DNA from: an uncultured Chloroflexia bacterium
GTDB lineage: Bacteria; Chloroflexota; Limnocylindria; Limnocylindrales; CSP1-4
Reading direction: 5' to 3'
DNA length: 64,000 bases
Assembly (NCBI GenBank): GCA_963698505.1
Contig: CAVORC010000030.1
Span: 3,401-67,400 of the forward strand
This document shows, in pieces, positions 1 to 64,000 of this stretch. The position numbers were made by a program, and so were the translations under genes. The notes below the pieces were generated by a model. It searched no databases. It saw only the letters and a list, made by a program, of their open reading frames with translations, and was not told the DNA's origin. Positions within the stretch are counted from its first letter, which is position 1. Every line of letters begins with the position of its first letter.

Positions 1-2
1 GC

Positions 3-122
3 CTGGTCACGCTGGCGCAGATGGCGGATGTCTACCCTGCGGTCGCGGCGGCGATGGACGGTGGCCGTTGGACACGCGCCGCGGAAGAGGCCCTCATCGC
101 GACGGCCGGCGCGGTGGCATGA
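3..122 (+). CDS. 3' end of an upstream gene (partial, product unknown)
   Basis: Open frame LVTLAQMADVYPAV...AGAVA* whose TGA overlaps the DeoR ATG (ATGA at 119-122). Confidence 0.4.
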   Translation: MVTLAQMADVYPAVAAAMDGGRWTRAAEEALIATAGAVA

Positions 123-922
123 CCTCCCCGAGCGCGGCGGCCACGGGCGGCGCATTCGCCGGCGAGCGGCAGCGCGAGATCGGCCGCATCGTCGAGGAGC
201 AGGGCCGCGCGCGCGTGGCCGAGCTGGCCGCGCGCTTCGGGGTCTCGCAGGTGACCATCCGCAAGGATCTCGAGGTGCTCGCCGAGGCGGACCGTGTCAT
301 CCGCACGCACGGCGGCGCCATCGCCGTGCGCATGCGTCGCGGCGACATCGCCTTCGAGGTGCGCGACCGCCAGCAGCGCGCGGAGAAGGCCGCCATCGGA
401 GCACTGGCCGCGGCGCAGGTCAGCGACGGGGAGTCGATCGTCCTCGACGCCAGCACCACCGGCCTGTACCTGGCCCGGGAGCTGCTGCGGCGCGAGGCCT
501 GGCACGGTCTCACCGTCGTCACCAACAGCATCCACGCGGCCACCGCCCTGGCGGGCCGTGCGGACATCACCGTGCTGCTCATGGGCGGCCGCGTGCGCAG
601 CTCGCTCTCGGTCGTGGGGCAGCTGGGCGACGCGGTGTTCGACCGGGTCAACGTCCAGAAGGCCTTCCTCAGCGCAGCTGGCTTCTCCCTTGAAGAGGGG
701 CTCACCGAGGCGCGCGAGGAAGAGGCACAGATCAAGCGCGCGATGGTGGCCGCGGCCAACGAGGTCTACGCCATCATCGACCACAGCAAATGGGGGCGAG
801 TCGCCTCGGCGACGTTCTGCGATGTCGAGGGCCTGGCGCGCGTCTTCACCGACGCCGCCGCACCGGCCGACATGGTCGCATCGCTCCAGGGGATGGGCAT
901 CGAGGTGACGCAGCATGGCTGA
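119..922 (+). CDS. DeoR/GlpR-family transcriptional regulator
   Basis: HTH ELAARFGVSQVTIRKDL, RTHGGA, sugar-binding domain LDASTT and IIDHSKWG. Start chosen at ATG 119. Confidence 0.93.
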   Translation: MTSPSAAATGGAFAGERQREIGRIVEEQGRARVAELAARFGVSQVTIRKDLEVLAEADRVIRTHGGAIAVRMRRGDIAFEVRDRQQRAEKAAIGALAAAQVSDGESIVLDASTTGLYLARELLRREAWHGLTVVTNSIHAATALAGRADITVLLMGGRVRSSLSVVGQLGDAVFDRVNVQKAFLSAAGFSLEEGLTEAREEEAQIKRAMVAAANEVYAIIDHSKWGRVASATFCDVEGLARVFTDAAAPADMVASLQGMGIEVTQHG

Positions 923-2394
923 TCGGGGACTTCGTTACGTGGCGCTGGACTTCGGCGCGGAGAGCGGACGCACCATCGTGGGCCGCTTCGACGGCGACCA
1001 GCTCAGCATCGAGCCGGTGCATCGCTATGCCAACACGCCGGTGCGCCTGGGCGGCACGCTGTACTGGGACTTCGCGCGGCAGTTCCACGACATCCTCAGC
1101 GGCATGGGCAAGGCAGCCGAGGGCGGGCCGGTGCACTCGGTGTCGGTCGACACCTGGGGCGTGGACTACGGCTTCATCGACGCCCGCGGACGGCTCATGG
1201 CCAACCCCGTCCACTACCGCGACACGCGCCACGAGAAGATGCCCGAGGTGGCCTTCTCCATGGTGCCGCGTGACGAGATCTACATGGCCACGGGCATCCA
1301 GTTCATGTCCATCAACACGCTCTTCCAGCTGCTCAGCGAGGTGCAGGCGCACGACCCCATCCTCGAGCGGGCAGACAAGCTGCTGATGATGCCCGACCTC
1401 TTCAACCACTTCCTGTGTGGCTCCGACGTGGCCGAGTACACCGAGGCCACCACGGGCCAGACGCTGGACCCCTGGACCCACGACTGGGCTCGGCCGCTCT
1501 TCGACCGTCTGGGCATCCCCACCCACTTCCTGCCGCAGATCGTGGAGCCCGGCACCGTGCTGGGTCCGCTGCTCAAGGAGGTCGCCGAGGCCACCGGCTG
1601 TGGCGACGCGCGGGTGGTGGCCGGCGCCTCGCACGACACGCCATCGGCCGTGGCGGCCATCCCGCTGGCGGGACCATCGACCGCGTACATCTCGTCGGGC
1701 ACCTGGTCGCTGGTGGGCCTGGAGGTGCACGACCCGGTGGTCAACGAGGCGCTCGCTGGCGGCCAACCTCACCAACGAGGGCGGCTACGGCGGCACCATC
1801 ACGCTGCTGCGCAACGTCATGGGCCTGTGGCTGGTGCAGCAGAGCCGCAAGGCGCTGTGGCCGGGAGACGACGCCCCCTCGTACGCCGAGATCTGCGAGC
1901 TGGCCGAGCAGGGCACGCCCGGGACGGCGTTCGTCGATCCCGACGACTCGCGCTTCCTGTGGCCCGGCGACATGCCCACGCGCATCCGCGAGTTCTGCGC
2001 CGAGACGGGCCAGCCGGTCCCGCAGGAGACGACGACGCTGTGGCGCGTCATCTTCGATTCGCTGGCGCTCAAGTACGACTGGGTGGTGAACCGGCTGGGC
2101 GCCGTCACCGGCCGTGACATCGACCAGATCCACATCGTCGGTGGCGGCTCGCAGAACGAGCTGCTGTGCCAGATCACCGCCGACGTCAGCGGCCGCGAGG
2201 TGGTGGCCGGACCGGTGGAGGCCACGGCCATCGGCAACATCGCCATCCAGGCCATCACCGCCGGTGAGCTGCGCGACCTGGCACAGGCGCGCGAGCTCAT
2301 CGCGCGCTCGTTCCCGATGAAGACGTACGAGCCGTCGGGCGACTGGTCCGAGGCCCGCGGACGGTTCGCGGAGCTGCTCTCGTCGCAGGGGTAG
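915..2394 (+). CDS. rhaB: Rhamnulokinase-family sugar kinase (frameshift near 1752)
   Basis: ALDFGAESGR, DTWGVDY, HDTPSAV and YISSGTWSLVG in one frame; NLTNEGG, HIVGGGSQN and GPVEATAIGN in the next frame. Confidence 0.88.
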
Positions 2395-2458
2395 GCCGTA
2401 GACTCAGAGCACATGGCACGCCCCGCATGCGCGGGGCCCTGAGGGGAAGGACGGATCG

Positions 2459-3332
2459 ATGAACAAGTTCGGAGTGCACGCGCTCGTATGGTCGGGCAGC
2501 TGGGGAGCCAAGGAGTGCGAATACGCCATCTCCAGCACCCGCGAGGCCGGCTACGACCTCATCGAGCTGCCGGCCTTCTCGCCGGCGGAGATGGACATCC
2601 CCGCCATCCAGAAGGCGCTCGAGGCACACGAGGTGGAGGTGACCTGCTCGCTGGGCCTCGGCTTCGACAACGACATCAACAGCGAGGATCCCGAGTCGGT
2701 CGCGCGCGGCGAGCAGACGCTCAACGACGCCCTCTCGATGGTCCGTGACATCGGCGGCACGTACCTCGGCGGCGTCATCTTCAGCGCCCTCGGCCCCTAC
2801 ACCACGGTGCTCGACACCGAAGTGCCGCGAGAACTCGCAGGCGGTCATCGGCCGACTGGCCGAGCGGGCCAAGGCCTCGGGCATCACCGTCGGCCTGGAG
2901 TTCGTCAACCGCTACGAATCGAACCTGCTGAACACCTCGGCCCAGACCGCGGCGTACATCCGCGAGATGGACTCGGACAACCTCGTCGTCCACCTCGACT
3001 CGTACCACATGAACATCGAGGAGAACAACTTCCGCGACCCGGTCTTCGACGCCGGCGACCTGCTGGGCTACGTCCACATCGGCGAGAACCATCGCGGCTA
3101 CCTGGGCCAGGGCCACGTCAACTTCCCCGAGTTGTTCCGGGCCCTGGTCGACGCCGACTACGACGGCGTCATCACCTTCGAGTCGTTCAGCTCCAAGGTG
3201 GTCGACGACAACCTCACCACCATCCTGCGCATCTGGCGCGACATGTGGGACAACAGCATGGACCTGGCGGTGCAGGCACGCCGCTACATGGGCGAGGAGA
3301 TGGCCAAGGCGGCCGCTGCCGCCGGCAAGTAG
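2459..3332 (+). CDS. Sugar epimerase/isomerase, D-psicose/D-tagatose 3-epimerase family (frameshift near 2810)
   Basis: N-part GYDLIEL...SLGL; C-part LEFVNRYE, HLDSYHMNIEE, HIGENHRG, TFESF in another frame. Confidence 0.85.
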
Positions 3333-3397
3333 CGGCCCGGCCCGCACCTCCGGGCCTGTCGCCGGGGGTGACGCGCCAGGGGAAGGAGCACCCAACG

Positions 3398-4498
3398 ATG
3401 AACTCACGAGAGCGTGTGCAGCGCGCGCTACGCCGCGACGGGCTGCCCGACCGCGTCCCCCTCCAGTTCGACCTGTCACGCCCGCTGCTGGAGGCCTTCA
3501 GCCAGAAGCTGGACATCCCCATCGGCTGGCAGCCCAACTACTACGAGGACCTCAAGTACCGCACCTCCGGCAACGAGATCCGCGTGGCCATGGGCAGCGA
3601 CTGCGTGCTCGTCGGCGGCGGCGTCCCGAGCGGCTACGAGCCCGAGCAGACCGACGATGGCTGCATCGTCAACGAGTTCGGCATGAAGATGAAGATGGGC
3701 ATCGCCTGGTACGACGTGGTCGAGGGCCCGCTGGAGTCCTGCACCAGCGTGCAGGAGGTCAGGGACCTGCCCTTCCCCGATCCGACCGACGAGGCTCGCT
3801 TCGAGGACGCCCGGCGCTACATCGAGCAGTACCGGGACGACTACTTCATCATCGGCGACGTCGAGCTGACGATGTTCGAGATGGCCTGGCACATGACCGG
3901 GCTGCAGAAGTTCATGACCGACATGGCCATGGGCGAGCCCTACATCGAGACCCTCATCGACCGCACCATGGGCTGGTCGGTCGCCATCGGCAAGCGGCTC
4001 GTGGAGCTGGGCGTCGACGGCATCTGGACGGGTGACGATTTCGGGGCCCAGAACGGCATGATGATCTCGCCCGACATGTGGCGCAGGATCTTCAAGCCGC
4101 GTATGGCCGAGGTCTTCCGGGAGTTCCGCTCGGTCAACCCCGACGTCGTTGTCATGTACCACTGCGACGGGGCCATCGCGCCCATCCTCGACGATCTCAT
4201 CGAGATCGGCCTGGACGTCTTCAACCCGGTGCAGCCGGACGTGCCCGGACACGAGCCGCACGAGCTCAAGGCGAGGTTCGGCGACCGCCTCTCGTTCTGG
4301 GGTGCCATCGACCAGCAGCACCTGCTGCCCAACGGCACGCCGGAGGAGATCGAGGCCGACGTCAAGGCCAAGATCGAGGCCCTCGGCTCCGGTGGCGGCT
4401 ACATGGTCGCGCCGGCCCACATCCTCCAGGGCGACACGCCGCTGGAGAACGTCGAGGCGTTCATCGAGGCGGCCAGGAAGCACGGCGTCTACGGCTGA
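3398..4498 (+). CDS. Uroporphyrinogen decarboxylase (URO-D)/MtaA-like family protein
   Basis: AAGGAG RBS; MNSRERV, PDRVP, GDDFGAQ, YHCDG, NPVQP, WGAID, GYMVAPAH motifs. Confidence 0.85.
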   Translation: MNSRERVQRALRRDGLPDRVPLQFDLSRPLLEAFSQKLDIPIGWQPNYYEDLKYRTSGNEIRVAMGSDCVLVGGGVPSGYEPEQTDDGCIVNEFGMKMKMGIAWYDVVEGPLESCTSVQEVRDLPFPDPTDEARFEDARRYIEQYRDDYFIIGDVELTMFEMAWHMTGLQKFMTDMAMGEPYIETLIDRTMGWSVAIGKRLVELGVDGIWTGDDFGAQNGMMISPDMWRRIFKPRMAEVFREFRSVNPDVVVMYHCDGAIAPILDDLIEIGLDVFNPVQPDVPGHEPHELKARFGDRLSFWGAIDQQHLLPNGTPEEIEADVKAKIEALGSGGGYMVAPAHILQGDTPLENVEAFIEAARKHGVYG

Positions 4499-4520
4499 GC
4501 ATCACGGCGCCTGCAGGAAC

Positions 4521-4561
4521 ATGAAACGGCCCCCGAGCCGCCGAAGCGGACCGGGGGCCGT
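4521..4561 (-). terminator. Intrinsic terminator-like hairpin between convergent genes
   Basis: acggccccc...gggggccgt inverted repeat with a short T run on the minus strand. Confidence 0.55.
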
Positions 4562-4576
4562 GGCTCGGGTCGCGGG

Positions 4577-5653
4577 TCAGCCGGCGGCTGCCTCGACGTT
4601 CTCGGCGGTGTACACGGTGAATGGGCCCATGAGCACGCGGAGGGCACCCTCCACGTCCGGTCGGGTCGGGTCCGCGGTGATCTCGAAGACCGTCTTCCCG
4701 TTGACCTCGCGGCCGATCTCGAAGGTCTCACCCGCCACGCCCTCGAGCGCGCCGGTGGCGAGCAGGTAGGAGACGTAGTAGGTCAGGTAGCCCAGGTCCA
4801 CGAAGGACCACAGCGCGAACTCGGGCGCGCAGCCGTTCATGGTGAAGTCGACCATCTCGCTGGGAAGACCCAGGCCGGAGACGGCGATGTCCTCGCACAG
4901 GCCCTCGTCCTGCATGGCCTTGGCGGCCGCGGCGATGCCCACGGTGGTGGGGGCCATGATGACTTCGAGGTCGGGGTACTTGTCGGCGAGCGCGATGGCG
5001 GCCGCGTAGCTGTCCTCGGACTTGTCGTTGCCGTACACGGTCTCGACGTTGACGATGCCCTCGTACTTGGGGTCGCTGGCGAGCGCTTCCTCGTAGGCGG
5101 CGATCCACGCGTTCTGGTTGGCCGCATCGGGGGACGCCGAGACGATGCCGACCTCACCGCCGTCTCCGCCGGTCAGCGACAGGGCCATGTCGGCCATGGT
5201 CTTGCCCATGTCGTTGAAGTCGACCTGGGCCACGAAGACCGATTCTCCCTCGGCCGAGGGGATGGGCGAGTCCCAGGTCACGACCTTGGTGCCGGCTTCC
5301 TGGGCCGCCGCCGCCACGGGCGCGATCTGGTCACCGGCGTTGTTCGAGAGCATGACCACGTCGAAACCCTGGGTGGGTGCGTTGGTCACGATCTCGATCT
5401 GGCCGGCGACGCTGTTGTCGGCGGTCGGGCCGGTGAAGGTCAACTCGGTCGGGTTGCCCAGCTCGGCGGCCGCCTCCATCGCACCCTCGTTGGCCTGGTC
5501 GAACACGATGATGCCCAGGAACTTGGGCAGCAGCAGCATGTTGACGTCCTGGCCCGGCTCCGCCTGGACGGGATCCTGGGCCGCGACGGGGCCTGCCACG
5601 CCAGTGACGGTCAGGGCCAGGGCGGTCGCGACGGCAAGCGTCGACTTTCGCAT
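4577..5653 (-). CDS. Sugar ABC transporter substrate-binding protein (rhamnose RhaS-like)
   Basis: Signal peptide; [46 protein letters not shown]. Confidence 0.88.
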
Positions 5654-5755
5654 GGGCTTCCTCCTCCTAGAGGCTATTCCCCCTCGGGCGGATGCCCGAG
5701 TGATAGGGCCAATCCTACGGCGCCGCCGGGGCCAGCGCCAGCCATCGAGGCATCG

Positions 5756-6850
5756 TCATGAGGTATCGCGTCCGCTGTTGGAACCCGCGGCACGCGCCGC
5801 CTGGGCGGCCCGTGCCAGGGATCGTCGACGAGCCCAGCCTTGGTAGGACTCGATCATGTTGGGCAGCAGCACCGAGAGGATCAGCAGCAGGCCGATGACG
5901 CCCGTCTGCGTGTGTCCGGGCACGTTGTTGAGCCCCAGGCCATTGCGGATGTTGAGCACCAGCATGGTGGAGAGGAAGACGCCCAGCATCGTGCCGGAGC
6001 CACCGAAGATGCTCACGCCGCCCAGGAGCACGATGGTGATGATGTCCAGCTCCCAGCCGAACGCGGTGCTGCCGCGGACGGCACCGAGGTGCGAGGCCAC
6101 CAGCACGCCGGCGATGGCCGCGGTCATGGCGCTGATGACCATGATGGCCATCTTGTGGCGGGTCACCGCCACGCCCGAGTAGCGAGCCACGTCCTTGCTA
6201 CTGCCGATGACGTAGGTGCGCCGGCCGAACCCCGATCTGCCCAGCACCACCGCTGCCAGCACGAGCAGACCGGCGTAGACGAACATGGCGAAGGGCACGC
6301 GGTCGATGACGGGGATGGCGTCGAGCACGCCCACGAACTCGCGAAGCGGCTGCTGGCCGATGTCCTCGAACCAGGTGGGGAAGGCCGAGTCGGCGTTGCC
6401 CACCGAGCGCCCTTCGATGAGCATGAAGGCCAGGCCCCGGAAGCCGATGAGGCCCGCCAGCGTGACGACCAGGGAGGGCAGGCCCACGATGGCTACCCAG
6501 AACCCGTTGAAGAGCCCGATGCCCAGACCGGCCAGCAGGGCCAGGATGATGCCCAGCTCGATCGGCAGGCCGGCCTCCCAGACCACGGCCACGATGACCG
6601 AGGCCAGCCCCATGACCGAGGCCACCGAGAGGTCGATCTCGCCGTTGATGATGACGAAGGTCATGGCCAGCACGACGATGGCTCGCTCGATGCTGATCCA
6701 CCACAGGTTGACCTGGTTCTGGCTGCCGGCATAACCGGGCGCGGCCACCGCGTTGAGGGCGATGACGACGACGAGGATGACCAGCAACAGCCCTTCCCAG
6801 GAACGCAGGCGACCCACGAAACGGTCGAGGGTGGTGGGGGCGCTATCCAT
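5756..6850 (-). CDS. Sugar ABC transporter permease
   Basis: GEIDLSVAS, ELDIITIVLLGGVSIFGGSG; start at MDSAPTT. Confidence 0.9.
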   Translation of the reverse strand: MDSAPTTLDRFVGRLRSWEGLLLVILVVVIALNAVAAPGYAGSQNQVNLWWISIERAIVVLAMTFVIINGEIDLSVASVMGLASVIVAVVWEAGLPIELGIILALLAGLGIGLFNGFWVAIVGLPSLVVTLAGLIGFRGLAFMLIEGRSVGNADSAFPTWFEDIGQQPLREFVGVLDAIPVIDRVPFAMFVYAGLLVLAAVVLGRSGFGRRTYVIGSSKDVARYSGVAVTRHKMAIMVISAMTAAIAGVLVASHLGAVRGSTAFGWELDIITIVLLGGVSIFGGSGTMLGVFLSTMLVLNIRNGLGLNNVPGHTQTGVIGLLLILSVLLPNMIESYQGWARRRSLARAAQAARAAGSNSGRDTS

Positions 6851-7907
6851 GGCCATCTCCCGCCGGCACCGGCGGCGGGCCGTCCCTGGCCACGTCCCGG
6901 CGCTGGGCTCGCAGCCACACCTTCTGCAGGCGCTTGTTGACCACCACGTCGCCGGCCACGGCCAGCAGGATGAGCATGCCCAAGAGGAAGTCGCGCGCGA
7001 AGTCGCTGATACCGATCCAGCGGGCCAGCGAGAGGTCCAGCAGCGCGATGAGGATCGCGCCGAGCATGACACCGATGGCCGAGCCCGAGCCGCCGAAGAT
7101 GTTGGCGCCGCCCACGACCACGGCCGCGATGACCGCCATCTCAAGGCCCCGTGCCGAATCCACGGTGATGGTGCCGAACTTGGCCATCTGCATGAGGCCG
7201 CCGAGGCCTGCCAGCGCGCCGCAGCCGAGGTAGGCCAGGAACACATCGCGTTGCTTGGGCAGCCCGACCATGGCGGCGGCATCAGGGTTGGAGCCGATGG
7301 CGTAGAGCCGGCGGCCGTAGGGCAGGTACGCCAGCAACAGCTGCACCAGCAGGACGACCGCCAGCGCCATCACGAAGATGAGCCGGACGTCCACGTTGCC
7401 AAGATCGAGCAGCGTGGCGCTGGGGAAGCTGACGATCCAGTCGGGGAGGCCGCGCGTCTCGATCGTCTGGGCATTGGCCATGGTGATGAGGAAGGAGCGG
7501 TAGATGGCCAGCGTGGCGAGCGTGGTGATGATGGCCGGCACACGGCCGTAGGAGACGATCACGCCGTTGATGGCACCCATGACCACGCCCATGCCCATCG
7601 CCATGGCCACGAGCAGGATGGGGTTGATGTCCGGCGCCTGGGTAGCGATGTAGCCGGTGGACCAGGCCACCAGGGCCACCTGGGAGCCGACCGAGAGGTC
7701 GAGATTGCGGGTCAGTACCACCAGCAGCTGGCCGACGGCGACCACGGCGATGATGGGGAACTCGGTGCTGACGCGGTTGAACGTGCGACCCGACAGATAG
7801 CCTTCGATCTGCGTCGAGAAGAAGACGATGATGCCGATGATGATCAGGAGCGTGATGAGCTCGCGGACCTGGCTCGGGCGCAGACGCCGCAGGATGGCGT
7901 CGGTCAT
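6843..7907 (-). CDS. Sugar ABC transporter permease
   Basis: RNLDLSVGS, GRRLYAIGSN, VIAAVVVGGANIFGGSG. Confidence 0.9.
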   Translation of the reverse strand: MTDAILRRLRPSQVRELITLLIIIGIIVFFSTQIEGYLSGRTFNRVSTEFPIIAVVAVGQLLVVLTRNLDLSVGSQVALVAWSTGYIATQAPDINPILLVAMAMGMGVVMGAINGVIVSYGRVPAIITTLATLAIYRSFLITMANAQTIETRGLPDWIVSFPSATLLDLGNVDVRLIFVMALAVVLLVQLLLAYLPYGRRLYAIGSNPDAAAMVGLPKQRDVFLAYLGCGALAGLGGLMQMAKFGTITVDSARGLEMAVIAAVVVGGANIFGGSGSAIGVMLGAILIALLDLSLARWIGISDFARDFLLGMLILLAVAGDVVVNKRLQKVWLRAQRRDVARDGPPPVPAGDGHG

Positions 7908-7926
7908 GCCGAGACCGTGCCGGCGG

Positions 7927-9546
7927 TCATGCGGTGGCCCTGCCGGCGAGTGCATTCGGCTCGACCTGGCCCATGGCCAGCGTGAGGACCGCTTCCTGGG
8001 TCGCGCCCGTGCTGTCGATGAGGTCCATCTGGCGGCCTTCACGCATGACCAGGATGCGATCGCTCATGGGCAGCAGCTCCGGCAGGTCGGAGCTGATGAG
8101 GATGATGGCGATACCTTCCTTGACCAGCTCGTCGATGAGGTGATGGACCTCCACCTTGGCGCCCACGTCGATGCCCCGGGTAGGCTCGTCGAGGATGAGG
8201 ATGCGGGGCTTCGTGTCGAGCCACTTCGATAGCACGACCTTCTGCTGGTTACCGCCGGAGAGCGATGAGGCCGGTGTGTCCACGCTGGGGGCACGGATGG
8301 AGAGGCGCTCCCGGAAATCGACCGCGGTGGCGCGCTCGAGCGCCGTGCGGATGAGGCCGAAGCGACCGAGGTAGCGGTCAAGCGAGGGCAGAGTGATGTT
8401 GGCGGTGATGGACTGGTTGAAGATGAGGCCGTGGCCGCGCCGATCCTCCGTGGCGTAGGCGATGCCCAGGCGCATGGCGTCGTGCGGGCTCCCGATGCGC
8501 ACCTCCTGGCCATCGAGCAGGATGCGTCCCTGGTCCGCGGGGGCGATGCCGAAGAGAGCCAGGCCCACGTCCGTGCGTCGGGCGCCGACCAGGCCCGCGA
8601 ATCCCAGGACCTCACCTGCGCGCAGCTCGAAGTGAACGCCCTCGAAGGCCCCCTCCACGCCGAGCTGCTCGACCTGGAGGATGACCTCGCCCGGGTTCGA
8701 CTGGGTGCGTCGGTAGAACTCCACCACCTCGCGGCCGACCATCTGGCGGATGGCCTCGTCGATGGTCATCTGCGCGCGCGGGGTCGTGGAGATCCAGGCG
8801 CCGTCGCGCATGATGCTGATGCGGTCGGCCTGCTCGAAGACCTCCTCGAGCCGGTGCGAGATGAAGAGGATGGCCACGCCCTCCGCCTTGAGCCGGGAGA
8901 CGATCTCGAAGAGCCTGGCGACCTCGTGGGCCGAGAGCGAGGCGGTGGGCTCGTCCATGATCAGCACGCGTGTATTGAGCGAGAGCGCCTTGGCGATCTC
9001 CACCGTTTGCTGCTGGGCGAGCGTCAGCGTCGAGGCGGGCGCCTGCACGTCGAGGTCCACGTCGAGGCGACCCAGCACCTCCCTCGCCTCCTCGCGCATG
9101 CGGCCCTTGTGCACGATGCGGCCGCGGTCGCGATGGCCGATGAAGATGTTCTCGGCCACGGACAGGTCGGGAAAGACCATGGGTTCCTGGTAGATAGCCG
9201 CCACGGCGTACGTCTGGGCGTCGAAGGCATTGCCGATGTGGACCGGCTGGCCGTCGATGTGGATGTCACCGATGTCCGGCTGGACGACGCCGGTCATGAC
9301 CTTGATCAGTGTGGACTTGCCGGCACCGTTCTCGCCGAGCAGCGCGTGGATCTCACCGGGGTAGAGCTCGAGCGAGACGTCGTCGAGCGCCTGGATCTCA
9401 CCGAACCGCTTGGAGATCGCGCGCATCTCCATGACCGGCTGCCGGGCCGCTACCGGGGGAGCGGGGTCAACGTTCGATCCGGCTGCCGTCTGACCGTCCG
9501 TTGCCCCGAGCGGGTGGCTGGTGGCCTCTTCGTCTGGGCTCATCAT
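7927..9546 (-). CDS. Sugar ABC transporter ATP-binding protein (two NBDs)
   Basis: [35 protein letters not shown]. Start uncertain (9546 or 9432). Confidence 0.92.
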
Positions 9547-10104
9547 CCGAGCGAGGATAGCCGAGCACTGCGCCCCTCGAGAGCGAGTCGTGCAGCCCAC
9601 TCGGGTACGACCATGGGGTCGAGCGTGACGCCCGTGCAGCGCCACACCTGCGTTCGGTCATCGTCGGGGCCGCGGGCTGCGCCCTGTGCAGCCGGCTCAT
9701 GCTGTGTCCCGGCTCGGGCCCTGGCCGCGCCCTGTGCCCGGCTCATGCGGTGGGTGCCTGAGTCGACAGAGGCGCTCGACGTTCCAAGCCGGCGGGGCAT
9801 CGGGTGCGGGCGTGACCTGCCGCTTCAGTCCCAGCGAGCCTCGCGTGAGCATCGGCCCTATCGATCCAGCCATGGCGGGCATCGATGACCATGCCCTGCG
9901 CCGAGTGAGGCACCCGGGGCATCACCCTCCAATGGCCGCCTTGGGGAGCCTGGCAGGACACGCTCGGAGCAGCGCCCGCCTGGCATCCCATGTTGAGGTG
10001 GCGCTCCACGCTCATGCTGGCCTGGCGCCAGCCACCGACTCGCGCACGAACGGTGGCCTTGTCCATCGCCCGTCCGTGCCACCACTCACGGTCTGCCACA
10101 TGAA

Positions 10105-10137
10105 GACACCGGGGTGCCTCGATGGCACCCCGGCGTC
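10105..10137 (-). terminator. Hairpin downstream of the substrate-binding gene
   Basis: gacaccggggtgcc-tcgat-ggcaccccggcgtc near-perfect inverted repeat with a weak U tract. Confidence 0.5.
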
Positions 10138-10177
10138 GTTGGTCGCCGGACTCGCGGGGAGCACCCCGCGGAGGAGA

Positions 10178-11296
10178 CTAGAAGTCGAAGTCGCCGATGT
10201 TCTCGGCGTTGAAGACGAACGGGGCGCCCAGCAGCACTTCGCTGCCGTTGACGACCTGCAGCTCACCGAGCTTGCCAGCCATGACGCTGGTGTCGCCGGG
10301 GGCGAACTCGCCGTCCACGATGGCCCGGGTCACGTACACCGCGGCGTAGCCGAGGTCGACCGGGTTCCACAGCACGACGGACTGCACGCAGCCGTCCTCG
10401 ACATACGGTCGCATCGCGTTCGGGGTCGCAAGACCGACGACCGCGACTTCGCCGCACAGACCGGCCTGGGTGACCGCGTCGGCAGCCGCCGGGGTCGCCA
10501 CGGAGGTCATGCCAAAGATGCCGTCGATGTCCTCACCGTACTTGTTGAGGAGCGTCTGGGCCTGGCTGAATGACAGCGGGGTGTCTTCCTGGGCCTCGAG
10601 GGTCTCGAGCCAGGTCAGGTTCGGGTAGCACTGCGCAGCGTAGGCGGCCATCTCGGCGATCCAGCGCGCCTGGTTCGGCGTGGTGAAGGTCGAGGTGACG
10701 ATGCCGAAGGAGGCATCCTCGCCCTGCTCGGCGACGAGGCTGTCGATCATGGTCTTGCCGATGCCGTTGAACTCGGCCTGGTTGATGAACCACTCGCGAG
10801 CCTCGGGCACGGAGTTGGCGTCGTAGCCGACGACGTGGATGCCAGCCTCGAGGGCCTTGGTCAGCACGGGGCCGATGGCGACCGGGTCGTTGGCAGCGAA
10901 CAGCACGCCGTCCACGCCCTGCGTGATGTAGTTGTCGATGAAGGTGATCTGCTCATCGATGTTGGCAGCCGTGGGGCCGTCGTTGATGACCTCGACGTTG
11001 CCGAGCTCAGCGGCTGCTTCCTGCATGCCCGCGGCAGTGGCGTCGAAATAGCCGATGCCGATGAGCTTGGGGATGTCGACGAGCGTGATGTCCTGACCGG
11101 CCAGGTCTGCCGGGTTCACGGCGGTACCGCCGTCGTACTCGCCGGCATCGGCAGGAGGCGGGGCCTCGCCACCGGGGCAGGCCAGCGGGTTGGTCGGCAG
11201 CTCGTCGGCGCCGTCCCAGACGTCCTGAGCAGCCACCGCGCTCACGGACCCGATGGTCAGTGCGAGCGTGGTCAGAAGAACGATTGGCTTTCGCAT
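10178..11296 (-). CDS. ABC substrate-binding protein, AI-2 LsrB/rhamnose-like
   Basis: Signal peptide; IPKLIGIGYF, TTPNQARWI, GLATPNAM, VLWNPVDLGY. Confidence 0.88.
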   Translation of the reverse strand: MRKPIVLLTTLALTIGSVSAVAAQDVWDGADELPTNPLACPGGEAPPPADAGEYDGGTAVNPADLAGQDITLVDIPKLIGIGYFDATAAGMQEAAAELGNVEVINDGPTAANIDEQITFIDNYITQGVDGVLFAANDPVAIGPVLTKALEAGIHVVGYDANSVPEAREWFINQAEFNGIGKTMIDSLVAEQGEDASFGIVTSTFTTPNQARWIAEMAAYAAQCYPNLTWLETLEAQEDTPLSFSQAQTLLNKYGEDIDGIFGMTSVATPAAADAVTQAGLCGEVAVVGLATPNAMRPYVEDGCVQSVVLWNPVDLGYAAVYVTRAIVDGEFAPGDTSVMAGKLGELQVVNGSEVLLGAPFVFNAENIGDFDF

Positions 11297-11410
11297 CTTG
11301 CGGTTGGTCTCCTCCAGAGTGATCGACGTTGATACCGGTCCGCGACCCCTCGGGGCCGTCGCACGTTGGTCGCTGTCCGCGTCACCTCCTCTCCTGTGAG
11401 CATCGTAGCT

Positions 11411-12439
11411 CTAAGCTTGTCCGGGCAGAAGCCTCTTGAGCCGCGCCGGCGGGTTGGCGATGAACGTGTTGAGCAGGACGGCCCCGATGAGCACGAGGCC
11501 GACCACGATCGTGGTGGAGTCGCCCTTGGCCCCTGACAGCGCGAGGCCGTTCTTCATCAGCTGGATGAGTACAAGACCCAGCACGGTCCCGATGATGGTG
11601 CCGCTGCCGCCGAAGATGCTGGTGCCGCCGACGACCACGGCGGTGATGGCGGTGAGCTCGAAGCCGTTGCCCATGTCGGAGCGCGTCGTGCTGACGCGTG
11701 ACACGAAGACCCAGCCCGCAAGGCCGGACATGAAGCCCGAGAGCGTGTAGATGATGAACTTGTTTCGCGCCACGTTGAGGCCGCTGAACCGTGCGCCGGT
11801 CTCGTTGTTGCCGATGGCATACAGCGATCTGCCGAAAGGCGTCCAGGCCAGGGCAGCGCCGATGCCGATGATCCCGACCACGACCAGGAAGAGCTGATTG
11901 GGGAACACGGTGGCGTTACCGAAGAAGCTGAAATCCTTCTGGCCCAGGATGTAGAACCACTCCGGGTAGCCGCGCACGGAACGTGCCTGCGCGATGCCCT
12001 CGGCAAGTCCCCGGAACAGGGCCAGCGTGGCCAGCGTGGTGATCAGTGGTGGCAGGCCGACGCGGATGATGAAGAAGGCATTGAAGGCGCCGCAGGCGGT
12101 CGCGATGAGCAACGCGACGACGATGGCCACTTCCAGCGGCAGACCCCAGTTGTGCCAGGCTACCCCGAGCATGATGGCCGTCAGACCGACGATGGAACCG
12201 ACGGACAGGTCGATGCCGCCGGTGATGATGATCAGCGTCATGGGCAGGGCGATGAGCGCGATCTCGGTCGCCAGCCGTCCCTGGTTGAGCAGGTTCTCCG
12301 GCGTCAGGAACACGTCCGACTGGAACGACATCAGGATGACGCCGGCGATGAGGATGAAGAAGAGGATGGTCTCCTGGCGCAGCAGGATGGCCTGCAGGCG
12401 CGACTCGGAGCGGTCGGCCACGGACGGTGTGCTCGTCAT
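11411..12439 (-). CDS. Sugar ABC transporter permease
   Basis: GGIDLSVGS, FELTAITAVVVGGTSIFGGSG. Confidence 0.9.
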   Translation of the reverse strand: MTSTPSVADRSESRLQAILLRQETILFFILIAGVILMSFQSDVFLTPENLLNQGRLATEIALIALPMTLIIITGGIDLSVGSIVGLTAIMLGVAWHNWGLPLEVAIVVALLIATACGAFNAFFIIRVGLPPLITTLATLALFRGLAEGIAQARSVRGYPEWFYILGQKDFSFFGNATVFPNQLFLVVVGIIGIGAALAWTPFGRSLYAIGNNETGARFSGLNVARNKFIIYTLSGFMSGLAGWVFVSRVSTTRSDMGNGFELTAITAVVVGGTSIFGGSGTIIGTVLGLVLIQLMKNGLALSGAKGDSTTIVVGLVLIGAVLLNTFIANPPARLKRLLPGQA

Positions 12440-12451
12440 GTCAGCCTCCCC

Positions 12452-13459
12452 CTACATCCGTTCCTGGCGACGACGGCGGACGACATCGGCCAGCACTGTG
12501 ACGAGGATGAGCACACCGAGGATGGCCTTGAGCCAGAAGGGCGAGATGTCCACGAAGACGAGCGCAGCCCCGATGGTGCGAATGAGGATGGCGGCCAGCG
12601 TGGAGCCGATGACCGTGCCGATGCCACCCAGGATGGACACGCCACCGACCACCGCGGCCGTGATGACCTGCAGCTCGAGGCCCGGCGTGACGACGGTCTG
12701 GAGCGTGTTGTACTGCGTTGCGAACATCACGGCCGCGATGCCGTAGAACAACCCGGCGATGGTGAAGGTCACCATCAGCTGCCGGCGCGTGTCGATGCCG
12801 GAAAGCCGGGCAGCCTCGGCGTTGCCACCGATGGCGTACTGGGAGCGACCCGTGCGGCTCCAGCGCATCCAGGCGAAGGCCACAGCCGTCAGCACGACCA
12901 TGACCCAGACCGGCACCGGGATGCCCAGGATGTCCTCCTGGGCGAGGCTATAGCCGTCGGGCAGTGCGCTGATGGTGCTGCCACCAGCGACGAGGATGAG
13001 CCCGCCCTTGAGGATGCTGAATGTTCCAAGTGTGACCACGATGGCAGGGATCTTCAGGTAGGCCACGAAGAAGCCGTTGATGGCGCTGATGAGCATGCCG
13101 CCGAAGAGGGGCGCGATCCAGGCTGCCGCGAGCACGATGGGAGCGGGCAACTCCGCTGCCGACAGCTGCTCCGCGAGCGAGCCCGACAGCGCCACGAGCA
13201 CGCCGATGGCTGCGCCAACGGAGATGTCGATGTTGCCGGTGATGATGATCATCGAGATGCCGATGGCAGCCACGGCGATGTAGGCATTGGCGTTGAAGAC
13301 GTCAGTCAGGTTGCGCTCGGTGACGAAGCGCGGGTTGTACAGGCCGACGCCGATGATGAGCAGCATCAGCAGGAGGAGCAGGATGCCCTCCTGCGTCCCG
13401 AACAGCCGACGAGCGTTGGCCAGGAAGCGGTTGCCCTGCACGCCGCTGGCCGCGGTCAT
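12452..13459 (-). CDS. Sugar ABC transporter permease
   Basis: GNIDISVG, AIGGNAEAARLSGI, ELQVITAAVVGGVSILGG. Confidence 0.9.
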   Translation of the reverse strand: MTAASGVQGNRFLANARRLFGTQEGILLLLLMLLIIGVGLYNPRFVTERNLTDVFNANAYIAVAAIGISMIIITGNIDISVGAAIGVLVALSGSLAEQLSAAELPAPIVLAAAWIAPLFGGMLISAINGFFVAYLKIPAIVVTLGTFSILKGGLILVAGGSTISALPDGYSLAQEDILGIPVPVWVMVVLTAVAFAWMRWSRTGRSQYAIGGNAEAARLSGIDTRRQLMVTFTIAGLFYGIAAVMFATQYNTLQTVVTPGLELQVITAAVVGGVSILGGIGTVIGSTLAAILIRTIGAALVFVDISPFWLKAILGVLILVTVLADVVRRRRQERM

Positions 13460-15000
13460 GCGGCGGCCCCGGGGGCCGCGCCGTCGCTCGCGTCGTCGCT
13501 GCTCTGGTCGCTCATCATGGCCGCGCCAACGCTCTGCTGGGTGGCCTCAGCACGGCTGAACTCGGCCACGAGACGGCTGTTGCGCATGACCAGCACGCGG
13601 TCGCTCATGCCCAGCACTTCAGGCAGCTCGCTGGAGATCATGAGGATGCCCAGGCCCTGCTGTGCCAGCTCGCTGAGCAAGCGGTGGATCTCCGCCTTGG
13701 CACCCACGTCCACGCCACGCGTGGGCTCATCGACGATGAGGATTCGGGGCTTGCTGGCCAACCACTTGCCGACCACGACCTTCTGCTGGTTGCCGCCGGA
13801 GAGCTTGTTGACCACCTGCTCGCCGCTGGTGGCGATGATGTTGAGCTGCTCGATGAGCTCGTCGCCAGACTTGCGCTCATTGCGCTTGATCACGAACCCG
13901 AAGCGGGTGAACGAGTCGAGGATGGCCATCGAGAGGTTCTCGCGGATGCGCATCTCGCGCACCAGGCCCTGGGTGCCGCGATCCTCCGGCACGTACGCGA
14001 TGCCGAGCTTCATCGCATGGCTGGGCGACTTGACACGGACCGGCTGGCCCTCGACGAGGATCTCGCCCGAGTCTGGCTTGAGGATGCCGAAGATGACCTG
14101 CGCGGTCTCGCTGCGACCGGAGCCGACCAGCCCCGCCATGCCGACGATCTCACCGCTGCGGACGGTGAAGCTGACGTCCTTCGTCTGCGGGTGACGGTTG
14201 AGGCCTCTCACCTCCAGCACCGGGTCACCGACCTCGCTGGGCAGCTTGGGGAAGAGGTCGGTGATGGTGCGGCCGACCATCATGCGGATGAGGTCGTCCT
14301 CGTCGGTCTCACTGACCGGCTTTGAGTCGACGAACTTGCCGTCACGCAGCACGGTGACCTTGTCGGCCAGCTGGAAGACCTCGATGAGGCGGTGACTGAT
14401 GTAGATGACCGCGACGTCGCGCTCCTTGAGCAGGCGCACGATCTCGAAGAGCTTGGCCACGTCGGATTCGGTCAGGGCGGCGGTGGGCTCGTCCATGATC
14501 AGCACCTTGGCGTCCAGTGAGAGCGCCTTGGCGATCTCCACGCGCTGCCGGTTGCCCACGTTCAGCGCGCCCACCTTGCGCCGGACGTCCATGTCGTGGA
14601 TGTTGAGCGACTCCAGGATCTCCTGCGAGCGCCGGTTCATCTCGCCCCAGTCGATGACCTGCGTGGGGCCCGCCTTCCGCATCGGTGCGTGGCCCATGAA
14701 GATGTTCTCCGCCACGCTCAGCTCGGGATAGAGGCTCAGCTCCTGGTACATCGTGGCGATGCCGTGGGCCTGCGCCTCGTGAGGGCTGCGGAAGCGCACC
14801 GACTTGCCGTCCATGTGGATGGTGCCACTGTCGGCGGGATGGACCCCAGAGATGACCTTGATGAGGGTGGACTTGCCGGCACCGTTCTCCCCCACCAGGG
14901 CGTGGACCTGTCCGGCATCGGTGCTGAAGTGGACATCCTCCAGCGCCTTCACGCCGGGGAACGACTTCGAGATGTTGGCGAGTTCGAGCAGCGCGGTCAT
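13456..15000 (-). CDS. Sugar ABC transporter ATP-binding protein
   Basis: [29 protein letters not shown]. Confidence 0.93.
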   Translation of the reverse strand: MTALLELANISKSFPGVKALEDVHFSTDAGQVHALVGENGAGKSTLIKVISGVHPADSGTIHMDGKSVRFRSPHEAQAHGIATMYQELSLYPELSVAENIFMGHAPMRKAGPTQVIDWGEMNRRSQEILESLNIHDMDVRRKVGALNVGNRQRVEIAKALSLDAKVLIMDEPTAALTESDVAKLFEIVRLLKERDVAVIYISHRLIEVFQLADKVTVLRDGKFVDSKPVSETDEDDLIRMMVGRTITDLFPKLPSEVGDPVLEVRGLNRHPQTKDVSFTVRSGEIVGMAGLVGSGRSETAQVIFGILKPDSGEILVEGQPVRVKSPSHAMKLGIAYVPEDRGTQGLVREMRIRENLSMAILDSFTRFGFVIKRNERKSGDELIEQLNIIATSGEQVVNKLSGGNQQKVVVGKWLASKPRILIVDEPTRGVDVGAKAEIHRLLSELAQQGLGILMISSELPEVLGMSDRVLVMRNSRLVAEFSRAEATQQSVGAAMMSDQSSDDASDGAAPGAAA

Positions 15001-15166
15001 GCGTCCTCGGTCCTACTCCCTGTCAGCGGCGTGTCGGGCCCGGCCGGCATGTCCGAGGGCGGCTGGCTCATCCGGGCAATCCCTCCCTACCATACCCAAT
15101 CTCGATGGCGTCGCGCATTCGTTTGCAGGCAGCGGCACGTGGCCGAGGGGCAGAGTCCGCCGCTGA

Positions 15167-16516
15167 TCAGACGCTGGCCGCGCCGGCCGGCGTCAAACGC
15201 CAGTCAGCTCGACGGATGGCGACGATGGCGAGCGAGCCGATGATGGCCAGCGCCAGCGCCCCGATCAGCATGGCGGAGCGCACACCGAAAACGTCGGCCA
15301 ACCAGCCTGAAAGCAGCGAGCCGAACAGACTTGACCCCTGGAAGGTCATGACCCAGATACCCATGACCCGGCCACGCAGCGCGTCGGGTGTCGCCGAGTG
15401 CACCGACACCAGCGCGTTCTGGGCCAGCGTGATCTGCGCGGCCCCCAACAGGAAGGCCAGCACGAAGACGACCTCCGTCGACTGCGCCAGCCCGATACCG
15501 GCCACCAGCAGGGCCATGCTGATGACTCCGACCGTGAGCCAGCCGCGGCGGTCGCCGTGGGCGAAGGTGGTGACCAGCAGCGCGGCCGCCAGCGCACCCG
15601 CGCCCGACGCACCAAGGAAGGCACCGAAACCGTCGGCACCAAGGCCCAGCTCGGTCTGCACGTAGAGCGGTGCGAGGGTCGTGAACGTGGCCATGCCCAG
15701 CATGGCCGCGGCCCAGATGAGCACCAGCGAGAGCCGCACCACCGGTTCGTGGACGACGAAGTGGAGGCCGGCGCGCAGGTCGAACAGGATCGAGTGCGAT
15801 CGGTCGGCTCGCTGGCGCCCCTGCTCGCGGTAGCGATCCATCCACAGGAAGGACGCCGACACGACCAGCGAGGCAACCGCGGCAAAGGCGAAGGGGCTGG
15901 CCGACCCGATGGTCGCGATCATCACGCCGGCCACCACCGGGCCCAGGAAGCGCGTGCTGTTCCAGGCGGTGGCGTGCAGCGAGGCGGCGCTGGAGATATC
16001 GCGCATGGGCACCATCTCGGTCATGAACGCCTGGCGTACCGGGACCTCAACGGCGATGAGGAGGCCGAAACCGAAGGACGCCGCCGCGAGGATGGGCAGG
16101 GTCTGGCTGTCGGTGACGACCAGCAGCCAGATGAGGGCCGACAGCGCCGCCGCGAACATCTGTGCGCTCACCAGCACGGTGCGCCGCTCGACGCGATCGG
16201 CGAGCACGCCGCCCATGGGGCCGACGAAGAACGTGGGCAGGAAGAAGAAGCCCGTGACGAGGCCGACTTGGGCCGGCGTCGCGCCCAGCTCGACGACCAG
16301 CCAGGGGATGGCGACGAGCGGCATCCACATGGAGAGGCCACGGAAGAGCATGCCGACGAAGTAGATGCGGAAGCCGGGGTATCGCAGCGCGCGGAAGCCA
16401 CGCAGTCGCCCACGGCCAGCGCGACCGGTCGGCTGAGGCTCGCCCTGCGGCGGCTCCGCTGACCCGGTCGCGTCCGTCGGCGCCGGTTCGGCAGGAGTGG
16501 CGGGCGTGGTCGTCAT
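15167..16516 (-). CDS. MFS transporter (MFS_3-like)
   Basis: About 12 hydrophobic segments; GGVLADRVERR motif A; PDALRGRVMG. Confidence 0.88.
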   Translation of the reverse strand: MTTTPATPAEPAPTDATGSAEPPQGEPQPTGRAGRGRLRGFRALRYPGFRIYFVGMLFRGLSMWMPLVAIPWLVVELGATPAQVGLVTGFFFLPTFFVGPMGGVLADRVERRTVLVSAQMFAAALSALIWLLVVTDSQTLPILAAASFGFGLLIAVEVPVRQAFMTEMVPMRDISSAASLHATAWNSTRFLGPVVAGVMIATIGSASPFAFAAVASLVVSASFLWMDRYREQGRQRADRSHSILFDLRAGLHFVVHEPVVRLSLVLIWAAAMLGMATFTTLAPLYVQTELGLGADGFGAFLGASGAGALAAALLVTTFAHGDRRGWLTVGVISMALLVAGIGLAQSTEVVFVLAFLLGAAQITLAQNALVSVHSATPDALRGRVMGIWVMTFQGSSLFGSLLSGWLADVFGVRSAMLIGALALAIIGSLAIVAIRRADWRLTPAGAASV

Positions 16517-16577
16517 CGAATGGCCCTACTCTACGACGCCGGCGCCGCGGCGGCGTTGCAACGGGTCTCGCCTCGCG

Positions 16578-17696
16578 CTACGCGGTCGCTCCCTGCGCCG
16601 CGACCTCCACCGTGGCCTTGATGGCGCCGTCCACGCCGTCCAGGTGACGGCGGATGGCCGTGGGGTCCAGGCCCGCGATGCGGTGGGTGATGAGCTGGCC
16701 TAGCCAGCCGCGGGTGCCCGCGTCGGACTCTGCCTGGGCGATCGTCTTGACCGCCCGTGCATAGTCGTCCCAGGAGGCGGCGGCACTGCCCACGATGACG
16801 CGGTTGTACAGCACCACCGCCTGGTTGAGGCGGGCCATGTCCACCTCGAGCAGGGTGCTCCCGGGCGTCACGCTGAACAGCGCCAGGACCCCGTTGGGCG
16901 CCAGCGCGGCCACGGCCGGCTCGATGAGCACGGGCGCACCCGAGCCCTCGAAGACGATGTCGAAGGGCCCATCGCGCTCGACGAGCGTGGGCAGGTCTGC
17001 CTCGGCGGCGCTGACGTAGCGGGCCCCGATGCGTTCGACCAGGCTGCTGTTGAGGTACGGCGGTCGCCGGCGGGCGAAGGTCGTCACGTCCAGGCCACGC
17101 AGCCGCAGCGCCAGCGTCGCCAGCAGCCCGATGGTGCCGGCGCCGGTGACGAGTGCGCGTCGTGGCTGCCACAGCTCGAGCCGGGCCTGCACGGCATCCG
17201 CCTGGCGCAGCGACTTGGTGATGCAGCTGAGCGGCTCGGTGAGCACGGCGACGTCCTCGAGACGCTCCGGCACCGGCACCAGGTATTCGGCCGACACCAC
17301 GACCTCCGGGGTCATGAAGCCGTGCGCCCGGCTGATGCCGGCCTCGATGAAGACGTCGTCGGTGGACAGGTCGGGACGCCCGATGCGGTCGTAGACGCTC
17401 GTTCCGGGGCGGCGGATGGCGATGACCACCAGCTGGCCCGGCGTCACCTCCGTGACGGCGGCAGCGACCTCGTGGACGCGAGCCAGCGACTCGTGGCCGA
17501 GCACGAGGTAGTCGTCACCCGCGGGGGCACGGCCGTAGTCGCCCGCCGCCAGGTCGGCGTCCGTGCCGCAGAGCCCCGTGCGGATGATGCGCAGCCGGAC
17601 CCCACGACCGTTCGCCACGTCATCGAGGGCGGGTCGTGGGACCTCGCGCAGATGGAGCGAACCGGCGGATCCCGGGTTGATGGCGATGGCCCTCAC
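16578..17696 (-). CDS. Zn-dependent glucose 1-dehydrogenase-like oxidoreductase
   Basis: GLCGTD, LGHES, LTEPLS, GAGTIG; GTG start chosen. Confidence 0.85.
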   Translation of the reverse strand: MRAIAINPGSAGSLHLREVPRPALDDVANGRGVRLRIIRTGLCGTDADLAAGDYGRAPAGDDYLVLGHESLARVHEVAAAVTEVTPGQLVVIAIRRPGTSVYDRIGRPDLSTDDVFIEAGISRAHGFMTPEVVVSAEYLVPVPERLEDVAVLTEPLSCITKSLRQADAVQARLELWQPRRALVTGAGTIGLLATLALRLRGLDVTTFARRRPPYLNSSLVERIGARYVSAAEADLPTLVERDGPFDIVFEGSGAPVLIEPAVAALAPNGVLALFSVTPGSTLLEVDMARLNQAVVLYNRVIVGSAAASWDDYARAVKTIAQAESDAGTRGWLGQLITHRIAGLDPTAIRRHLDGVDGAIKATVEVAAQGATA

Positions 17697-17831
17697 GCCC
17701 TCCAGCGTAGCCCGTCGGGCGGGTCTCAGCCAGGCCTGGGCAGTGCGCGCCAACTGGCCTCGGCCAGCTCGGTCCGCTGGCCCTGGGTCAAGGTCGTCGA
17801 GGCATCGGCCGCCAGACGGATCGCCGGCCCA

Positions 17832-17950
17832 GGGTCGGTCTGGCCCGTGCGGGGTCAGGTCTGGCTCGTGCGGGGTCAGGTCTGGCTCGCTCGGGGTCAG
17901 GTCTGGCTCGCTATGCGGGCGGCGACTCTGGCTCGCTATGCGGGCGGCGA
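17832..17950. repeat. Short tandem repeats (21-bp unit ~4x, then 25-bp-period unit 2x)
   Basis: ggggtcaggtctggctcg(t/c)nn at 17851, 17872, 17893 (degenerate copy at 17832); tctggctcgctatgcgggcggcga at 17902 and 17927. Confidence 0.85.
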
Positions 17951-18391
17951 ATGAACGTGACGACCTTGCTCTCGAATCTGCCGCTTCGATGCACGAGGTG
18001 CATGGGCGTGTCAGCCGCATGCGCCGGAGGCATGGAACCTGCGAGCCAGCGCCCGATCCGGTCACGTTCATCCGTCACGCGCATACCGCGGGGCCAGACA
18101 AGGCACTACCGCGGGGCCAGCTACGGCGTGTGTCGCCGAGCCCGCCCCGCCACGCATGCCGACGCCACGACCACCAGGCCCGCCCCGCCACCGCCGCCCG
18201 CCGCCACGGCCGCCAGGCCCGCCACCGCCCCCGCCGCCACGGCCGCCCGCATCCGCGACAGAACGCCTGCCGTGCCGGCCGCATCGCGGGAATCGAAAGC
18301 GGGCGGTGGACCATCCACCGCCCGCTCCGTTGACTCCCAGGGCGCCTCACAGCCCCAGGAGGACGACTCCCAAAGGAAGGTCGCGCGTTCG

Positions 18392-19774
18392 CTAGTAGGC
18401 TTCCAGGTAGCGGTCGAGCTCCCAGTTGGTGATCTGGCTGGAGTACTCGGCCCACTCCTCCTTCTTGGCCTCGAGGTAGTGGCTGTAGACGTGATCGCCG
18501 AGCGCCTCGGCGATGACCTCGTCCTGCTCCATCGCCTCGATGGCCTCGCCGAGGGTGCCCGGCAGCTCCTGGATGCCCTTCTCGGCAACGCGCTCGGCCG
18601 TCATCTCGAAGAGGCTCTCTTCGACCGGATCGGGCAGCTTCATGCCCTTCTCGATGCCGTCCAGGCCGGCTGCCAGCATGGCGGCGAAAGCGAGGTAGGC
18701 ATTGGCCGTCGGGTCGGGGCAGCGCACCTCACAGCGGGTGGCCTCCACCGAACGACCCGGTGAGACCTTGGGCACGCGGATGAGAGCAGAACGGTTGGTG
18801 CGGCCCCAGGTCAGATAGGTCGGCGCCTCATAGCCGGGCACCAGGCGCTTGTAGGAGTTGACGATCGGCGCTAGGACCGCGCTCATGCCGCGCGCGTGGG
18901 CGAGGATGCCAGCCATGTACGACTGTGCCAGCTTGGAGAGGCCGTACTTGCTGCGCGGCTCGGCGAAGGCGTTCTTCTGCTCCTCGATAGACCACAGGCT
19001 CTGGTGCGTGTGCATGCCGGAGCCATTGATGCCCTCGATGGGCTTGGGCATGAACGTGGCGTAGAGCCCGTGCAGCTGGGCGATGGCCTTCAGCGTGAAC
19101 TTGAACGTCACCGCGTTGTCAGCGGTGGTCAGGCCATCGCTGTACTGGAAGTCGATCTCGTGCTGGCCGTAGGCGACCTCGTGGTGCGCCGCCTCGACAC
19201 GGATGCCGAACGCCTCGAGTGCGTTGACCATGTCGCGGCGCACGGACTGGGCCAAGTCGGTGGAGAAGTCGAAGTAGCCACCCTGGTCGTGCGGCAGCGG
19301 CGCGATGTTGCCCTCGGCGTCCTTGCGGAACAGGAAGAACTCCAGCTCCGGGCCGGCGTTCCAGATGTAGCCCATGTCCTCGGCGCGCTTGAGCTGCTTC
19401 TTGAGCACACCGCGCGGGTCGCCCACGAAGGGATTGCCGTCAGGTGTCATCACATCACAGATGACCCGGGCGCTGCCGCGGCTACCCAGCGGTCCGGCAG
19501 AGAGGTCGCCGCCCTGCCAGGGGATCTCGGCGAAGGTGTTCATGTCCGGTGCCAGCCACTGGTCGGACTCGGCGATGCGGGTGAAGCCCTCGATCGAGGA
19601 ACCGTCGAACCAGGTCCCGTGCTCCAGCGACTCTTCCAGCCGGTACAGCGGGATGGTGATGCCCTTGACGATGCCGAGCAGATCAGTGAACTGCAGCTCG
19701 ACGAACCGGATGTCGCGCTCCTTGGCTGCCTGGATCTTGTCGAGCGGATCGTTCGACGCTACTTCGATGACCAA
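18392..19774 (-). CDS. glnA: Glutamine synthetase type I
   Basis: FDGSSIEGF, GPELEFF, HHEVAYGQHEI, FMPKP, NGSGMHTHQS, RLVPGYEAP, NRSALIRVP; TTG start after GAGGAG. Confidence 0.95.
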   Translation of the reverse strand: MVIEVASNDPLDKIQAAKERDIRFVELQFTDLLGIVKGITIPLYRLEESLEHGTWFDGSSIEGFTRIAESDQWLAPDMNTFAEIPWQGGDLSAGPLGSRGSARVICDVMTPDGNPFVGDPRGVLKKQLKRAEDMGYIWNAGPELEFFLFRKDAEGNIAPLPHDQGGYFDFSTDLAQSVRRDMVNALEAFGIRVEAAHHEVAYGQHEIDFQYSDGLTTADNAVTFKFTLKAIAQLHGLYATFMPKPIEGINGSGMHTHQSLWSIEEQKNAFAEPRSKYGLSKLAQSYMAGILAHARGMSAVLAPIVNSYKRLVPGYEAPTYLTWGRTNRSALIRVPKVSPGRSVEATRCEVRCPDPTANAYLAFAAMLAAGLDGIEKGMKLPDPVEESLFEMTAERVAEKGIQELPGTLGEAIEAMEQDEVIAEALGDHVYSHYLEAKKEEWAEYSSQITNWELDRYLEAY

Positions 19775-19954
19775 CAGTCTCTCCTCTTCCTGCCGAGCGC
19801 TGGCCCTGGGTCTGGAAGATCGGGCACACAGTGAGGCGGCACGGCCGACTCCGAGCATAGGAGCCGGCGCGCCGCCATAGGTTGCTCCACGGTTACGGCT
19901 CAGAGGCAGTCCCCGGACGAATCGTGCGTTGCGGGTGCTGCCGGGAGGGCAGGG

Positions 19955-21568
19955 TTACCCGGCAGCACCCGCAGAGGGTGGGAAGTGCTCGGTCTGGCCG
20001 GTCGCGGGCGCCCCGTCTGGGCAGACCTCGTTGGCACCGACGGTCGGCGTCGCGTTGGATTGGACGAAGAGGTTGATGGCGCTGCCACAGATGCTGTTGC
20101 CAGTGATGCTCGGGCTCGTCCCGCCGCCGACAAGGATGCCCCTGGCGGTCGCATTCTCGATGGTGTTGCCCGTGATGGACGGCGCACCGGCGGAGACCAC
20201 CGAGACCCCGTAGTCGCCGCCACGGACCGTGTTGCCGCTGACCTCGCCCGCGGCCACGGACAGCGTCATGGCGTTCATGTTGTTGACGAACGTGTTGTCG
20301 CGGATGGTGGCCGTGGCGTGTGACACGTTGACCGCCTGGGTGTTGCCCGTGAACTGGTTGCCGCTGACGGTGGCGATGGCGTCGTCGGCGATGGAGACGG
20401 CAACGAGGTTGGAGAAGGAGAACCGGTTGTCCTCGATGGTCGCACCGGTGGGTCCGGTCGCATCGGCCGCACGGGTGGACTCGGTCGCACCGGTCGCCTC
20501 TGCGGACCCACCCCGCACGTCGAGCTCGGCGTTGATGAACTGGTTCCCCCGCAGGACCGGGTATGAGCCGCCGACGACGGTAACGGTGTCATCGCCGCAG
20601 TCGCCGCTGATGGTGCCGTCGGCGAACGTCGGCGCGGAGCCGTCCTGGACGGTGAGCTGCGCGCGCTGGAACGTGGTGCCGGTGAACGTCGGGTCCGACC
20701 CACCGCTGACGCGACTGCGGTACCAGATGGAGCTGTCGCGAACGGTCGCGCTGGAGCCACCCTCCACGAAGAGGCCGCCCGCGAGCGAGGCGTTGGGCTC
20801 GATCGACCCCTGGTGGTTGAGGAGCAGGCCCTCCAGTGTTGGTGCACCACCGACCACGAGCAGGTCGATGGCGTCCCGATGCCCGGTCACCTGCAGGTTG
20901 CGCAGCGTGGCCGCGGACTCGATGACCTGGATGCCCACCGCCGGCCGTCCGGGCAGCTCGAACCTGCCGTGGCGACTACGGTAGGGCGCCAGTGGCACCA
21001 CCGCCAGCGGCGCGTCGATCGGCACCGTGATGACCACGTCGGTCGGGGTCGCGCCGTTGCCGGCGAGCGTGATGTCCTTGTCGATGACGAAGGCCTCGTC
21101 GTAGACGCCGGGCTGGATGAGGATGGTGGCGCCGTCCTGCGCCGCGGCCACGGCTTCGCTGATGGTGCTGAACTGGCCGCTGCCGTCGGCGGCCACGGAG
21201 TAGGTGTTGCCGGCGATGGCGGGCGGGGGTTCGGTCTCGACGCTTGCCCGCGGCAACACGAGCGTGGCCACCAGGGCCAGGACGGCGACGCTGCTGGCCG
21301 CGATGGTGGCGCCCAGCCCGATCTGGTTCCGCCGCTCCGGGAGCGGGCGCCTCTCCTCAGGGGCAACAGCCGCGCCGCGGGCTCCACGGCGGCCCGCGCC
21401 ACCGACGCCAGCGCCACGACCGAGCCGGGCCGGCAGCCACCGATGGCGCTTTTGCGGCACGTCGCCCGCCAGAGCCAGGGCCCGCTCCAGGCTGCCCGAG
21501 GGCGGGTCGACCACGCGGCATTCCAGCCAGGTGCTGACGATGCGATCGATCTCGCTGTTGGTGTTCAT
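19955..21568 (-). CDS. Membrane-anchored putative anti-sigma factor with right-handed beta-helix (pectin lyase-like) domain
   Basis: Short cytoplasmic N-terminus, one TM, VAADGSGQFSTISEAV then PbH1-like repeats; overlaps the ECF stop codon. Confidence 0.72.
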   Translation of the reverse strand: MNTNSEIDRIVSTWLECRVVDPPSGSLERALALAGDVPQKRHRWLPARLGRGAGVGGAGRRGARGAAVAPEERRPLPERRNQIGLGATIAASSVAVLALVATLVLPRASVETEPPPAIAGNTYSVAADGSGQFSTISEAVAAAQDGATILIQPGVYDEAFVIDKDITLAGNGATPTDVVITVPIDAPLAVVPLAPYRSRHGRFELPGRPAVGIQVIESAATLRNLQVTGHRDAIDLLVVGGAPTLEGLLLNHQGSIEPNASLAGGLFVEGGSSATVRDSSIWYRSRVSGGSDPTFTGTTFQRAQLTVQDGSAPTFADGTISGDCGDDTVTVVGGSYPVLRGNQFINAELDVRGGSAEATGATESTRAADATGPTGATIEDNRFSFSNLVAVSIADDAIATVSGNQFTGNTQAVNVSHATATIRDNTFVNNMNAMTLSVAAGEVSGNTVRGGDYGVSVVSAGAPSITGNTIENATARGILVGGGTSPSITGNSICGSAINLFVQSNATPTVGANEVCPDGAPATGQTEHFPPSAGAAG

Positions 21569-22122
21569 CGCACCCGCTCCGGGGTACTCGAGCGGGGCAC
21601 CCTGGCATCGGCCTCGAGCGCTGCCCGCAGGGCGGTCATGGCGCGGTTCAGGCGGGAATGGGCCGTGCCCTCGGGGATACCCAGCACGTCGGCCACCTCG
21701 TAGAGCGCCAGGCCGGCGTAGTGGTGCAGCACCACCACCGCGCGTTGCTCGAGCGGCAGCCGCTGGAAGCCTCGCTCGAGCTGGTCGCGGTAGACGACCC
21801 CGGTGAACTCAGTGGCGGCGTGCGTGTCTTCGTCATGGTCACACTCGAGGCCCAGCACCCAGTGTCGGCACTTGCGCGCCTCGGCATAACAGGCGTTGAC
21901 CACGATGCGGTAGGACCAGGCGTCGAAGCGACCGGCCTCGCGCAGCTGCGGCAGCTTGCGCCAGATGTCCACGATCGCCTGCTGGGCAGCATCCTCGGCC
22001 CGGTCCACGTCACCCAGGATGTTCTGGGCCACGCGGTGCAGGCGGCCATAGCTGTTCGTCGCCAGAAGGGCGAATGCCTCCCGGTCGCCACCTTGCGCAC
22101 GGACCACGAGCTCGGAATCCAT
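21565..22122 (-). CDS. ECF RNA polymerase sigma factor
   Basis: AQGGDREAF, AEDAAQQA, WSYRIVVN, LPLEQRAVVVLHHY, GTAHSRL. Confidence 0.92.
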   Translation of the reverse strand: MDSELVVRAQGGDREAFALLATNSYGRLHRVAQNILGDVDRAEDAAQQAIVDIWRKLPQLREAGRFDAWSYRIVVNACYAEARKCRHWVLGLECDHDEDTHAATEFTGVVYRDQLERGFQRLPLEQRAVVVLHHYAGLALYEVADVLGIPEGTAHSRLNRAMTALRAALEADARVPRSSTPERVR

Positions 22123-22193
22123 CTCCCCGGTCTCCGACTGGCTCTGCCAGCGGGTGCCTCCCAGACGACACCCCCACAATCAGATGAGTCGGT

Positions 22194-23617
22194 TCAGGTG
22201 CCCTGCTTGTCCGTATCCGTTCTCATTGTCCCCCCGCTGGCTAGTGCCACCGCCGCGGTGAGCCTGGCGAACTCGCCGCCGGCATCGACGTAGCGGTCGG
22301 CCACGAAGGCCAGCTCCACGCGGTCACCGACGATGCGCGCCCAGGCGCGGCGTCGGGGGAAGTAGAAGGTGAGCACCAGGCCGGCGATGAGCAGGCCGAA
22401 GGCCACCCAGATGACGCGCTGGCCAGGGTCCTGCTTGATGACCATGCCCGTCCAGCTGCCGACGCCGCCCCAGGTGATGGCGTGGCCGGCCGTGACCTCG
22501 GGATCGGTGGTCACGCCCAGCGGGATGGTGGCGAGGAACAGCGTCTCGTTGACAGCGGTCTCCGCATCGGCCGGGCCGACGCCCTGCATCACCAGCTGCG
22601 GCGCGCCATCGCCGCCCTCGCTCAGGACCGCCACCAGGCCCGCGTCCGCCCCGGGGATGGTCATGAAGCCCTGCGGCCGGCCCAGCAGCTCGTCGTCGAG
22701 CAGCAGCGGCCCGTCCCACACCAGCGCGCCGGTTGCATCGCGGATGACCAGGTCGGCGGCAGGGCCGAAGGTGTTCTGGTGGAAGACGAAGCCCTCGAAG
22801 GTGAGCGGGTCGTTCACTCGGATGGTCTTGCGCGCCACCTGCTGGCCGTCGCGGTAGACCGACAGGTCGGTGCTGAAGTCGGCGAAGGAGCCGTCCGCTC
22901 GGCGCGGGGCGAAGAAGGCGTTGTTCTTGACCAGCAGGTTGCCCGGCGTGCCGACGGCCTGCACGGGCGCGGTGCCACCTTCGCCCACGAAGACGACCGT
23001 CTCGAAGCCGGCGGCGACGGTGACCGCGCCCCCGGCGAGGAACAGCACCAGGCCCGCGTGTGTCAGCAGCGTGGCCAGCTTCTGGTACTGGTTGCGGTCG
23101 CCGTAGACGTAGGTGGCGCCGTCGGCCTCCACCACCCGCCGGCGGCGGAAGTGACGCGTGCCGAAGGCGCCTGCACCGCCTCCACCACGCCATCGCCGGC
23201 TCCCTCGAGGATCGCGCGATGGTCGCGTTGAGGGTCGAAGAAGGCGGCCGGCTGCTCCACGCGGGTGCCGCCGACGCTGCGCCACAGCCGCGGCGTCCGG
23301 TCCAGCGTGCAGCAGATGATGCTGAGCACGAGCACCGTCATGAGCAGCAGGAACCAGGGCGTGGAGAAGACGCTGAAGAAGCCGACCGCGTCGAAGGCAT
23401 CGACCAGCAGCGAGCCGGCCGGGAGATCGGACCAGGCCGCACGCACGGTAGCCAGCTCGACGGCATAGCGTGCAGGGTCGTCGGCAGCGGTGACGGGGAA
23501 CTGCCTCACCAGCATGCCGATGAGCCCGGCCATGGCGAGCAGCGCGATGAGCACGACCGCGAAGCGGACGTCGGTCAAGACGCGCCAGGCGGCCGCCCCC
23601 ATCCGAGCCAGCACCAT
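22194..23617 (-). CDS. resB: Cytochrome c biogenesis protein ResB/CcsB (frameshift near 23155)
   Basis: FSTPWF...CCTLDR in one frame; TLLTHAG, IRVNDPL, KQDPG...FYFPRRRAW in the other. Confidence 0.8.
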
Positions 23618-23622
23618 CGGCG

Positions 23623-24835
23623 TCAGGCGCTCCCGCCAGCCCCCGTGGCAGCGGAAAGCGCGATATCCACGTCGGCGACAAGATCGTCGGCGTCCTCCAG
23701 ACCCACCGAGATGCGCACCAGGCCCGGCGGGATCCCGGCTTCGCGCAGCTGCGATCCGTCGAGCTGGCGGTGCGTGGCTGTCGGCGGGTGGACCGCGTAG
23801 GTGACGACACTGCCCAGCGTGGCCGTGACCGGCGGGATGGAGAGCGCGTCGATGAAGGCCGCCGCCGCCTCGCGGGACCCGAGATCCAGGGCCAGCATGC
23901 CACCGCCGTTGTGCAATTGGCGAGCGATCACGTCCGCCTGCGGATGGCTGGCCAGTCCGGGGTAGGCGACGCGCTGGACGCCGGGCGCCGCATCGAGATG
24001 CGTTGCCAGCAGCAGGGCCGTCTCGGCGTGGCGATCCATGCGCACGTGCAGCGTCTGCATGCCGCGCAGCACGAGGAAGGCGGAGAAGGGCGCCACGATG
24101 CCGCCGGTGTCGATGGCCACGTCACGGATGGCGCGGATGCGCTCAGCGGAGCCCGCCACCACGCCGGCGATGACATCCGAGTGCCCGCCCAGCCACTTGG
24201 TGGCCGACTCGACCACGAGGTCCACGCCCAGCTCGAGCGGCCGGCAGAGGTAGGGCGAGGCGAACGTGTTGTCGACCACCACGATCGCGCCGTGCCGCTG
24301 CCCCTGTGCGGCCAGGCGCGCCAGGTCCGCGACCACGATGGTGGGATTGGAGATCGTCTCGGCGTAGAGGACCCGTGTGGGCGCGGTCGCCAGCGCCGCC
24401 TCGACGGCATCGAGGTCGATGGGATCGACGAACACGACCTCGACGCCGAGACGCGCGAGGACGCGCTCCAGGAGCGCGCGGGTGCTGCCGTACACGGCGC
24501 GAGTGCAGACGATGCGGTCGCCGGCGGCGAGCAGTGAGACGAGCGTGGCATGCACCGCGCCCATGCCCGAGCCGAAGGCGAAGCCGGCCTCCGCGCCGTG
24601 CAGCTCGGCGAAGGCAGCGGCCATGGCGTCGGCGGTGGGGTTCTCGATGCGCGCGTAGGTGTAGCCCGGCTTCTCGAAGCCGATGAGCTGCGGCGTAGTC
24701 GTCGACGTCGTTGGCGTGGAAGGTGGCCGACTGGTAGATGGGGACAGCCGCCGGCCCCTGCTCCACGCGTGGCGCGCGCGTGGCGGCCTTGATGGCACGG
24801 GTGCCGAAGCCGCGGCGACGCTGGTCAGGGGACAT
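23623..24835 (-). CDS. PLP-dependent trans-sulfuration enzyme (cystathionine gamma-synthase/methionine gamma-lyase family; frameshift near 24690)
   Basis: PIYQSATF; YARIENPT, SGMGAV, VDNTFASP, ESATKWLGGHSD, RISVGLED. Confidence 0.88.
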
Positions 24836-24853
24836 GGCGAGACTGTACACGGC

Positions 24854-24932
24854 GTCGGCGTGGGGCCCCGTCGGGCGGTCGGCGTGGGGCCCCGTCGGGC
24901 TGTCGGCGTGGGGCCCCGTCGGGCTGTCGGCG
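24854..24932. repeat. 24-bp tandem repeat x3.3
   Basis: gtcggcgtggggccccgtcgggc(g/t) at 24854, 24878, 24902. Confidence 0.9.
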
Positions 24933-24955
24933 CTACCGGCCGGGGCGTCGGCGCG

Positions 24956-26860
24956 CTACCGGCCGGGGCGTGGCGGCTGGTCGTCGGGTTCGATGGGCAA
25001 GGCGATCCAGGGACGCTCGCCGCTGCGGCGGATCTCGTCACTGCGGCTGCCGGACCCGTGCCGCCGCGCAGGTCGGACCCGTGCCACCGCGCAGGTCGGC
25101 CGCCGGTCGCTGTGGCGGCGCGTCGTCAGCGGGGCCGACCTCCGGCCGTGGCTGCGGCCGCGGCTGTGGCTGAGTGCTCGTCAGCCAGGGCTGGTCGGCC
25201 GCATCGTCGCTGCCGGCCGCAAGCACGTCAGGCGCCTCGATGGCCGTGCGCATGCGCGTCGGAGGCTCGGGCGGTCGGTCGGACGGGCGCGGATCGACCG
25301 GCCGTGTGTCGGGGCGCGAGCCGGGCTGCGTCGGCGGCGAGACCTCCGGCGACCAGGGGGCAGACGGCGACTCGTCGGGCTCGACCGGGATGGTGGTGCG
25401 GTCCGACCGGCGACGCCCCGGCGGCTGCAGCGGTGCCTCGTTGATCGGGTGGCTGCCGGGCTCACCGTACGAGACCCGGGCGCCGCCGCCTCCGGCAGCG
25501 CGATCGGGAGGGCCCTCGCCCCACGGCGCGGGGTCGCCACCGGTGCGCACGTCCTCCGCGGGGTCCAGCTGCACCAGCTCGCGCGTGTCGACGTCGATGT
25601 CGGTGGCCACCCGCTCGGTGCGCGTCTGGTAGCCCACGATGCGGTTCTTGCCGCGACGCTTGGCCTCGTACATGGCCACGTCCGCGGCGGAGACCAGCTG
25701 CTCGATGGTGCGGCCGTCGTCCGGATAGGTCACCAGCCCCACCGAGACCGACGAACGGACGTTGCGGTCCGCAGCGCGCAGTGTCACGGCGGCGATGTCG
25801 CGTCGCAGCTTCTCGGCCACCACGTAGCCGCCGCGCCGCGTCGGTCTCGGGCAGCAGGATGACGAACTCGTCACCGCCGTAGCGGGCCGCAGCGTCGGTG
25901 AAGCGGATGGTCTGGCGGATGGTGTCCGCGACGGCCCTGAGCAGTCGGTCGCCCCACTGGTGGCCGAAGGTGTCGTTGACCGGCTTGAGGTCGTCAAGGT
26001 CCAGCATCAGCATGGTGAAGCCGCGACCCATGCGGTCGGAGCGGCGGATCTCCTGCTCCATGGTGGTGAAGAAGAAGGCCCGGTTGTAGAGGCCCGTCAG
26101 GCCGTCGAAGCGGGACGCTCGCAGGGCCTCGTCGCGGGCGTGCCGCTGGGCCCGCGAGCGGCGGCGGTGGCGATGTCCGCCAGCAGCACCAGCGCCGACG
26201 GCGTTGAAGCCGACCCAGGCCAGCGCCTGGGCATCGAGGGGGCGACGACGATGGCGTCGAGGATCCCGACCAGCGCGATGGTGAAGGTGCCGACGAGCGC
26301 GATGGCCAACGGCGCGCGACCCTCGGTCGAGAGCGCCGTGCCGGCCACGACCAGGAAGTAGCCCACGAAGAAGGGGCTGCCGGCGCCGCCCGTGAGCGCC
26401 GTGAGCAGGCCCAGGAAGACGACCGCGCCGATGCCTTCGACCGGCCGGCGCCAGCGTCCCAGGGCGGCCGGCGGGACCAGGTCCATGAAGAGGACCACCA
26501 GCAGGGTGCCTGCCGCGAGCAGCGTGAAGATGGCCGGCTCGGTGTCCGCCCAGGCGTCGCGTGAGCGCCACCACCACGGCCACGGCGGCGAGATAGAGGA
26601 AGGCCACGACGCGCGCCACCTGGCGGGTGCTGGTGGGCGTGATGAGCGCGGAGAGGGCCACGGCCAGCAGGATGCCGGCCGTGTCGCGCTCGGCGGCGCC
26701 GGCGTCGTTGTCACGCGGCAGCCCGCGTGCGCCGGGTCGGCCGATCGCTTGCGCGGCGCTCGCCTGCGGTCGCGAACGCCGTCGCATAGGCCACGGTCAC
26801 CGCCACGGCGGCGATGACGATGAGCCCGACGGCGAGCAGGACGATCTGGTCTACGGACAC
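24956..26860 (-). CDS. Membrane-bound GGDEF diguanylate cyclase (several frameshifts; ends approximate)
   Basis: TM segments; DGLTGLYNR, DLDDLKPVNDTFGH, RFTD I-site, RYGGDEF, ADVAMYEAK spread over different frames. Confidence 0.75.
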
Positions 26861-27029
26861 GCGCTACCCCATGACCCGCGCTGGCAGGTGCGTCCGTGGT
26901 GAGGCAGGCAGGCTCACCACAAGTACTCCCTTCACGCTGGCCGAATGGTACTGCCCTGCCGTCTACTCCGCCGCCTCCTGCGGTGACTGCTAGTGTGGAC
27001 GGCAGGCAACGTCACCCGACGAGGTAGCC

Positions 27030-27317
27030 ATGAGCGAGCACGCCCGTTCCGAGCAGGCCTGCCCGGTCTGTGGACGCCACACCCTGGCCCTCGACGGGCC
27101 GCCGCAGATCGATGTCATGGGCGTCCAGGCCTACACGGACATCGTGGGCATGGGCGATGACCTCAACCAGGGGGCGGTCGGGATCGTCTGTCTCAACTGC
27201 GACACGCACTGGCGTGACAAGGACGCGTTCGACCGCGGCGAGGCCGATCCCGACGAGGGCTTCGACGAGCCCGATGCGGTCGACTTCGGTGACGGCGAGG
27301 ATGACGGGGGCGAGTGA
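27030..27317 (+). CDS. Small CxxC...CxxC zinc-ribbon protein with acidic tail
   Basis: GAGG RBS; CPVC and CLNC; GTGA overlap with the next gene. Confidence 0.65.
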   Translation: MSEHARSEQACPVCGRHTLALDGPPQIDVMGVQAYTDIVGMGDDLNQGAVGIVCLNCDTHWRDKDAFDRGEADPDEGFDEPDAVDFGDGEDDGGE

Positions 27318-28075
27318 GCCAGGCGCGCTTCCTGACCGACGAAGGGGAGCCGCGCGCGTTCGTCATCGTGTCGAGCGCTCGCTCAGGCTCGAACTTGCTC
27401 GTGACCTACCTGCGCCAGGTCTCGCGGGCGGCGTGCTTCGGGGAGATCCTCCTGGAGCGCTTTCCTGAACGAGCCGGCTGGGACAAGCTCGTCCGGCGAC
27501 TGGACCTGCCCGTGGACGCCCGCCGCCTGGCAGCGGAGGACGCCACCGCCTACTGGGAGCTCTTCCTGGCTCAGGGGCTGCGACGACGGCGCTGGGTCGG
27601 CGCCAAGGCGTTCTACTACCACCGTCGCGGGGACCCGGTGTGGCAGCGGTTCGCTGCCGAGGATCACCGGGTCATCCACCTCTGGCGCGACGCCACCTTC
27701 GACCAGTACGTCTCGCGAGCCCTGGCGCGTGTGAGCGGCGAGTGGAAGGCTGGCGAGGGCGGTGGGGACGAGGATTCCCGCGTCGAATTCGATCGCGCGG
27801 ACTACCTGGGGTACCGGGAGGCGCTGCGTCGCGATATCGAGGCCGCCCGTGCGCGCTACGGCGGGACCGATCGCTACGTCGAGCTGGAGTACCGGCAGCT
27901 GACGGACCTCGCCTTCGTGGCGGCTCTGCTCGAGCGGCTCTTCGGCGAGCAGGTCGACGTGCGGGAGGGATTGAAGCGCCAGCGCGGCCGGCCCAAGATG
28001 GAGTACCTCACCAACCCCGACGACGCAGAGCCCTTCGTGGGTGATTCGATCAGGCACGGCTTCGCCGCCGGCTGA
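27314..28075 (+). CDS. Stf0-like sulfotransferase
   Basis: PAPS-binding loop SSARSGSNLL; VIHLWR...QYVS. Confidence 0.7.
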   Translation: MSQARFLTDEGEPRAFVIVSSARSGSNLLVTYLRQVSRAACFGEILLERFPERAGWDKLVRRLDLPVDARRLAAEDATAYWELFLAQGLRRRRWVGAKAFYYHRRGDPVWQRFAAEDHRVIHLWRDATFDQYVSRALARVSGEWKAGEGGGDEDSRVEFDRADYLGYREALRRDIEAARARYGGTDRYVELEYRQLTDLAFVAALLERLFGEQVDVREGLKRQRGRPKMEYLTNPDDAEPFVGDSIRHGFAAG

Positions 28076-28100
28076 CACGGCGCAAGGCGGCGCGGGACTC

Positions 28101-28454
28101 TCAGCGTGCGCGCTGGTCCCAGATGAACATCAGGGCAAGGCTGATCACCACGGCCGCGCCGAACATGATGCCCACGATGGGGCTGACGACGACGATGAGA
28201 GCCAACGCGCCGAGCACCCAGATGACGAGTTCGACCACGAGGCGAGCGGGATCGGGAAGTCGTCGCGTCGCCTTGGGTGCCACGAACAGGCCCCAGACCC
28301 CCATCACCAGGGTGGGTGAACCCAGGCCGGCAACGAGCTGCAGTGGCAGCGAATCCGAGGACTGCAGCCCCCATAGGAGCAGGGCCACCAGCACCAGCAG
28401 CTCGAGGATGAAGCGGAACGCCAGGTTGAGGCTCTGCATCGTGCGCTCGCTCAT
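28101..28454 (-). CDS. YrdB (DUF2568) family membrane protein
   Basis: NLAFRFILEL, WGLFVAPKA. Confidence 0.85.
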   Translation of the reverse strand: MSERTMQSLNLAFRFILELLVLVALLLWGLQSSDSLPLQLVAGLGSPTLVMGVWGLFVAPKATRRLPDPARLVVELVIWVLGALALIVVVSPIVGIMFGAAVVISLALMFIWDQRAR

Positions 28455-28948
28455 CCGCCCTCCCCTTCCCTTGCCGCACCGTGCCGTGCGGCTTCCTCGC
28501 GTGTCTCCATGGCGCGAGCCTCAGCTTCGAGCTTGAGGAGCTGGACCAGCGCGTCGAGCTCTCCCTGCAGGCGCTGGCGGAGCCGCGCATCGAAGAGCCG
28601 GGCGCTGAGGCCGGACATCGTGGCGTCTGCGACGACACGGACGCCTTCAGGGGCAGGATCGATCTGCCATGCATGACGCTGCCGCATCGTCAGCAGTCGG
28701 CCAGTGAAGGCGAATACCGTCGGAGCGTCCACCCGGGAGATCCGGCATGACATCGATCCGAACGGCGTGGAGTAGCGGAAGCGCGCACCAGCGTCCAGCT
28801 GGCCATCGAACACGGCCTGGCGCACGGCGGGGTTCCAGGTCGGCCAGGAGGCGACATCGGCGATGACCGACCAGACCTCGCGCGCTGATGCCGCGATGTC
28901 GACCTCGGCGTGTGCGCTGACGGGGGCCGAGGGAAGGCTGTACTCCAC
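28451..28948 (-). CDS. SRPBCC/polyketide cyclase family protein
   Basis: VDIAASAREVWSVIADVASWPTWNP. Confidence 0.8.
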   Translation of the reverse strand: MEYSLPSAPVSAHAEVDIAASAREVWSVIADVASWPTWNPAVRQAVFDGQLDAGARFRYSTPFGSMSCRISRVDAPTVFAFTGRLLTMRQRHAWQIDPAPEGVRVVADATMSGLSARLFDARLRQRLQGELDALVQLLKLEAEARAMETREEAARHGAAREGEGG

Positions 28949-29012
28949 GCAGCGATGCTACCGCGGTGCGACCAGCCCGCCGGGGCGCGTGACAGGTTCG
29001 CAGGGGCGACGG

Positions 29013-29342
29013 CTAGCGCTGGCTACGGTAGATGGACTGGCCGTACTGCACACCTGCCTGGCGGTTCTGGATGACGCCGCTCCACTTCCACAGGTCGAGG
29101 AAGATGCCCAGGATGATCCACAGCCAGCCGAAGCCTTCGACGGTGTAGCCGGTCGCCGTGACCTGGCCCGCGAGCATGAACATGATCGTGGTGTAGGGCG
29201 CCACGATGATGCCGAGCAGGGGCGCCAGGAACGCGTCGCCCCAGACGAGCGCCCAGCGCTCGCTGAAGATCCATGCCAGGACGAGGATGATGCGAGGTGC
29301 CACGGTCGCGGCAGCGACGAGGACACAGCCGAGCAGGATCAC
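29013..29342 (-). CDS. Small membrane protein
   Basis: GAGG RBS; hydrophobic, APRI...LGIIVAPYTT...GIFLD pattern. Confidence 0.7.
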   Translation of the reverse strand: MILLGCVLVAAATVAPRIILVLAWIFSERWALVWGDAFLAPLLGIIVAPYTTIMFMLAGQVTATGYTVEGFGWLWIILGIFLDLWKWSGVIQNRQAGVQYGQSIYRSQR

Positions 29343-29418
29343 GGGACCACCTCTTCTACTTGTCGCCGCATCCTACGCTCCAGGGCCTGGGCGCGGACGG
29401 TCGACCGGCAAGGAGGGG

Positions 29419-29493
29419 TGGTCGGGGTGGCGGGGATCGAACCCGCGACCTCATGCTCCCAAAGCATGTGCGCTACCGCTGCGCTACACCCCG
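29419..29493 (-). tRNA. tRNA-Pro(TGG)
   Basis: CGGGGTGTAGCGCAGCGGTAGCGCACATGCTTTGGGAGCATGAGGTCGCGGGTTCGATCCCCGCCACCCCGACCA: cloverleaf, TTCGA T-loop, encoded CCA. Confidence 0.97.
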
Positions 29494-29605
29494 ACGTGGT
29501 TCGTGCGTGACTAGGGTACACAGCGAGGCTGGATGGCGATGCACCGAGGCCTACAGCGCTCGAATCGCAGGATAACCCCACGACACTGCCTTGCTCTACT
29601 TGCCT

Positions 29606-29634
29606 GCAACAGATAGGCGCGTGGGAGCCTCTCT
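29606..29634 (+). promoter_or_regulatory. Putative ECF-dependent promoter GCAAC-N18-CTCTCT
   Basis: Same motif at 30368, 54505 and 55246, always upstream of ECF-module genes. Confidence 0.6.
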
Positions 29635-29775
29635 ACGGTAGAGGGGTCGCATGCTCGCCGAGCTTGACCACGGCGAGGACAGGGTGTCGCAGGGCAGTCG
29701 ACCGTGCTGGCCGCCAGAGACTGCGCCGACTCGCCGACCGAACCGACCCCCCAGGGCGGCCGAAGGGGGAACGAC

Positions 29776-30270
29776 ATGTTCAGCACGATGCGCAGTGCCG
29801 CGGTCCTGGCCATCGGAGGGCTCCTGGCAACGGCGATGATCGGCGCGGCAGCCGAGCCCACCGAAGTCACTGGTGAATCGAACTGCGTGGAGGTAGGTGG
29901 GGCGGTCTGGAGTGGTGAGCCGATCTCGGGGCTGCCCGGGTCTCGTGAGACGAACTACATCCAGGAATGCAGCACCACGAGCTCAGACGAGCGGTTCTCA
30001 GGAGACACATACAACGTGGTGACCTGCGACTTCAGCGTCGACGGCGAGGCCACGGTCGGTACGTGCTGGGGCACCGTGACCATCCACAACGAGCGCGGGG
30101 CCTGGGGCGGCAGCTTCTCCGGCACGACCAGCTGGAGCGACGCCGCGCCGGCGCATCTCCACGTGATCGATCTGGACTACCTGGGAGCTGGCGACTACGA
30201 AGGACTCCGCTTCAAGGGAGTCATCACCGGCACCGACTTCCCGTGGACCATCACCGGGACGATCGAGTAG
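29776..30270 (+). CDS. Secreted beta-rich protein of unknown function (paralog of 54666..55157)
   Basis: AAGGGGG RBS, signal peptide, SDERFSG, GAWGG, YLGAGDYEGLRF. Confidence 0.8.
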   Translation: MFSTMRSAAVLAIGGLLATAMIGAAAEPTEVTGESNCVEVGGAVWSGEPISGLPGSRETNYIQECSTTSSDERFSGDTYNVVTCDFSVDGEATVGTCWGTVTIHNERGAWGGSFSGTTSWSDAAPAHLHVIDLDYLGAGDYEGLRFKGVITGTDFPWTITGTIE

Positions 30271-30367
30271 GGGCGACCCCATCGACCTAGCCAAGGGACC
30301 AATGCAACTTGCCGTGTGCTCCGCACCAGCCCAACCTGTGGCAGATCGACGGAGCACTCGGCGAGGC

Positions 30368-30397
30368 GCAACAGCGACATGGGTTCGGAGCCTCTCT
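30368..30397 (+). promoter_or_regulatory. Putative autoregulatory ECF promoter, leaderless transcript
   Basis: gcaacag...ggagcctctctctggtATG; same layout at 55246. Confidence 0.6.
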
Positions 30398-30402
30398 CTG
30401 GT

Positions 30403-30942
30403 ATGACGGCGTTCGCAGCGGCTGACTCGATGGCAGCGGTGCTGCAACAGGCTGTCGCCGGAGATGAGGTCGCCTTCGCCCGTATCGTGTTCGCCTATCA
30501 CGGGGACATGCTGCGTGTGGCTTATGGCATCTGCGGCGAGCAGGGCCCGGCGCAGGACGCGGTCCAGGCCGCCTGGCTCATCGCCTGGCGCAAGCTGCGC
30601 ACGGTGCGCCAGCCCGACCGTCTGCGGTCATGGCTCGTGGCGGTCGCCGCCAATGAGGCTCGCCACATCGTCCGGCGTCGTGGTCGGCGGCGGCTCGTCG
30701 AGCTGGCCCTGGACCCGCCCGATACCGGCTCGCCCGACCCGGCGGACGAGATCCGGCGCGTCGATCTCGTCAACGCTCTGCAGCGCCTCAAGCCCGAGGA
30801 GCGTTCGCTGATCGCCTTGCGCTACGGCGCCGACCTCCACTCGGACGAGATCGGCCCCTTGCTGGGTCTCACGGCATCGGGCGTCCGGGCACGCCTCGCG
30901 AGGCTCATGACCAGGCTGCGAAAGGAGCTCGGCGATGCCTGA
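30403..30942 (+). CDS. ECF RNA polymerase sigma factor
   Basis: AGDEVAF, AQDAVQAAW, WLVAVAANEAR, LKPEERSLIALRY. Confidence 0.92.
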   Translation: MTAFAAADSMAAVLQQAVAGDEVAFARIVFAYHGDMLRVAYGICGEQGPAQDAVQAAWLIAWRKLRTVRQPDRLRSWLVAVAANEARHIVRRRGRRRLVELALDPPDTGSPDPADEIRRVDLVNALQRLKPEERSLIALRYGADLHSDEIGPLLGLTASGVRARLARLMTRLRKELGDA

Positions 30943-31660
30943 GCGCGAATCCTTCGAGACACGGTTCGCACGCGCCTACCGGCGGTACCTCGACGAGGTC
31001 CCGACCGACGTCGATGCCCTCGCGGTGGCGCGGACCGCGGCGAGCCAGCGTCACTTCGGCCTCGGTGCCCGGCGGTGGGTGCCAGTCCTCGGTGCGGGTG
31101 TCGTCGCGGTGCTCCTGGGCAGTGCCTTGCTGGCAGGCGTGCTCTCGACACCACCCAGGGACGAGCTGATGCCCGGGGCATTGACCAGCTCACCGTCGCC
31201 CGAAGCAGTGTCGGCGACCGAGCCCGCGCTGGGCTCGATCACGCTGGAGGTCACCGACCTCGTCGGCATGGAGGGCCTGGACCTCGTCGGGCATGTCACG
31301 CACTGGGTCCTGGAGACCGATGAGCCACAATCGCTCCCCGACTGGGACATCATCCACCGCCCCGTGGACGCCTCTCCGTTCTCGGCATCCGGTCAGGTCG
31401 AGGTACTGGCGGGGCCACATGGGCTGGTGGTATTCGCTGGAGAGCCGACCTGCGACTTCGGCTACGACCCCCTTTGCGGGTGGCCGGTGACGGGGGACGA
31501 GGTGTCGAAGGACCCTGACCACGGTTGCGAGCTGACCTTCGACCTCCAACCCGGCGAGCACATCAGGATCAGGCTGAGCGGCTTGCCACCGTGGGCGTGG
31601 GCGGCGGGAGCCCTCCCTCCGTGCCAAGTAGAAAGCTGGACCCGCGCGCGGGAACCTTGA
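30935..31660 (+). CDS. Putative anti-sigma factor (N-terminal domain, TM, extracytoplasmic domain)
   Basis: Overlaps sigma gene; FETRFARAYRRYLDEVP N-terminus shared with 55813..56481; single TM. Confidence 0.7.
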   Translation: MPERESFETRFARAYRRYLDEVPTDVDALAVARTAASQRHFGLGARRWVPVLGAGVVAVLLGSALLAGVLSTPPRDELMPGALTSSPSPEAVSATEPALGSITLEVTDLVGMEGLDLVGHVTHWVLETDEPQSLPDWDIIHRPVDASPFSASGQVEVLAGPHGLVVFAGEPTCDFGYDPLCGWPVTGDEVSKDPDHGCELTFDLQPGEHIRIRLSGLPPWAWAAGALPPCQVESWTRAREP

Positions 31661-31718
31661 GGCCGGCCGACCAAGGCCGACCAGTCCGTAGATCGCGTTC
31701 GAGGGTATCAAGCTGCAC

Positions 31719-31925
31719 CCACGCTCGCGAATCACACAATAGTCGACGCCTTCGCCGCTCAGCCCGTCACGCTCACGGGCTCCGAGCCTTCGACGCTCGA
31801 GCCTGAAAGGCTCCCAAAGCATGTGCGCTACCTCTGCGCTACACCCCGACGGTGTTCGTGCGTGGATAGGGTACAAGGCGGACCCTGCGAGTGGAGTCGA
31901 AGGGCCTACGGCGCTTCTAGCGCTC
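31719..31925. repeat. att-like unit: arm + tRNA-Pro 5' half (31810-31848) + leader
   Basis: 39-nt match to 29455-29493 with 1 mismatch; flanks homologous to the units at 32720 and 39393. Confidence 0.9.
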
Positions 31926-31963
31926 GGCCCCGGTGCTACTGAGCGCCCAGTCGTCATCGAAGA

Positions 31964-32614
31964 CTACGTCCATCCTGGTGGCTTGTGGATGCTGCGGCCG
32001 GAGGGGAGACGAAGCGGCGACGGCAACTGCGCGGCCAAGAGCAACGCCGGGTCGAGCGATGTCCACGAGGAACCCGCGTGCGACATCTGATAGGGCGCCT
32101 TCGGTCCAGTTGGTGTCGATGTCGGGCCACGCGGACTGATGACATGGACGGGGCCGAAGCGACGGTTCGCCTCCCTGACCGGGGTCTCGAGATCAGAGTC
32201 ATCCGAGATGACCACGGCCGACTCGTAGAGATCGTCCAGCCCGTCCAGGAGCAAGTACGTCGCAAGGTTGACGTCCGAGCCCTTCTCCTCGGTCTTGAGG
32301 ACTCGAGCGGTGCGCCTCTTGCCCGGTCCCGACTCCGCAAGGGGCATGGCCACCGGGTGGGTCCGGAACTGACCGAAGTGGACCGTGACCAATGGCAAGG
32401 TGCCGAGAGCGGCAAGGTAGAGCTTCTGCCTACCGGGAGCGGTGGAATCCCGATCGCCCTTCACGCGCGCCGTGAAGTACCTGATGGCATCGATGGTGTC
32501 GTCAGGTCGAAGAAGGTGTGATAGCGCAGCGAGGTCCAGCCACCGTGCCGCCGGCCGAGCCTTCAGAGCCCCGTAGTACAAGTTGAACCCATCTACGTAG
32601 ACCCGAACCTTCAC
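31964..32614 (-). CDS. NYN-domain (LabA/DUF88, PIN-like) ribonuclease
   Basis: VYVDGFNLYY, IRYFTA, EEKGSDVNLA, VISDDSD; GTG start after GAGG. Confidence 0.9.
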   Translation of the reverse strand: MKVRVYVDGFNLYYGALKARPAARWLDLAALSHLLRPDDTIDAIRYFTARVKGDRDSTAPGRQKLYLAALGTLPLVTVHFGQFRTHPVAMPLAESGPGKRRTARVLKTEEKGSDVNLATYLLLDGLDDLYESAVVISDDSDLETPVREANRRFGPVHVISPRGPTSTPTGPKAPYQMSHAGSSWTSLDPALLLAAQLPSPLRLPSGRSIHKPPGWT

Positions 32615-32635
32615 ATGTTGGCCCTCGTCGCCGTT

Positions 32636-32672
32636 AAAAAGAAAGAGCCCGACGGGCGAAACCGCCGGGGCT
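32636..32672 (-). terminator. Intrinsic terminator located 5' of the NYN gene
   Basis: Minus strand agccccggcggtttcgcccgtcgggct followed by ctttcttttt; TATACT at 32681-32686 just upstream. Confidence 0.75.
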
Positions 32673-32719
32673 GTAGTAGCAGTATACCGTGGTAGACCGG
32701 CGGTCAACAGGGGCCTCAT

Positions 32720-32890
32720 CCACGCTCGCGAACCGCACAGTGATCGAGGCCCTCGCCGCTCGAGCCTATGAGGCTCCCAGCGCATGTGCGCTACCGCTGC
32801 GCTACACCACGACGAGATCCGAGCGTGGATAGGGTACGCAGGCCAGCACTTGGACGGTAGCGATGCGGCCTACAGCGCTCGAATCGCAGG
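32720..32890. repeat. att-like unit: shortened arm + tRNA-Pro 5' half (32773-32811) + leader
   Basis: 39-nt match with 3 mismatches; ggcctacagcgctcgaatcgcagg identical to 29548-29571. Confidence 0.9.
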
Positions 32891-32961
32891 TGAAGTCAGA
32901 ACCACTCGGATTGGGGTTTCCCACGATTGTGGCCGCGTGACCGAACCCCGATGATGCGCAG

Positions 32962-33315
32962 GTGCGAGCTAGTGTGCTCATCGTCGACGATCACGCGGAC
33001 TTCCGCGATTCCGCACGAGCCATGCTCGAGGTGGCCGGCTTTGACGTGGTCGGTGAAGCAGCCGACGGGGCCGAGGCTCTCGCGGCCGTACGGCAGCTCA
33101 ATCCCGCCATCGTGCTCCTGGACATCCAGCTGCCGGACACCGACGGGTTCCGTGTCGCCGAAGCTCTGGCGCAGGAACCGGAGCCGCCCACGGTCGTGCT
33201 CATCTCGAGCCGCGATGCCGCCGCCTACGGGCACCGCGTGGCGGCCTCCCCGGTGCGGGGCTTCATCCCCAAGCTCCTGCTGAGCGGCAACGCTCTCGCG
33301 GAGCTCGTGGGATGA
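32962..33315 (+). CDS. Stand-alone response regulator receiver protein
   Basis: VLIVDDH, VLLDIQLPDTDG, LISS, FIPK. Confidence 0.88.
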   Translation: MRASVLIVDDHADFRDSARAMLEVAGFDVVGEAADGAEALAAVRQLNPAIVLLDIQLPDTDGFRVAEALAQEPEPPTVVLISSRDAAAYGHRVAASPVRGFIPKLLLSGNALAELVG

Positions 33316-35030
33316 GCCGGTCGATCCCGGCGGTGCTCATCCTCCTGGCCCCGGGCATCGTCGTGCTTGGCGCGGCCGCCGAATGGGCGGCGTTTGGACC
33401 TGCCGGCCACGCGGGTCCGCAGCTCGACGCCACGTATCGGTGGATCCTGGACCTCCTCACCGGGTACGTCTTTCTCGCTGCCGGCGTGGCCGTGGGCGTT
33501 CGGCGCCCCCACAGCCTCATCGGACCGCTCTTCGTGCTCACCGCGGTGGCGTGGTTCATCGGGACGCTGGTCGAGCCCGCGCGCTTCGTGGGCACGGAGC
33601 TGGCCCCGTCGGTCGTGTTCCTCTACCGCGGTCCCCTGATCCACGCCATCGTCACGTTCCCCACGGGTCGCCCGGCAGACCGGGTCGAGTGGACGGCCGT
33701 CCTGGTGGGCTACGGTTGCTCGCTCGCGGCGCCGCTGTGGTACCACCCGATGACCGGGCTCGTGCTAGTGGGGCTCCTGGTGGCAGTCACGCTGCGCGGG
33801 TATCGACGCGCGGCCGAGCGCACCCGGCCGGCCCGCCGCGAGGCACTGGGAGCAGCGACACTGCTGGCCACCACGGTCGGGGTCATCACCGTTGGGCAGG
33901 CCATTGACCCGCCCTACCCGTTCCGTGATGTCATGGAGATCGGCTTCAACCTGGTGCTCATGGCCATCGCGCTCAGGCTGGCGCTGCGCCTTGTCCGCTC
34001 CGACCGGCCCGACCTCACCGATGCCGTCGTCGAGCTGGCCGGCGGATCGACGGCCTCGCTCAGCGCGGAGCTCTCGCGCCTGCTGGGCGATGCCTCCGTC
34101 CGCTTCGGGACGTGGGACGCGCAGTCGGAGACCTACATGGACGATTCCGGGTCACGGTTCGCGACGGTATCTGGGAGCGAGCGCTCGCTTGTGCGTGTAG
34201 ACCAGCATGGCGAGCCATTCGCCGCCGTGGAGCACATGCCCGGCACCCTGGACGACATCGAGCTGCGGGATGCCGTCGTTGACGCCGTCCGACTGGCCGT
34301 TGCCAATACCCAGCTCCGAACTCAGGTGCGGGCCCAGGTCGACGAGCTGGTCGCTTCCCGGCACCGCCTGGTCGTGGCCGGGGATACCGAGGGCGAGCGA
34401 CTCGCCGCTCGGTTGCGTGAAGGTGCCATGCGCCGGCTCGAGGCCATGGAGCGCCAGCTCGAAGCAGCAGCGTCGACCTCGGCCGGAGCCGGGGCCACCA
34501 GCTCATCGGAAGCGATCGGCCGAGCCCAGTTGCGCCTTGGACGCCTGACCGACGACCTGCACGACTTCGCGCTTGGGCTGGACCCCCGGTCGCTGACCGA
34601 TAGCGGCCTCAAGGCCGCACTGATCGAGCTCGTCCGTGACTGTCCGATCGAGGTCGAACTGCGCTGCGAGGTGCGCTCGGCACCGCGGGAGATCGCCTCC
34701 GCGGCGTTCCTCGTCTGCGCCGAGGCACTGGCCAACGCCACCAAGCATTCTCGAGCGTCGCATGTCGACGTCGAGATCGCGGCGACGTCCGGGCTGCTCC
34801 ACATGAGCGTCACCGACGACGGGGTCGGGGGCGCGACCGTCGGAGCGGGCCACGGCCTGCGCAACATGGCGGACCGCGTCGCGTCGCTCGGCGGCCGGCT
34901 TGCGGTCGAGAGTGCCCCTGGTCGAGGCACCCGGCTCGCGGTGACGATGCCGCTGCCTGTGGATACCCGCAATGACATCACGGCGGTTCGCACGGCCAGC
35001 ACTGATGTGGCGCTCTCGGGCGGTTCGTAG
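33312..35030 (+). CDS. Membrane sensor histidine kinase (NarX/HisKA_3-like), phospho-His box appears degenerate
   Basis: TM region, EALANATKH, DDGVGG, GHGL; LREGA in place of LHDGA. Confidence 0.85.
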   Translation: MSRSIPAVLILLAPGIVVLGAAAEWAAFGPAGHAGPQLDATYRWILDLLTGYVFLAAGVAVGVRRPHSLIGPLFVLTAVAWFIGTLVEPARFVGTELAPSVVFLYRGPLIHAIVTFPTGRPADRVEWTAVLVGYGCSLAAPLWYHPMTGLVLVGLLVAVTLRGYRRAAERTRPARREALGAATLLATTVGVITVGQAIDPPYPFRDVMEIGFNLVLMAIALRLALRLVRSDRPDLTDAVVELAGGSTASLSAELSRLLGDASVRFGTWDAQSETYMDDSGSRFATVSGSERSLVRVDQHGEPFAAVEHMPGTLDDIELRDAVVDAVRLAVANTQLRTQVRAQVDELVASRHRLVVAGDTEGERLAARLREGAMRRLEAMERQLEAAASTSAGAGATSSSEAIGRAQLRLGRLTDDLHDFALGLDPRSLTDSGLKAALIELVRDCPIEVELRCEVRSAPREIASAAFLVCAEALANATKHSRASHVDVEIAATSGLLHMSVTDDGVGGATVGAGHGLRNMADRVASLGGRLAVESAPGRGTRLAVTMPLPVDTRNDITAVRTASTDVALSGGS

Positions 35031-35065
35031 TGTCGAGGTGTCCATCCCCCCACGGAGGAAGCACG

Positions 35066-36899
35066 ATGTTCGGCAGACGCAAGGCCATCACCATCTCCAT
35101 CTCGGCGGCGCTCATCGCCGCCACGCTCACCGCCACGGGCGCCACCGCCCAGTTGGGCAAGGGCGGTGGCGCGGTGCCACCCGTCGCGCTGGAGCTCGCG
35201 GTCGCCGAATGGGCCGGCAGCGGACTGGTCGACACGTTCGCCGCCACTGTCGACGAGCTGTCGGGCGGCCAGATGCGTATCGACATCGACTGGGACGGTG
35301 GCCCGGAACAGGTCGTTCCAGCCCGGGTGCAGGACGGCGAGGCCGACCTAGGCTGGGTCTTCGCACGCGGCCTCAACGCGAGCGGCGTACACGACCTGGA
35401 CGCCCTGCTCACCCCCTTCCTCGTCTCCGACGGAAGCCTGCTCACCGCCATCATCACCGGTCAGATCGGGTCGGATATGTTGGCCGGGCTGGCTGATGAC
35501 GGTCTAGAAGGGTTGACCCTGCTCCCCGGGAGCCAGCGTTTCTTCGTCGGGATCGGACATCCGCTGGCGGCACCCGCGGACTTCGACGGAGCGCGCATCG
35601 CCCTCACGGGGACGCCGTTCACCGATCGCTTCGTCGAGTCGCTGGGGGCGGAGCCCGTCGAGATCGATCTGGACGACCGCGCCGCCTACGAGGAGCAGGA
35701 GATCGACGGCCTGCTGACGGTGGCCAACAACCTCGGGCTGTTCCCGGATACCTACATGACGGCGAACCTCGTGCCGTACACGGTCCCGGTCATCGTCCTC
35801 GCCAACGCAGCAGTCATGGCCGAGCTGACGCCGGAGCAGCAGGATGTCCTACGCGCCGCCGCCTTCGAGGTGAGGGGCCAGATGCTCGACGAGATGCCGA
35901 GCGTCGAGAGCGCCGCGGCCCGCTGTGGCACGGGTGGCGCGGTCATCGAAGCAAGCGATGCCGACGTCCTCGCGGTCGAGGCCGAGACGCGGCCGGTTCG
36001 CGACTGGCTGGCGACCGACACTGCCACAGCCGGGTTCATCGAGCGCATCGAGGCCCTGAAGGCCGAAATCGACACCGCCGGTCTGGCCCGCAACCTGTGG
36101 CACGGTGCCCCCGGTCGGGACGTCCCTCGCCGGCATCCCCGACGGCACCTACAGGGCGGTCGGTACTCGCCAGGACTCGCTTCGCACCGGATGGGCGAGT
36201 GAGTGCGACCTGGAGCTCGTCGACGAGCACATGACGCTGGTCATCGAGGACGGCGGCGGCACCTGGACGGCGCTTGCATCCTGCGGGGACGGACCTGCCC
36301 AGGTGGGGGCGACAGGTTCGTTCACCTACGAGGGTGATCGGGTGACGATGCGCGAGCCCGGTGAGGTCGGTGAAGCAGTGTTCACGTGGTCGGTCGAGGA
36401 CCAGACCCTGACGCTGGGACTCGTGGCGCAGGATGAACGCTATGCTCCGCCCGAAGCGCTGCGGTACATCTTCGAACGCGCATTCGAGCTGGACTCATCC
36501 TCCGGCGCGCTCACCCGGATCCCTGACGGCACGTACAGGGCGGTCGGTACTCGCCAGGACTCGCTCCGCACCGGATGGGTGAGCGATTGCGACCTCGAGC
36601 TCGTCGACGAGCACATCGCGATGGTCGTCGCGGACAACGGGGCCTCATGGACGCTGCTCATCGCCTGCGGTGACAGCCCATTGGAGACGGGTGCCGCCGG
36701 TACTGTCGAGTACTCAGATTCGGGCGAACAGCTCACTGTGCTGGAGCCCGGATACCCGCGCGGACAGACATTCGCCTGGTCGCTGGACGATGGAGCTCTC
36801 ACGCTCACGATCGTTGAGCTCGGTGGTGCATCCGAGGAGGATGTCGCTGCCGGGAAGTTCCTCTTCGAGCGCACGTTCACGATGGACTCGCCCTCGTGA
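35066..36899 (+). CDS. TRAP DctP-like solute-binding protein with two tandem C-terminal beta domains (frameshift near 36100)
   Basis: GGAGG RBS, signal peptide, ELSGGQMRI, DFDGARI, LTPEQQDVL; IPDGTYRAVGTRQDSLRTGW occurs twice. Confidence 0.75.
36135..36617 (+). repeat. Intragenic domain duplication (~100-bp near-identical starts at 36135 and 36519)
   Basis: tacagggcggtcggtactcgccaggactcgct present twice. Confidence 0.85.
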
Positions 36900-36918
36900 C
36901 AGCGAGACGCCCCGCGGC

Positions 36919-38736
36919 GTGACGTACGAGCGACGCGCGCCCGGACTGGGCCGGGCCTGGAGTCCCACGTGGGTCCCCAGGCCCGGCCTTCGGGCCGCCC
37001 TCGCGGCGGCGGGCACGGTCGTGGTCATCGCCGCCGTGCTGGCCATCCGTGACTCCGCCAACTGGCGGACGTCGTATGCGGGCGCCGTGCCAGAGGCAGC
37101 AGTGGCGGATCTCGCCGCGGGGGTCGGCCTCATCCTGTCCGGCCTGTACGCCGGCGCCGAGCGAGGCCTGCGCCGCTTGGGCCTGGCCCTGACGCTGCTT
37201 GGTATCGCCTGGCTCGCAGCAGACCTCGTCGGCTGGCAGGGAGCTCTGCCGTACCTCCGAGTTCTGGCCACGACCGGTACCCTGCTGATCGTGCCGCTAC
37301 TGCTTGACATCGTGGCCATGGCACCGCCTCCGGCACAGGCCTCTTCATCCGTCCGCTCGCTCGTCGCCGGCGGCTACGTACTCGCAGCGTCGGTCGCGGC
37401 ACTGCTCGTGCTCGCGCAAGATCCACTCGCCGACGCCGCCTGCTGGGACTTCTGTGGAGCGAACCCGCTCCTGCAGACCGGTCTCGCTGGCGTGGAGCCG
37501 GGGTTGTCAGCGTTCAGCTCCATGTTGCTACTCGTCGGTGGCGCCATCGTCGCAGTCACCGGCGTGGTGCGTCTCGTCAGGTCCGGGACGGCGCGCCGAG
37601 ATCACGCCTTGGTGCTCCTCCCGGGAGCCATCGCCGGCGTGCTGGTCTCCCTGCGAGCCCTCGCGCTCGCCTGGCGCGACTCGACGGGCCCAGCGGACGG
37701 ACCATCCGTGGCCCTATTTCAAGCCATGGGCTGGGCGCTGGCCGGACTCGCGGTGGGCGCGGTCGTCGTGGCCAGGCGACGACGACGCGTGCGGGCATCG
37801 CTCCGGTCGCTTGCAGCGCGCGGCCCCGATGGCCACACTGCACGCCGGGCGACCCAGGCACTGGCGACGGCCACCGGAGACGGGAGCTTGCGTGTGGCGT
37901 ACCCGCTGTCGGATGCGGCCGGCTACGTCGATGCGATGGGTGCCCCCCTGGGTCCCGTCGGTGGAGGGGGACGCGTTCTGACCACGATCATCCGCGGTGA
38001 CCAGACGGTGGCGGTCATCGAGCACGATCCGAACCTCATCGGCTCGATCGAGTTGGCTGAGCACATCGGCCCTGCCGTCCGGCTTTCCCTCGAGAACGAG
38101 CGCCTGGACGCCGAGCTGCTGGCTCGAGTGCGCGAGCTGCGGGCCTCCCGCGAACGGATCGTGGCCACGGCTGACCGTGAGCGAGTTCGCCGCGAGCAGG
38201 CCCTCCACGACGGGGCGCAGCAGCGTCTCCTGGCACTGACCTACGACCTCCGCGCCGCCCGAGAGGCGGCTGACGGAGCCTCGCGGATGCTGACCGTGCA
38301 CCTGGACGAAGCCATCGCAGATGCTCATGCTGCACATGACGAACTGCGGGAGCTGGCCCATGGGATCTATCCGGCGGTCCTGGGGGAGGCCGGGTTGCAG
38401 CCCGCGCTGGAGGGTCTGGCAGAGCGGTCCGCGATCCCTGTCCGACTCCATGCATCCGGCGTCGGTCGCTGCGACCAGGGAGCGGAGATGACAGCCTATG
38501 TCATCGCTGACGAGTTGGTCCGCGATGCCGTGGCACGAGCCGCGACATCCGCCGACATGCACACCTCCCTGGAAGTCGGGGCCCTGGTCCTCGATGTTCA
38601 GGACGATGGCTCGGCGCCCGCGTCGCCCATCGTGCACGGCGTGGACCGCGCCGGGGCCGCCGGCGGACGTCTGCTGCTGTCGGGCCACGATGGCGCGGTT
38701 CGGCACCGCATGGAGGTGCCATGCGCGTCGTCGTAG
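36919..38736 (+). CDS. Membrane sensor histidine kinase (HisKA_3)
   Basis: Multiple TMs, ALHDGAQQRL, ELRELAHGIYP, VQDDG. Confidence 0.85.
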   Translation: MTYERRAPGLGRAWSPTWVPRPGLRAALAAAGTVVVIAAVLAIRDSANWRTSYAGAVPEAAVADLAAGVGLILSGLYAGAERGLRRLGLALTLLGIAWLAADLVGWQGALPYLRVLATTGTLLIVPLLLDIVAMAPPPAQASSSVRSLVAGGYVLAASVAALLVLAQDPLADAACWDFCGANPLLQTGLAGVEPGLSAFSSMLLLVGGAIVAVTGVVRLVRSGTARRDHALVLLPGAIAGVLVSLRALALAWRDSTGPADGPSVALFQAMGWALAGLAVGAVVVARRRRRVRASLRSLAARGPDGHTARRATQALATATGDGSLRVAYPLSDAAGYVDAMGAPLGPVGGGGRVLTTIIRGDQTVAVIEHDPNLIGSIELAEHIGPAVRLSLENERLDAELLARVRELRASRERIVATADRERVRREQALHDGAQQRLLALTYDLRAAREAADGASRMLTVHLDEAIADAHAAHDELRELAHGIYPAVLGEAGLQPALEGLAERSAIPVRLHASGVGRCDQGAEMTAYVIADELVRDAVARAATSADMHTSLEVGALVLDVQDDGSAPASPIVHGVDRAGAAGGRLLLSGHDGAVRHRMEVPCASS

Positions 38737-39365
38737 CCGAGGACGTCATGCTCACACGCGCGGGCATCGTGCGCCTGCTCGCCGATGCCGGGGTCACTGT
38801 CGTCGGCGAGGCTGGCGACGCGAACGCGCTGCTGGAGCGCGTGCGTACCCTGCGACCGGACGTGGCCATCGTCGACATCCGCATGCCGCCGACCCACACC
38901 GACGAGGGCCTCGTGGCCGCCGACCACATCCGCGCGGAGTATCCCGACACGGGTGTGCTGGTGCTGTCGCAGTACGTCGAGTCCAGCTACGCCATGCGCC
39001 TGGTCGAAGGTCATCCGGAGCGCTGCGGCTATCTGCTCAAGGAGCGCGTGTTCGACATCGCCGTGCTCCTCGACGCCCTGCAACGCATCGTCGACGGCGA
39101 GACCGTCATCGACCCCACCGTCGTGGCCAGACTGCTGGCGCGGAAGCGCCAGCACGATCCGCTCGACGACCTCAGCCTTCGTGAGCGCGAAACCTTGGTA
39201 TTGGTCGCGGAGGGACTCACCAATCGTGCCATCGCCGAGCGGCTCTTCGTGACGGAGCGAACGGTGGAGGCCCACATCAAGCAGGTCTTCGACAAGCTCG
39301 GTCTCGACGAGTCGCCAGACGCCAACCGTCGTGTCCTTGCGGTGCTAGCGTATCTCCGTCAGTAG
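38721..39365 (+). CDS. NarL/LuxR-family response regulator
   Basis: VVVAED, DIRMPP, LSLRERETL...GLTNRAIA...TVEAH. Confidence 0.94.
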   Translation: MRVVVAEDVMLTRAGIVRLLADAGVTVVGEAGDANALLERVRTLRPDVAIVDIRMPPTHTDEGLVAADHIRAEYPDTGVLVLSQYVESSYAMRLVEGHPERCGYLLKERVFDIAVLLDALQRIVDGETVIDPTVVARLLARKRQHDPLDDLSLRERETLVLVAEGLTNRAIAERLFVTERTVEAHIKQVFDKLGLDESPDANRRVLAVLAYLRQ

Positions 39366-39392
39366 GAGGATCTGAAGACGTCCCTGACCACG

Positions 39393-39590
39393 CCACGCTC
39401 GCGAACCGCACGATAATCGAGGCCTTCGCCGCTCGGCCCACCACGCTCAGGACTCCGGAGCCATCGCCGCTCGAGCCCGAAAGGCTCCCAAAGCATGTGC
39501 GCTACCGCTGCGCTACACCCCGTCGAAGATCGTGCGTGACTAGGGTACACAGCGCGGGTCGATGGCGACACCGAGGAGCCTGCAGCGCTC
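39393..39590. repeat. att-like unit: arm + tRNA-Pro 5' half (39484-39522) + leader
   Basis: 39/39 match to 29455-29493; cgtgcgtgactagggtacacagcg shared with the leader of the intact tRNA. Confidence 0.92.
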
Positions 39591-39662
39591 GGCCGAGCGA
39601 CTACAGGGCATTACCGTCGATGCCAGCCGGTCACCTGGCCGAATTGGCTGGCTTCCCGAGTG

Positions 39663-39959
39663 CTATCTGCTCCGGAGCCACCGCTCCAGGTCGGCTCGAT
39701 CGACGATGCCGAGTACCAGGATCACGTGGTCTGCTTCGATGACGTCGTCCATCACGCGGTAGTCGCCGATACGCAACCGGTGGAAGGTGTCGTCGGTGCC
39801 GAGGATGGTCTTGACCGACTTGCCGGAGACGCGTCCGGGGCGGGCGACGTCATGCGCGAGTCGCTCGAGTGCTCGGCGGATGCGATCACGGTCAGCGTCA
39901 CCGAGCTTCTTGAACTGCCGGGCCGCCGAGCGCGAGATCTGGACATCGTAGGCGGTCAG
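39663..39959 (-). CDS. RelE/StbE-family toxin (CTG start; absent from the ORF track)
   Basis: Manual translation xTAYDVQISRSAARQFKKL...FHRLRIGDYRV...ILVLGIVDRAD; GGAGGA RBS; overlaps the antitoxin stop. Confidence 0.8.
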   Translation of the reverse strand: MTAYDVQISRSAARQFKKLGDADRDRIRRALERLAHDVARPGRVSGKSVKTILGTDDTFHRLRIGDYRVMDDVIEADHVILVLGIVDRADLERWLRSR

Positions 39960-40192
39960 TCGAGATCCTCCAGCCTCACCGTGCGCCGCTTGGCATAGTC
40001 CGTGCGGGCGAGTCGACGCTGGCGGACGAACTCGTCGGCGTTGGCGAGCACGAGGTCCTCGGCCTCATCGACTGGCAACAGGACTGCAGCAGGTCGGCCG
40101 CGCTTGGTGACGACGTAGGCGGAGCCACGTTCGACCTCGTCGATGACCGATGAAGCTGTCGCCTTCAGCTCCTTGATACCGATCTCGGCCAT
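39956..40192 (-). CDS. Phd/YefM-family antitoxin
   Basis: MAEIGIKELK...YVVTKRGRPAAVLLP; AGGAGG RBS. Confidence 0.9.
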   Translation of the reverse strand: MAEIGIKELKATASSVIDEVERGSAYVVTKRGRPAAVLLPVDEAEDLVLANADEFVRQRRLARTDYAKRRTVRLEDLD

Positions 40193-40269
40193 GTCGTGCC
40201 TCCTAGCGAAGTAGTCACTGAGGTGGTCACCTTCACACGGAGACGCGCCGCTGGATCCCGAGCCCCGAA

Positions 40270-40414
40270 CCAGCTGCGACACGACATGGCGGCCTACGAC
40301 GCGGCATTCATCGTGCTCGCGGAGATCCTGGCGGTGCCACTGGTCACCTGTGACGCACGACTCGCTCGGGCACGGGGTCACCGCGCTGAAGTCGAGGTAT
40401 TCCCACCTGGCTGA
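40270..40414 (+). pseudogene. C-terminal fragment of a VapC/PIN toxin
   Basis: QLRHDMAAYDAAFIVLAEILAVPLVTCDARLA...; N-terminal half absent. Confidence 0.75.
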
Positions 40415-40488
40415 CATGCGATGCTCTGGCCGGAAGCATGGCTTGATGCGCTCGGTACGACCGCACGAGGGGTGCTGAGCGACGGCCT

Positions 40489-40905
40489 TCAGGCAGCGTG
40501 TCGAAAGGGGTTCTCCACGCGGATGCCGTCGTAGTCAGAGGCATCGTCGAGATCCTCGGACAAGACCACCGAACAGCCAAGAGCACGAGCAGCTTCAAGG
40601 ATCGCCGCGTCCCAGTAGGAGATGCCGAAGCGGCTCCGCGTCGCCAGCGCCGCTCGCATCACATCGAGACTCGTGACCTGCGCCGGGAATCGACACCAGG
40701 CTTCCACCAGTCCGGCTGCCTCGTCGTGGGTGATCGCGTCTTCTCGAGTCGCCCGCGTCGCCTGGACGTAGAACTCCTGCAGGACCTGCACCGAGAGGCC
40801 GATCCCACCACCGTCGATGATCTGGTTCGCGATCATCGCCTTGCCTTCCTCCGCGGGGTCGCGTGAGATGGCGTACAAGAGGATGTTCGTGTCAACGAAG
40901 CGCAC
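40489..40905 (-). CDS. PIN-domain (VapC-like) toxin
   Basis: FVDTNILLYA, SVQVLQEFY, SYWDAAI, LSEDL. Confidence 0.92.
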   Translation of the reverse strand: MRFVDTNILLYAISRDPAEEGKAMIANQIIDGGGIGLSVQVLQEFYVQATRATREDAITHDEAAGLVEAWCRFPAQVTSLDVMRAALATRSRFGISYWDAAILEAARALGCSVVLSEDLDDASDYDGIRVENPFRHAA

Positions 40906-41131
40906 GTTCGTGAACCTCATCGCGTGTCAGGCGGTCCATCGCTCGGAAGCGCGTGATCTGGCCTTGGATGCGACGCTGCTGCGCTTCCAACCGCGAGAAC
41001 TCGGCGTCATCGTTGGAAAGCGAGCGCAGGTAGGCCGCGACCAGGCCACTGACCGACCGACCCTCCTCCGCGGCTCGGATGCGAGCGGCGCGATAGACGT
41101 CGTCAGGTACGGAGACCGTGATGTTCTTCAT
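40892..41131 (-). CDS. Ribbon-helix-helix antitoxin (VapB-like)
   Basis: MKNITVSVPDDVYRAARIRAAEEGRSVS...LTRDEVHER; overlaps the toxin. Confidence 0.88.
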   Translation of the reverse strand: MKNITVSVPDDVYRAARIRAAEEGRSVSGLVAAYLRSLSNDDAEFSRLEAQQRRIQGQITRFRAMDRLTRDEVHERALR

Positions 41132-41147
41132 CCTGTCACAGTAACGC

Positions 41148-41170
41148 AGTCTCACAGTATCTGTGAGACT
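41148..41170. promoter_or_regulatory. Palindromic operator of the RHH-PIN operon
   Basis: agtctcacag-tat-ctgtgagact inverted repeat just upstream of the antitoxin ATG. Confidence 0.7.
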
Positions 41171-41199
41171 CTCGCAGCGAGTCCCTGCACAGGGGTCCG

Positions 41200-41266
41200 C
41201 GTCGAGGCGACCACGGCCGTCAAGGTCATCCAGGAGTTCGTCCACGTGCGGGCTCGACGGGAGTGA
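41200..41266 (+). pseudogene. Internal fragment of another PIN toxin gene
   Basis: ATTAVKVIQEFVHVRARR resembles the TTxEVIQEFVHVRARR segment of VapC proteins. Confidence 0.5.
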
Positions 41267-41361
41267 CCGCCACGACCCAACAGATCGTGGACGGGAGCTG
41301 CTGCGCCTCCCGGGCCCGACCCGCTTGCTTCACGGCCATACCTCAGTTAATATGAAACCGT

Positions 41362-41727
41362 ATGGTTGTACGTAGCCTCAGCGGGCACGGAGCACAGCGG
41401 CAGACCGACCGGCTCTTCCACGCGCTCGCCGATGCCACACGCCGCGACATCGTGCGTCGGACGATGGATCGACCGCAGTCGGTGTCCACACTGGCGGCCG
41501 CCTACCCGATGAGCTTCGCGGCCGTGCAGAAGCACGTGGCGGTGCTCGAGCGGGCGGAGTTGGTCAGCAAGCATCGGCACGGCCGCGAGCGACTGGTCAG
41601 CGGCAACCCCAAGACCATCGACCGCGCCCATCGGCTCCTCGACGAGCTCGAGGTGCTCTGGCGCGACCGCATCGACCGCCTCGACGCGCTGCTCGCAGAC
41701 GATGAACCAGAAAGGAATGACCGATGA
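41362..41727 (+). CDS. ArsR/SmtB-family regulator
   Basis: LFHALADATRRDI, MSFAAVQKHVAVLERA, GRE. Confidence 0.92.
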   Translation: MVVRSLSGHGAQRQTDRLFHALADATRRDIVRRTMDRPQSVSTLAAAYPMSFAAVQKHVAVLERAELVSKHRHGRERLVSGNPKTIDRAHRLLDELEVLWRDRIDRLDALLADDEPERNDR

Positions 41728-42212
41728 CCGTCACCCACGTGAGCAAGGACCTCGAAGCCCTGACGATGACCTTCATCTGCGAGTTCGACGCGGGCGTCGA
41801 TCGAGTGTGGCAGGTGTGGGCGGACCCGCGCCAGCTCGAGCGCTGGTGGGGTCCGCCGTCGTATCCCGCGACGGTCACCGAGCACGAGTTCGTCCGCGGC
41901 GGCCGCGTCAGCTACCACATGACAGGACCGGAAGGCGAGACCTACCCTGGCTGGTGGCGGATCCTCGAGATCGACGCGCCCCACCGTCTCGAATTCAAGG
42001 ATGGCTTCACCGGCGAGGATGGTGAGCCGGATGACAGCATGCCGACGTCGATCACCGTGGTGACGCTCGAGCCGCTCGGCGAGGGTTCGACGCGCATGAC
42101 GATGCTCTCGAGGTTCCCCTCCCCCGAGGCCATGCAGCAGACCCTGGAGATGGGAGCGGAGGAAGGCCTGACGGGCGCTCTCGGCCAGGTCGACGGACTG
42201 CTTGCAGGGTGA
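41724..42212 (+). CDS. SRPBCC/AHSA1-family protein
   Basis: RVWQVWADPRQLERWWGP; coupled to ArsR by ATGA overlap. Confidence 0.9.
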   Translation: MTVTHVSKDLEALTMTFICEFDAGVDRVWQVWADPRQLERWWGPPSYPATVTEHEFVRGGRVSYHMTGPEGETYPGWWRILEIDAPHRLEFKDGFTGEDGEPDDSMPTSITVVTLEPLGEGSTRMTMLSRFPSPEAMQQTLEMGAEEGLTGALGQVDGLLAG

Positions 42213-42337
42213 TCCGGCGAGCTGCTTCGTGACCGGGCGATCCGTCTCTCCCGAGTACCGGAGCGGCCGACCTGTACGTCTCGTCGGTATCGACCACTCC
42301 GGTGGGCTCCGGCGCAGGCAAGAGCAGGAGACGGGCG

Positions 42338-44038
42338 TCAGTCTGGGGCCACCTCGGTCAAGCGCCACACGCCTGACTCGACATCGCTCGTCAGGTAGAT
42401 CGTCCCCGACGGTCCGACGGCGACGCCGTTGAATGCCCACGCCGGCGGCGTGTTCGGCGCAGCGGGTGTCCCCAGGGGGAGACCGTCGGCGACGGTCACC
42501 ATCTCCCCGGAGGGCATGACGCGCGTGAGGCGTCCGACCCCGGACTCGACGACCAGCAGCGATCCATCCGGCTCCACGGCGATCCCCTCGGGGTTAGCGA
42601 GCCCGATCGCGGTCTCGGTCATCGAGCGCTCGCCACCGGTCACGATCTGCCAGACCGTGCCCGAAGCCCAGTCGGTGACCCACAGATCCTCATCGGTGGC
42701 TGCGAGCCCGCTGGGTACCATCAGGCCCTCTGCGATCGCTTCGCGTTCCCCATCGGGGGCCTGACGCGTGACGGTGCCAGTCCCCAGCTCGGCGACGATC
42801 AGGTCGTCCCCGAAGCGGATGGCGTTCGTCGGACCTCCGAAGTCAGGCCACGATGCGACCTCGGCAGCGGCAGCCGGATCCCAGACCTGGACCAGGTTGG
42901 ACATCCACGACGTGACGATCACGTTCTGGCCGTCGGGAGCGACGGTCCACGGTTCGGTGATGGATCCGCCCGTGCGCAGCTGCCGCGTCACCGCTCTCTC
43001 CTCGCCGGTCTGGCCATCGAACTCCGCCATGGACCACAGGTCGGCGACATACAGGTGGTCGGCGCCATCGGCTCCGCTGCCCACGGCCGCGATGCCGCCG
43101 GGCAGGACCAGGCCCGGCGCGCTGAGCTGTCGGACCTCCCCGTCGGTGCCGATGACATGGACGCCTCCATCGTCGGAGTTGGAGACGTAGATCTCGCCTG
43201 CGGGCCCGAAGGCCATGTTGTCGAGACCGTCTTCGAGTGAGGCGATGGGCGTGAGCTCGCCGGTCTCGATGTCGACCTCCGAGACTTCGGGTGTCAGCGC
43301 CGAGGTGGCGTAGAGCTGCCCATCCGAGTCGAACTCGACCGAGAAGGCGGGTGTGCCACTCACCAGCGTCTCGAACTCGGGCACAGCTGCATCGACGTCG
43401 ATACGGCCGATCTCACCGCCGGTCGCGCTGAACGGACGAGGCGCGTAGAGCAGCCCGTCCGGCCCAAAGTCGAATCCGTTCAGCTGGTTTGGCCAGGGGG
43501 CATCCCCCTCGCCCTCCATGACAAGCCTCGGCTCTGCCATCAGGGCGGGGTCCAGCTCGAAGAGGTCGTCCCCGAAGAACGCGAGCGCGACGAACAGCCG
43601 CCCATCGTCCGTGAAGGCGATGGGATTGACACCCTGCGCCACGAGTTGCTGATCGAGGCTGCCGTCCGTGCGCAGGCAGTTCACGTATCCGCCCAGGATG
43701 TCTGTCCAGCAGATCGACCCATCGGGACCCACCGCCACATCGTCCGGCGATCCGGTGTCGACGTCGCCGATGGTCGGACCGATGCGCTCGACGATCGCTC
43801 CCGTGTCAGGATCAAGCACGGAGATCCCACGGCCCCAAACGCTGGCGACAAGGACCCGGCCCTCTCCGTCGACGGCGACGCCATTCGCCCCGTGGATCGG
43901 TGCACCCTGGACCAGCAGTTCGGGCACGGGCACGCCCATGTCCGGAGTCTCGGCGTCTTGCGCGAGAGCAGGCAGCCCGGTCAGGGCCAGACAAGATGAG
44001 GCAGCCAGGGCTGCCCCAGCCACGACGATGCTACGCAT
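42338..44038 (-). CDS. Secreted beta-propeller protein (SMP-30/NHL-like, double propeller)
   Basis: Signal peptide; repeated PDDVAVGPDG, NGFDFGPDG, DNMAFGPAG, PEGIAVEPDG blades. Confidence 0.82.
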   Translation of the reverse strand: MRSIVVAGAALAASSCLALTGLPALAQDAETPDMGVPVPELLVQGAPIHGANGVAVDGEGRVLVASVWGRGISVLDPDTGAIVERIGPTIGDVDTGSPDDVAVGPDGSICWTDILGGYVNCLRTDGSLDQQLVAQGVNPIAFTDDGRLFVALAFFGDDLFELDPALMAEPRLVMEGEGDAPWPNQLNGFDFGPDGLLYAPRPFSATGGEIGRIDVDAAVPEFETLVSGTPAFSVEFDSDGQLYATSALTPEVSEVDIETGELTPIASLEDGLDNMAFGPAGEIYVSNSDDGGVHVIGTDGEVRQLSAPGLVLPGGIAAVGSGADGADHLYVADLWSMAEFDGQTGEERAVTRQLRTGGSITEPWTVAPDGQNVIVTSWMSNLVQVWDPAAAAEVASWPDFGGPTNAIRFGDDLIVAELGTGTVTRQAPDGEREAIAEGLMVPSGLAATDEDLWVTDWASGTVWQIVTGGERSMTETAIGLANPEGIAVEPDGSLLVVESGVGRLTRVMPSGEMVTVADGLPLGTPAAPNTPPAWAFNGVAVGPSGTIYLTSDVESGVWRLTEVAPD

Positions 44039-44063
44039 CTTCGCATCCCCCTAGTGATGGGCG

Positions 44064-44138
44064 GGCCGGGTTCGCCAGTGGCTCGGTGCAGTCCAGGCGG
44101 CCATGGTCGACAGACCGCGCGTCGTTGCCTCCCGCTAC
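44064..44138 (-). ncRNA. c-di-GMP-II-like riboswitch (variant), copy A
   Basis: CGGG-A-GGC-AACGA...TGGCCGCCTGGA...GA-GCC-ACTGGCG-AA-CCCG; kink-turn and pseudoknot pattern; 26 nt before the start codon. Confidence 0.7.
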
Positions 44139-44362
44139 ATCCAATTCTCGCGCTGCTGGCAAGTCAGGCAGAACCGCGGAGGGTCGCCGCGGTTCGTCCA
44201 GCTTGGTTCCGGCGCTCCCCGGGCCTGGCGCTCCACCGGGAAACCGTGGGTGGCGCCGGGCATCCTCATCGACATCATCGGCTGGGTATGCTCGTACCGT
44301 TGTCGCCCGCCATGAGCGGCCATGACCCCTGAACAGGACCGGCTCGTCGCGGAAGGAGAGCC

Positions 44363-45760
44363 ATGAGGAACGGACTCGGCCGCAAGCTACTGGCGTCCCT
44401 CGTGCTCGGCGTCATCGCGGCGCTGCTGGTGGGCATGGTGGCGGTCGTGCTGCTCGGTCGTCCACCCAAGACCTTCACGCTCGCGGCCGGGCAACCGGGC
44501 GGCATGTACGCGAGCTTCGCCAGCTCGCTACAGGAGGCCCTCGCGACCGAGGGCATCGACGTCGAGATCATCGAGACCGCCGGCTCCATCGAGAACGCCG
44601 AGCTGCTGCGCACCGGCAACGCTGACGTCGGGCTCATCCAGAGTGGCACCGAGTTCCTCACGGACATCGGCGGCTCGACCGCGCTGGCGGAGGTCTTCTA
44701 CGAGCCCTTCTGGATCTTCGCGCGAGCAGGTGTCATCGAGGTCGTCGACGGCATCCCGGTCCTGGCTGGCAAGCGCCTGGCCATCGGCCCGGCCGGAAGC
44801 GGCACCAACGCGACGGCACGGGCGCTCATCGACCAGACGGGCTCGACCGCCATCGCCCTGGAGTGGACCACCGACGAGGCCATCGAGGGCCTGGCGGCCG
44901 GGACCATCGACGCTGCCTTCTTCGTGGTGGCGGCGAATGCGCCGCTCGTCGCGGAGCTGGCGGCCATCGCGGAGCTCGAGCTCCTGGCTGTCCCGAACGT
45001 GGAGGGCCTCGCGCGCCGGCTGCCCTTCCTTTCGCCGGTGACGCTCTTCCGCGGCACCTTCGACCCGGGCGCGACCCCCGTGCCACCGCAGGACATGGCC
45101 ATGCTGGCCGCACGGGCCACGCTCATGGGCCGCGACGGCTTGAACCCCGACCTGGCGAGGCTCATCGTGCGCGAGCTGCCAGCGGTCCTGCCGGTGCCCT
45201 ACGTCGGCGATCTCGACGCGTTCCCCTCGCTGGCCCAGACGCGGTTCCCGCTCAACGAGGACGCCCGCAAGTACCTCGCCGAAGGACCCACCCCCCTGGA
45301 GGCGTTCCTGCCCTTCGAGATCGCCTCGCCCCTGGCGCGCATCTACCTCATCCTGCTGCCGCTGCTCGTGCTCGCCTTCCCGATCTACACGCTGGCCAAG
45401 GCCGGCTGGGAATGGTTCAACAACAGCCGCGTCAACTCGTGGTATCCGCGCATCAATGCCATCGAGCGCAACCTGGAGGCATCGGGCCTCGATGAGCTGA
45501 TGGCGCAGCAGGACTTCCTCGTCGGCCTCGACCAACAGCTCGCCCGCCAGCGGCGCGTGCCGGCAGGCAAGATGGGGACGCTCTACCAGCTGCGTACCCA
45601 CCTCTCGTTCGTCATCAGGAGGGTGGAAGCCCGCATCGCCGAGCTTGGCGGCGAGGGTGCGCTCGCGGCTGCCAAGGCCAACGATGTGGACCCCGACCTG
45701 GACCCGGCCGCCATCACTGCCGAAGCCATGGGCCTGGACGACCGGGGTCGCGACGGCTGA
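44363..45760 (+). CDS. TAXI-family TRAP transporter solute receptor
   Basis: AAGQPGGMY, TAGSIENA, FYEPFWIF, GPAGSGT; C-terminal TM and helical tail. Confidence 0.85.
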   Translation: MRNGLGRKLLASLVLGVIAALLVGMVAVVLLGRPPKTFTLAAGQPGGMYASFASSLQEALATEGIDVEIIETAGSIENAELLRTGNADVGLIQSGTEFLTDIGGSTALAEVFYEPFWIFARAGVIEVVDGIPVLAGKRLAIGPAGSGTNATARALIDQTGSTAIALEWTTDEAIEGLAAGTIDAAFFVVAANAPLVAELAAIAELELLAVPNVEGLARRLPFLSPVTLFRGTFDPGATPVPPQDMAMLAARATLMGRDGLNPDLARLIVRELPAVLPVPYVGDLDAFPSLAQTRFPLNEDARKYLAEGPTPLEAFLPFEIASPLARIYLILLPLLVLAFPIYTLAKAGWEWFNNSRVNSWYPRINAIERNLEASGLDELMAQQDFLVGLDQQLARQRRVPAGKMGTLYQLRTHLSFVIRRVEARIAELGGEGALAAAKANDVDPDLDPAAITAEAMGLDDRGRDG

Positions 45761-45773
45761 GGCGCGGAATCGA

Positions 45774-46955
45774 TTACGGGTCGATCAGGTCGGCCACGGT
45801 CTGGAACTCCGGGTCAAGGACGGCGAGGGCGCTGAACAGGGCCCCGCTGTCGGCGCAGGTGTTGGTGAAGACGACGGCCGTCTCGCCGGTCTCAGGGTCA
45901 TGGCCGGCCCAGCCCTCCCAGCCGATGGCCTCGCCCTCGTGACCGAACTGGGTCCCGGCCTGCATGATGCCGAGGCCGTAGGTCAGCGGGCCACCGAGGC
46001 CAGCATCGTGCTGCTCGAGCCGCTCGGCGGCGAGCTCGTCAGAGAGCAGCGCGCTGCCGCTCATCGACGCGGCCCAGATGGCGAGGTCGTCGAGGTCGGA
46101 GTGCATGCTGCCGCCGATCTGCCCGTAGCTGGCGTTCCAGTCGGTCGTGTCGGTGTCGTCAGGCACCGGCTCGGCCCCGTCGCGCACCAGCTCAGCCACG
46201 CAGGCCGGGCTCATGTAGCCGCGTGCGAAGGGCTCGGGCAGGGTGGTGTCGTCGTTGTACGGCAGCGCCGTGTCGGGCATGCCCAAGGGCTCGGTCAGCC
46301 GCTCCGTGACCAGCTCCTGGATGGTCTTCCCGGTGAGGGTCTCGGCGATCTCCTGGAGGATGACGTAGCCGGTGGTGCTGTAACCGGGGGTACCCACGGG
46401 AGCCAGGCCACGCTCGACGCCGTAGCCGATGAGGTCGATGGGGTCCCACTGCGTATCGGGCGCCCGGGTCACAGCGGCCACCGTCGCATCGGCCACGTTC
46501 ATGTAATCGGGGATGCCGCTGGTCATGCCCAGCAGGTCGCGGATGCTGATGTCGGCGACGTCGGGGAACTGCTCAGCGAGCTCGGGATCGGCCTCGGCGA
46601 CGGTGTCGTCGAGCGACAGCAGGCCCTCGTCGACGAGCTGCAGGATGATGGCCGCGCCGAACGTCTTGCTGACGCTGCCGATGCGGAAGTGGTCGTCGAG
46701 GCCCGCGGCGCGACCGGCTGCCACGTCAGCGAGCCCATAGGCCTGCTGGTAGGAGCCGCGCTCGGGGCTCCACAGGCCGACGTAGAACGCGGGCACCTCC
46801 GGGTGCTTTTCCATGACCGCGGCGATACCGGCGTCGATAGCTGCGCTGTCCTCGGCGGACATGGGTTCGCTCGGCAGCTGCACGTCGGCCGCGGCGGCGG
46901 AAGCTGCCAGGGCCAGCGTGAGGAGTGTGGAAGTGAAGAGTGCGGGCGTGCGCAT
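45774..46955 (-). CDS. Secreted serine hydrolase (beta-lactamase/D-Ala peptidase family)
   Basis: FRIGSVSKT (SxxK), YSTTGY, FGHEG. Confidence 0.88.
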   Translation of the reverse strand: MRTPALFTSTLLTLALAASAAAADVQLPSEPMSAEDSAAIDAGIAAVMEKHPEVPAFYVGLWSPERGSYQQAYGLADVAAGRAAGLDDHFRIGSVSKTFGAAIILQLVDEGLLSLDDTVAEADPELAEQFPDVADISIRDLLGMTSGIPDYMNVADATVAAVTRAPDTQWDPIDLIGYGVERGLAPVGTPGYSTTGYVILQEIAETLTGKTIQELVTERLTEPLGMPDTALPYNDDTTLPEPFARGYMSPACVAELVRDGAEPVPDDTDTTDWNASYGQIGGSMHSDLDDLAIWAASMSGSALLSDELAAERLEQHDAGLGGPLTYGLGIMQAGTQFGHEGEAIGWEGWAGHDPETGETAVVFTNTCADSGALFSALAVLDPEFQTVADLIDP

Positions 46956-47099
46956 CGGTTCTCCATGGGGACAGGTATGAGGTGGGTCGATTCTGCCAAG
47001 GATCGCTGAGGCGCGGGCCGATCGGCCTGGTGCGACCCAGCGGCGCCCGAGGTGGATCGGCCAGTCGAGGCTTGAGACCTGCCGTGAAGACAGGAGCGC

Positions 47100-48596
47100 T
47101 CAGGCCTGCAGGAACGGAGGTTCGACGTTGACGGGTTCGCCCCGGCTGACCCGGAAGTCGCAGTGCCGCCCGCCTTGCGCGATGGTCTCGGTCCGATCGA
47201 GCCGCAGGCCCATCTCCGCGAACTGGGGATAGTCGACCCAGCAAAGGAAGGGGGCAAGCTCGGGGGCACCTTCCCGCTGCAGGTACTTGACGATCCCGCA
47301 CTCGGTGACGTCCATCCCCATCTCGAACGACCGCCCGTCGCCTTCGACGACCTCGTAGACCCAGTCGTCCGGATAGCGGCGTTGCCGGCTGATGGCGGCC
47401 GACCGTCTCAGCTGCTCCTGGCGCTTCCGACCCAGCATCCGCCTGCCCTGCCAGCGCATGAGCCAGCGGGTTGGGACGCTGTCGAAGAAGCTCGCCGTCC
47501 CCAGATAGATGAGCCGGGCAGCCTCCTCGACCGTTGCCCCGCGCGCCTGTAGGGTTCGGTACATCGCCAGCATGGCGGCGGTGAGGTAGAGGTTCCTCGT
47601 GTAGCGGTTCTCATCACCTCCGATGTATGGGATCTCCGGCAGGAGGGCCTCGAAGCTCCGGAGCGACTCTCGTGCGATCGCCTCTCCCTCCGACTGGCCG
47701 TAGGTCTCGACGAGGTGCTTCCGGTAGTGTCGGAGGGCGAAACTCACCTGCCTCATGATTCGACCCTTGCGCCTGACGTACCAGAACTCGGGGCCCATGC
47801 GCCTGACCTGCTCGACCTTGGCCGGCGAGGGAGCGGCCTCTCGACGGAGCTCGGTCGGCAGCTCCCGCCCGCTGACCCAGGCCTCGACCGTGCGGATGTG
47901 CAGGTCAGGATCCGCCTTCTGCCAGCAGTGTCCGAGGTCGGGGACGTACCAGGCCTCGGCCCGGGGCAGGACCTCGGCCAGGGCGGCGTTCATCGATCGG
48001 ACCACGCGCTCCTTCTCGCCAGCGACGAGCAGGGCGGGACTCGGCGCATCGAGGGCGGCAAACTCCCCGAAGCACTCCCCGACCACGCGCCCGAACTCCA
48101 GGCGTGATGCGACCCGCAAGTCCTCCGGGTCGTGCGTGTCGCGGAAGAACGCCATGAGCGGGCGCGTGTGGATGAATGGCGCCATGGCGAGCATGCACAG
48201 ACGCATGATCGCGCGGCCGATGCGCGGCGTGCCAAACGGGGGTGAGCCGTCGATGACAGCCCGCTCGACGCGGTCGGGGTGGCGATCCAGCAGGGCGTGG
48301 ATGTGCAGCCCGCCCGAGGAGATGCCCACGACGCTCGCGCGCCTCTCCGGGACCCGGGCCTCGATGAGCTCGGCGAGCAGATCCGCCACGCGCTCCTTGG
48401 TCGCCGACCCGAGACGGTTGCTGCGCCCGAACCCAGGCAGGTCTGGCGCCAGGCAGTGGAAGCCAGACAGCCTGTCCATGTGCTGGCGCCACTCGCGGCT
48501 GCTCTGGCCGGCGCCATGGATGAAGACGATGGCCGGCGAGCCCGGGGTCCCGGACTCCTGGACATACAAGCCGCCAGAAGAACGCTGCTCACTCAT
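47100..48596 (-). CDS. Alpha/beta hydrolase fused to an L-2-amino-thiazoline-4-carboxylate hydrolase-like domain
   Basis: FIHGAG, PDLPGFG, GISSGG; C-terminal DVTECG...LCWVD...RTETIAQGGRHCDFR. Confidence 0.8.
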   Translation of the reverse strand: MSEQRSSGGLYVQESGTPGSPAIVFIHGAGQSSREWRQHMDRLSGFHCLAPDLPGFGRSNRLGSATKERVADLLAELIEARVPERRASVVGISSGGLHIHALLDRHPDRVERAVIDGSPPFGTPRIGRAIMRLCMLAMAPFIHTRPLMAFFRDTHDPEDLRVASRLEFGRVVGECFGEFAALDAPSPALLVAGEKERVVRSMNAALAEVLPRAEAWYVPDLGHCWQKADPDLHIRTVEAWVSGRELPTELRREAAPSPAKVEQVRRMGPEFWYVRRKGRIMRQVSFALRHYRKHLVETYGQSEGEAIARESLRSFEALLPEIPYIGGDENRYTRNLYLTAAMLAMYRTLQARGATVEEAARLIYLGTASFFDSVPTRWLMRWQGRRMLGRKRQEQLRRSAAISRQRRYPDDWVYEVVEGDGRSFEMGMDVTECGIVKYLQREGAPELAPFLCWVDYPQFAEMGLRLDRTETIAQGGRHCDFRVSRGEPVNVEPPFLQA

Positions 48597-48630
48597 CTCG
48601 TTACCCCCTAGTGCAGACGCGAACGTGGGT

Positions 48631-49371
48631 TCATCGCTTCGGCCGTGCGAGGTGGCCGACACCGACCTCGCGCGCGGCGGCCACCGCAGCGGCCACGCCG
48701 TCGGTCCAGGGCTCCCCGTGCCCGGGCAGCAGCCAGTGGGCCTCGAGCTCCTCGATGCTCGCCAGGGAGGCCAACGCTTCATCGGGATCGGCAGCGAAGG
48801 GACAGACCTGCGGACCCCGGCGCTGGCTGATCACCGCGTCCGTGGCCAGCGCGTCACCGACGAAGAGCGCGTCGTGCCCCGGCGCATGGAAGGTGACGCT
48901 GCCGGGCGTATGTCCGGGTGTGTGGATGACACGCAGCGCACCCGGGATGTCGAGCGTCGTACCCGGGTCGAAGGTGCCGACCTCCGTCAGCGCCGTGGTC
49001 CGCATGCCACCGCGACGCGCGAGCCACAGCATGTAGTGCAACAGGGAACGAAGCCTGCGCTCGCCCATGCCGGCGCTCGGGTTGGCCACTTCGCCGCGGG
49101 CCAGTGCGGCGTCGAGCTCGTGGATGCTGGCGGGCACGCCGCGCTCGACTCGCAGCCGCTCGGCGAAGCCGATGTGATCGTCGTGGCCGTGGGTCAGCAC
49201 GAGGACGCGGACGTCCTCGATCGTGCGGCCCATGGCGGCGAGCTCGGCTGTCAGCTCGCTGTAGTACGCGGGCACACCGGCATCGATGATGGTGACCTCA
49301 CCGGCCTCCTCGAGGAGGTAGCAGCTGACGATCGCTTCCCCCAGTCGGTGCAGGGATGGGGCAAGTCGCAT
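48631..49371 (-). CDS. MBL-fold metallo-hydrolase
   Basis: THGHDDHIG, TPGHTPG, GDA, LPGHG. Confidence 0.92.
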   Translation of the reverse strand: MRLAPSLHRLGEAIVSCYLLEEAGEVTIIDAGVPAYYSELTAELAAMGRTIEDVRVLVLTHGHDDHIGFAERLRVERGVPASIHELDAALARGEVANPSAGMGERRLRSLLHYMLWLARRGGMRTTALTEVGTFDPGTTLDIPGALRVIHTPGHTPGSVTFHAPGHDALFVGDALATDAVISQRRGPQVCPFAADPDEALASLASIEELEAHWLLPGHGEPWTDGVAAAVAAAREVGVGHLARPKR

Positions 49372-49381
49372 CGGATCGCCC

Positions 49382-50071
49382 TCACTCCGCGGCCACCGGG
49401 GCCGTGGCTGCCGCTTCGTCCGTCGCCTCGAACGCTGATGCCGCCGACTTCACGCCCTGGGCCAGCAGCGCCTTGGAGAACACCGGCATCACCGAGACCG
49501 TGACGTCGTCGAAGCCCGCGTCCTCCATGGCCAGCCGGGCGGCGTCGTCGCTCCACTGCCACTCGCCCCATGCGTTGACGGCGGCGGCGGTCGAACCCGC
49601 GGGGACCTGCTCCGCCTCACCCATGGTCACAGCGATCCGGCCGCCTGGGCGCAGGACGCGGTACATCTCGCGGAGCGCCTGCCCGGGATCAGGCACGAAC
49701 TTCAAGACGTTGACCGACGTGACGACACTGAAGCGTCCGTCATCCCACGGCAGCGCAGCTGCGTCAGCGAGGACGATCTCGGCCGTCCCCGAGCCGATGC
49801 GTTCGGCCAGGCGTTGGCGAGCCATCGAGACCTGGAGGTCCGACGCGTCGAGGCCAGCGACGTAGCGCACGTGGGCGGCGTGATCGACCAGTAGCCCGGC
49901 CGATCCGCAGCCGACGTCGAGCAGGTCGTCAGTGGGCTGCAACTCGAGCACGGCGGACATCGCCTGTGAAAAGGAACGGCTGACTCTCCTCATCAGCCGG
50001 CTGCCGATGCGACCAAGCAGGCCCTGCGGCAGACCGAAGAACGATCCCCAGAACCTTCGGCGCAGGCCCAT
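49382..50071 (-). CDS. Class I SAM-dependent methyltransferase
   Basis: LLDVGCGS, ADAAALPW, YRVLRPGG. Confidence 0.9.
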   Translation of the reverse strand: MGLRRRFWGSFFGLPQGLLGRIGSRLMRRVSRSFSQAMSAVLELQPTDDLLDVGCGSAGLLVDHAAHVRYVAGLDASDLQVSMARQRLAERIGSGTAEIVLADAAALPWDDGRFSVVTSVNVLKFVPDPGQALREMYRVLRPGGRIAVTMGEAEQVPAGSTAAAVNAWGEWQWSDDAARLAMEDAGFDDVTVSVMPVFSKALLAQGVKSAASAFEATDEAAATAPVAAE

Positions 50072-50092
50072 CGTGCGTCCCCCTTGCGCGCG

Positions 50093-50167
50093 AGCCGGGT
50101 TCGCCAGTGGCTCTGTGCGGTCCAGGCGGCCATCATCGATGGGCCGCGCGTCATCGCCTCCCGCTAC
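50093..50167 (-). ncRNA. c-di-GMP-II-like riboswitch (variant), copy B
   Basis: CGGG-A-GGC-GATGA...TGGCCGCCTGGA...GA-GCC-ACTGGCG-AA-CCCG; GATAAT just upstream; ~22 nt before the start codon. Confidence 0.72.
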
Positions 50168-50364
50168 CGTTGATTATCCCGCGGACGCCAAGCCGGCAGC
50201 CGCCATCGGCTCCTGGACGGTGCACGGGTGCCTCAGCCTCGACGGTCCGTCACCCGATGGTCACGGCGGTGAGGCACCCTGTGGGCAGGCCGGTGCGCCC
50301 CGAGCTCGCGTGATGGCGAGCCGAGGCGCCGGCGTCCACGATGAACACTGTGGGGTGACGGACG

Positions 50365-51012
50365 ATGCGAGATCGACGGTTGGTGATCGTGGCACTGGTC
50401 ACGCTGGGGTTGGCGGCCGTGGCGGTCGGCGCCGTGGCGAGCACCCCGGACGAACCGAGCGCCGAGATCCCCGGCGATGCGGCGACGGCGACGTTCGCGG
50501 GCGGGTGCTTCTGGTGCACCGAGGCCGCGTTCGACATGACGGATGGGGTCTACGAGGCGATCTCCGGCTACACCGGGGGCTCGGTCGAGAACCCTACGTA
50601 CGAGCAGGTGAGCTCGGGCACCACCGGCCACGCCGAAGCGGTCCAAGTCAGCTACGACCCCGAGCAGATCAGCTACGACGAGCTGCTGACGATCTACTGG
50701 CGCACCATCGATCCGACCGACGCTGGCGGGCAGCTCTACGACCGGGGCTCGCAATACCGCACCGCGGTCTTCTACCACGATGACGAGCAGCGTGGCCTGG
50801 CCGAGGCGTCACGTGATGCCCTGCTGGAGAGTGGCCGCTTCGACGCGCCGATCGTGACCGAGATCCTTGAAGCCGGGACGTTCTACCCGGCCGAGGAATA
50901 CCACCAGGACTTCTACCTCAAGGCGCCCGAGTACTACGAAGCCTACGTCGATGGCTCGCAACGCTATCCGTTCCTGGACGCTATCTGGGGCGACGAGCCC
51001 AACGACGACTAG
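50365..51012 (+). CDS. msrA: Peptide-methionine (S)-S-oxide reductase with N-terminal signal/TM
   Basis: FAGGCFWC, GYTGG, GHAEAV, DRGSQYR, FYPAEEYHQ. Confidence 0.95.
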   Translation: MRDRRLVIVALVTLGLAAVAVGAVASTPDEPSAEIPGDAATATFAGGCFWCTEAAFDMTDGVYEAISGYTGGSVENPTYEQVSSGTTGHAEAVQVSYDPEQISYDELLTIYWRTIDPTDAGGQLYDRGSQYRTAVFYHDDEQRGLAEASRDALLESGRFDAPIVTEILEAGTFYPAEEYHQDFYLKAPEYYEAYVDGSQRYPFLDAIWGDEPNDD

Positions 51013-51071
51013 GCTGAGGCTCTCTGGCAGCGCCAGTCAGCTCCGAATGGCCGACGCCCGCATGAGCGGCG

Positions 51072-51830
51072 TCAGGCCGGCTGGGACTCCCCGCCGTCAT
51101 CGACGCTGGTCGGCTGCGGCCGGATGACGAGCCAGACCGCGCCGGCGAGCAGCGCCCCGATCGCCGGGAACAGGAAGAACGCCCAGACCTGGCCGAGGGC
51201 CCAGTCACCCTGGAAGACGGCCGTTGCCAGCGAGCGGGCGGGGTTGACCGACGCGTTCGAGACCGGGATCGAGATCATGTGCACGAGCGTGAGGCCGATG
51301 CCAGCCGCGAGGGGGCCGAACCCCTTGGGCACTCCGTGCTCGTTCGTCGTGCCCAGCACGATCAGCACGAACACGGCGGTGACGATGACCTCGAGGAGCG
51401 CCACGGAGAACAGGTCGAAGCCCGCCGGCGAGTGCGCGCCATAGCCGTTCGAGGCGAAGCCGGCGGCCTGTGCCTGGCTCATGTAGCCGTCGGTGCCCAT
51501 CAGGATGAGCGCGATGAGCCCGGCGCCGATGATGCCGCCGGCGAACTGACCGATGAAGTACGGCGCCGACTTCGCGAGCGGGAGCTTGCCGGTCGCGAGC
51601 ATGCCGATGGTGACGGCCGGGTTGATGTGGCAGCCAGAGATGTGGCCGATCAGGTAGGCCATGCACAGGAGGCTGAGCCCGAAGGCCAGCGATACGCCGA
51701 GGATCCCGACGCTGAGGCCATCGTTGAAGCCACCGGTGGCGAAGATCGCCGTGCCCGCGCCACCGATCACCAGGATTGCCGTGCCGATCGCTTCGGCGAG
51801 CCCGATGCGGATATCGCTGTTCATCACCAT
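51072..51830 (-). CDS. aqpZ: Aquaporin Z
   Basis: HISGCHINPAVT and SVNPARS (two NPA motifs); NGYGAHSP. Confidence 0.93.
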   Translation of the reverse strand: MVMNSDIRIGLAEAIGTAILVIGGAGTAIFATGGFNDGLSVGILGVSLAFGLSLLCMAYLIGHISGCHINPAVTIGMLATGKLPLAKSAPYFIGQFAGGIIGAGLIALILMGTDGYMSQAQAAGFASNGYGAHSPAGFDLFSVALLEVIVTAVFVLIVLGTTNEHGVPKGFGPLAAGIGLTLVHMISIPVSNASVNPARSLATAVFQGDWALGQVWAFFLFPAIGALLAGAVWLVIRPQPTSVDDGGESQPA

Positions 51831-52113
51831 TCCTCAACGTGTGGGGGAGGTCCTGAAACCTCGCGCTCAGTCGCTAGCGCTGCCGCCGGGCTCCGCCCGA
51901 TCCGGCTCATGCGGTGGTTACCGCGCATGGTGCCTCGAATGCAGCACGACGGAGCATACAGCGCTCGAGCCGCAGTCGAGGGGTCCCGGCACCTGATCTC
52001 GGCGCCGCACATCACTCTCGCTCTGCTCGGACACGCGGTCGGTCGGAGGGCTCCATGCTGGCCTCCCGTGCATACTGGCAGACCCAGCTGCCCAGGAGAC
52101 CAAGGAGAACGAG

Positions 52114-54477
52114 ATGCCGGTGGTCGAGTATCCGCACGGTTCCAGGTTCCCCGGCCGCATCGGCCTGACGACGGCCGACTCCTCGCCCGCCTGGCCGCAG
52201 CCCATCCGGGCCAGGGAGGGCGCACCCAACGTCCTGTTCTTCGTTCTCGACGACGTCGGCTACGGCCAACTCTCGATGTTCGGTGGCCTCGTCGAGACGC
52301 CCAACATCGACCGCATCGCGGCCACGGGCGTGCGCTTCTCGAACATGCACACCACGGCGCTCTGCTCGCCGACTCGATCGTGCATCCTGACCGGCCGCAA
52401 CCACCACTCCAACGGCGTGGCCTCGATCATGGAGACGGCCACCGGCTATCCCGGGTATGACGCGCGCATGCCGTTCGAGAACGGCATGCTCAGCGAGATC
52501 CTGCGGGCCGAGGGCTACAACACGTTCTGCGTGGGCAAGTGGCACCTGAGCCCGGCCGAGGACAACACGCCTGCCGGACCGTTCCACCGCTGGCCGGTCG
52601 GACGCGGCTTCGAGCGCTTCTACGGCTTCCTCGGGGGCGAGACCAACCAGTGGTACCCCGACCTCACCGAGGACAACCGGGCGGTCGAGCCACCCAGGAC
52701 GCCAGAGCAGGGCTACCACCTGAGTGAGGACCTGGCCGACCAGGCGATCCGGATGATCCTCGACGCCCATGTGAACGCGCCCGAGAAGCCGTTCTTCATG
52801 TACTACGCCACCGGCTGCGGCCACGCCCCACACCACGTGGCGAAGGAGTGGGCCGACAAGTACGCCGGCACGTTCGACGACGGCTGGGACGCCTACCGCG
52901 AGAAGGTCTTCGCGCGCCAGCAGGAGCTGGGTATCGTGCCCGGGCACGCCGTCCTGCCATTCCGCGACCCGGATGTCCCCGAGTGGGACTCGCTCTCGTC
53001 CGACGAGCGGCGGCTCTATGCCCGCTTCATGGAGGTCTACGCCGGCTTCGTCAGCTTCACCGACCACCACTTCGGGCGCATCCTCGACACGCTCGAGCAG
53101 ATCGGCGAGCTCGACAACACGATCGTCATGGTCATCAGTGACAACGGCGCCTCTGCTGAGGGCGGGCCGCAGGGCTCGACCAACGAGATGCTCTTCTTCA
53201 ACAACGCGCCCGAGTCGCTGACGGACAACCTCGCCAAGATCGACACGCTCGGGGATACCCGCTCCTACAACCATTACCCGTGGGGTTGGGCCTGGGCCGG
53301 CGACACGCCCTTCCGACGCTGGAAGCGCGAAACCTATCGGGGTGGCTCGACGGACCCGTTCGTCATCTCCTGGCCGGCCGGCATCAAGGCTCGCGGCGAG
53401 GTCCGCGAGCAGTACGCCCACGCCATCGACATGGTGCCGACGGTCCTCGATGCCCTCGGCATCGAGGCGCCATCCGCCATCCGCGGCGTAGCCCAGTCGC
53501 CGATCGAAGGCGTCTCCTTCGCCGCCGCCCTCGACGACGCGTCTGCGCCCTCGGCGCACACCACGCAGTACTTCGAGATGCTCGGCCACCGCGCCATCGA
53601 TCACGCTGGCTGGCGGGCTGTCTGCCCCTGGCCAGGTGCGGACTTCACGAGCGCGGCGGCCAAGGGTCGCGCGTTCGGCTCACCCATCGGAGCCGACGAG
53701 CTCGACGAGCTGGAGACCGAGGGCTGGGAGCTCTACCGCATCACCGATGACCCGACGGAATCCACGAACGTGGCCGCACAGCATCCGCAGCAGCTCCGTG
53801 AGCTGATCGCGCTGTGGTGGGTGGAGGCGGGCAAACACCAGGTCCTGCCCATCGACGGCGACGTCAAGAGCCGCCTTGTCGTGGAGCGGCCCATGACCTC
53901 CCGCCCCCGGACCCGCTTCACGTACTACCCGGGCCTCTCGGCCATCCCGCAGCCGGCCACCCCCAGGATCGTCAACCGCCCCCACAGCATCGAGGCCGAT
54001 GTGACCATCCCTGCTCGAGGCGCCGAGGGCATCCTCCTGGCACAGGGCGGCGCTGCCGGTGGCTTCGCCTTCTACGTCAAGGACGGCCGACTCCACTACG
54101 GGCTCAACTACGTCGCGCGCGACTTCTTCACCGTCAGCACGGAGCAGCCGGTACCCGAGGGCCGGCACAGGCTGCGCTTCGAGTTCGAGCCCACCGGCAA
54201 GCCCGACTTCGCCGTGGGCAAGGGCGCGCCCGGGCGGTTCCAGCTCTACGTGGACGGCGACCTTGTCGCGAATACCGAGGTACCCCACACGACGCCGGCG
54301 ATCTTCGAGCTGGAGGGGCTGTCGTGCGGTTACGACTCGGGCGCGCCCGTGCTGCCCGACGTCTACGCGGCGCCCTTCGAGTTCACGGGCACGATCCACG
54401 AAGTCGTGCTCGACGTGACCGGCGACCTCATCGATGACGACGAGGCGACACTCCGCCAGCTGATGGCTCGGCAGTAG
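52114..54477 (+). CDS. Arylsulfatase (Cys-type)
   Basis: LDDVGY, CSPTR, LTGR, GKWH, SDNG. Confidence 0.93.
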   Translation: MPVVEYPHGSRFPGRIGLTTADSSPAWPQPIRAREGAPNVLFFVLDDVGYGQLSMFGGLVETPNIDRIAATGVRFSNMHTTALCSPTRSCILTGRNHHSNGVASIMETATGYPGYDARMPFENGMLSEILRAEGYNTFCVGKWHLSPAEDNTPAGPFHRWPVGRGFERFYGFLGGETNQWYPDLTEDNRAVEPPRTPEQGYHLSEDLADQAIRMILDAHVNAPEKPFFMYYATGCGHAPHHVAKEWADKYAGTFDDGWDAYREKVFARQQELGIVPGHAVLPFRDPDVPEWDSLSSDERRLYARFMEVYAGFVSFTDHHFGRILDTLEQIGELDNTIVMVISDNGASAEGGPQGSTNEMLFFNNAPESLTDNLAKIDTLGDTRSYNHYPWGWAWAGDTPFRRWKRETYRGGSTDPFVISWPAGIKARGEVREQYAHAIDMVPTVLDALGIEAPSAIRGVAQSPIEGVSFAAALDDASAPSAHTTQYFEMLGHRAIDHAGWRAVCPWPGADFTSAAAKGRAFGSPIGADELDELETEGWELYRITDDPTESTNVAAQHPQQLRELIALWWVEAGKHQVLPIDGDVKSRLVVERPMTSRPRTRFTYYPGLSAIPQPATPRIVNRPHSIEADVTIPARGAEGILLAQGGAAGGFAFYVKDGRLHYGLNYVARDFFTVSTEQPVPEGRHRLRFEFEPTGKPDFAVGKGAPGRFQLYVDGDLVANTEVPHTTPAIFELEGLSCGYDSGAPVLPDVYAAPFEFTGTIHEVVLDVTGDLIDDDEATLRQLMARQ

Positions 54478-54504
54478 TCGCCGGTGCGGCGGCATCGGCT
54501 GCCT

Positions 54505-54533
54505 GCAACAGACCGCCCCATCCCGAGCCTCTC
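54505..54533 (+). promoter_or_regulatory. Putative ECF-dependent promoter GCAAC-N18-CTCTCT
   Basis: gcctgcaacaga...gagcctctcta shared with 29602-29635. Confidence 0.6.
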
Positions 54534-54665
54534 TATGGCGTGAAGGTCGCACGTTCGCCGTCGTGATGTCGGCGATGCCGCGGCGCTGAGGCGCATCCCG
54601 ACCGGCCGCACGGGATGCGCGGAGCCCCGGTGGTCCCGACCGAGTCAGCGGCAGGGGGGCAAGAC

Positions 54666-55157
54666 ATGCGTCGCAACACGATCAGCGGGCGCGTCCTGGC
54701 CATCGTCGGAGCCATGACCTTGGTCGGAGCCATCATCCCGGTCAACGCCACGGCGGCGGAACCGGCCACGGAGGTGACCGGGTCGACGTTGTGCTTCGAC
54801 GCGCCGTCGTCGATGTGGACCGACGACGAGCTCATCGTCTACAGCTGCAGCTTCGACGTGTCCGACGAGCGGCTGGCTGGAGAGATCGAGACTGTCGTCA
54901 GCTGTGACTTCAGCGTCGATGGTGAGACCACCCTCGGTGAGTGCGTGGGAACCTCAGCCGTCCACAACGATGGCGGCGCCTGGGGTGGCGTCTTCTCAGG
55001 CACGACCACCTGGAGCGACAGTGAGCCGGCGCATGTCCACGAGATGCAGCAGGTCTATCTCGGAACGGGCGACTACGAAGGCCTCCGGTTCGTGGGCACG
55101 TTGAGAGGGACCGACTTCCCGTGGGAGGTCACCGGGCAGATCGAGTCGACAGACTAG
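54666..55157 (+). CDS. Secreted beta-rich protein (paralog of 29776..30270)
   Basis: Signal peptide; SDERLAG, CDFSVDGE, YLGTGDYEGLRF, GTDFPW. Confidence 0.8.
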   Translation: MRRNTISGRVLAIVGAMTLVGAIIPVNATAAEPATEVTGSTLCFDAPSSMWTDDELIVYSCSFDVSDERLAGEIETVVSCDFSVDGETTLGECVGTSAVHNDGGAWGGVFSGTTTWSDSEPAHVHEMQQVYLGTGDYEGLRFVGTLRGTDFPWEVTGQIESTD

Positions 55158-55245
55158 GACCAGCGGAGCGAGGACGAAGGCCTCTTGTCGAACGCGGCAG
55201 GGCCGACCAGGCTCGGAACAGGTGCGACGATCGTCGCACCGAGCA

Positions 55246-55275
55246 GCAACAGGAGGCCGGGTACGGAGCCTCTCT
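55246..55275 (+). promoter_or_regulatory. Putative autoregulatory ECF promoter, leaderless transcript
   Basis: gcaacag...ggagcctctctctggtATG. Confidence 0.6.
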
Positions 55276-55280
55276 CTGGT

Positions 55281-55820
55281 ATGACCGGACTGGCAGCAGC
55301 CGAGTCGATGACGGCCGTGCTGCAGCGGGCAGCCGCTGGCGATGAGGTCGCGTTCACCCGCATCGTCGGGGCCTACCACGCTGACATGGTGCGCGTCGCC
55401 TACGGCATCTGCGGTGAGCGCGACCTGGCCCTCGAGGCGGTCCAGGCGGCCTGGATGATCGCCTGGCGCAAGCTGCGCACCGTCCGTGACCCCGACCGGC
55501 TCCGCTCGTGGCTGGTGGCGGTCGCGGCCAACGAGGCACGCCACGTCGTTCGCAAGCGAGGTCGGCGGCGGGTCGTCGAGCTGGCCGCCGATCCGCCCGA
55601 CCGCAGCGGGTCTGACCCGGCTGACGAGATCCGGCGGGTCGACCTGGTGAACGCGCTGCAGCGCCTCAAGCCAGAGGAGCGCTCACTCATCGCGCTGCGC
55701 TACGGCGCCGATCTCGACTCGACCGAGATCGGCCCCTTGCTGGGGCTGTCCGCCTCCGGCGTCCGCGCACGCCTGGCTCGGCTGCTGGGTCGGCTGCGAA
55801 AGGAGCTCGACGGTGCCTGA
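55281..55820 (+). CDS. ECF RNA polymerase sigma factor (close paralog of 30403..30942)
   Basis: Same length; long identical stretches such as PDRLRSWLVAVAANEARH and DEIRRVDLVNALQRLKPEERSLIALRYGADL. Confidence 0.92.
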   Translation: MTGLAAAESMTAVLQRAAAGDEVAFTRIVGAYHADMVRVAYGICGERDLALEAVQAAWMIAWRKLRTVRDPDRLRSWLVAVAANEARHVVRKRGRRRVVELAADPPDRSGSDPADEIRRVDLVNALQRLKPEERSLIALRYGADLDSTEIGPLLGLSASGVRARLARLLGRLRKELDGA

Positions 55821-56481
55821 GCACGACGCCTTCGAGACACGCTTCCGTCGCGCCTACCGCCGCTACGTGGATGAGGCCCCGACGGACGACGACGCGGCCG
55901 CGGTGGCGCGAGCGGCTGCCACCCAGCGCCGCTTCGGGGGCTTCCGCTGGCCCACCATCGGAGCGCCAGCACGCGTGCTCATGTGGGTCGGGCTCCTGGC
56001 ACTGCTGCTCGCAGCCCTCGCCGCCGGCACCCTGCACACCGGCTCCGAGGGGCCGGCGAACGTGGCTACGGACGTCTCTGGAACGTCGGCGTGCGCCACG
56101 ACCGAGGTCGGAGCGTGGAGTGGTCCGATGATCCTCGAGGCATCGGGCACGCGCCTGTCGAACATGGTCATGAGTTGCACCACCGAGATGTCCGACGCAC
56201 GCCTCTCCGGCGACACCGTGACCAAGGTCGACTGTGTCTACTCGGACGAGGACGGGCTCCTCGTGGGCGAGTGCTGGGGCACGACCACGGTGCGCAACGA
56301 GGACGGGGTCTGGGCCGGCGTCTTCAGCGGCACGACGCGGGCCGGAACCGGGGATGTGATGGAGACGGTCTGGCTCGGCAGCGGCGACTACCAGGGTCTT
56401 CGCTTCGTCGGTAGCCTCGCGACCGCCGAGGATCCCTACGTGTTCAGCGGACGCATCGAGGCGGTCGGATCGAGCGACTGA
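55813..56481 (+). CDS. Putative anti-sigma factor whose external domain is homologous to the upstream secreted protein
   Basis: FETRFRRAYRRYVDEAP, TM, then SDARLSGD...VGECWGT...WLGSGDYQGLRF. Confidence 0.75.
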   Translation: MPEHDAFETRFRRAYRRYVDEAPTDDDAAAVARAAATQRRFGGFRWPTIGAPARVLMWVGLLALLLAALAAGTLHTGSEGPANVATDVSGTSACATTEVGAWSGPMILEASGTRLSNMVMSCTTEMSDARLSGDTVTKVDCVYSDEDGLLVGECWGTTTVRNEDGVWAGVFSGTTRAGTGDVMETVWLGSGDYQGLRFVGSLATAEDPYVFSGRIEAVGSSD

Positions 56482-56674
56482 GCCTTCGAAGAGATAGGCA
56501 AGAGAGCCGCGTCGACGCAGTCGCCGCCCTGGGCAGCTTCGACGCTTCGGGGACGGCTCTGGCGCTCATCGTGCCGGCGTCCGCGTGCCGTTCGGTCTTC
56601 ATGGCCCTTGCGACCGCGAAGGCGCAGCGAGACGATTCCCGGTGGTGGGTCATGGCCCACGAAGGAGGACGACG

Positions 56675-57193
56675 ATGGAAGCGGCCGTTTCCAGAGGTCC
56701 CATGAAGAAGCTCATGGCCTGGCTGGAGGCCCAGGGCGTCGATCACGAGTTGCACGAGCACGATCGATCGCTCACGGCCCTGGCCACGGCGCGTGCGGAA
56801 GGGGTGGATCCGAGCACGTTCGAGAAGGTGGTGTGGGTTCGCTCAGCCGAAGGCGGCGATGCGCTCATCGTGCTTGACGCGAACGACCACCTCGACCTCA
56901 GCAAGGCCAGGGACGTGCTCAGGGCCGGCAAGGTCACGCTCGTGCCGGAGGAGGAGATCGCACAGCTTGCACCTGATTGCGATCCCGGCGCCATGCCGGC
57001 GGTCGGTAGCCTCTTCGGGCTGCCGACCTATGCAGACCTGCACGTGTGCGACGCAGCGAAGGTCAGCTTCAATGCTGGCAGCCAGACGGTCGCGGTGCGT
57101 GTCGACCGCGCGGCCTGGGAGAAAGCACTGGGCGTGGTCTACGCCGATCTTGCTGCACGCACGTGGCGCGAGCCAGCCTGGTACCGGTCCTGA
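56675..57193 (+). CDS. YbaK/aminoacyl-tRNA deacylase family protein
   Basis: AAGGAGG RBS; EKVV, PDCDPGAMPAVG, FNAGS. Confidence 0.85.
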   Translation: MEAAVSRGPMKKLMAWLEAQGVDHELHEHDRSLTALATARAEGVDPSTFEKVVWVRSAEGGDALIVLDANDHLDLSKARDVLRAGKVTLVPEEEIAQLAPDCDPGAMPAVGSLFGLPTYADLHVCDAAKVSFNAGSQTVAVRVDRAAWEKALGVVYADLAARTWREPAWYRS

Positions 57194-57319
57194 CAGGAGG
57201 CCTGGGTCTCGGCGGGCATGGCCGAATGCGACCATGACGCTGACCGACCCAGAGTGGTCGATGCGCATGGTGGCCCCTTGGTCGGTCAGGGGGCGGCGTA
57301 GGCCGTGATCGGGCGGATG

Positions 57320-57601
57320 TCAGTCCTTCCTGGCCCAGGACTCCTCGGCCTCGAGCTCCATCTTCCTGAGGCGCGTGTAGTAGTCGGGAAACTCCTTGAG
57401 ATGTGCGAGCGCGATCTTGCCCGTGACGATCGGATCGCTTCCGCTCACGTTGGTCTGCGAGTCATGCGTTCCATGCTCCAGCTCGACATCGAGGCCCTCC
57501 CGGAACTGCTCCACGTCGAAGGGGCTGACGTCCCAGTCGATACCGATCTCAGTCCCGATCCGCCGGGCCTCTTCGGCGGTGAAGTGTTCGTTCGCCGTCA
57601 T
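57320..57601 (-). CDS. DUF5661-family protein
   Basis: GLDVELEHG...TGKIALAHLKEFPDYYTRL. Confidence 0.85.
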   Translation of the reverse strand: MTANEHFTAEEARRIGTEIGIDWDVSPFDVEQFREGLDVELEHGTHDSQTNVSGSDPIVTGKIALAHLKEFPDYYTRLRKMELEAEESWARKD

Positions 57602-57722
57602 CGTTCCTCCTCGAGAGCCAGCACGGATCGCGGCTCACTGGCTCAGCGTACTACCTGGGCGGCCGTGCCCGGTCCCAGGCGACCCGGGCCCGCACGGACG
57701 GACCAGCCAGATCTCCGCCGCG

Positions 57723-58052
57723 TCAGTCACCGCTCTCTGCGCCGGCGTCGTCATACCGGCGTCGGGCCGCGGCAGCCCTCAGCCGGCCCATCTCGGCAAG
57801 GAACGCGGCCAGGATACCCAGTCCGGAGATGATGTAGAGAACCGTGAAGAGCTTGGCGGCATCGGTGGTCGGATGGAGATCGCCGAAGCCGACGGTCGCC
57901 AGCGCGACCACGGAGAAGTAGAGCGCATCGATCAGCGTCCACCCTTCGAGGTACATGTAGACGACGGTCCCGACCGCGACCGTAGCGACCGCGCTGATGA
58001 CGAGGACCCTGCTCTCAGGGTTACCGAGCATGGCCCGGGTGGCAGCGAACAT
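57723..58052 (-). CDS. Two-TM potassium channel family protein
   Basis: DALYFSVVALATVGFGD selectivity-filter motif. Confidence 0.9.
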   Translation of the reverse strand: MFAATRAMLGNPESRVLVISAVATVAVGTVVYMYLEGWTLIDALYFSVVALATVGFGDLHPTTDAAKLFTVLYIISGLGILAAFLAEMGRLRAAAARRRYDDAGAESGD

Positions 58053-58119
58053 CGAGCGTGCTTCCTCCTGCTGGGGCCCTGCGCGCCAGTGCGGCCGCAG
58101 CCGGCCTCTCGCGGTCAGG

Positions 58120-59016
58120 CTAGCTGCTCGATCCACCATTCGCGATCTCATCGGGTAGCAGCGGGCGGATGGCCAGGCTCACCAACGTGCCGTCGGGCGT
58201 CTCGAGCAGGATGTAGCCCTGCCCTCCGTTGGGCACGCTCGTCACCTGCGCCACCTGCTCCGGGGTCAGCGTGGCGATGACGTCCAGGCCGTCGCCGAAC
58301 AGATCGCCCGGCTGCTCATCCCAGGGCCATGGAGCCGGTTCGCCCGGTTCCTCGATCCACGGCTCGGTCAGCATCGCCCGATAGAGCGGCACGTCGTATG
58401 GCGTGGACGCCTCCACCTGCGAGCCGAAATCCGACAGGGCCGCGGCCAGGGCCCCGAAGCGGGCTCGTGCCTCGGGATCGGGAGCCTGCTCATCGAAGCC
58501 CAGGGCCTCGACGACCACGACCTTGTCCACCCCGTCGGCGTCGACGGTGAAGGCGGTGTTGGGCGTGTCGACGATGAATGGGTTGGCATATCGCTCGTCG
58601 GCATCGCGCAACCCACCCTCGTCGAGGGCGAACGTCAGCAGGTGGTCGACCTGCTGTGGGCTGAGCACCGAGCAGGCATACGGCGGCACCGGATCGGTCA
58701 GATCGCCCGCATCGGTAGCCGGGCGGAAGATCGCAACGTTGTTGCCGTAGAGCGTGAAGGTCGGGCTCTCGAGGAACGCGATCTCGATGGGCACGAAGCC
58801 GCCGCCGACCTGCATCCGGAGCACGATGTCGAGCGCGCCGGTGGGGTGGTCGATCGAGCCAAGCGCTCCGGGCTCGGACGTCCAGCACGAGGCCAGCTCG
58901 TCGGCCGCTGCGACCGCTGCCGAGCCGAGCCCGAGGAGGGTGGTGAGTGCCAGCAGGCCGACGGTGACGCGGCTGGTCGTGGACAGGGAGTGATAGGGGG
59001 AGTGTGTGTTGTTCAT
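58120..59016 (-). CDS. Secreted hypothetical protein
   Basis: Signal peptide; GGGFVP...PTFTLYG...IRPLLPDE pattern. Confidence 0.7.
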   Translation of the reverse strand: MNNTHSPYHSLSTTSRVTVGLLALTTLLGLGSAAVAAADELASCWTSEPGALGSIDHPTGALDIVLRMQVGGGFVPIEIAFLESPTFTLYGNNVAIFRPATDAGDLTDPVPPYACSVLSPQQVDHLLTFALDEGGLRDADERYANPFIVDTPNTAFTVDADGVDKVVVVEALGFDEQAPDPEARARFGALAAALSDFGSQVEASTPYDVPLYRAMLTEPWIEEPGEPAPWPWDEQPGDLFGDGLDVIATLTPEQVAQVTSVPNGGQGYILLETPDGTLVSLAIRPLLPDEIANGGSSS

Positions 59017-59023
59017 ACGCTAG

Positions 59024-59051
59024 ATGACGACCGCTCGACCCTGTCGGTTCC
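59024..59051 (-). promoter_or_regulatory. ECF-type promoter GGAACC-N16-CGTCAT, leaderless
   Basis: Minus strand GGAACC gacagggtcgagcggt CGTCAT ctagcgt ATG. Confidence 0.6.
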
Positions 59052-59122
59052 CTCCATCTGGCACTGGGGCGGGTGCGCCATCGGGCTACGGTCAGGCGGA
59101 CGATGAGCCAAGAGGAGGACCG

Positions 59123-60142
59123 ATGACCCTGAGCCGACGCGAGCGCGTGCAGCGAGCCTTGACGTACCAGCCGCTGGACCGGCTGCCGACGCAGGCCAAC
59201 TACACCGCTTCCATGGGCCGGGCCATGGCCGACCACTTCGGCGTGGATGTCTCGGAGCTGCCCCAACACCTCGACAACCACCTCGTTCGCCTGGACCTGA
59301 CCTACCCCGAGCGCCTCAGCGAGGACGGTGCGGCCCGTTTCGACTGGTGGGGGGCAGGGCACGACACGCAGGAAGAGGGCTACTACATCCGCGTCGCTCC
59401 GCTCGCCGAGGACCGGGACCTGGACGCCTTCGAATGGCCTGACCCTCACCATGCAGGCCTCCTCGACGACGCCAGCCGTGTTCGGGCCAGTGTGGGTGAC
59501 AGCGCCTTCGTCGTACCGAACATCGGCTGGGCCCTGTTCGAGCGTGCCTGGTCGCTGCGTGGCTTCGAGAACACGCTGCTGGAGCTGGCCATGGACCCCG
59601 GCTACATCGGCCGGCTGCTGGACCGCATCGTGGACATCCGCCTGGTGGTCATCGAGCGCTACCTGCAGCTGGGGGTCGATGGCGGCTACTTCGGTGACGA
59701 CTACGGCGCGCAAACCGGCACACTCTTCTCCCCTGCCACGTGGCGTGAGCTCATCAAGCCGCGCCTGGCCCGCCTCTTCGCGCCGTTCGTGGAGCGTGGG
59801 CTGCCGGTGCTGATGCACTCCGACGGCGACATCGCACCCATCGTGCCTGACCTCGTGGAGATCGGCCTCACGGCGTTGAACCCGGTCCAGCCAGAGGTCA
59901 TGGACCACGACTGGCTGCAGCGCGAGTTCGACGGCCGGCTGGCCTTCTATGGCGGCGTCTCGACGCAGACGGTGCTGCCGTCAGGGACGCCCGACGACGT
60001 CCGCGCGGCGGCCCGGGCGTGTGTGGCCACCCTGGCGCCAAGCGGCACGGGGCTGATGCTGGCACCGTCGCACCGGCTGATGACCGACGTGCCGCTGGCC
60101 AACGTCGATGCCCTCCTCGACGTCATGGCGGAGCTGGGCTGA
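59123..60142 (+). CDS. URO-D/MtaA-like family protein
   Basis: GAGGAGG RBS; SRRERV, LFERAWSLRG, GDDYGAQ, MHSDG, NPVQPE, LAPSH. Confidence 0.85.
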   Translation: MTLSRRERVQRALTYQPLDRLPTQANYTASMGRAMADHFGVDVSELPQHLDNHLVRLDLTYPERLSEDGAARFDWWGAGHDTQEEGYYIRVAPLAEDRDLDAFEWPDPHHAGLLDDASRVRASVGDSAFVVPNIGWALFERAWSLRGFENTLLELAMDPGYIGRLLDRIVDIRLVVIERYLQLGVDGGYFGDDYGAQTGTLFSPATWRELIKPRLARLFAPFVERGLPVLMHSDGDIAPIVPDLVEIGLTALNPVQPEVMDHDWLQREFDGRLAFYGGVSTQTVLPSGTPDDVRAAARACVATLAPSGTGLMLAPSHRLMTDVPLANVDALLDVMAELG

Positions 60143-60145
60143 GCG

Positions 60146-61318
60146 ATGGACCGGGCACGTCGGCGGGAGGCTATCGAGCTGGAGTTCGCCAAGCTCTACG
60201 GCGCCGCACCCACGGCCTGGTTCCGGGCACCGGGACGGGTGGACCTGATGGGCAGCCACACCGACTACAACGACGGCTTCGTTGCCACCATGACCGTGGA
60301 CCGTGACACCTGGATCGCCATCCGGCCGCGTGACGACCGGCGGGTGCGCATCGCCTCCCTGAACCTTGGCGGCACGGCCGACTTCGACCTTCATGACATC
60401 GACCGTGACCGCGATGTGCCCTGGACCGACTACGTGCGCGGGTCGGCCAAGGTGCTGCTCGATGACGACGCGCAGCTGGCGGGCTTCGACGGGCTGCTCC
60501 ACAGCACCATCCCCTTCGGCAGCGGCCTCTCCTCGTCGGCAGCCATCGAGACGGCCGCGCTGCTGGCCTTCGGAAGCACCAGCGGGATCGACTACCTGCC
60601 GCTCGACCTGGCCCTGTTGGGGCAGCGCGTGGAGAACGAGTTCGTGGGCGTCAGCTGCGGCATCCTGGACCAGTACACCTCGGTGCTGGGGACGGCGGGC
60701 CATGCGCTGTTGCTGGACTGCCGTGCGCTCAGCAGCCAGCCGGTGGCCATCGCGCCAGGGCTGGCGGTGGTCATCTGCGACACCCGCGCCCCGCGCGAGC
60801 TGACCGGGTCCGAGTACGACGAACGGCGAGCGCAGTGTGAGGCGGGCGTGGCGCTCATGGCGAAGTCCGACCCGAGCGTGAGGGCGCTGCGCGATGTCAG
60901 CCTCGAGCGGTTCAAGGCGCACGAGGCCGAGCTGCCTGAGGTGATCGCTCGTCGCTGTCGCTTCATCATCGAGGAGAACCAGCGCGTGCTGGATCTCGCT
61001 GTTGCGTTGCCGGTCGGTGACCGCGACGAACTGGGCCGACTGTTCGACACCTCATTCGACGGTGCGACACGCCTCTTCGGCATCGGCGCAGCATCGATGT
61101 CGGCCATGCACCGAGCCATGGACGGTGCGCCCGGGCTTGTCGCTCGACGACAGGCCGGTGCAGGCTTCGGCGGCTGCCTGGTGGCCCTCGTCGAGCGCGA
61201 TGCCGTGACAGCGTTCGTTGCGCATACCACGCGGACCTACGCGGTCGCGACCGGCATCGACCCGGCAGTCTTCGGCGTCGAGGCAGCGCCTGGCGCGGGG
61301 CTCGTGCAGGCGGACTGA
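60146..61318 (+). CDS. galK: Galactokinase
   Basis: APGRVDLMGSHTDYNDG, PFGSGLSSSAA, CGILDQ, GAGFGGC. Confidence 0.88.
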   Translation: MDRARRREAIELEFAKLYGAAPTAWFRAPGRVDLMGSHTDYNDGFVATMTVDRDTWIAIRPRDDRRVRIASLNLGGTADFDLHDIDRDRDVPWTDYVRGSAKVLLDDDAQLAGFDGLLHSTIPFGSGLSSSAAIETAALLAFGSTSGIDYLPLDLALLGQRVENEFVGVSCGILDQYTSVLGTAGHALLLDCRALSSQPVAIAPGLAVVICDTRAPRELTGSEYDERRAQCEAGVALMAKSDPSVRALRDVSLERFKAHEAELPEVIARRCRFIIEENQRVLDLAVALPVGDRDELGRLFDTSFDGATRLFGIGAASMSAMHRAMDGAPGLVARRQAGAGFGGCLVALVERDAVTAFVAHTTRTYAVATGIDPAVFGVEAAPGAGLVQAD

Positions 61319-61355
61319 GCGCGCCACGTCAGGTCGTGCGCATCGACACTCCGCG

Positions 61356-63998
61356 TCAACCGCCCTGCGAGACCGGACCTACGCTGATGTCAAGCGTCGT
61401 CGAGTCCGAGCCACCGTCATCGTCGTCCAACGTAAGGGTCACCACGTAGCCGCCCGCCTCGGCGTTGAGATGGCTGGCACAGGCACTGCCTGTGCCTCGG
61501 TCCTCGATGACGTCAAGGGCCTGCGTGGCGCCGTCACCCCAGTCGATGGCAAGGGTGTGCCGGTCCGCGATGCCGGGGTCGGTGAAGTGCGCCGTGACCG
61601 TCAGCGCCTCGGTCGACGTGGACACCGCGTCGGCCGTCGCCGTGATCGACGGATCGACGTTGCGGACCCTGATGGTCGATGTGGCAACGTCGCTGGCACC
61701 GTCGTCATCGGTCACGGTCAGGCTGATGTCGATGACGCCGTCGTCAAGCGCCGTGAAGCGTGGGTGCATTCGGCTGACGTCATCCAGGTACCTCTGCCTG
61801 GTCCACTGCCAGGCGACGATGTCACCGTCGCGGTCCGTCGAGGCGCTGCCATCGAGCCTGATCGAGTCGCCCTCGTCGACCGAGTACGGTCCTCCGGCAT
61901 CGGCCACCGGGGCCCGGTTGGGCGGAGCGGGCTGGGCCGTGTTGGAGGAGTCGAGCTCGGGCGCGGTCGAGGACTCGGGCTTCGCTGGGCCCTCCTCGGC
62001 CGGGGGTAGCCCGTCGGGAGGGAGAGGAGCCTCGGTCGGGGCGGGCTCGTCGGTGGGCGTGGGCTCGGCGGTGGGCGGCGTGGGCTCCGGCGCGACCTCG
62101 ACCGCTGACGGATCCGCTTCGGCTGGCGCCACGACGGCGACCTGCGGCAGGCGCGGTGGGATCCGCCGCGACTTGAGCCACGGCTTGACGCTGCTCTTGC
62201 CGACGCCCTTGACGGTTCGACCGACACGCCCACCTCGAGCATCCGCGAGGTAGTCGGAAACCAGGTCGGCCTTGGCGGCCCGTGCCGCCGTCGACCAATC
62301 GGTGACCTGCTGGAGCTCTCCGACTTCGTAGTCCAGGCGCACGCTCTTGATGTCGAAGGCGGCAGAGGACGGACCCCCCAGCCCCTGCCAGGTGCTCACG
62401 ATGGCCCGCGCCACACCGTCCTTGATGCGGACGGCACCTGGAGCGCTCGTGCTCCACCAGCTGAAGCCGGGTCCGACCTCTGCGACCGCGTCGTAGTGGG
62501 CCAGGTTGCCGTAGCCCCCGAGATCGGGGTTCCAGATGGCCAGGACCGCGTGGTGGCCGTTGGGCGACATGCCCTCGACCTGGAAGGCGATGTCACGGTA
62601 CAGCCTGGATGAGGCCACCGGGAAGGTGTAGCCGACGGTCGCCGAGCCTGACTTGGAGATGAGCCGGACGCCGTAGCTGTACGTGGACTTGGCCTTGCTG
62701 ATGATCGCGTCGGCAGACTTGCCCACGAGCGAGTACTTCGCTCCTGCGACGGATACCGACCTGGTGTTCCACTCGACCCAGTCGTGCGAGAGGACGATCC
62801 GGCGTTCGATGACCCGGGTGTTGGTGCGGTCATCTACGAGGCGCGTTCGCAGGGTGTAGTACCCGGCTGGCGCCAGCCCGCCTCCGGGGACCTGGCCGTT
62901 CCAGGCGAAGGTGACGTCGGAAGTCCCTGCTGGGGCGCTCGTCTGCAACAGGATCGATCCGTCGGCGTCAGAGACGATCTCCGCCTCGACGGACAACCGC
63001 TCGTTGCGCGTGACCGTGATGCCCGTCTGGTCCCGGAAATCGTCGACGTGAGGGTAGAAGACCGGCGGGTCGACCTTGACTGACCCGAGGACGTCCTCAT
63101 CGTCACTGACGTACACGTCGAGGCTCGCATACGACCTGGCGAACTGCTCGTGTCCGAGATAGCTCGCGCTCATGGGGTGGCGCCCGAGCTTCGTCAGCAG
63201 CGGTGTGATCGTCAGCACCTGGTCACCGGGGCTCACCTCCATGGATCCCAGGAGCTCACCCGTCTCGCCGTCGTGGATGCGAAGCGTCCCGCCGGTGACA
63301 CCGGTTGGAGAGAGCGAGGCGGTGATCGTGGGCCGCTCGGTGGTCACCACGTTCGTCGTGCTGGCGGTGACCTCCAGGCTCGTGGCCACGCTCTCGCCCA
63401 CGTGAAGTGTGATGGTCGGGCTCTGGCTTGGCTCGTAGTCGTCATAGCCACGGAACGCGGCGTAGACGCGATGGGTCCCCGGCGGGAGTGCCAACTCTGC
63501 ACTGGCGGATCCGTCTTCCTGCAGTCGAGCCTCCGCGTTCAGGCTCGCATCGTCAGGAAAGATGAGACCGATCATGATGCCCACGTTCGGTCCGTAATAG
63601 GGGTTCGGTGCCACCTGGGCCTGCAGCGTGACCGGCGACCACGTCGTCCCGGTCGGCCCGGTGATGGTAGTGGTGGTGGCGACCGTTCCGTTGCCGTTGA
63701 GGCCGATCGATCGCACGCCGCTTCCGAAGTCCATGCCGATGGTGAGCTCGGCTCCGCTGTAGCCACGATGCGATGGCGTGAACCGCGCCGCCAGCACGCA
63801 TGCATCTCCGACGGCCAGCGTCCTGTTGGAGCAGGTGTCTGCCTCCATGGCGTAGTCAGCGGCATCACGGCCGACGATCCCTGCCTGTCCGAGCGTCACC
63901 GGGTTGGCGCCGACGTTGGCGATCGTCTGCGTGGGGAGGGAGAGACTCTCGCCGACATGGACGTCGGGCGGCGGGCTCCATGGCTCGCAGAACGGGTC
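61356..63998 (-). CDS. Large extracellular protein with Ig-like, FlgD-Ig-like and PKD domains (5' end outside window)
   Basis: Frame stays open to the window edge; FAWNG...LAPAGYY, Pro-rich linker, PVADAGGPYSVDEG...LDGSASTDRDG, IDWGDG. Confidence 0.8.
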   Translation of the reverse strand, partial: DPFCEPWSPPPDVHVGESLSLPTQTIANVGANPVTLGQAGIVGRDAADYAMEADTCSNRTLAVGDACVLAARFTPSHRGYSGAELTIGMDFGSGVRSIGLNGNGTVATTTTITGPTGTTWSPVTLQAQVAPNPYYGPNVGIMIGLIFPDDASLNAEARLQEDGSASAELALPPGTHRVYAAFRGYDDYEPSQSPTITLHVGESVATSLEVTASTTNVVTTERPTITASLSPTGVTGGTLRIHDGETGELLGSMEVSPGDQVLTITPLLTKLGRHPMSASYLGHEQFARSYASLDVYVSDDEDVLGSVKVDPPVFYPHVDDFRDQTGITVTRNERLSVEAEIVSDADGSILLQTSAPAGTSDVTFAWNGQVPGGGLAPAGYYTLRTRLVDDRTNTRVIERRIVLSHDWVEWNTRSVSVAGAKYSLVGKSADAIISKAKSTYSYGVRLISKSGSATVGYTFPVASSRLYRDIAFQVEGMSPNGHHAVLAIWNPDLGGYGNLAHYDAVAEVGPGFSWWSTSAPGAVRIKDGVARAIVSTWQGLGGPSSAAFDIKSVRLDYEVGELQQVTDWSTAARAAKADLVSDYLADARGGRVGRTVKGVGKSSVKPWLKSRRIPPRLPQVAVVAPAEADPSAVEVAPEPTPPTAEPTPTDEPAPTEAPLPPDGLPPAEEGPAKPESSTAPELDSSNTAQPAPPNRAPVADAGGPYSVDEGDSIRLDGSASTDRDGDIVAWQWTRQRYLDDVSRMHPRFTALDDGVIDISLTVTDDDGASDVATSTIRVRNVDPSITATADAVSTSTEALTVTAHFTDPGIADRHTLAIDWGDGATQALDVIEDRGTGSACASHLNAEAGGYVVTLTLDDDDGGSDSTTLDISVGPVSQGG

Positions 63999-64000
63999 CT

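Follow-up and report, generated by a model that had tools for sequence, protein, structure and literature searches.

Integrons stack small recombinase-free cassettes, each with its own recombination site, at one attachment point; their integrase is Xer-like and lacks an arm-binding domain, and orphan attC arrays are found in genomes that have no integrase. Genomic islands in tRNA genes, and tandem arrays of them, are defined in the Islander database, whose account describes an intact tRNA gene with direct-orientation displaced fragments at the island ends, an attP of about 250 bp with a tRNA fragment, crossover at an anticodon-loop sublocation and a tyrosine integrase family tied to its target (PMC4383910). 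For the ssrA islands of Dehalococcoides, likewise Chloroflexota, the published description counts 15 without an integration module and 16 with one (PMC3146451). Tycheposons of Prochlorococcus, as the preprint presents them, are additive islands at specific tRNA genes, tRNA-Pro(tgg) included, with partial copies of the tRNA inside them; each arrival displaces older material towards the outside, remnants at the far end decay, and the integrases group according to the tRNA that they target (preprint 10.1101/2020.12.28.424599).

The arrays at tRNA-Pro(TGG) described here share these traits of Islander islands and tycheposons, and resemble cis-mobilizable elements (CIMEs) and the integrase-less ssrA islands. 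They differ from Islander islands in that the 5' fragment is displaced, whereas the database description gives 159 islands with a 5' fragment against 3760 with a 3' fragment; in that up to 18 units stand in a row, against 4 Islander arrays of at least 3; and in that the members, of 0.4-7.5 kb, are integrase-less, whereas an integrase is required in each Islander member (PMC4383910). The definition of tycheposons, in contrast, rests on integrase and replication genes of their own, and adjacent multiples are presented as few cases (10.1101/2020.12.28.424599). The Dehalococcoides islands are described as larger, with a CcrB-like serine recombinase and the 3' 20 bp of tmRNA (PMC3146451), whereas members of the tRNA-Pro arrays are as a rule without an integrase, their site is the 5' half of the tRNA together with its promoter, and the linked recombinase is a Xer-like tyrosine recombinase. 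We found no match to PF00239 or PF07508 inside the arrays, and the repeat is a tRNA 5' half rather than a tmRNA 3' end, so a system of the Dehalococcoides type was rejected. Our best reading, to which we give a probability of about 0.6, is an additive tRNA-Pro(TGG) island of small non-autonomous cassettes based on the att site of a family of integrases that target tRNA 5' halves, present here as an orphan array. The island is integron-like in its logic and is not an integron.

The 64,000-nt stretch of DNA that we analysed (the window) contains a single tRNA gene, an intact tRNA-Pro(TGG) at 29419-29493 on the minus strand (ARAGORN, and BLAST of its 5' half and 3' part), with DUF2568, SRPBCC and sulfotransferase-like genes on its left flank. 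A repeat search of the window revealed a 108-nt direct repeat in four copies, at 29455, 31810, 32773 and 39484 (spacings of 2355, 963 and 6711), and a family of arm repeats at 31719, 32720 and 39393. The 5' 39 nt of the tRNA, together with about 80 bp of upstream leader, thus recur at 31810, 32773 and 39484, each time preceded by a conserved arm. By BLAST the 39-nt half is 97.4% identical at 31810, 94.4% over 36 nt at 32773 and 100% at 39484, while the 3' part (36 nt) occurs only once. A 39-mer shifted by one base (29456-29494) matched four places with at most 3 mismatches, against 0.00 expected from 100 shuffles, which confirms the recurrence of the 5' half in direct orientation reported in the initial annotation. 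The displaced 5' fragments lie upstream of tRNA-Pro on the same strand, which gives the intact tRNA and direct-orientation end fragment of an Islander island. The core common to the tRNA and all units is the 5' 39-41 nt (29453/29455-29493); identity begins at 29453, 2 nt earlier than the 29455 first proposed. The leader of the intact tRNA (29494-29579, minus strand; placed by alignment and by a unit-HMM match at 29454-29579 to model positions 110-235) contains TACCCT, similar to a -10 element, on the minus strand and, distally, a box that resembles the outer box of the arm. A homologous leader and non-tRNA arm had been claimed for every copy, and the leader motifs and arm start are indeed visible in the alignment and in a profile of 74 full units.

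Three units (plus strand) divide the region next to the tRNA into cassettes. Unit 1 (31719-31931; repeats, BLAST, and unit HMM at E 4.7e-61) consists of an outer box and 91-nt arm (31719-31809), the tRNA 5' half (31810-31848) and then the leader. Unit 2 (32720-32895; repeats, alignment, BLAST and unit HMM) has a short arm without one internal sub-repeat (32720-32772), a 5' half with 3 mismatches (32773-32811) and a leader, and unit 3 (39393-39604; repeats, BLAST, and unit HMM at E 7.4e-67) has an outer box and arm (39393-39483), a 5' half with no mismatches (39484-39522) and a leader. The cargo of cassette E1 (29580-31718, plus strand, Pfam) is a 188-aa ORF (29704-30270), an ECF sigma factor (30316-30942) and a 241-aa ORF (30935-31660); this cassette also occurs at array position 2 of genome G021 (84.7%) and within the array of G068. 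E2 (31932-32719, minus strand) carries an NYN-domain ORF (PF01936), whose longest frame runs from 31964 to 32785 and whose true start is probably internal to that frame. E2 and its two flanking units match cassette 3 of G030 at 87.5% identity, with homology that ends at the outer ends of the units. E3 (32896-39392, plus strand, Pfam) holds five genes: a response regulator (32962-33315), a histidine kinase (33312-35030), a DctP-type binding protein (35030-36202), a HisKA_3 kinase (36670-38736) and a LuxR-type response regulator (38721-39365). In an environmental contig the tRNA is joined directly to the position equivalent to 32831. Pfam searches of E1, E2 and E3 found no recombinase, as the initial annotation had stated, and no integrase in any cassette ORF of the window, where Islander asks for one per island; PF00589 had no match on the window's contig. 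With units on both sides and with recombinase and relaxase families absent, E1, E2 and E3 have the form of CIMEs (att-flanked, without integration or transfer genes).

The island had been taken to end at 39590, which proved too short: it runs on, with decayed units, to about 56.5 kb (56463), through blocks that are unit-bounded cassettes in other genomes and whose units are gone here. At 39605-41183 (minus strand, Pfam) lie two more cassettes of which no unit survives, a Phd-antitoxin block (to about 40250) and a PIN-domain block (40445-41183), both of which are unit-bounded cassettes inside the arrays of G030, G021, G034, G066, G067 and G009. Beyond them, BLAST against the arrays and Pfam identified distal blocks between 45775 and 56463 (no strand assigned): a PF00144 fold (45775-47035), a hydrolase, metallo-beta-lactamase fold and methyltransferase (47082-50199), an MIP channel (51045-51837), a sulfatase (52100-54483) and a second ECF sigma trio (54861-56463). 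A leader relic lies at about 51924-51976 (nhmmer E 0.0011).

The arm is present in 20 of 49 genomes of the genus, with 18 copies in G034 (an intact tRNA plus 18 further 5' halves), 9 in G066, 8 each in G022 and G021, and 7 in G068; BLAST of the tRNA parts found no repeated 3' half in any array mapped. The outer box was also found on 45 metagenome contigs, all 45 with a unit-HMM match, which in 3 is to the box alone. That content and order at tRNA-Pro differ among relatives, as had been predicted, was borne out by BLAST of the halves, by the arm copy numbers and by the flanks of the units. Among 170 unit pairs from different sources with at least one flank in common (87 with the right flank, 84 with the left), a single pair had both, so the order is shuffled. 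Cargo between units spans 366 to 7469 bp (median 2100; n=80, one being an artefact of overlapping matches). Cassettes common to two genomes are more alike than the conserved left flank of those genomes (89.6 versus 75.0%, 88.4 versus 74.7%, 87.5 versus 78.7%, 84.7 versus 76.2% and 91.2 versus 77.2% identity for the five genome pairs).

Tyrosine recombinases beside the same arm, a check proposed at the outset, were found in one genome of the genus and in tRNA-Pro elements of other genera. A tyrosine-recombinase HMM gave one match, in G008, when run over 62 sources (5402 frames; 633,552 bp of arrays), and PF00589 had no match in or beside an array in 10 array genomes. The sole array recombinase (L059:9917-10855, 312 aa; PF00589 at 103 bits, with a SAM-like N-terminal domain) is a Xer-like tyrosine integrase, yet falls below NCBIfam cut-offs. 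It lies directly upstream of tRNA-Pro, its start codon about 123 bp from the tRNA 5' end, and the far end of its element carries the box, the arm and a 20-nt core. Homologs within the genus (42-55% identity) lie upstream of tRNA-Arg(TCG) in seven cases and of tRNA-Ala(GGC) and tRNA-Val(GAC) in one each. Of the best 20 loci in the class, 11 are beside tRNA-Pro(TGG) (65-77% identity) and 5 beside tRNA-Val(GAC), and 4 have no tRNA on the available piece; the closest homologs in other genera are all beside tRNA-Pro(TGG). This tyrosine integrase family gives its target tRNA genes a new promoter and 5' half in place of the old. The att architecture of the arrays recurs in it: among 10 integrase-bearing tRNA-Pro loci, the unit HMM matched the far end of the element in G008 and in 4 of the 9 loci from other genera. 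A clustered gene accompanies the integrase in 6 of the 10, and the four tested encode Replic_Relax (PF13814), a family above cut-off in 1 of the 49 genus genomes, which is not the window's. A close homolog of the tRNA-Pro integrase was not found in the window's genome (G000, 61% complete), nor in G034, G030, G022, G066, G009, G010 or G014. In every resolvable integrase-bearing genome the integrase adjoins the intact tRNA and has never been pushed outward, a position at odds with a simple model in which cassettes are inserted serially in trans.

As in integrons, small recombinase-free cassettes are stacked at one site, arrays exist in genomes without an integrase, and the linked integrase is Xer-like and has no arm-binding domain. 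Unlike a folded attC, however, the site here is double-stranded and attP-like, with a tRNA half, and the integrase, where present, sits on a mobile Replic_Relax element instead of a fixed platform. Folded as DNA, unit 3 showed no attC-like structure (z -1.57; 12 of 200 shuffles fold equally well or better), and the two outer boxes of a unit are direct, not inverted, repeats. Since no integrase adjoins the site in the window and the G008 integrase reaches only 58 bits against the integron-integrase model (cut-off 265), membership of the integron family was rejected for what the original description called an integron-like array. Its proposal of non-autonomous cassettes carrying the tRNA promoter and 5' half is partly supported, in that the cassettes are bounded by arm, half and leader, contain no recombinase and have a cognate integrase family.

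The youngest pairs locate the exchange. In a trio whose right cassettes are 98.4-98.8% identical, the arm differs at 10-15 of 45 positions, the core at 0-1 of 47 and the leader at 0-4 of 54; in a pair with left cassettes at 99.6%, the leader differs at 28 of 55 positions, the arm at 2 of 45 and the core at 0 of 47. The ancestry switch in these pairs is within the 41-bp tRNA core, which supports the crossover inside the tRNA half postulated initially. An identical 41-bp core could also serve homologous recombination, which, after a first integration, might swap cassettes between strains with the units as portable homology and no site-specific enzyme. The core plus an outer box of about 40 bp at 88-94% identity in all comparisons, the array-rich genomes without an integrase and a similar process at other flexible islands fit this explanation, as do 3 of 8 unit pairs with flank identity of at least 96% (G066/L109, G000/G030 and G068/L113), where the expected linkage is lacking and ancestry switches outside the core. 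We nevertheless consider it improbable: it leaves unexplained how each cassette first gained a complete arm-core-leader site, the two cleanest young comparisons break within 47 bp, and unit interiors are as similar between arrays as within them (arm 0.706 and 0.706, leader 0.682 and 0.675), which disfavours within-array gene conversion because such conversion would raise within-array similarity.

It is rather unlikely that the cassettes are remains of autonomous integrative elements whose integrases were deleted and whose order was scrambled by ordinary recombination, with nothing acting in trans. Autonomous elements of the same att architecture do exist, integrase fragments of the family occur elsewhere in two array genomes (G068:C29 and G021:C19), and the window's distal units are decayed, as in the island model described for Prochlorococcus (preprint 10.1101/2020.12.28.424599). 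However, the 633,552 bp of arrays yielded no trace of an integrase at E<=1e-3 other than the intact gene of G008; between successive units, 21 of 80 intervals measure just 366-956 bp, enough for roughly a single small gene; the units have kept their full length, with boxes conserved at 88-94%; and the breakpoints of the youngest pairs fall in the core. Insertion by host XerC/XerD at a dif-like site in the unit, as in Xer-exploiting elements, appears far-fetched, even though XerC/XerD are the only tyrosine recombinases found in all array genomes. At E<=0.01 G009 (90% complete) has only a Xer-like pair, to which G010 (91% complete, 3 contigs) adds one sub-threshold fragment, and the heptamer CGATAAT is common to the outer box and the dif-like site of the window's genome (G000:C29). 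The heptamer's position differs among units, however, and when the 28-nt dif-like site was compared without gaps to each of the four units, at most 12-13 of 28 positions agreed, equal to the null (500 random 240-bp windows, mode 12-13); an IMEX, with its 28-bp dif-like junction site, was rejected on that match.

For the additive island that we favour, each cassette has the form core, leader, cargo, arm, and its circle would carry an attP-like site of about 210-235 bp, in which an outer box and an arm containing two sub-repeats are followed by the 41-bp tRNA 5' part and by a leader with the tRNA promoter and the box in a second copy. Recombination in the tRNA core would place the cassette's own 5' half and promoter ahead of the resident 3' half and push the old 5' half and leader outward, so that each internal junction would again read arm-core-leader. 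The enzyme most likely belongs to the small Xer-like tyrosine integrases (about 310-350 aa) that form a family in this bacterial class. In autonomous elements of the family the integrase gene lies 110-150 bp upstream of the regenerated tRNA, pointing away, and one clade is tied to tRNA-Pro(TGG). We infer that the G008-type integrase made these arrays. Because the window's genome and other array-rich genomes have no such gene, the cassettes would have been moved in trans, with arrays that may still be active, or the arrays are now orphaned, which would parallel attC clusters in genomes that lack an integron integrase. The runs covered, whose contigs come from relatives, showed neither circles nor excision joints.

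We would go further only tentatively, at somewhat less than even odds, to a working tRNA-anchored gene-capture system parallel to the integron, where a small Xer-like integrase from a rare Int-plus-Replic_Relax element, or from outside the cell, inserts and excises a large pool of integrase-less cassettes. With a spare tRNA 5' half and promoter on every cassette, the host tRNA would stay intact and each junction would be a usable site. Soil and sediment Chloroflexota would then hold swappable arrays of up to 18 accessory modules, and movement in trans would make them a second, independent form of the integron idea, drawn from a tRNA gene and the usual chemistry of attP and attB. Island finders such as Islander, which ask for an integrase in every island, reject these arrays by design, and would thus overlook a common way in which an abundant, uncultured lineage of soil and sediment gains genes. 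The choice of the tRNA 5' end, rare in the Islander counts (159 of 3919 islands; PMC4383910), is a neat one, as the incoming DNA brings the promoter along. The unit profile and the integrase clade offer handles for metagenome searches and for a recombination assay. Cassette genes are weakly biased in orientation, 122 being on the tRNA strand and 74 opposite; next to the arm the counts are 54 and 51, and next to the leader 63 and 21.

ARAGORN detects one tRNA gene in the window, a minus-strand tRNA-Pro(TGG) (29419-29493). A direct repeat comprising the 5′ 39 nt of this gene and ~70-80 bp of the leader ahead of it is present in four copies (at 29455, 31810, 32773 and 39484), and the 3′ 36 nt of the gene occur once. 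The three displaced halves are 97.4%, 94.4% (over 36 nt) and 100% identical to that of the tRNA, and a conserved arm lies ahead of each, with starts at 31719, 32720 and 39393. Shuffles are expected to give 0.00 matches to the 39-mer at up to 3 mismatches, against the four found, and at E≤0.01 a unit profile made from 41 internal units matches the window at these four places and no others. The three cassettes between them, E1, E2 and E3, carry, respectively, an ECF sigma factor with two unknown ORFs, an NYN-domain ORF, and a two-component and solute-binding set; no recombinase was found in the segments between the four copies. The initial annotation, which had described three further half copies with arms, enclosing unrelated gene sets and no recombinase, is thus borne out on this point. 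Inside E3 there is also a 170-nt direct repeat (36126-36295 and 36510-36679, 82% identity), falling where frames 36105-36899 and 36670-38736 overlap; one environmental contig has 331 other letters in place of 36535-36888.

Alignment of 55 units, followed by a profile of 74 full units, resolved the anatomy of the repeated unit (~210-235 bp). It begins with a strongly conserved outer box of ~40 nt, followed by the arm, itself two sub-repeats (one of which is missing in unit 2 of the window), then by the 41-bp tRNA core, and ends with the leader, which bears a -10-like TACCCT on the tRNA strand and, at its far end, part of the outer box again, in the same orientation. Two variants exist of the arm stretch adjacent to the core. 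Compared with shuffles, no better folding was obtained for the unit as single-stranded DNA (z -1.57) or for the minus-strand transcript of half plus arm (z +0.55), which argues against a folded site and a structured RNA; we therefore regard the conserved boxes as putative protein-binding sites on duplex DNA. Promoter capture, with the displaced tRNA promoter reading the cassette to its left, is not supported either, because arm-adjacent genes are split 54 on the tRNA strand versus 51 on the other. In one relative, G034, taken alone, 13 of 17 such genes lie on the tRNA strand by our reading of the gene map.

The genome of the window is 61% complete, in 59 contigs. With the arm alone as query, matches were found in 20 of 49 genomes of the genus, with 18 copies in G034, nine in G066, eight each in G022 and G021, and seven in G068. 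In mapped arrays with an intact tRNA-Pro(TGG), the tRNA is terminal and adjoins a conserved left flank (genes for a PLP enzyme, DUF2568 and SRPBCC), and the repeats in the mapped arrays are 5′ halves only. All 45 metagenome contigs with the outer box gave a unit-profile match (three to the box alone), and viral contigs gave no match to the outer box. In all DNA examined, the profile finds 148 units from 62 sources; consecutive units are separated by 366-7469 bp of cargo (median 2100; 80 intervals, one of them an artefact produced by hits that overlap). A Pfam census of 108 ORFs from 12 arrays, excluding five more ORFs that cross locus borders, gave 116 families; the 25 commonest include methyltransferases (12), alpha/beta hydrolases (8), metallo-beta-lactamase folds (4), sigma factors (4), Phd (3) and ParE (3), and many families are singletons.

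Seven blocks of the window past unit 3 (39393-39604) are unit-bounded cassettes in other genomes: a Phd antitoxin (39605-40250), a PIN protein (40445-41183), a PF00144-fold protein (45775-47035), a set of hydrolase, metallo-beta-lactamase-fold and methyltransferase genes (47082-50199), a MIP channel (51045-51837), a sulfatase (52100-54483) and a second ECF sigma trio (54861-56463). The island is therefore ~27 kb long, with intact units confined to its tRNA-proximal third; the sole surviving unit trace beyond unit 3 is a leader relic at ~51924-51976. This decay pattern is consistent with an additive island whose older sites decay, as a preprint describes for Prochlorococcus islands (10.1101/2020.12.28.424599). 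The same island holds two paralogous sets of three genes, each an ECF sigma factor between two unknown ORFs, at 29704-31660 and 54615-56481, and the distal set is 72-75% identical to the same cassettes in G021 and G068.

We compared 74 full units with 250-bp flanks, taking pairs from different sources. The right flank was shared in 87 pairs and the left in 84, and a single pair shared both, therefore neighbouring cassettes are almost never conserved. Shared cassettes are more alike than the left flanks of the genomes that hold them: 89.6% vs 75.0% for G034 and G030, 88.4% vs 74.7% for G034 and G010, 87.5% vs 78.7% for the window's genome (G000) and G030, 84.7% vs 76.2% for G000 and G021, and 91.2% vs 77.2% for G021 and G022. 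These identities are consistent with transfer of cassettes after the species split; alternatively, stronger constraint on the cassettes could explain their higher identity. E2 of the window with both its units corresponds to cassette 3 of G030, and the homology stops at the outer ends of the units. Units of one array, or neighbouring units, do not resemble each other more closely than units of different genomes do, which speaks against concerted evolution or gene conversion and against target duplication. Sixteen public sequencing runs, all available as contigs, contained at most 0.11 of the sampled words; four of the runs were compared with the window. In run contigs from relatives the tRNA is joined to 32831, in E3 (X1), and to 40446, in the PIN block (X2), and in X1 32712 is joined to 39393. 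These joints are other arrangements in relatives, not excision events. Varied cassette content and order among relatives, as the initial annotation expected, are thus seen both in the flank comparison and in environmental contigs.

Outside its constrained parts the unit has reached saturation, at ~70% identity, in the majority of pairs, so that only young pairs (flank identity ≥96%; eight pairs, all examined) are informative about the point of exchange. Two comparisons place the switch of ancestry at model positions 106-152, the tRNA core. In a trio whose right cassette is 98.4-98.8% alike, differences number 10-15 of 45 in the arm, 0-1 of 47 in the core and 0-4 of 54 in the leader; in a pair whose left cassette is 99.6% alike they number 2 of 45, 0 of 47 and 28 of 55, respectively. 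A fourth young pair agrees mildly with a switch in the core. Judging by these few independent young events, the arm appears to move together with the left-hand cassette and the leader together with the right-hand one. The definition of the cassette proposed earlier, with leader and half at one end and arm at the other, agrees with this linkage, but the pattern is absent from three young pairs (G066 and L109, G000 and G030, G068 and L113).

What could move the cassettes? PF00589 had no match in or beside any array in ten array genomes; the tyrosine recombinases of G009 are an Xer-like pair only, and those of G010 such a pair plus one sub-threshold fragment. A tyrosine-recombinase profile made from integrases of the genus, run over stop-to-stop frames of at least 70 aa in 633,552 bp of arrays and contigs, gave one match in the arrays, while 23 frames were recovered from integrase loci as a control. 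The match is a 312-aa gene in G008, a genome of the window's genus. Its product has PF00589 (103 bits) and a SAM-like N-terminal domain, with no separate arm-binding domain detected, and is closest to the XerC/XerD models, far under their cut-offs. The gene is oriented away from tRNA-Pro(TGG), with its start ~123 bp upstream of the tRNA; ~5.9 kb past the integrase, an outer box, an arm and a 20-nt core mark the end of the element. The search for a tyrosine recombinase with the same arm, which had been proposed as a check, thus gave the G008 element, and no match in the other arrays.

Homologs in the genus (42-55%) occupy the same position at tRNA-Arg(TCG) in seven genomes, tRNA-Ala(GGC) in one and tRNA-Val(GAC) in one. 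Across the class, 71 of 301 genomes, including three flagged unpublished that enter no other result, have a homolog at E≤1e-50. Among the best 20 class loci, the 11 with a tRNA and 65-77% identity all adjoin tRNA-Pro(TGG), five (59-64%) adjoin tRNA-Val(GAC), and four have no tRNA in the examined piece. At the ten integrase-bearing tRNA-Pro loci, the far end matches the unit profile, built from the window's genus, in G008 and in four of nine from other genera; two of other genera (G280 and G265) have a further unit after a short integrase-less stretch. A clustered gene lies next to the integrase in six of the ten loci, and is Replic_Relax in 4/4 tested; among the 49 genomes of the window's genus, Replic_Relax scores above cut-off in only one. 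One N-terminal fragment of the integrase family (L221, G068:C29:233645-236986; 50% identity for residues 11-138) sits directly downstream of tRNA-Gly(TCC), on that tRNA's strand, whereas all other members lie upstream and point away from the tRNA.

Other recombinases were considered and rejected. The units do not mimic dif for Xer, since the single dif-like site of the window's genome (G000:C29) matches them no better than random windows do. That site (~19114-19141) is the only ATAA-N6-TTAT, a dif-like form, in the 2.5-Mb assembly, and is probably the chromosome dimer resolution site. At least seven genomes have, 38-65 kb to the left of tRNA-Pro, a large-serine-recombinase-like gene (G000:C31:14447-15509, L207 3445-5469; G030:C1:21629-22603; G009:C7:613570-614652; and others). 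Its Pfam scores are weak, with no match for the G009 ORF, and in most genomes it is split over frames or contains stops; in G000 the region lies inside a 674-aa frame whose sole Pfam match is RhuM. The gene occurs in 15 of 20 arm-positive versus 8 of 29 arm-negative genomes, counts that include non-independent kin and incomplete assemblies. Clustering of 17 loci gave no non-Xer integrase family common to all array genomes. One 420-aa tyrosine integrase is 91% identical between G000 (C13:102912-103757, L008 850-2112) and G022 (C1, L129 1270-2571), far above the identity of the flanks, and is therefore probably part of a different mobile element that the two share and that has no relation to the array.

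The window probably represents the non-autonomous side of a family of integrative elements that target the tRNA 5′ half and carry the tRNA promoter in. The autonomous form comprises leader, integrase, usually Replic_Relax, cargo and arm, and the window's form has only leader, cargo and arm. The cassettes could instead be plainly decayed autonomous elements, but ~80 cassettes carry no trace of an integrase and the cargo can be as short as one small gene. With plain decay disfavoured, mobilisation in trans or homologous recombination through the units are left as the ways in which arrays are remodelled. As far as incomplete assemblies show, array-rich genomes have no integrase, and where an integrase is present it always adjoins the intact tRNA; both caution against simple serial insertion. 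Both observations would be accommodated if any two units could recombine, all internal junctions being attP-like.

The closest kinds of known systems are tandem tRNA-gene islands, cis-mobilizable elements, including the integrase-less Dehalococcoides ssrA islands (PMC3146451), and Tycheposon islands (10.1101/2020.12.28.424599). Islander, which requires an integrase in each island, counts a 5′ fragment for 159 of its 3919 islands and lists four arrays with at least three members (PMC4383910). Integrons are alike in logic only. By its features the array is not an integron, an Xer-exploiting element or an ssrA island, and it has the sequence-testable features of a cis-mobilizable element. The system stands out by the scale on which integrase-less cassettes occur and by their uniformity, by its use of a 5′ half together with the promoter, and by its connection with a clade of simple Xer-like integrases. 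Among the papers that a literature search listed, none names the order; we do not claim on this basis that the system is unpublished.

Four genomes considered as empty sites (G007, G016, G035 and G015, with a match to the tRNA part only) were unusable, having a diverged 76-nt tRNA-Pro(TGG) and no flank homology. In G035 (C15, L204, reverse strand, ~14948-15048) a decayed arm, its core truncated, is found 10 kb away from the diverged 76-nt tRNA-Pro(TGG), and this core has the same variant letters as the tRNA of G035 itself; therefore, the system predates the array-rich clade and cores track the host tRNA. An inverted 25-nt copy of the outer box (24/25 identical) lies beside a small membrane-protein gene in G027 (C3, L065 5082-5106), G068 (C7, L066 5177-5201) and G022 (C1, L064 5904-5928). 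No tRNA-Val half repeats were found near these copies. In two of these genomes tRNA-Val(GAC) lies 0.9-2.2 kb from the box copy, and in G022 the place of tRNA-Val is taken by a leader and tRNA-Pro 5′ half, with the break in the anticodon loop (L064 5145-5264).
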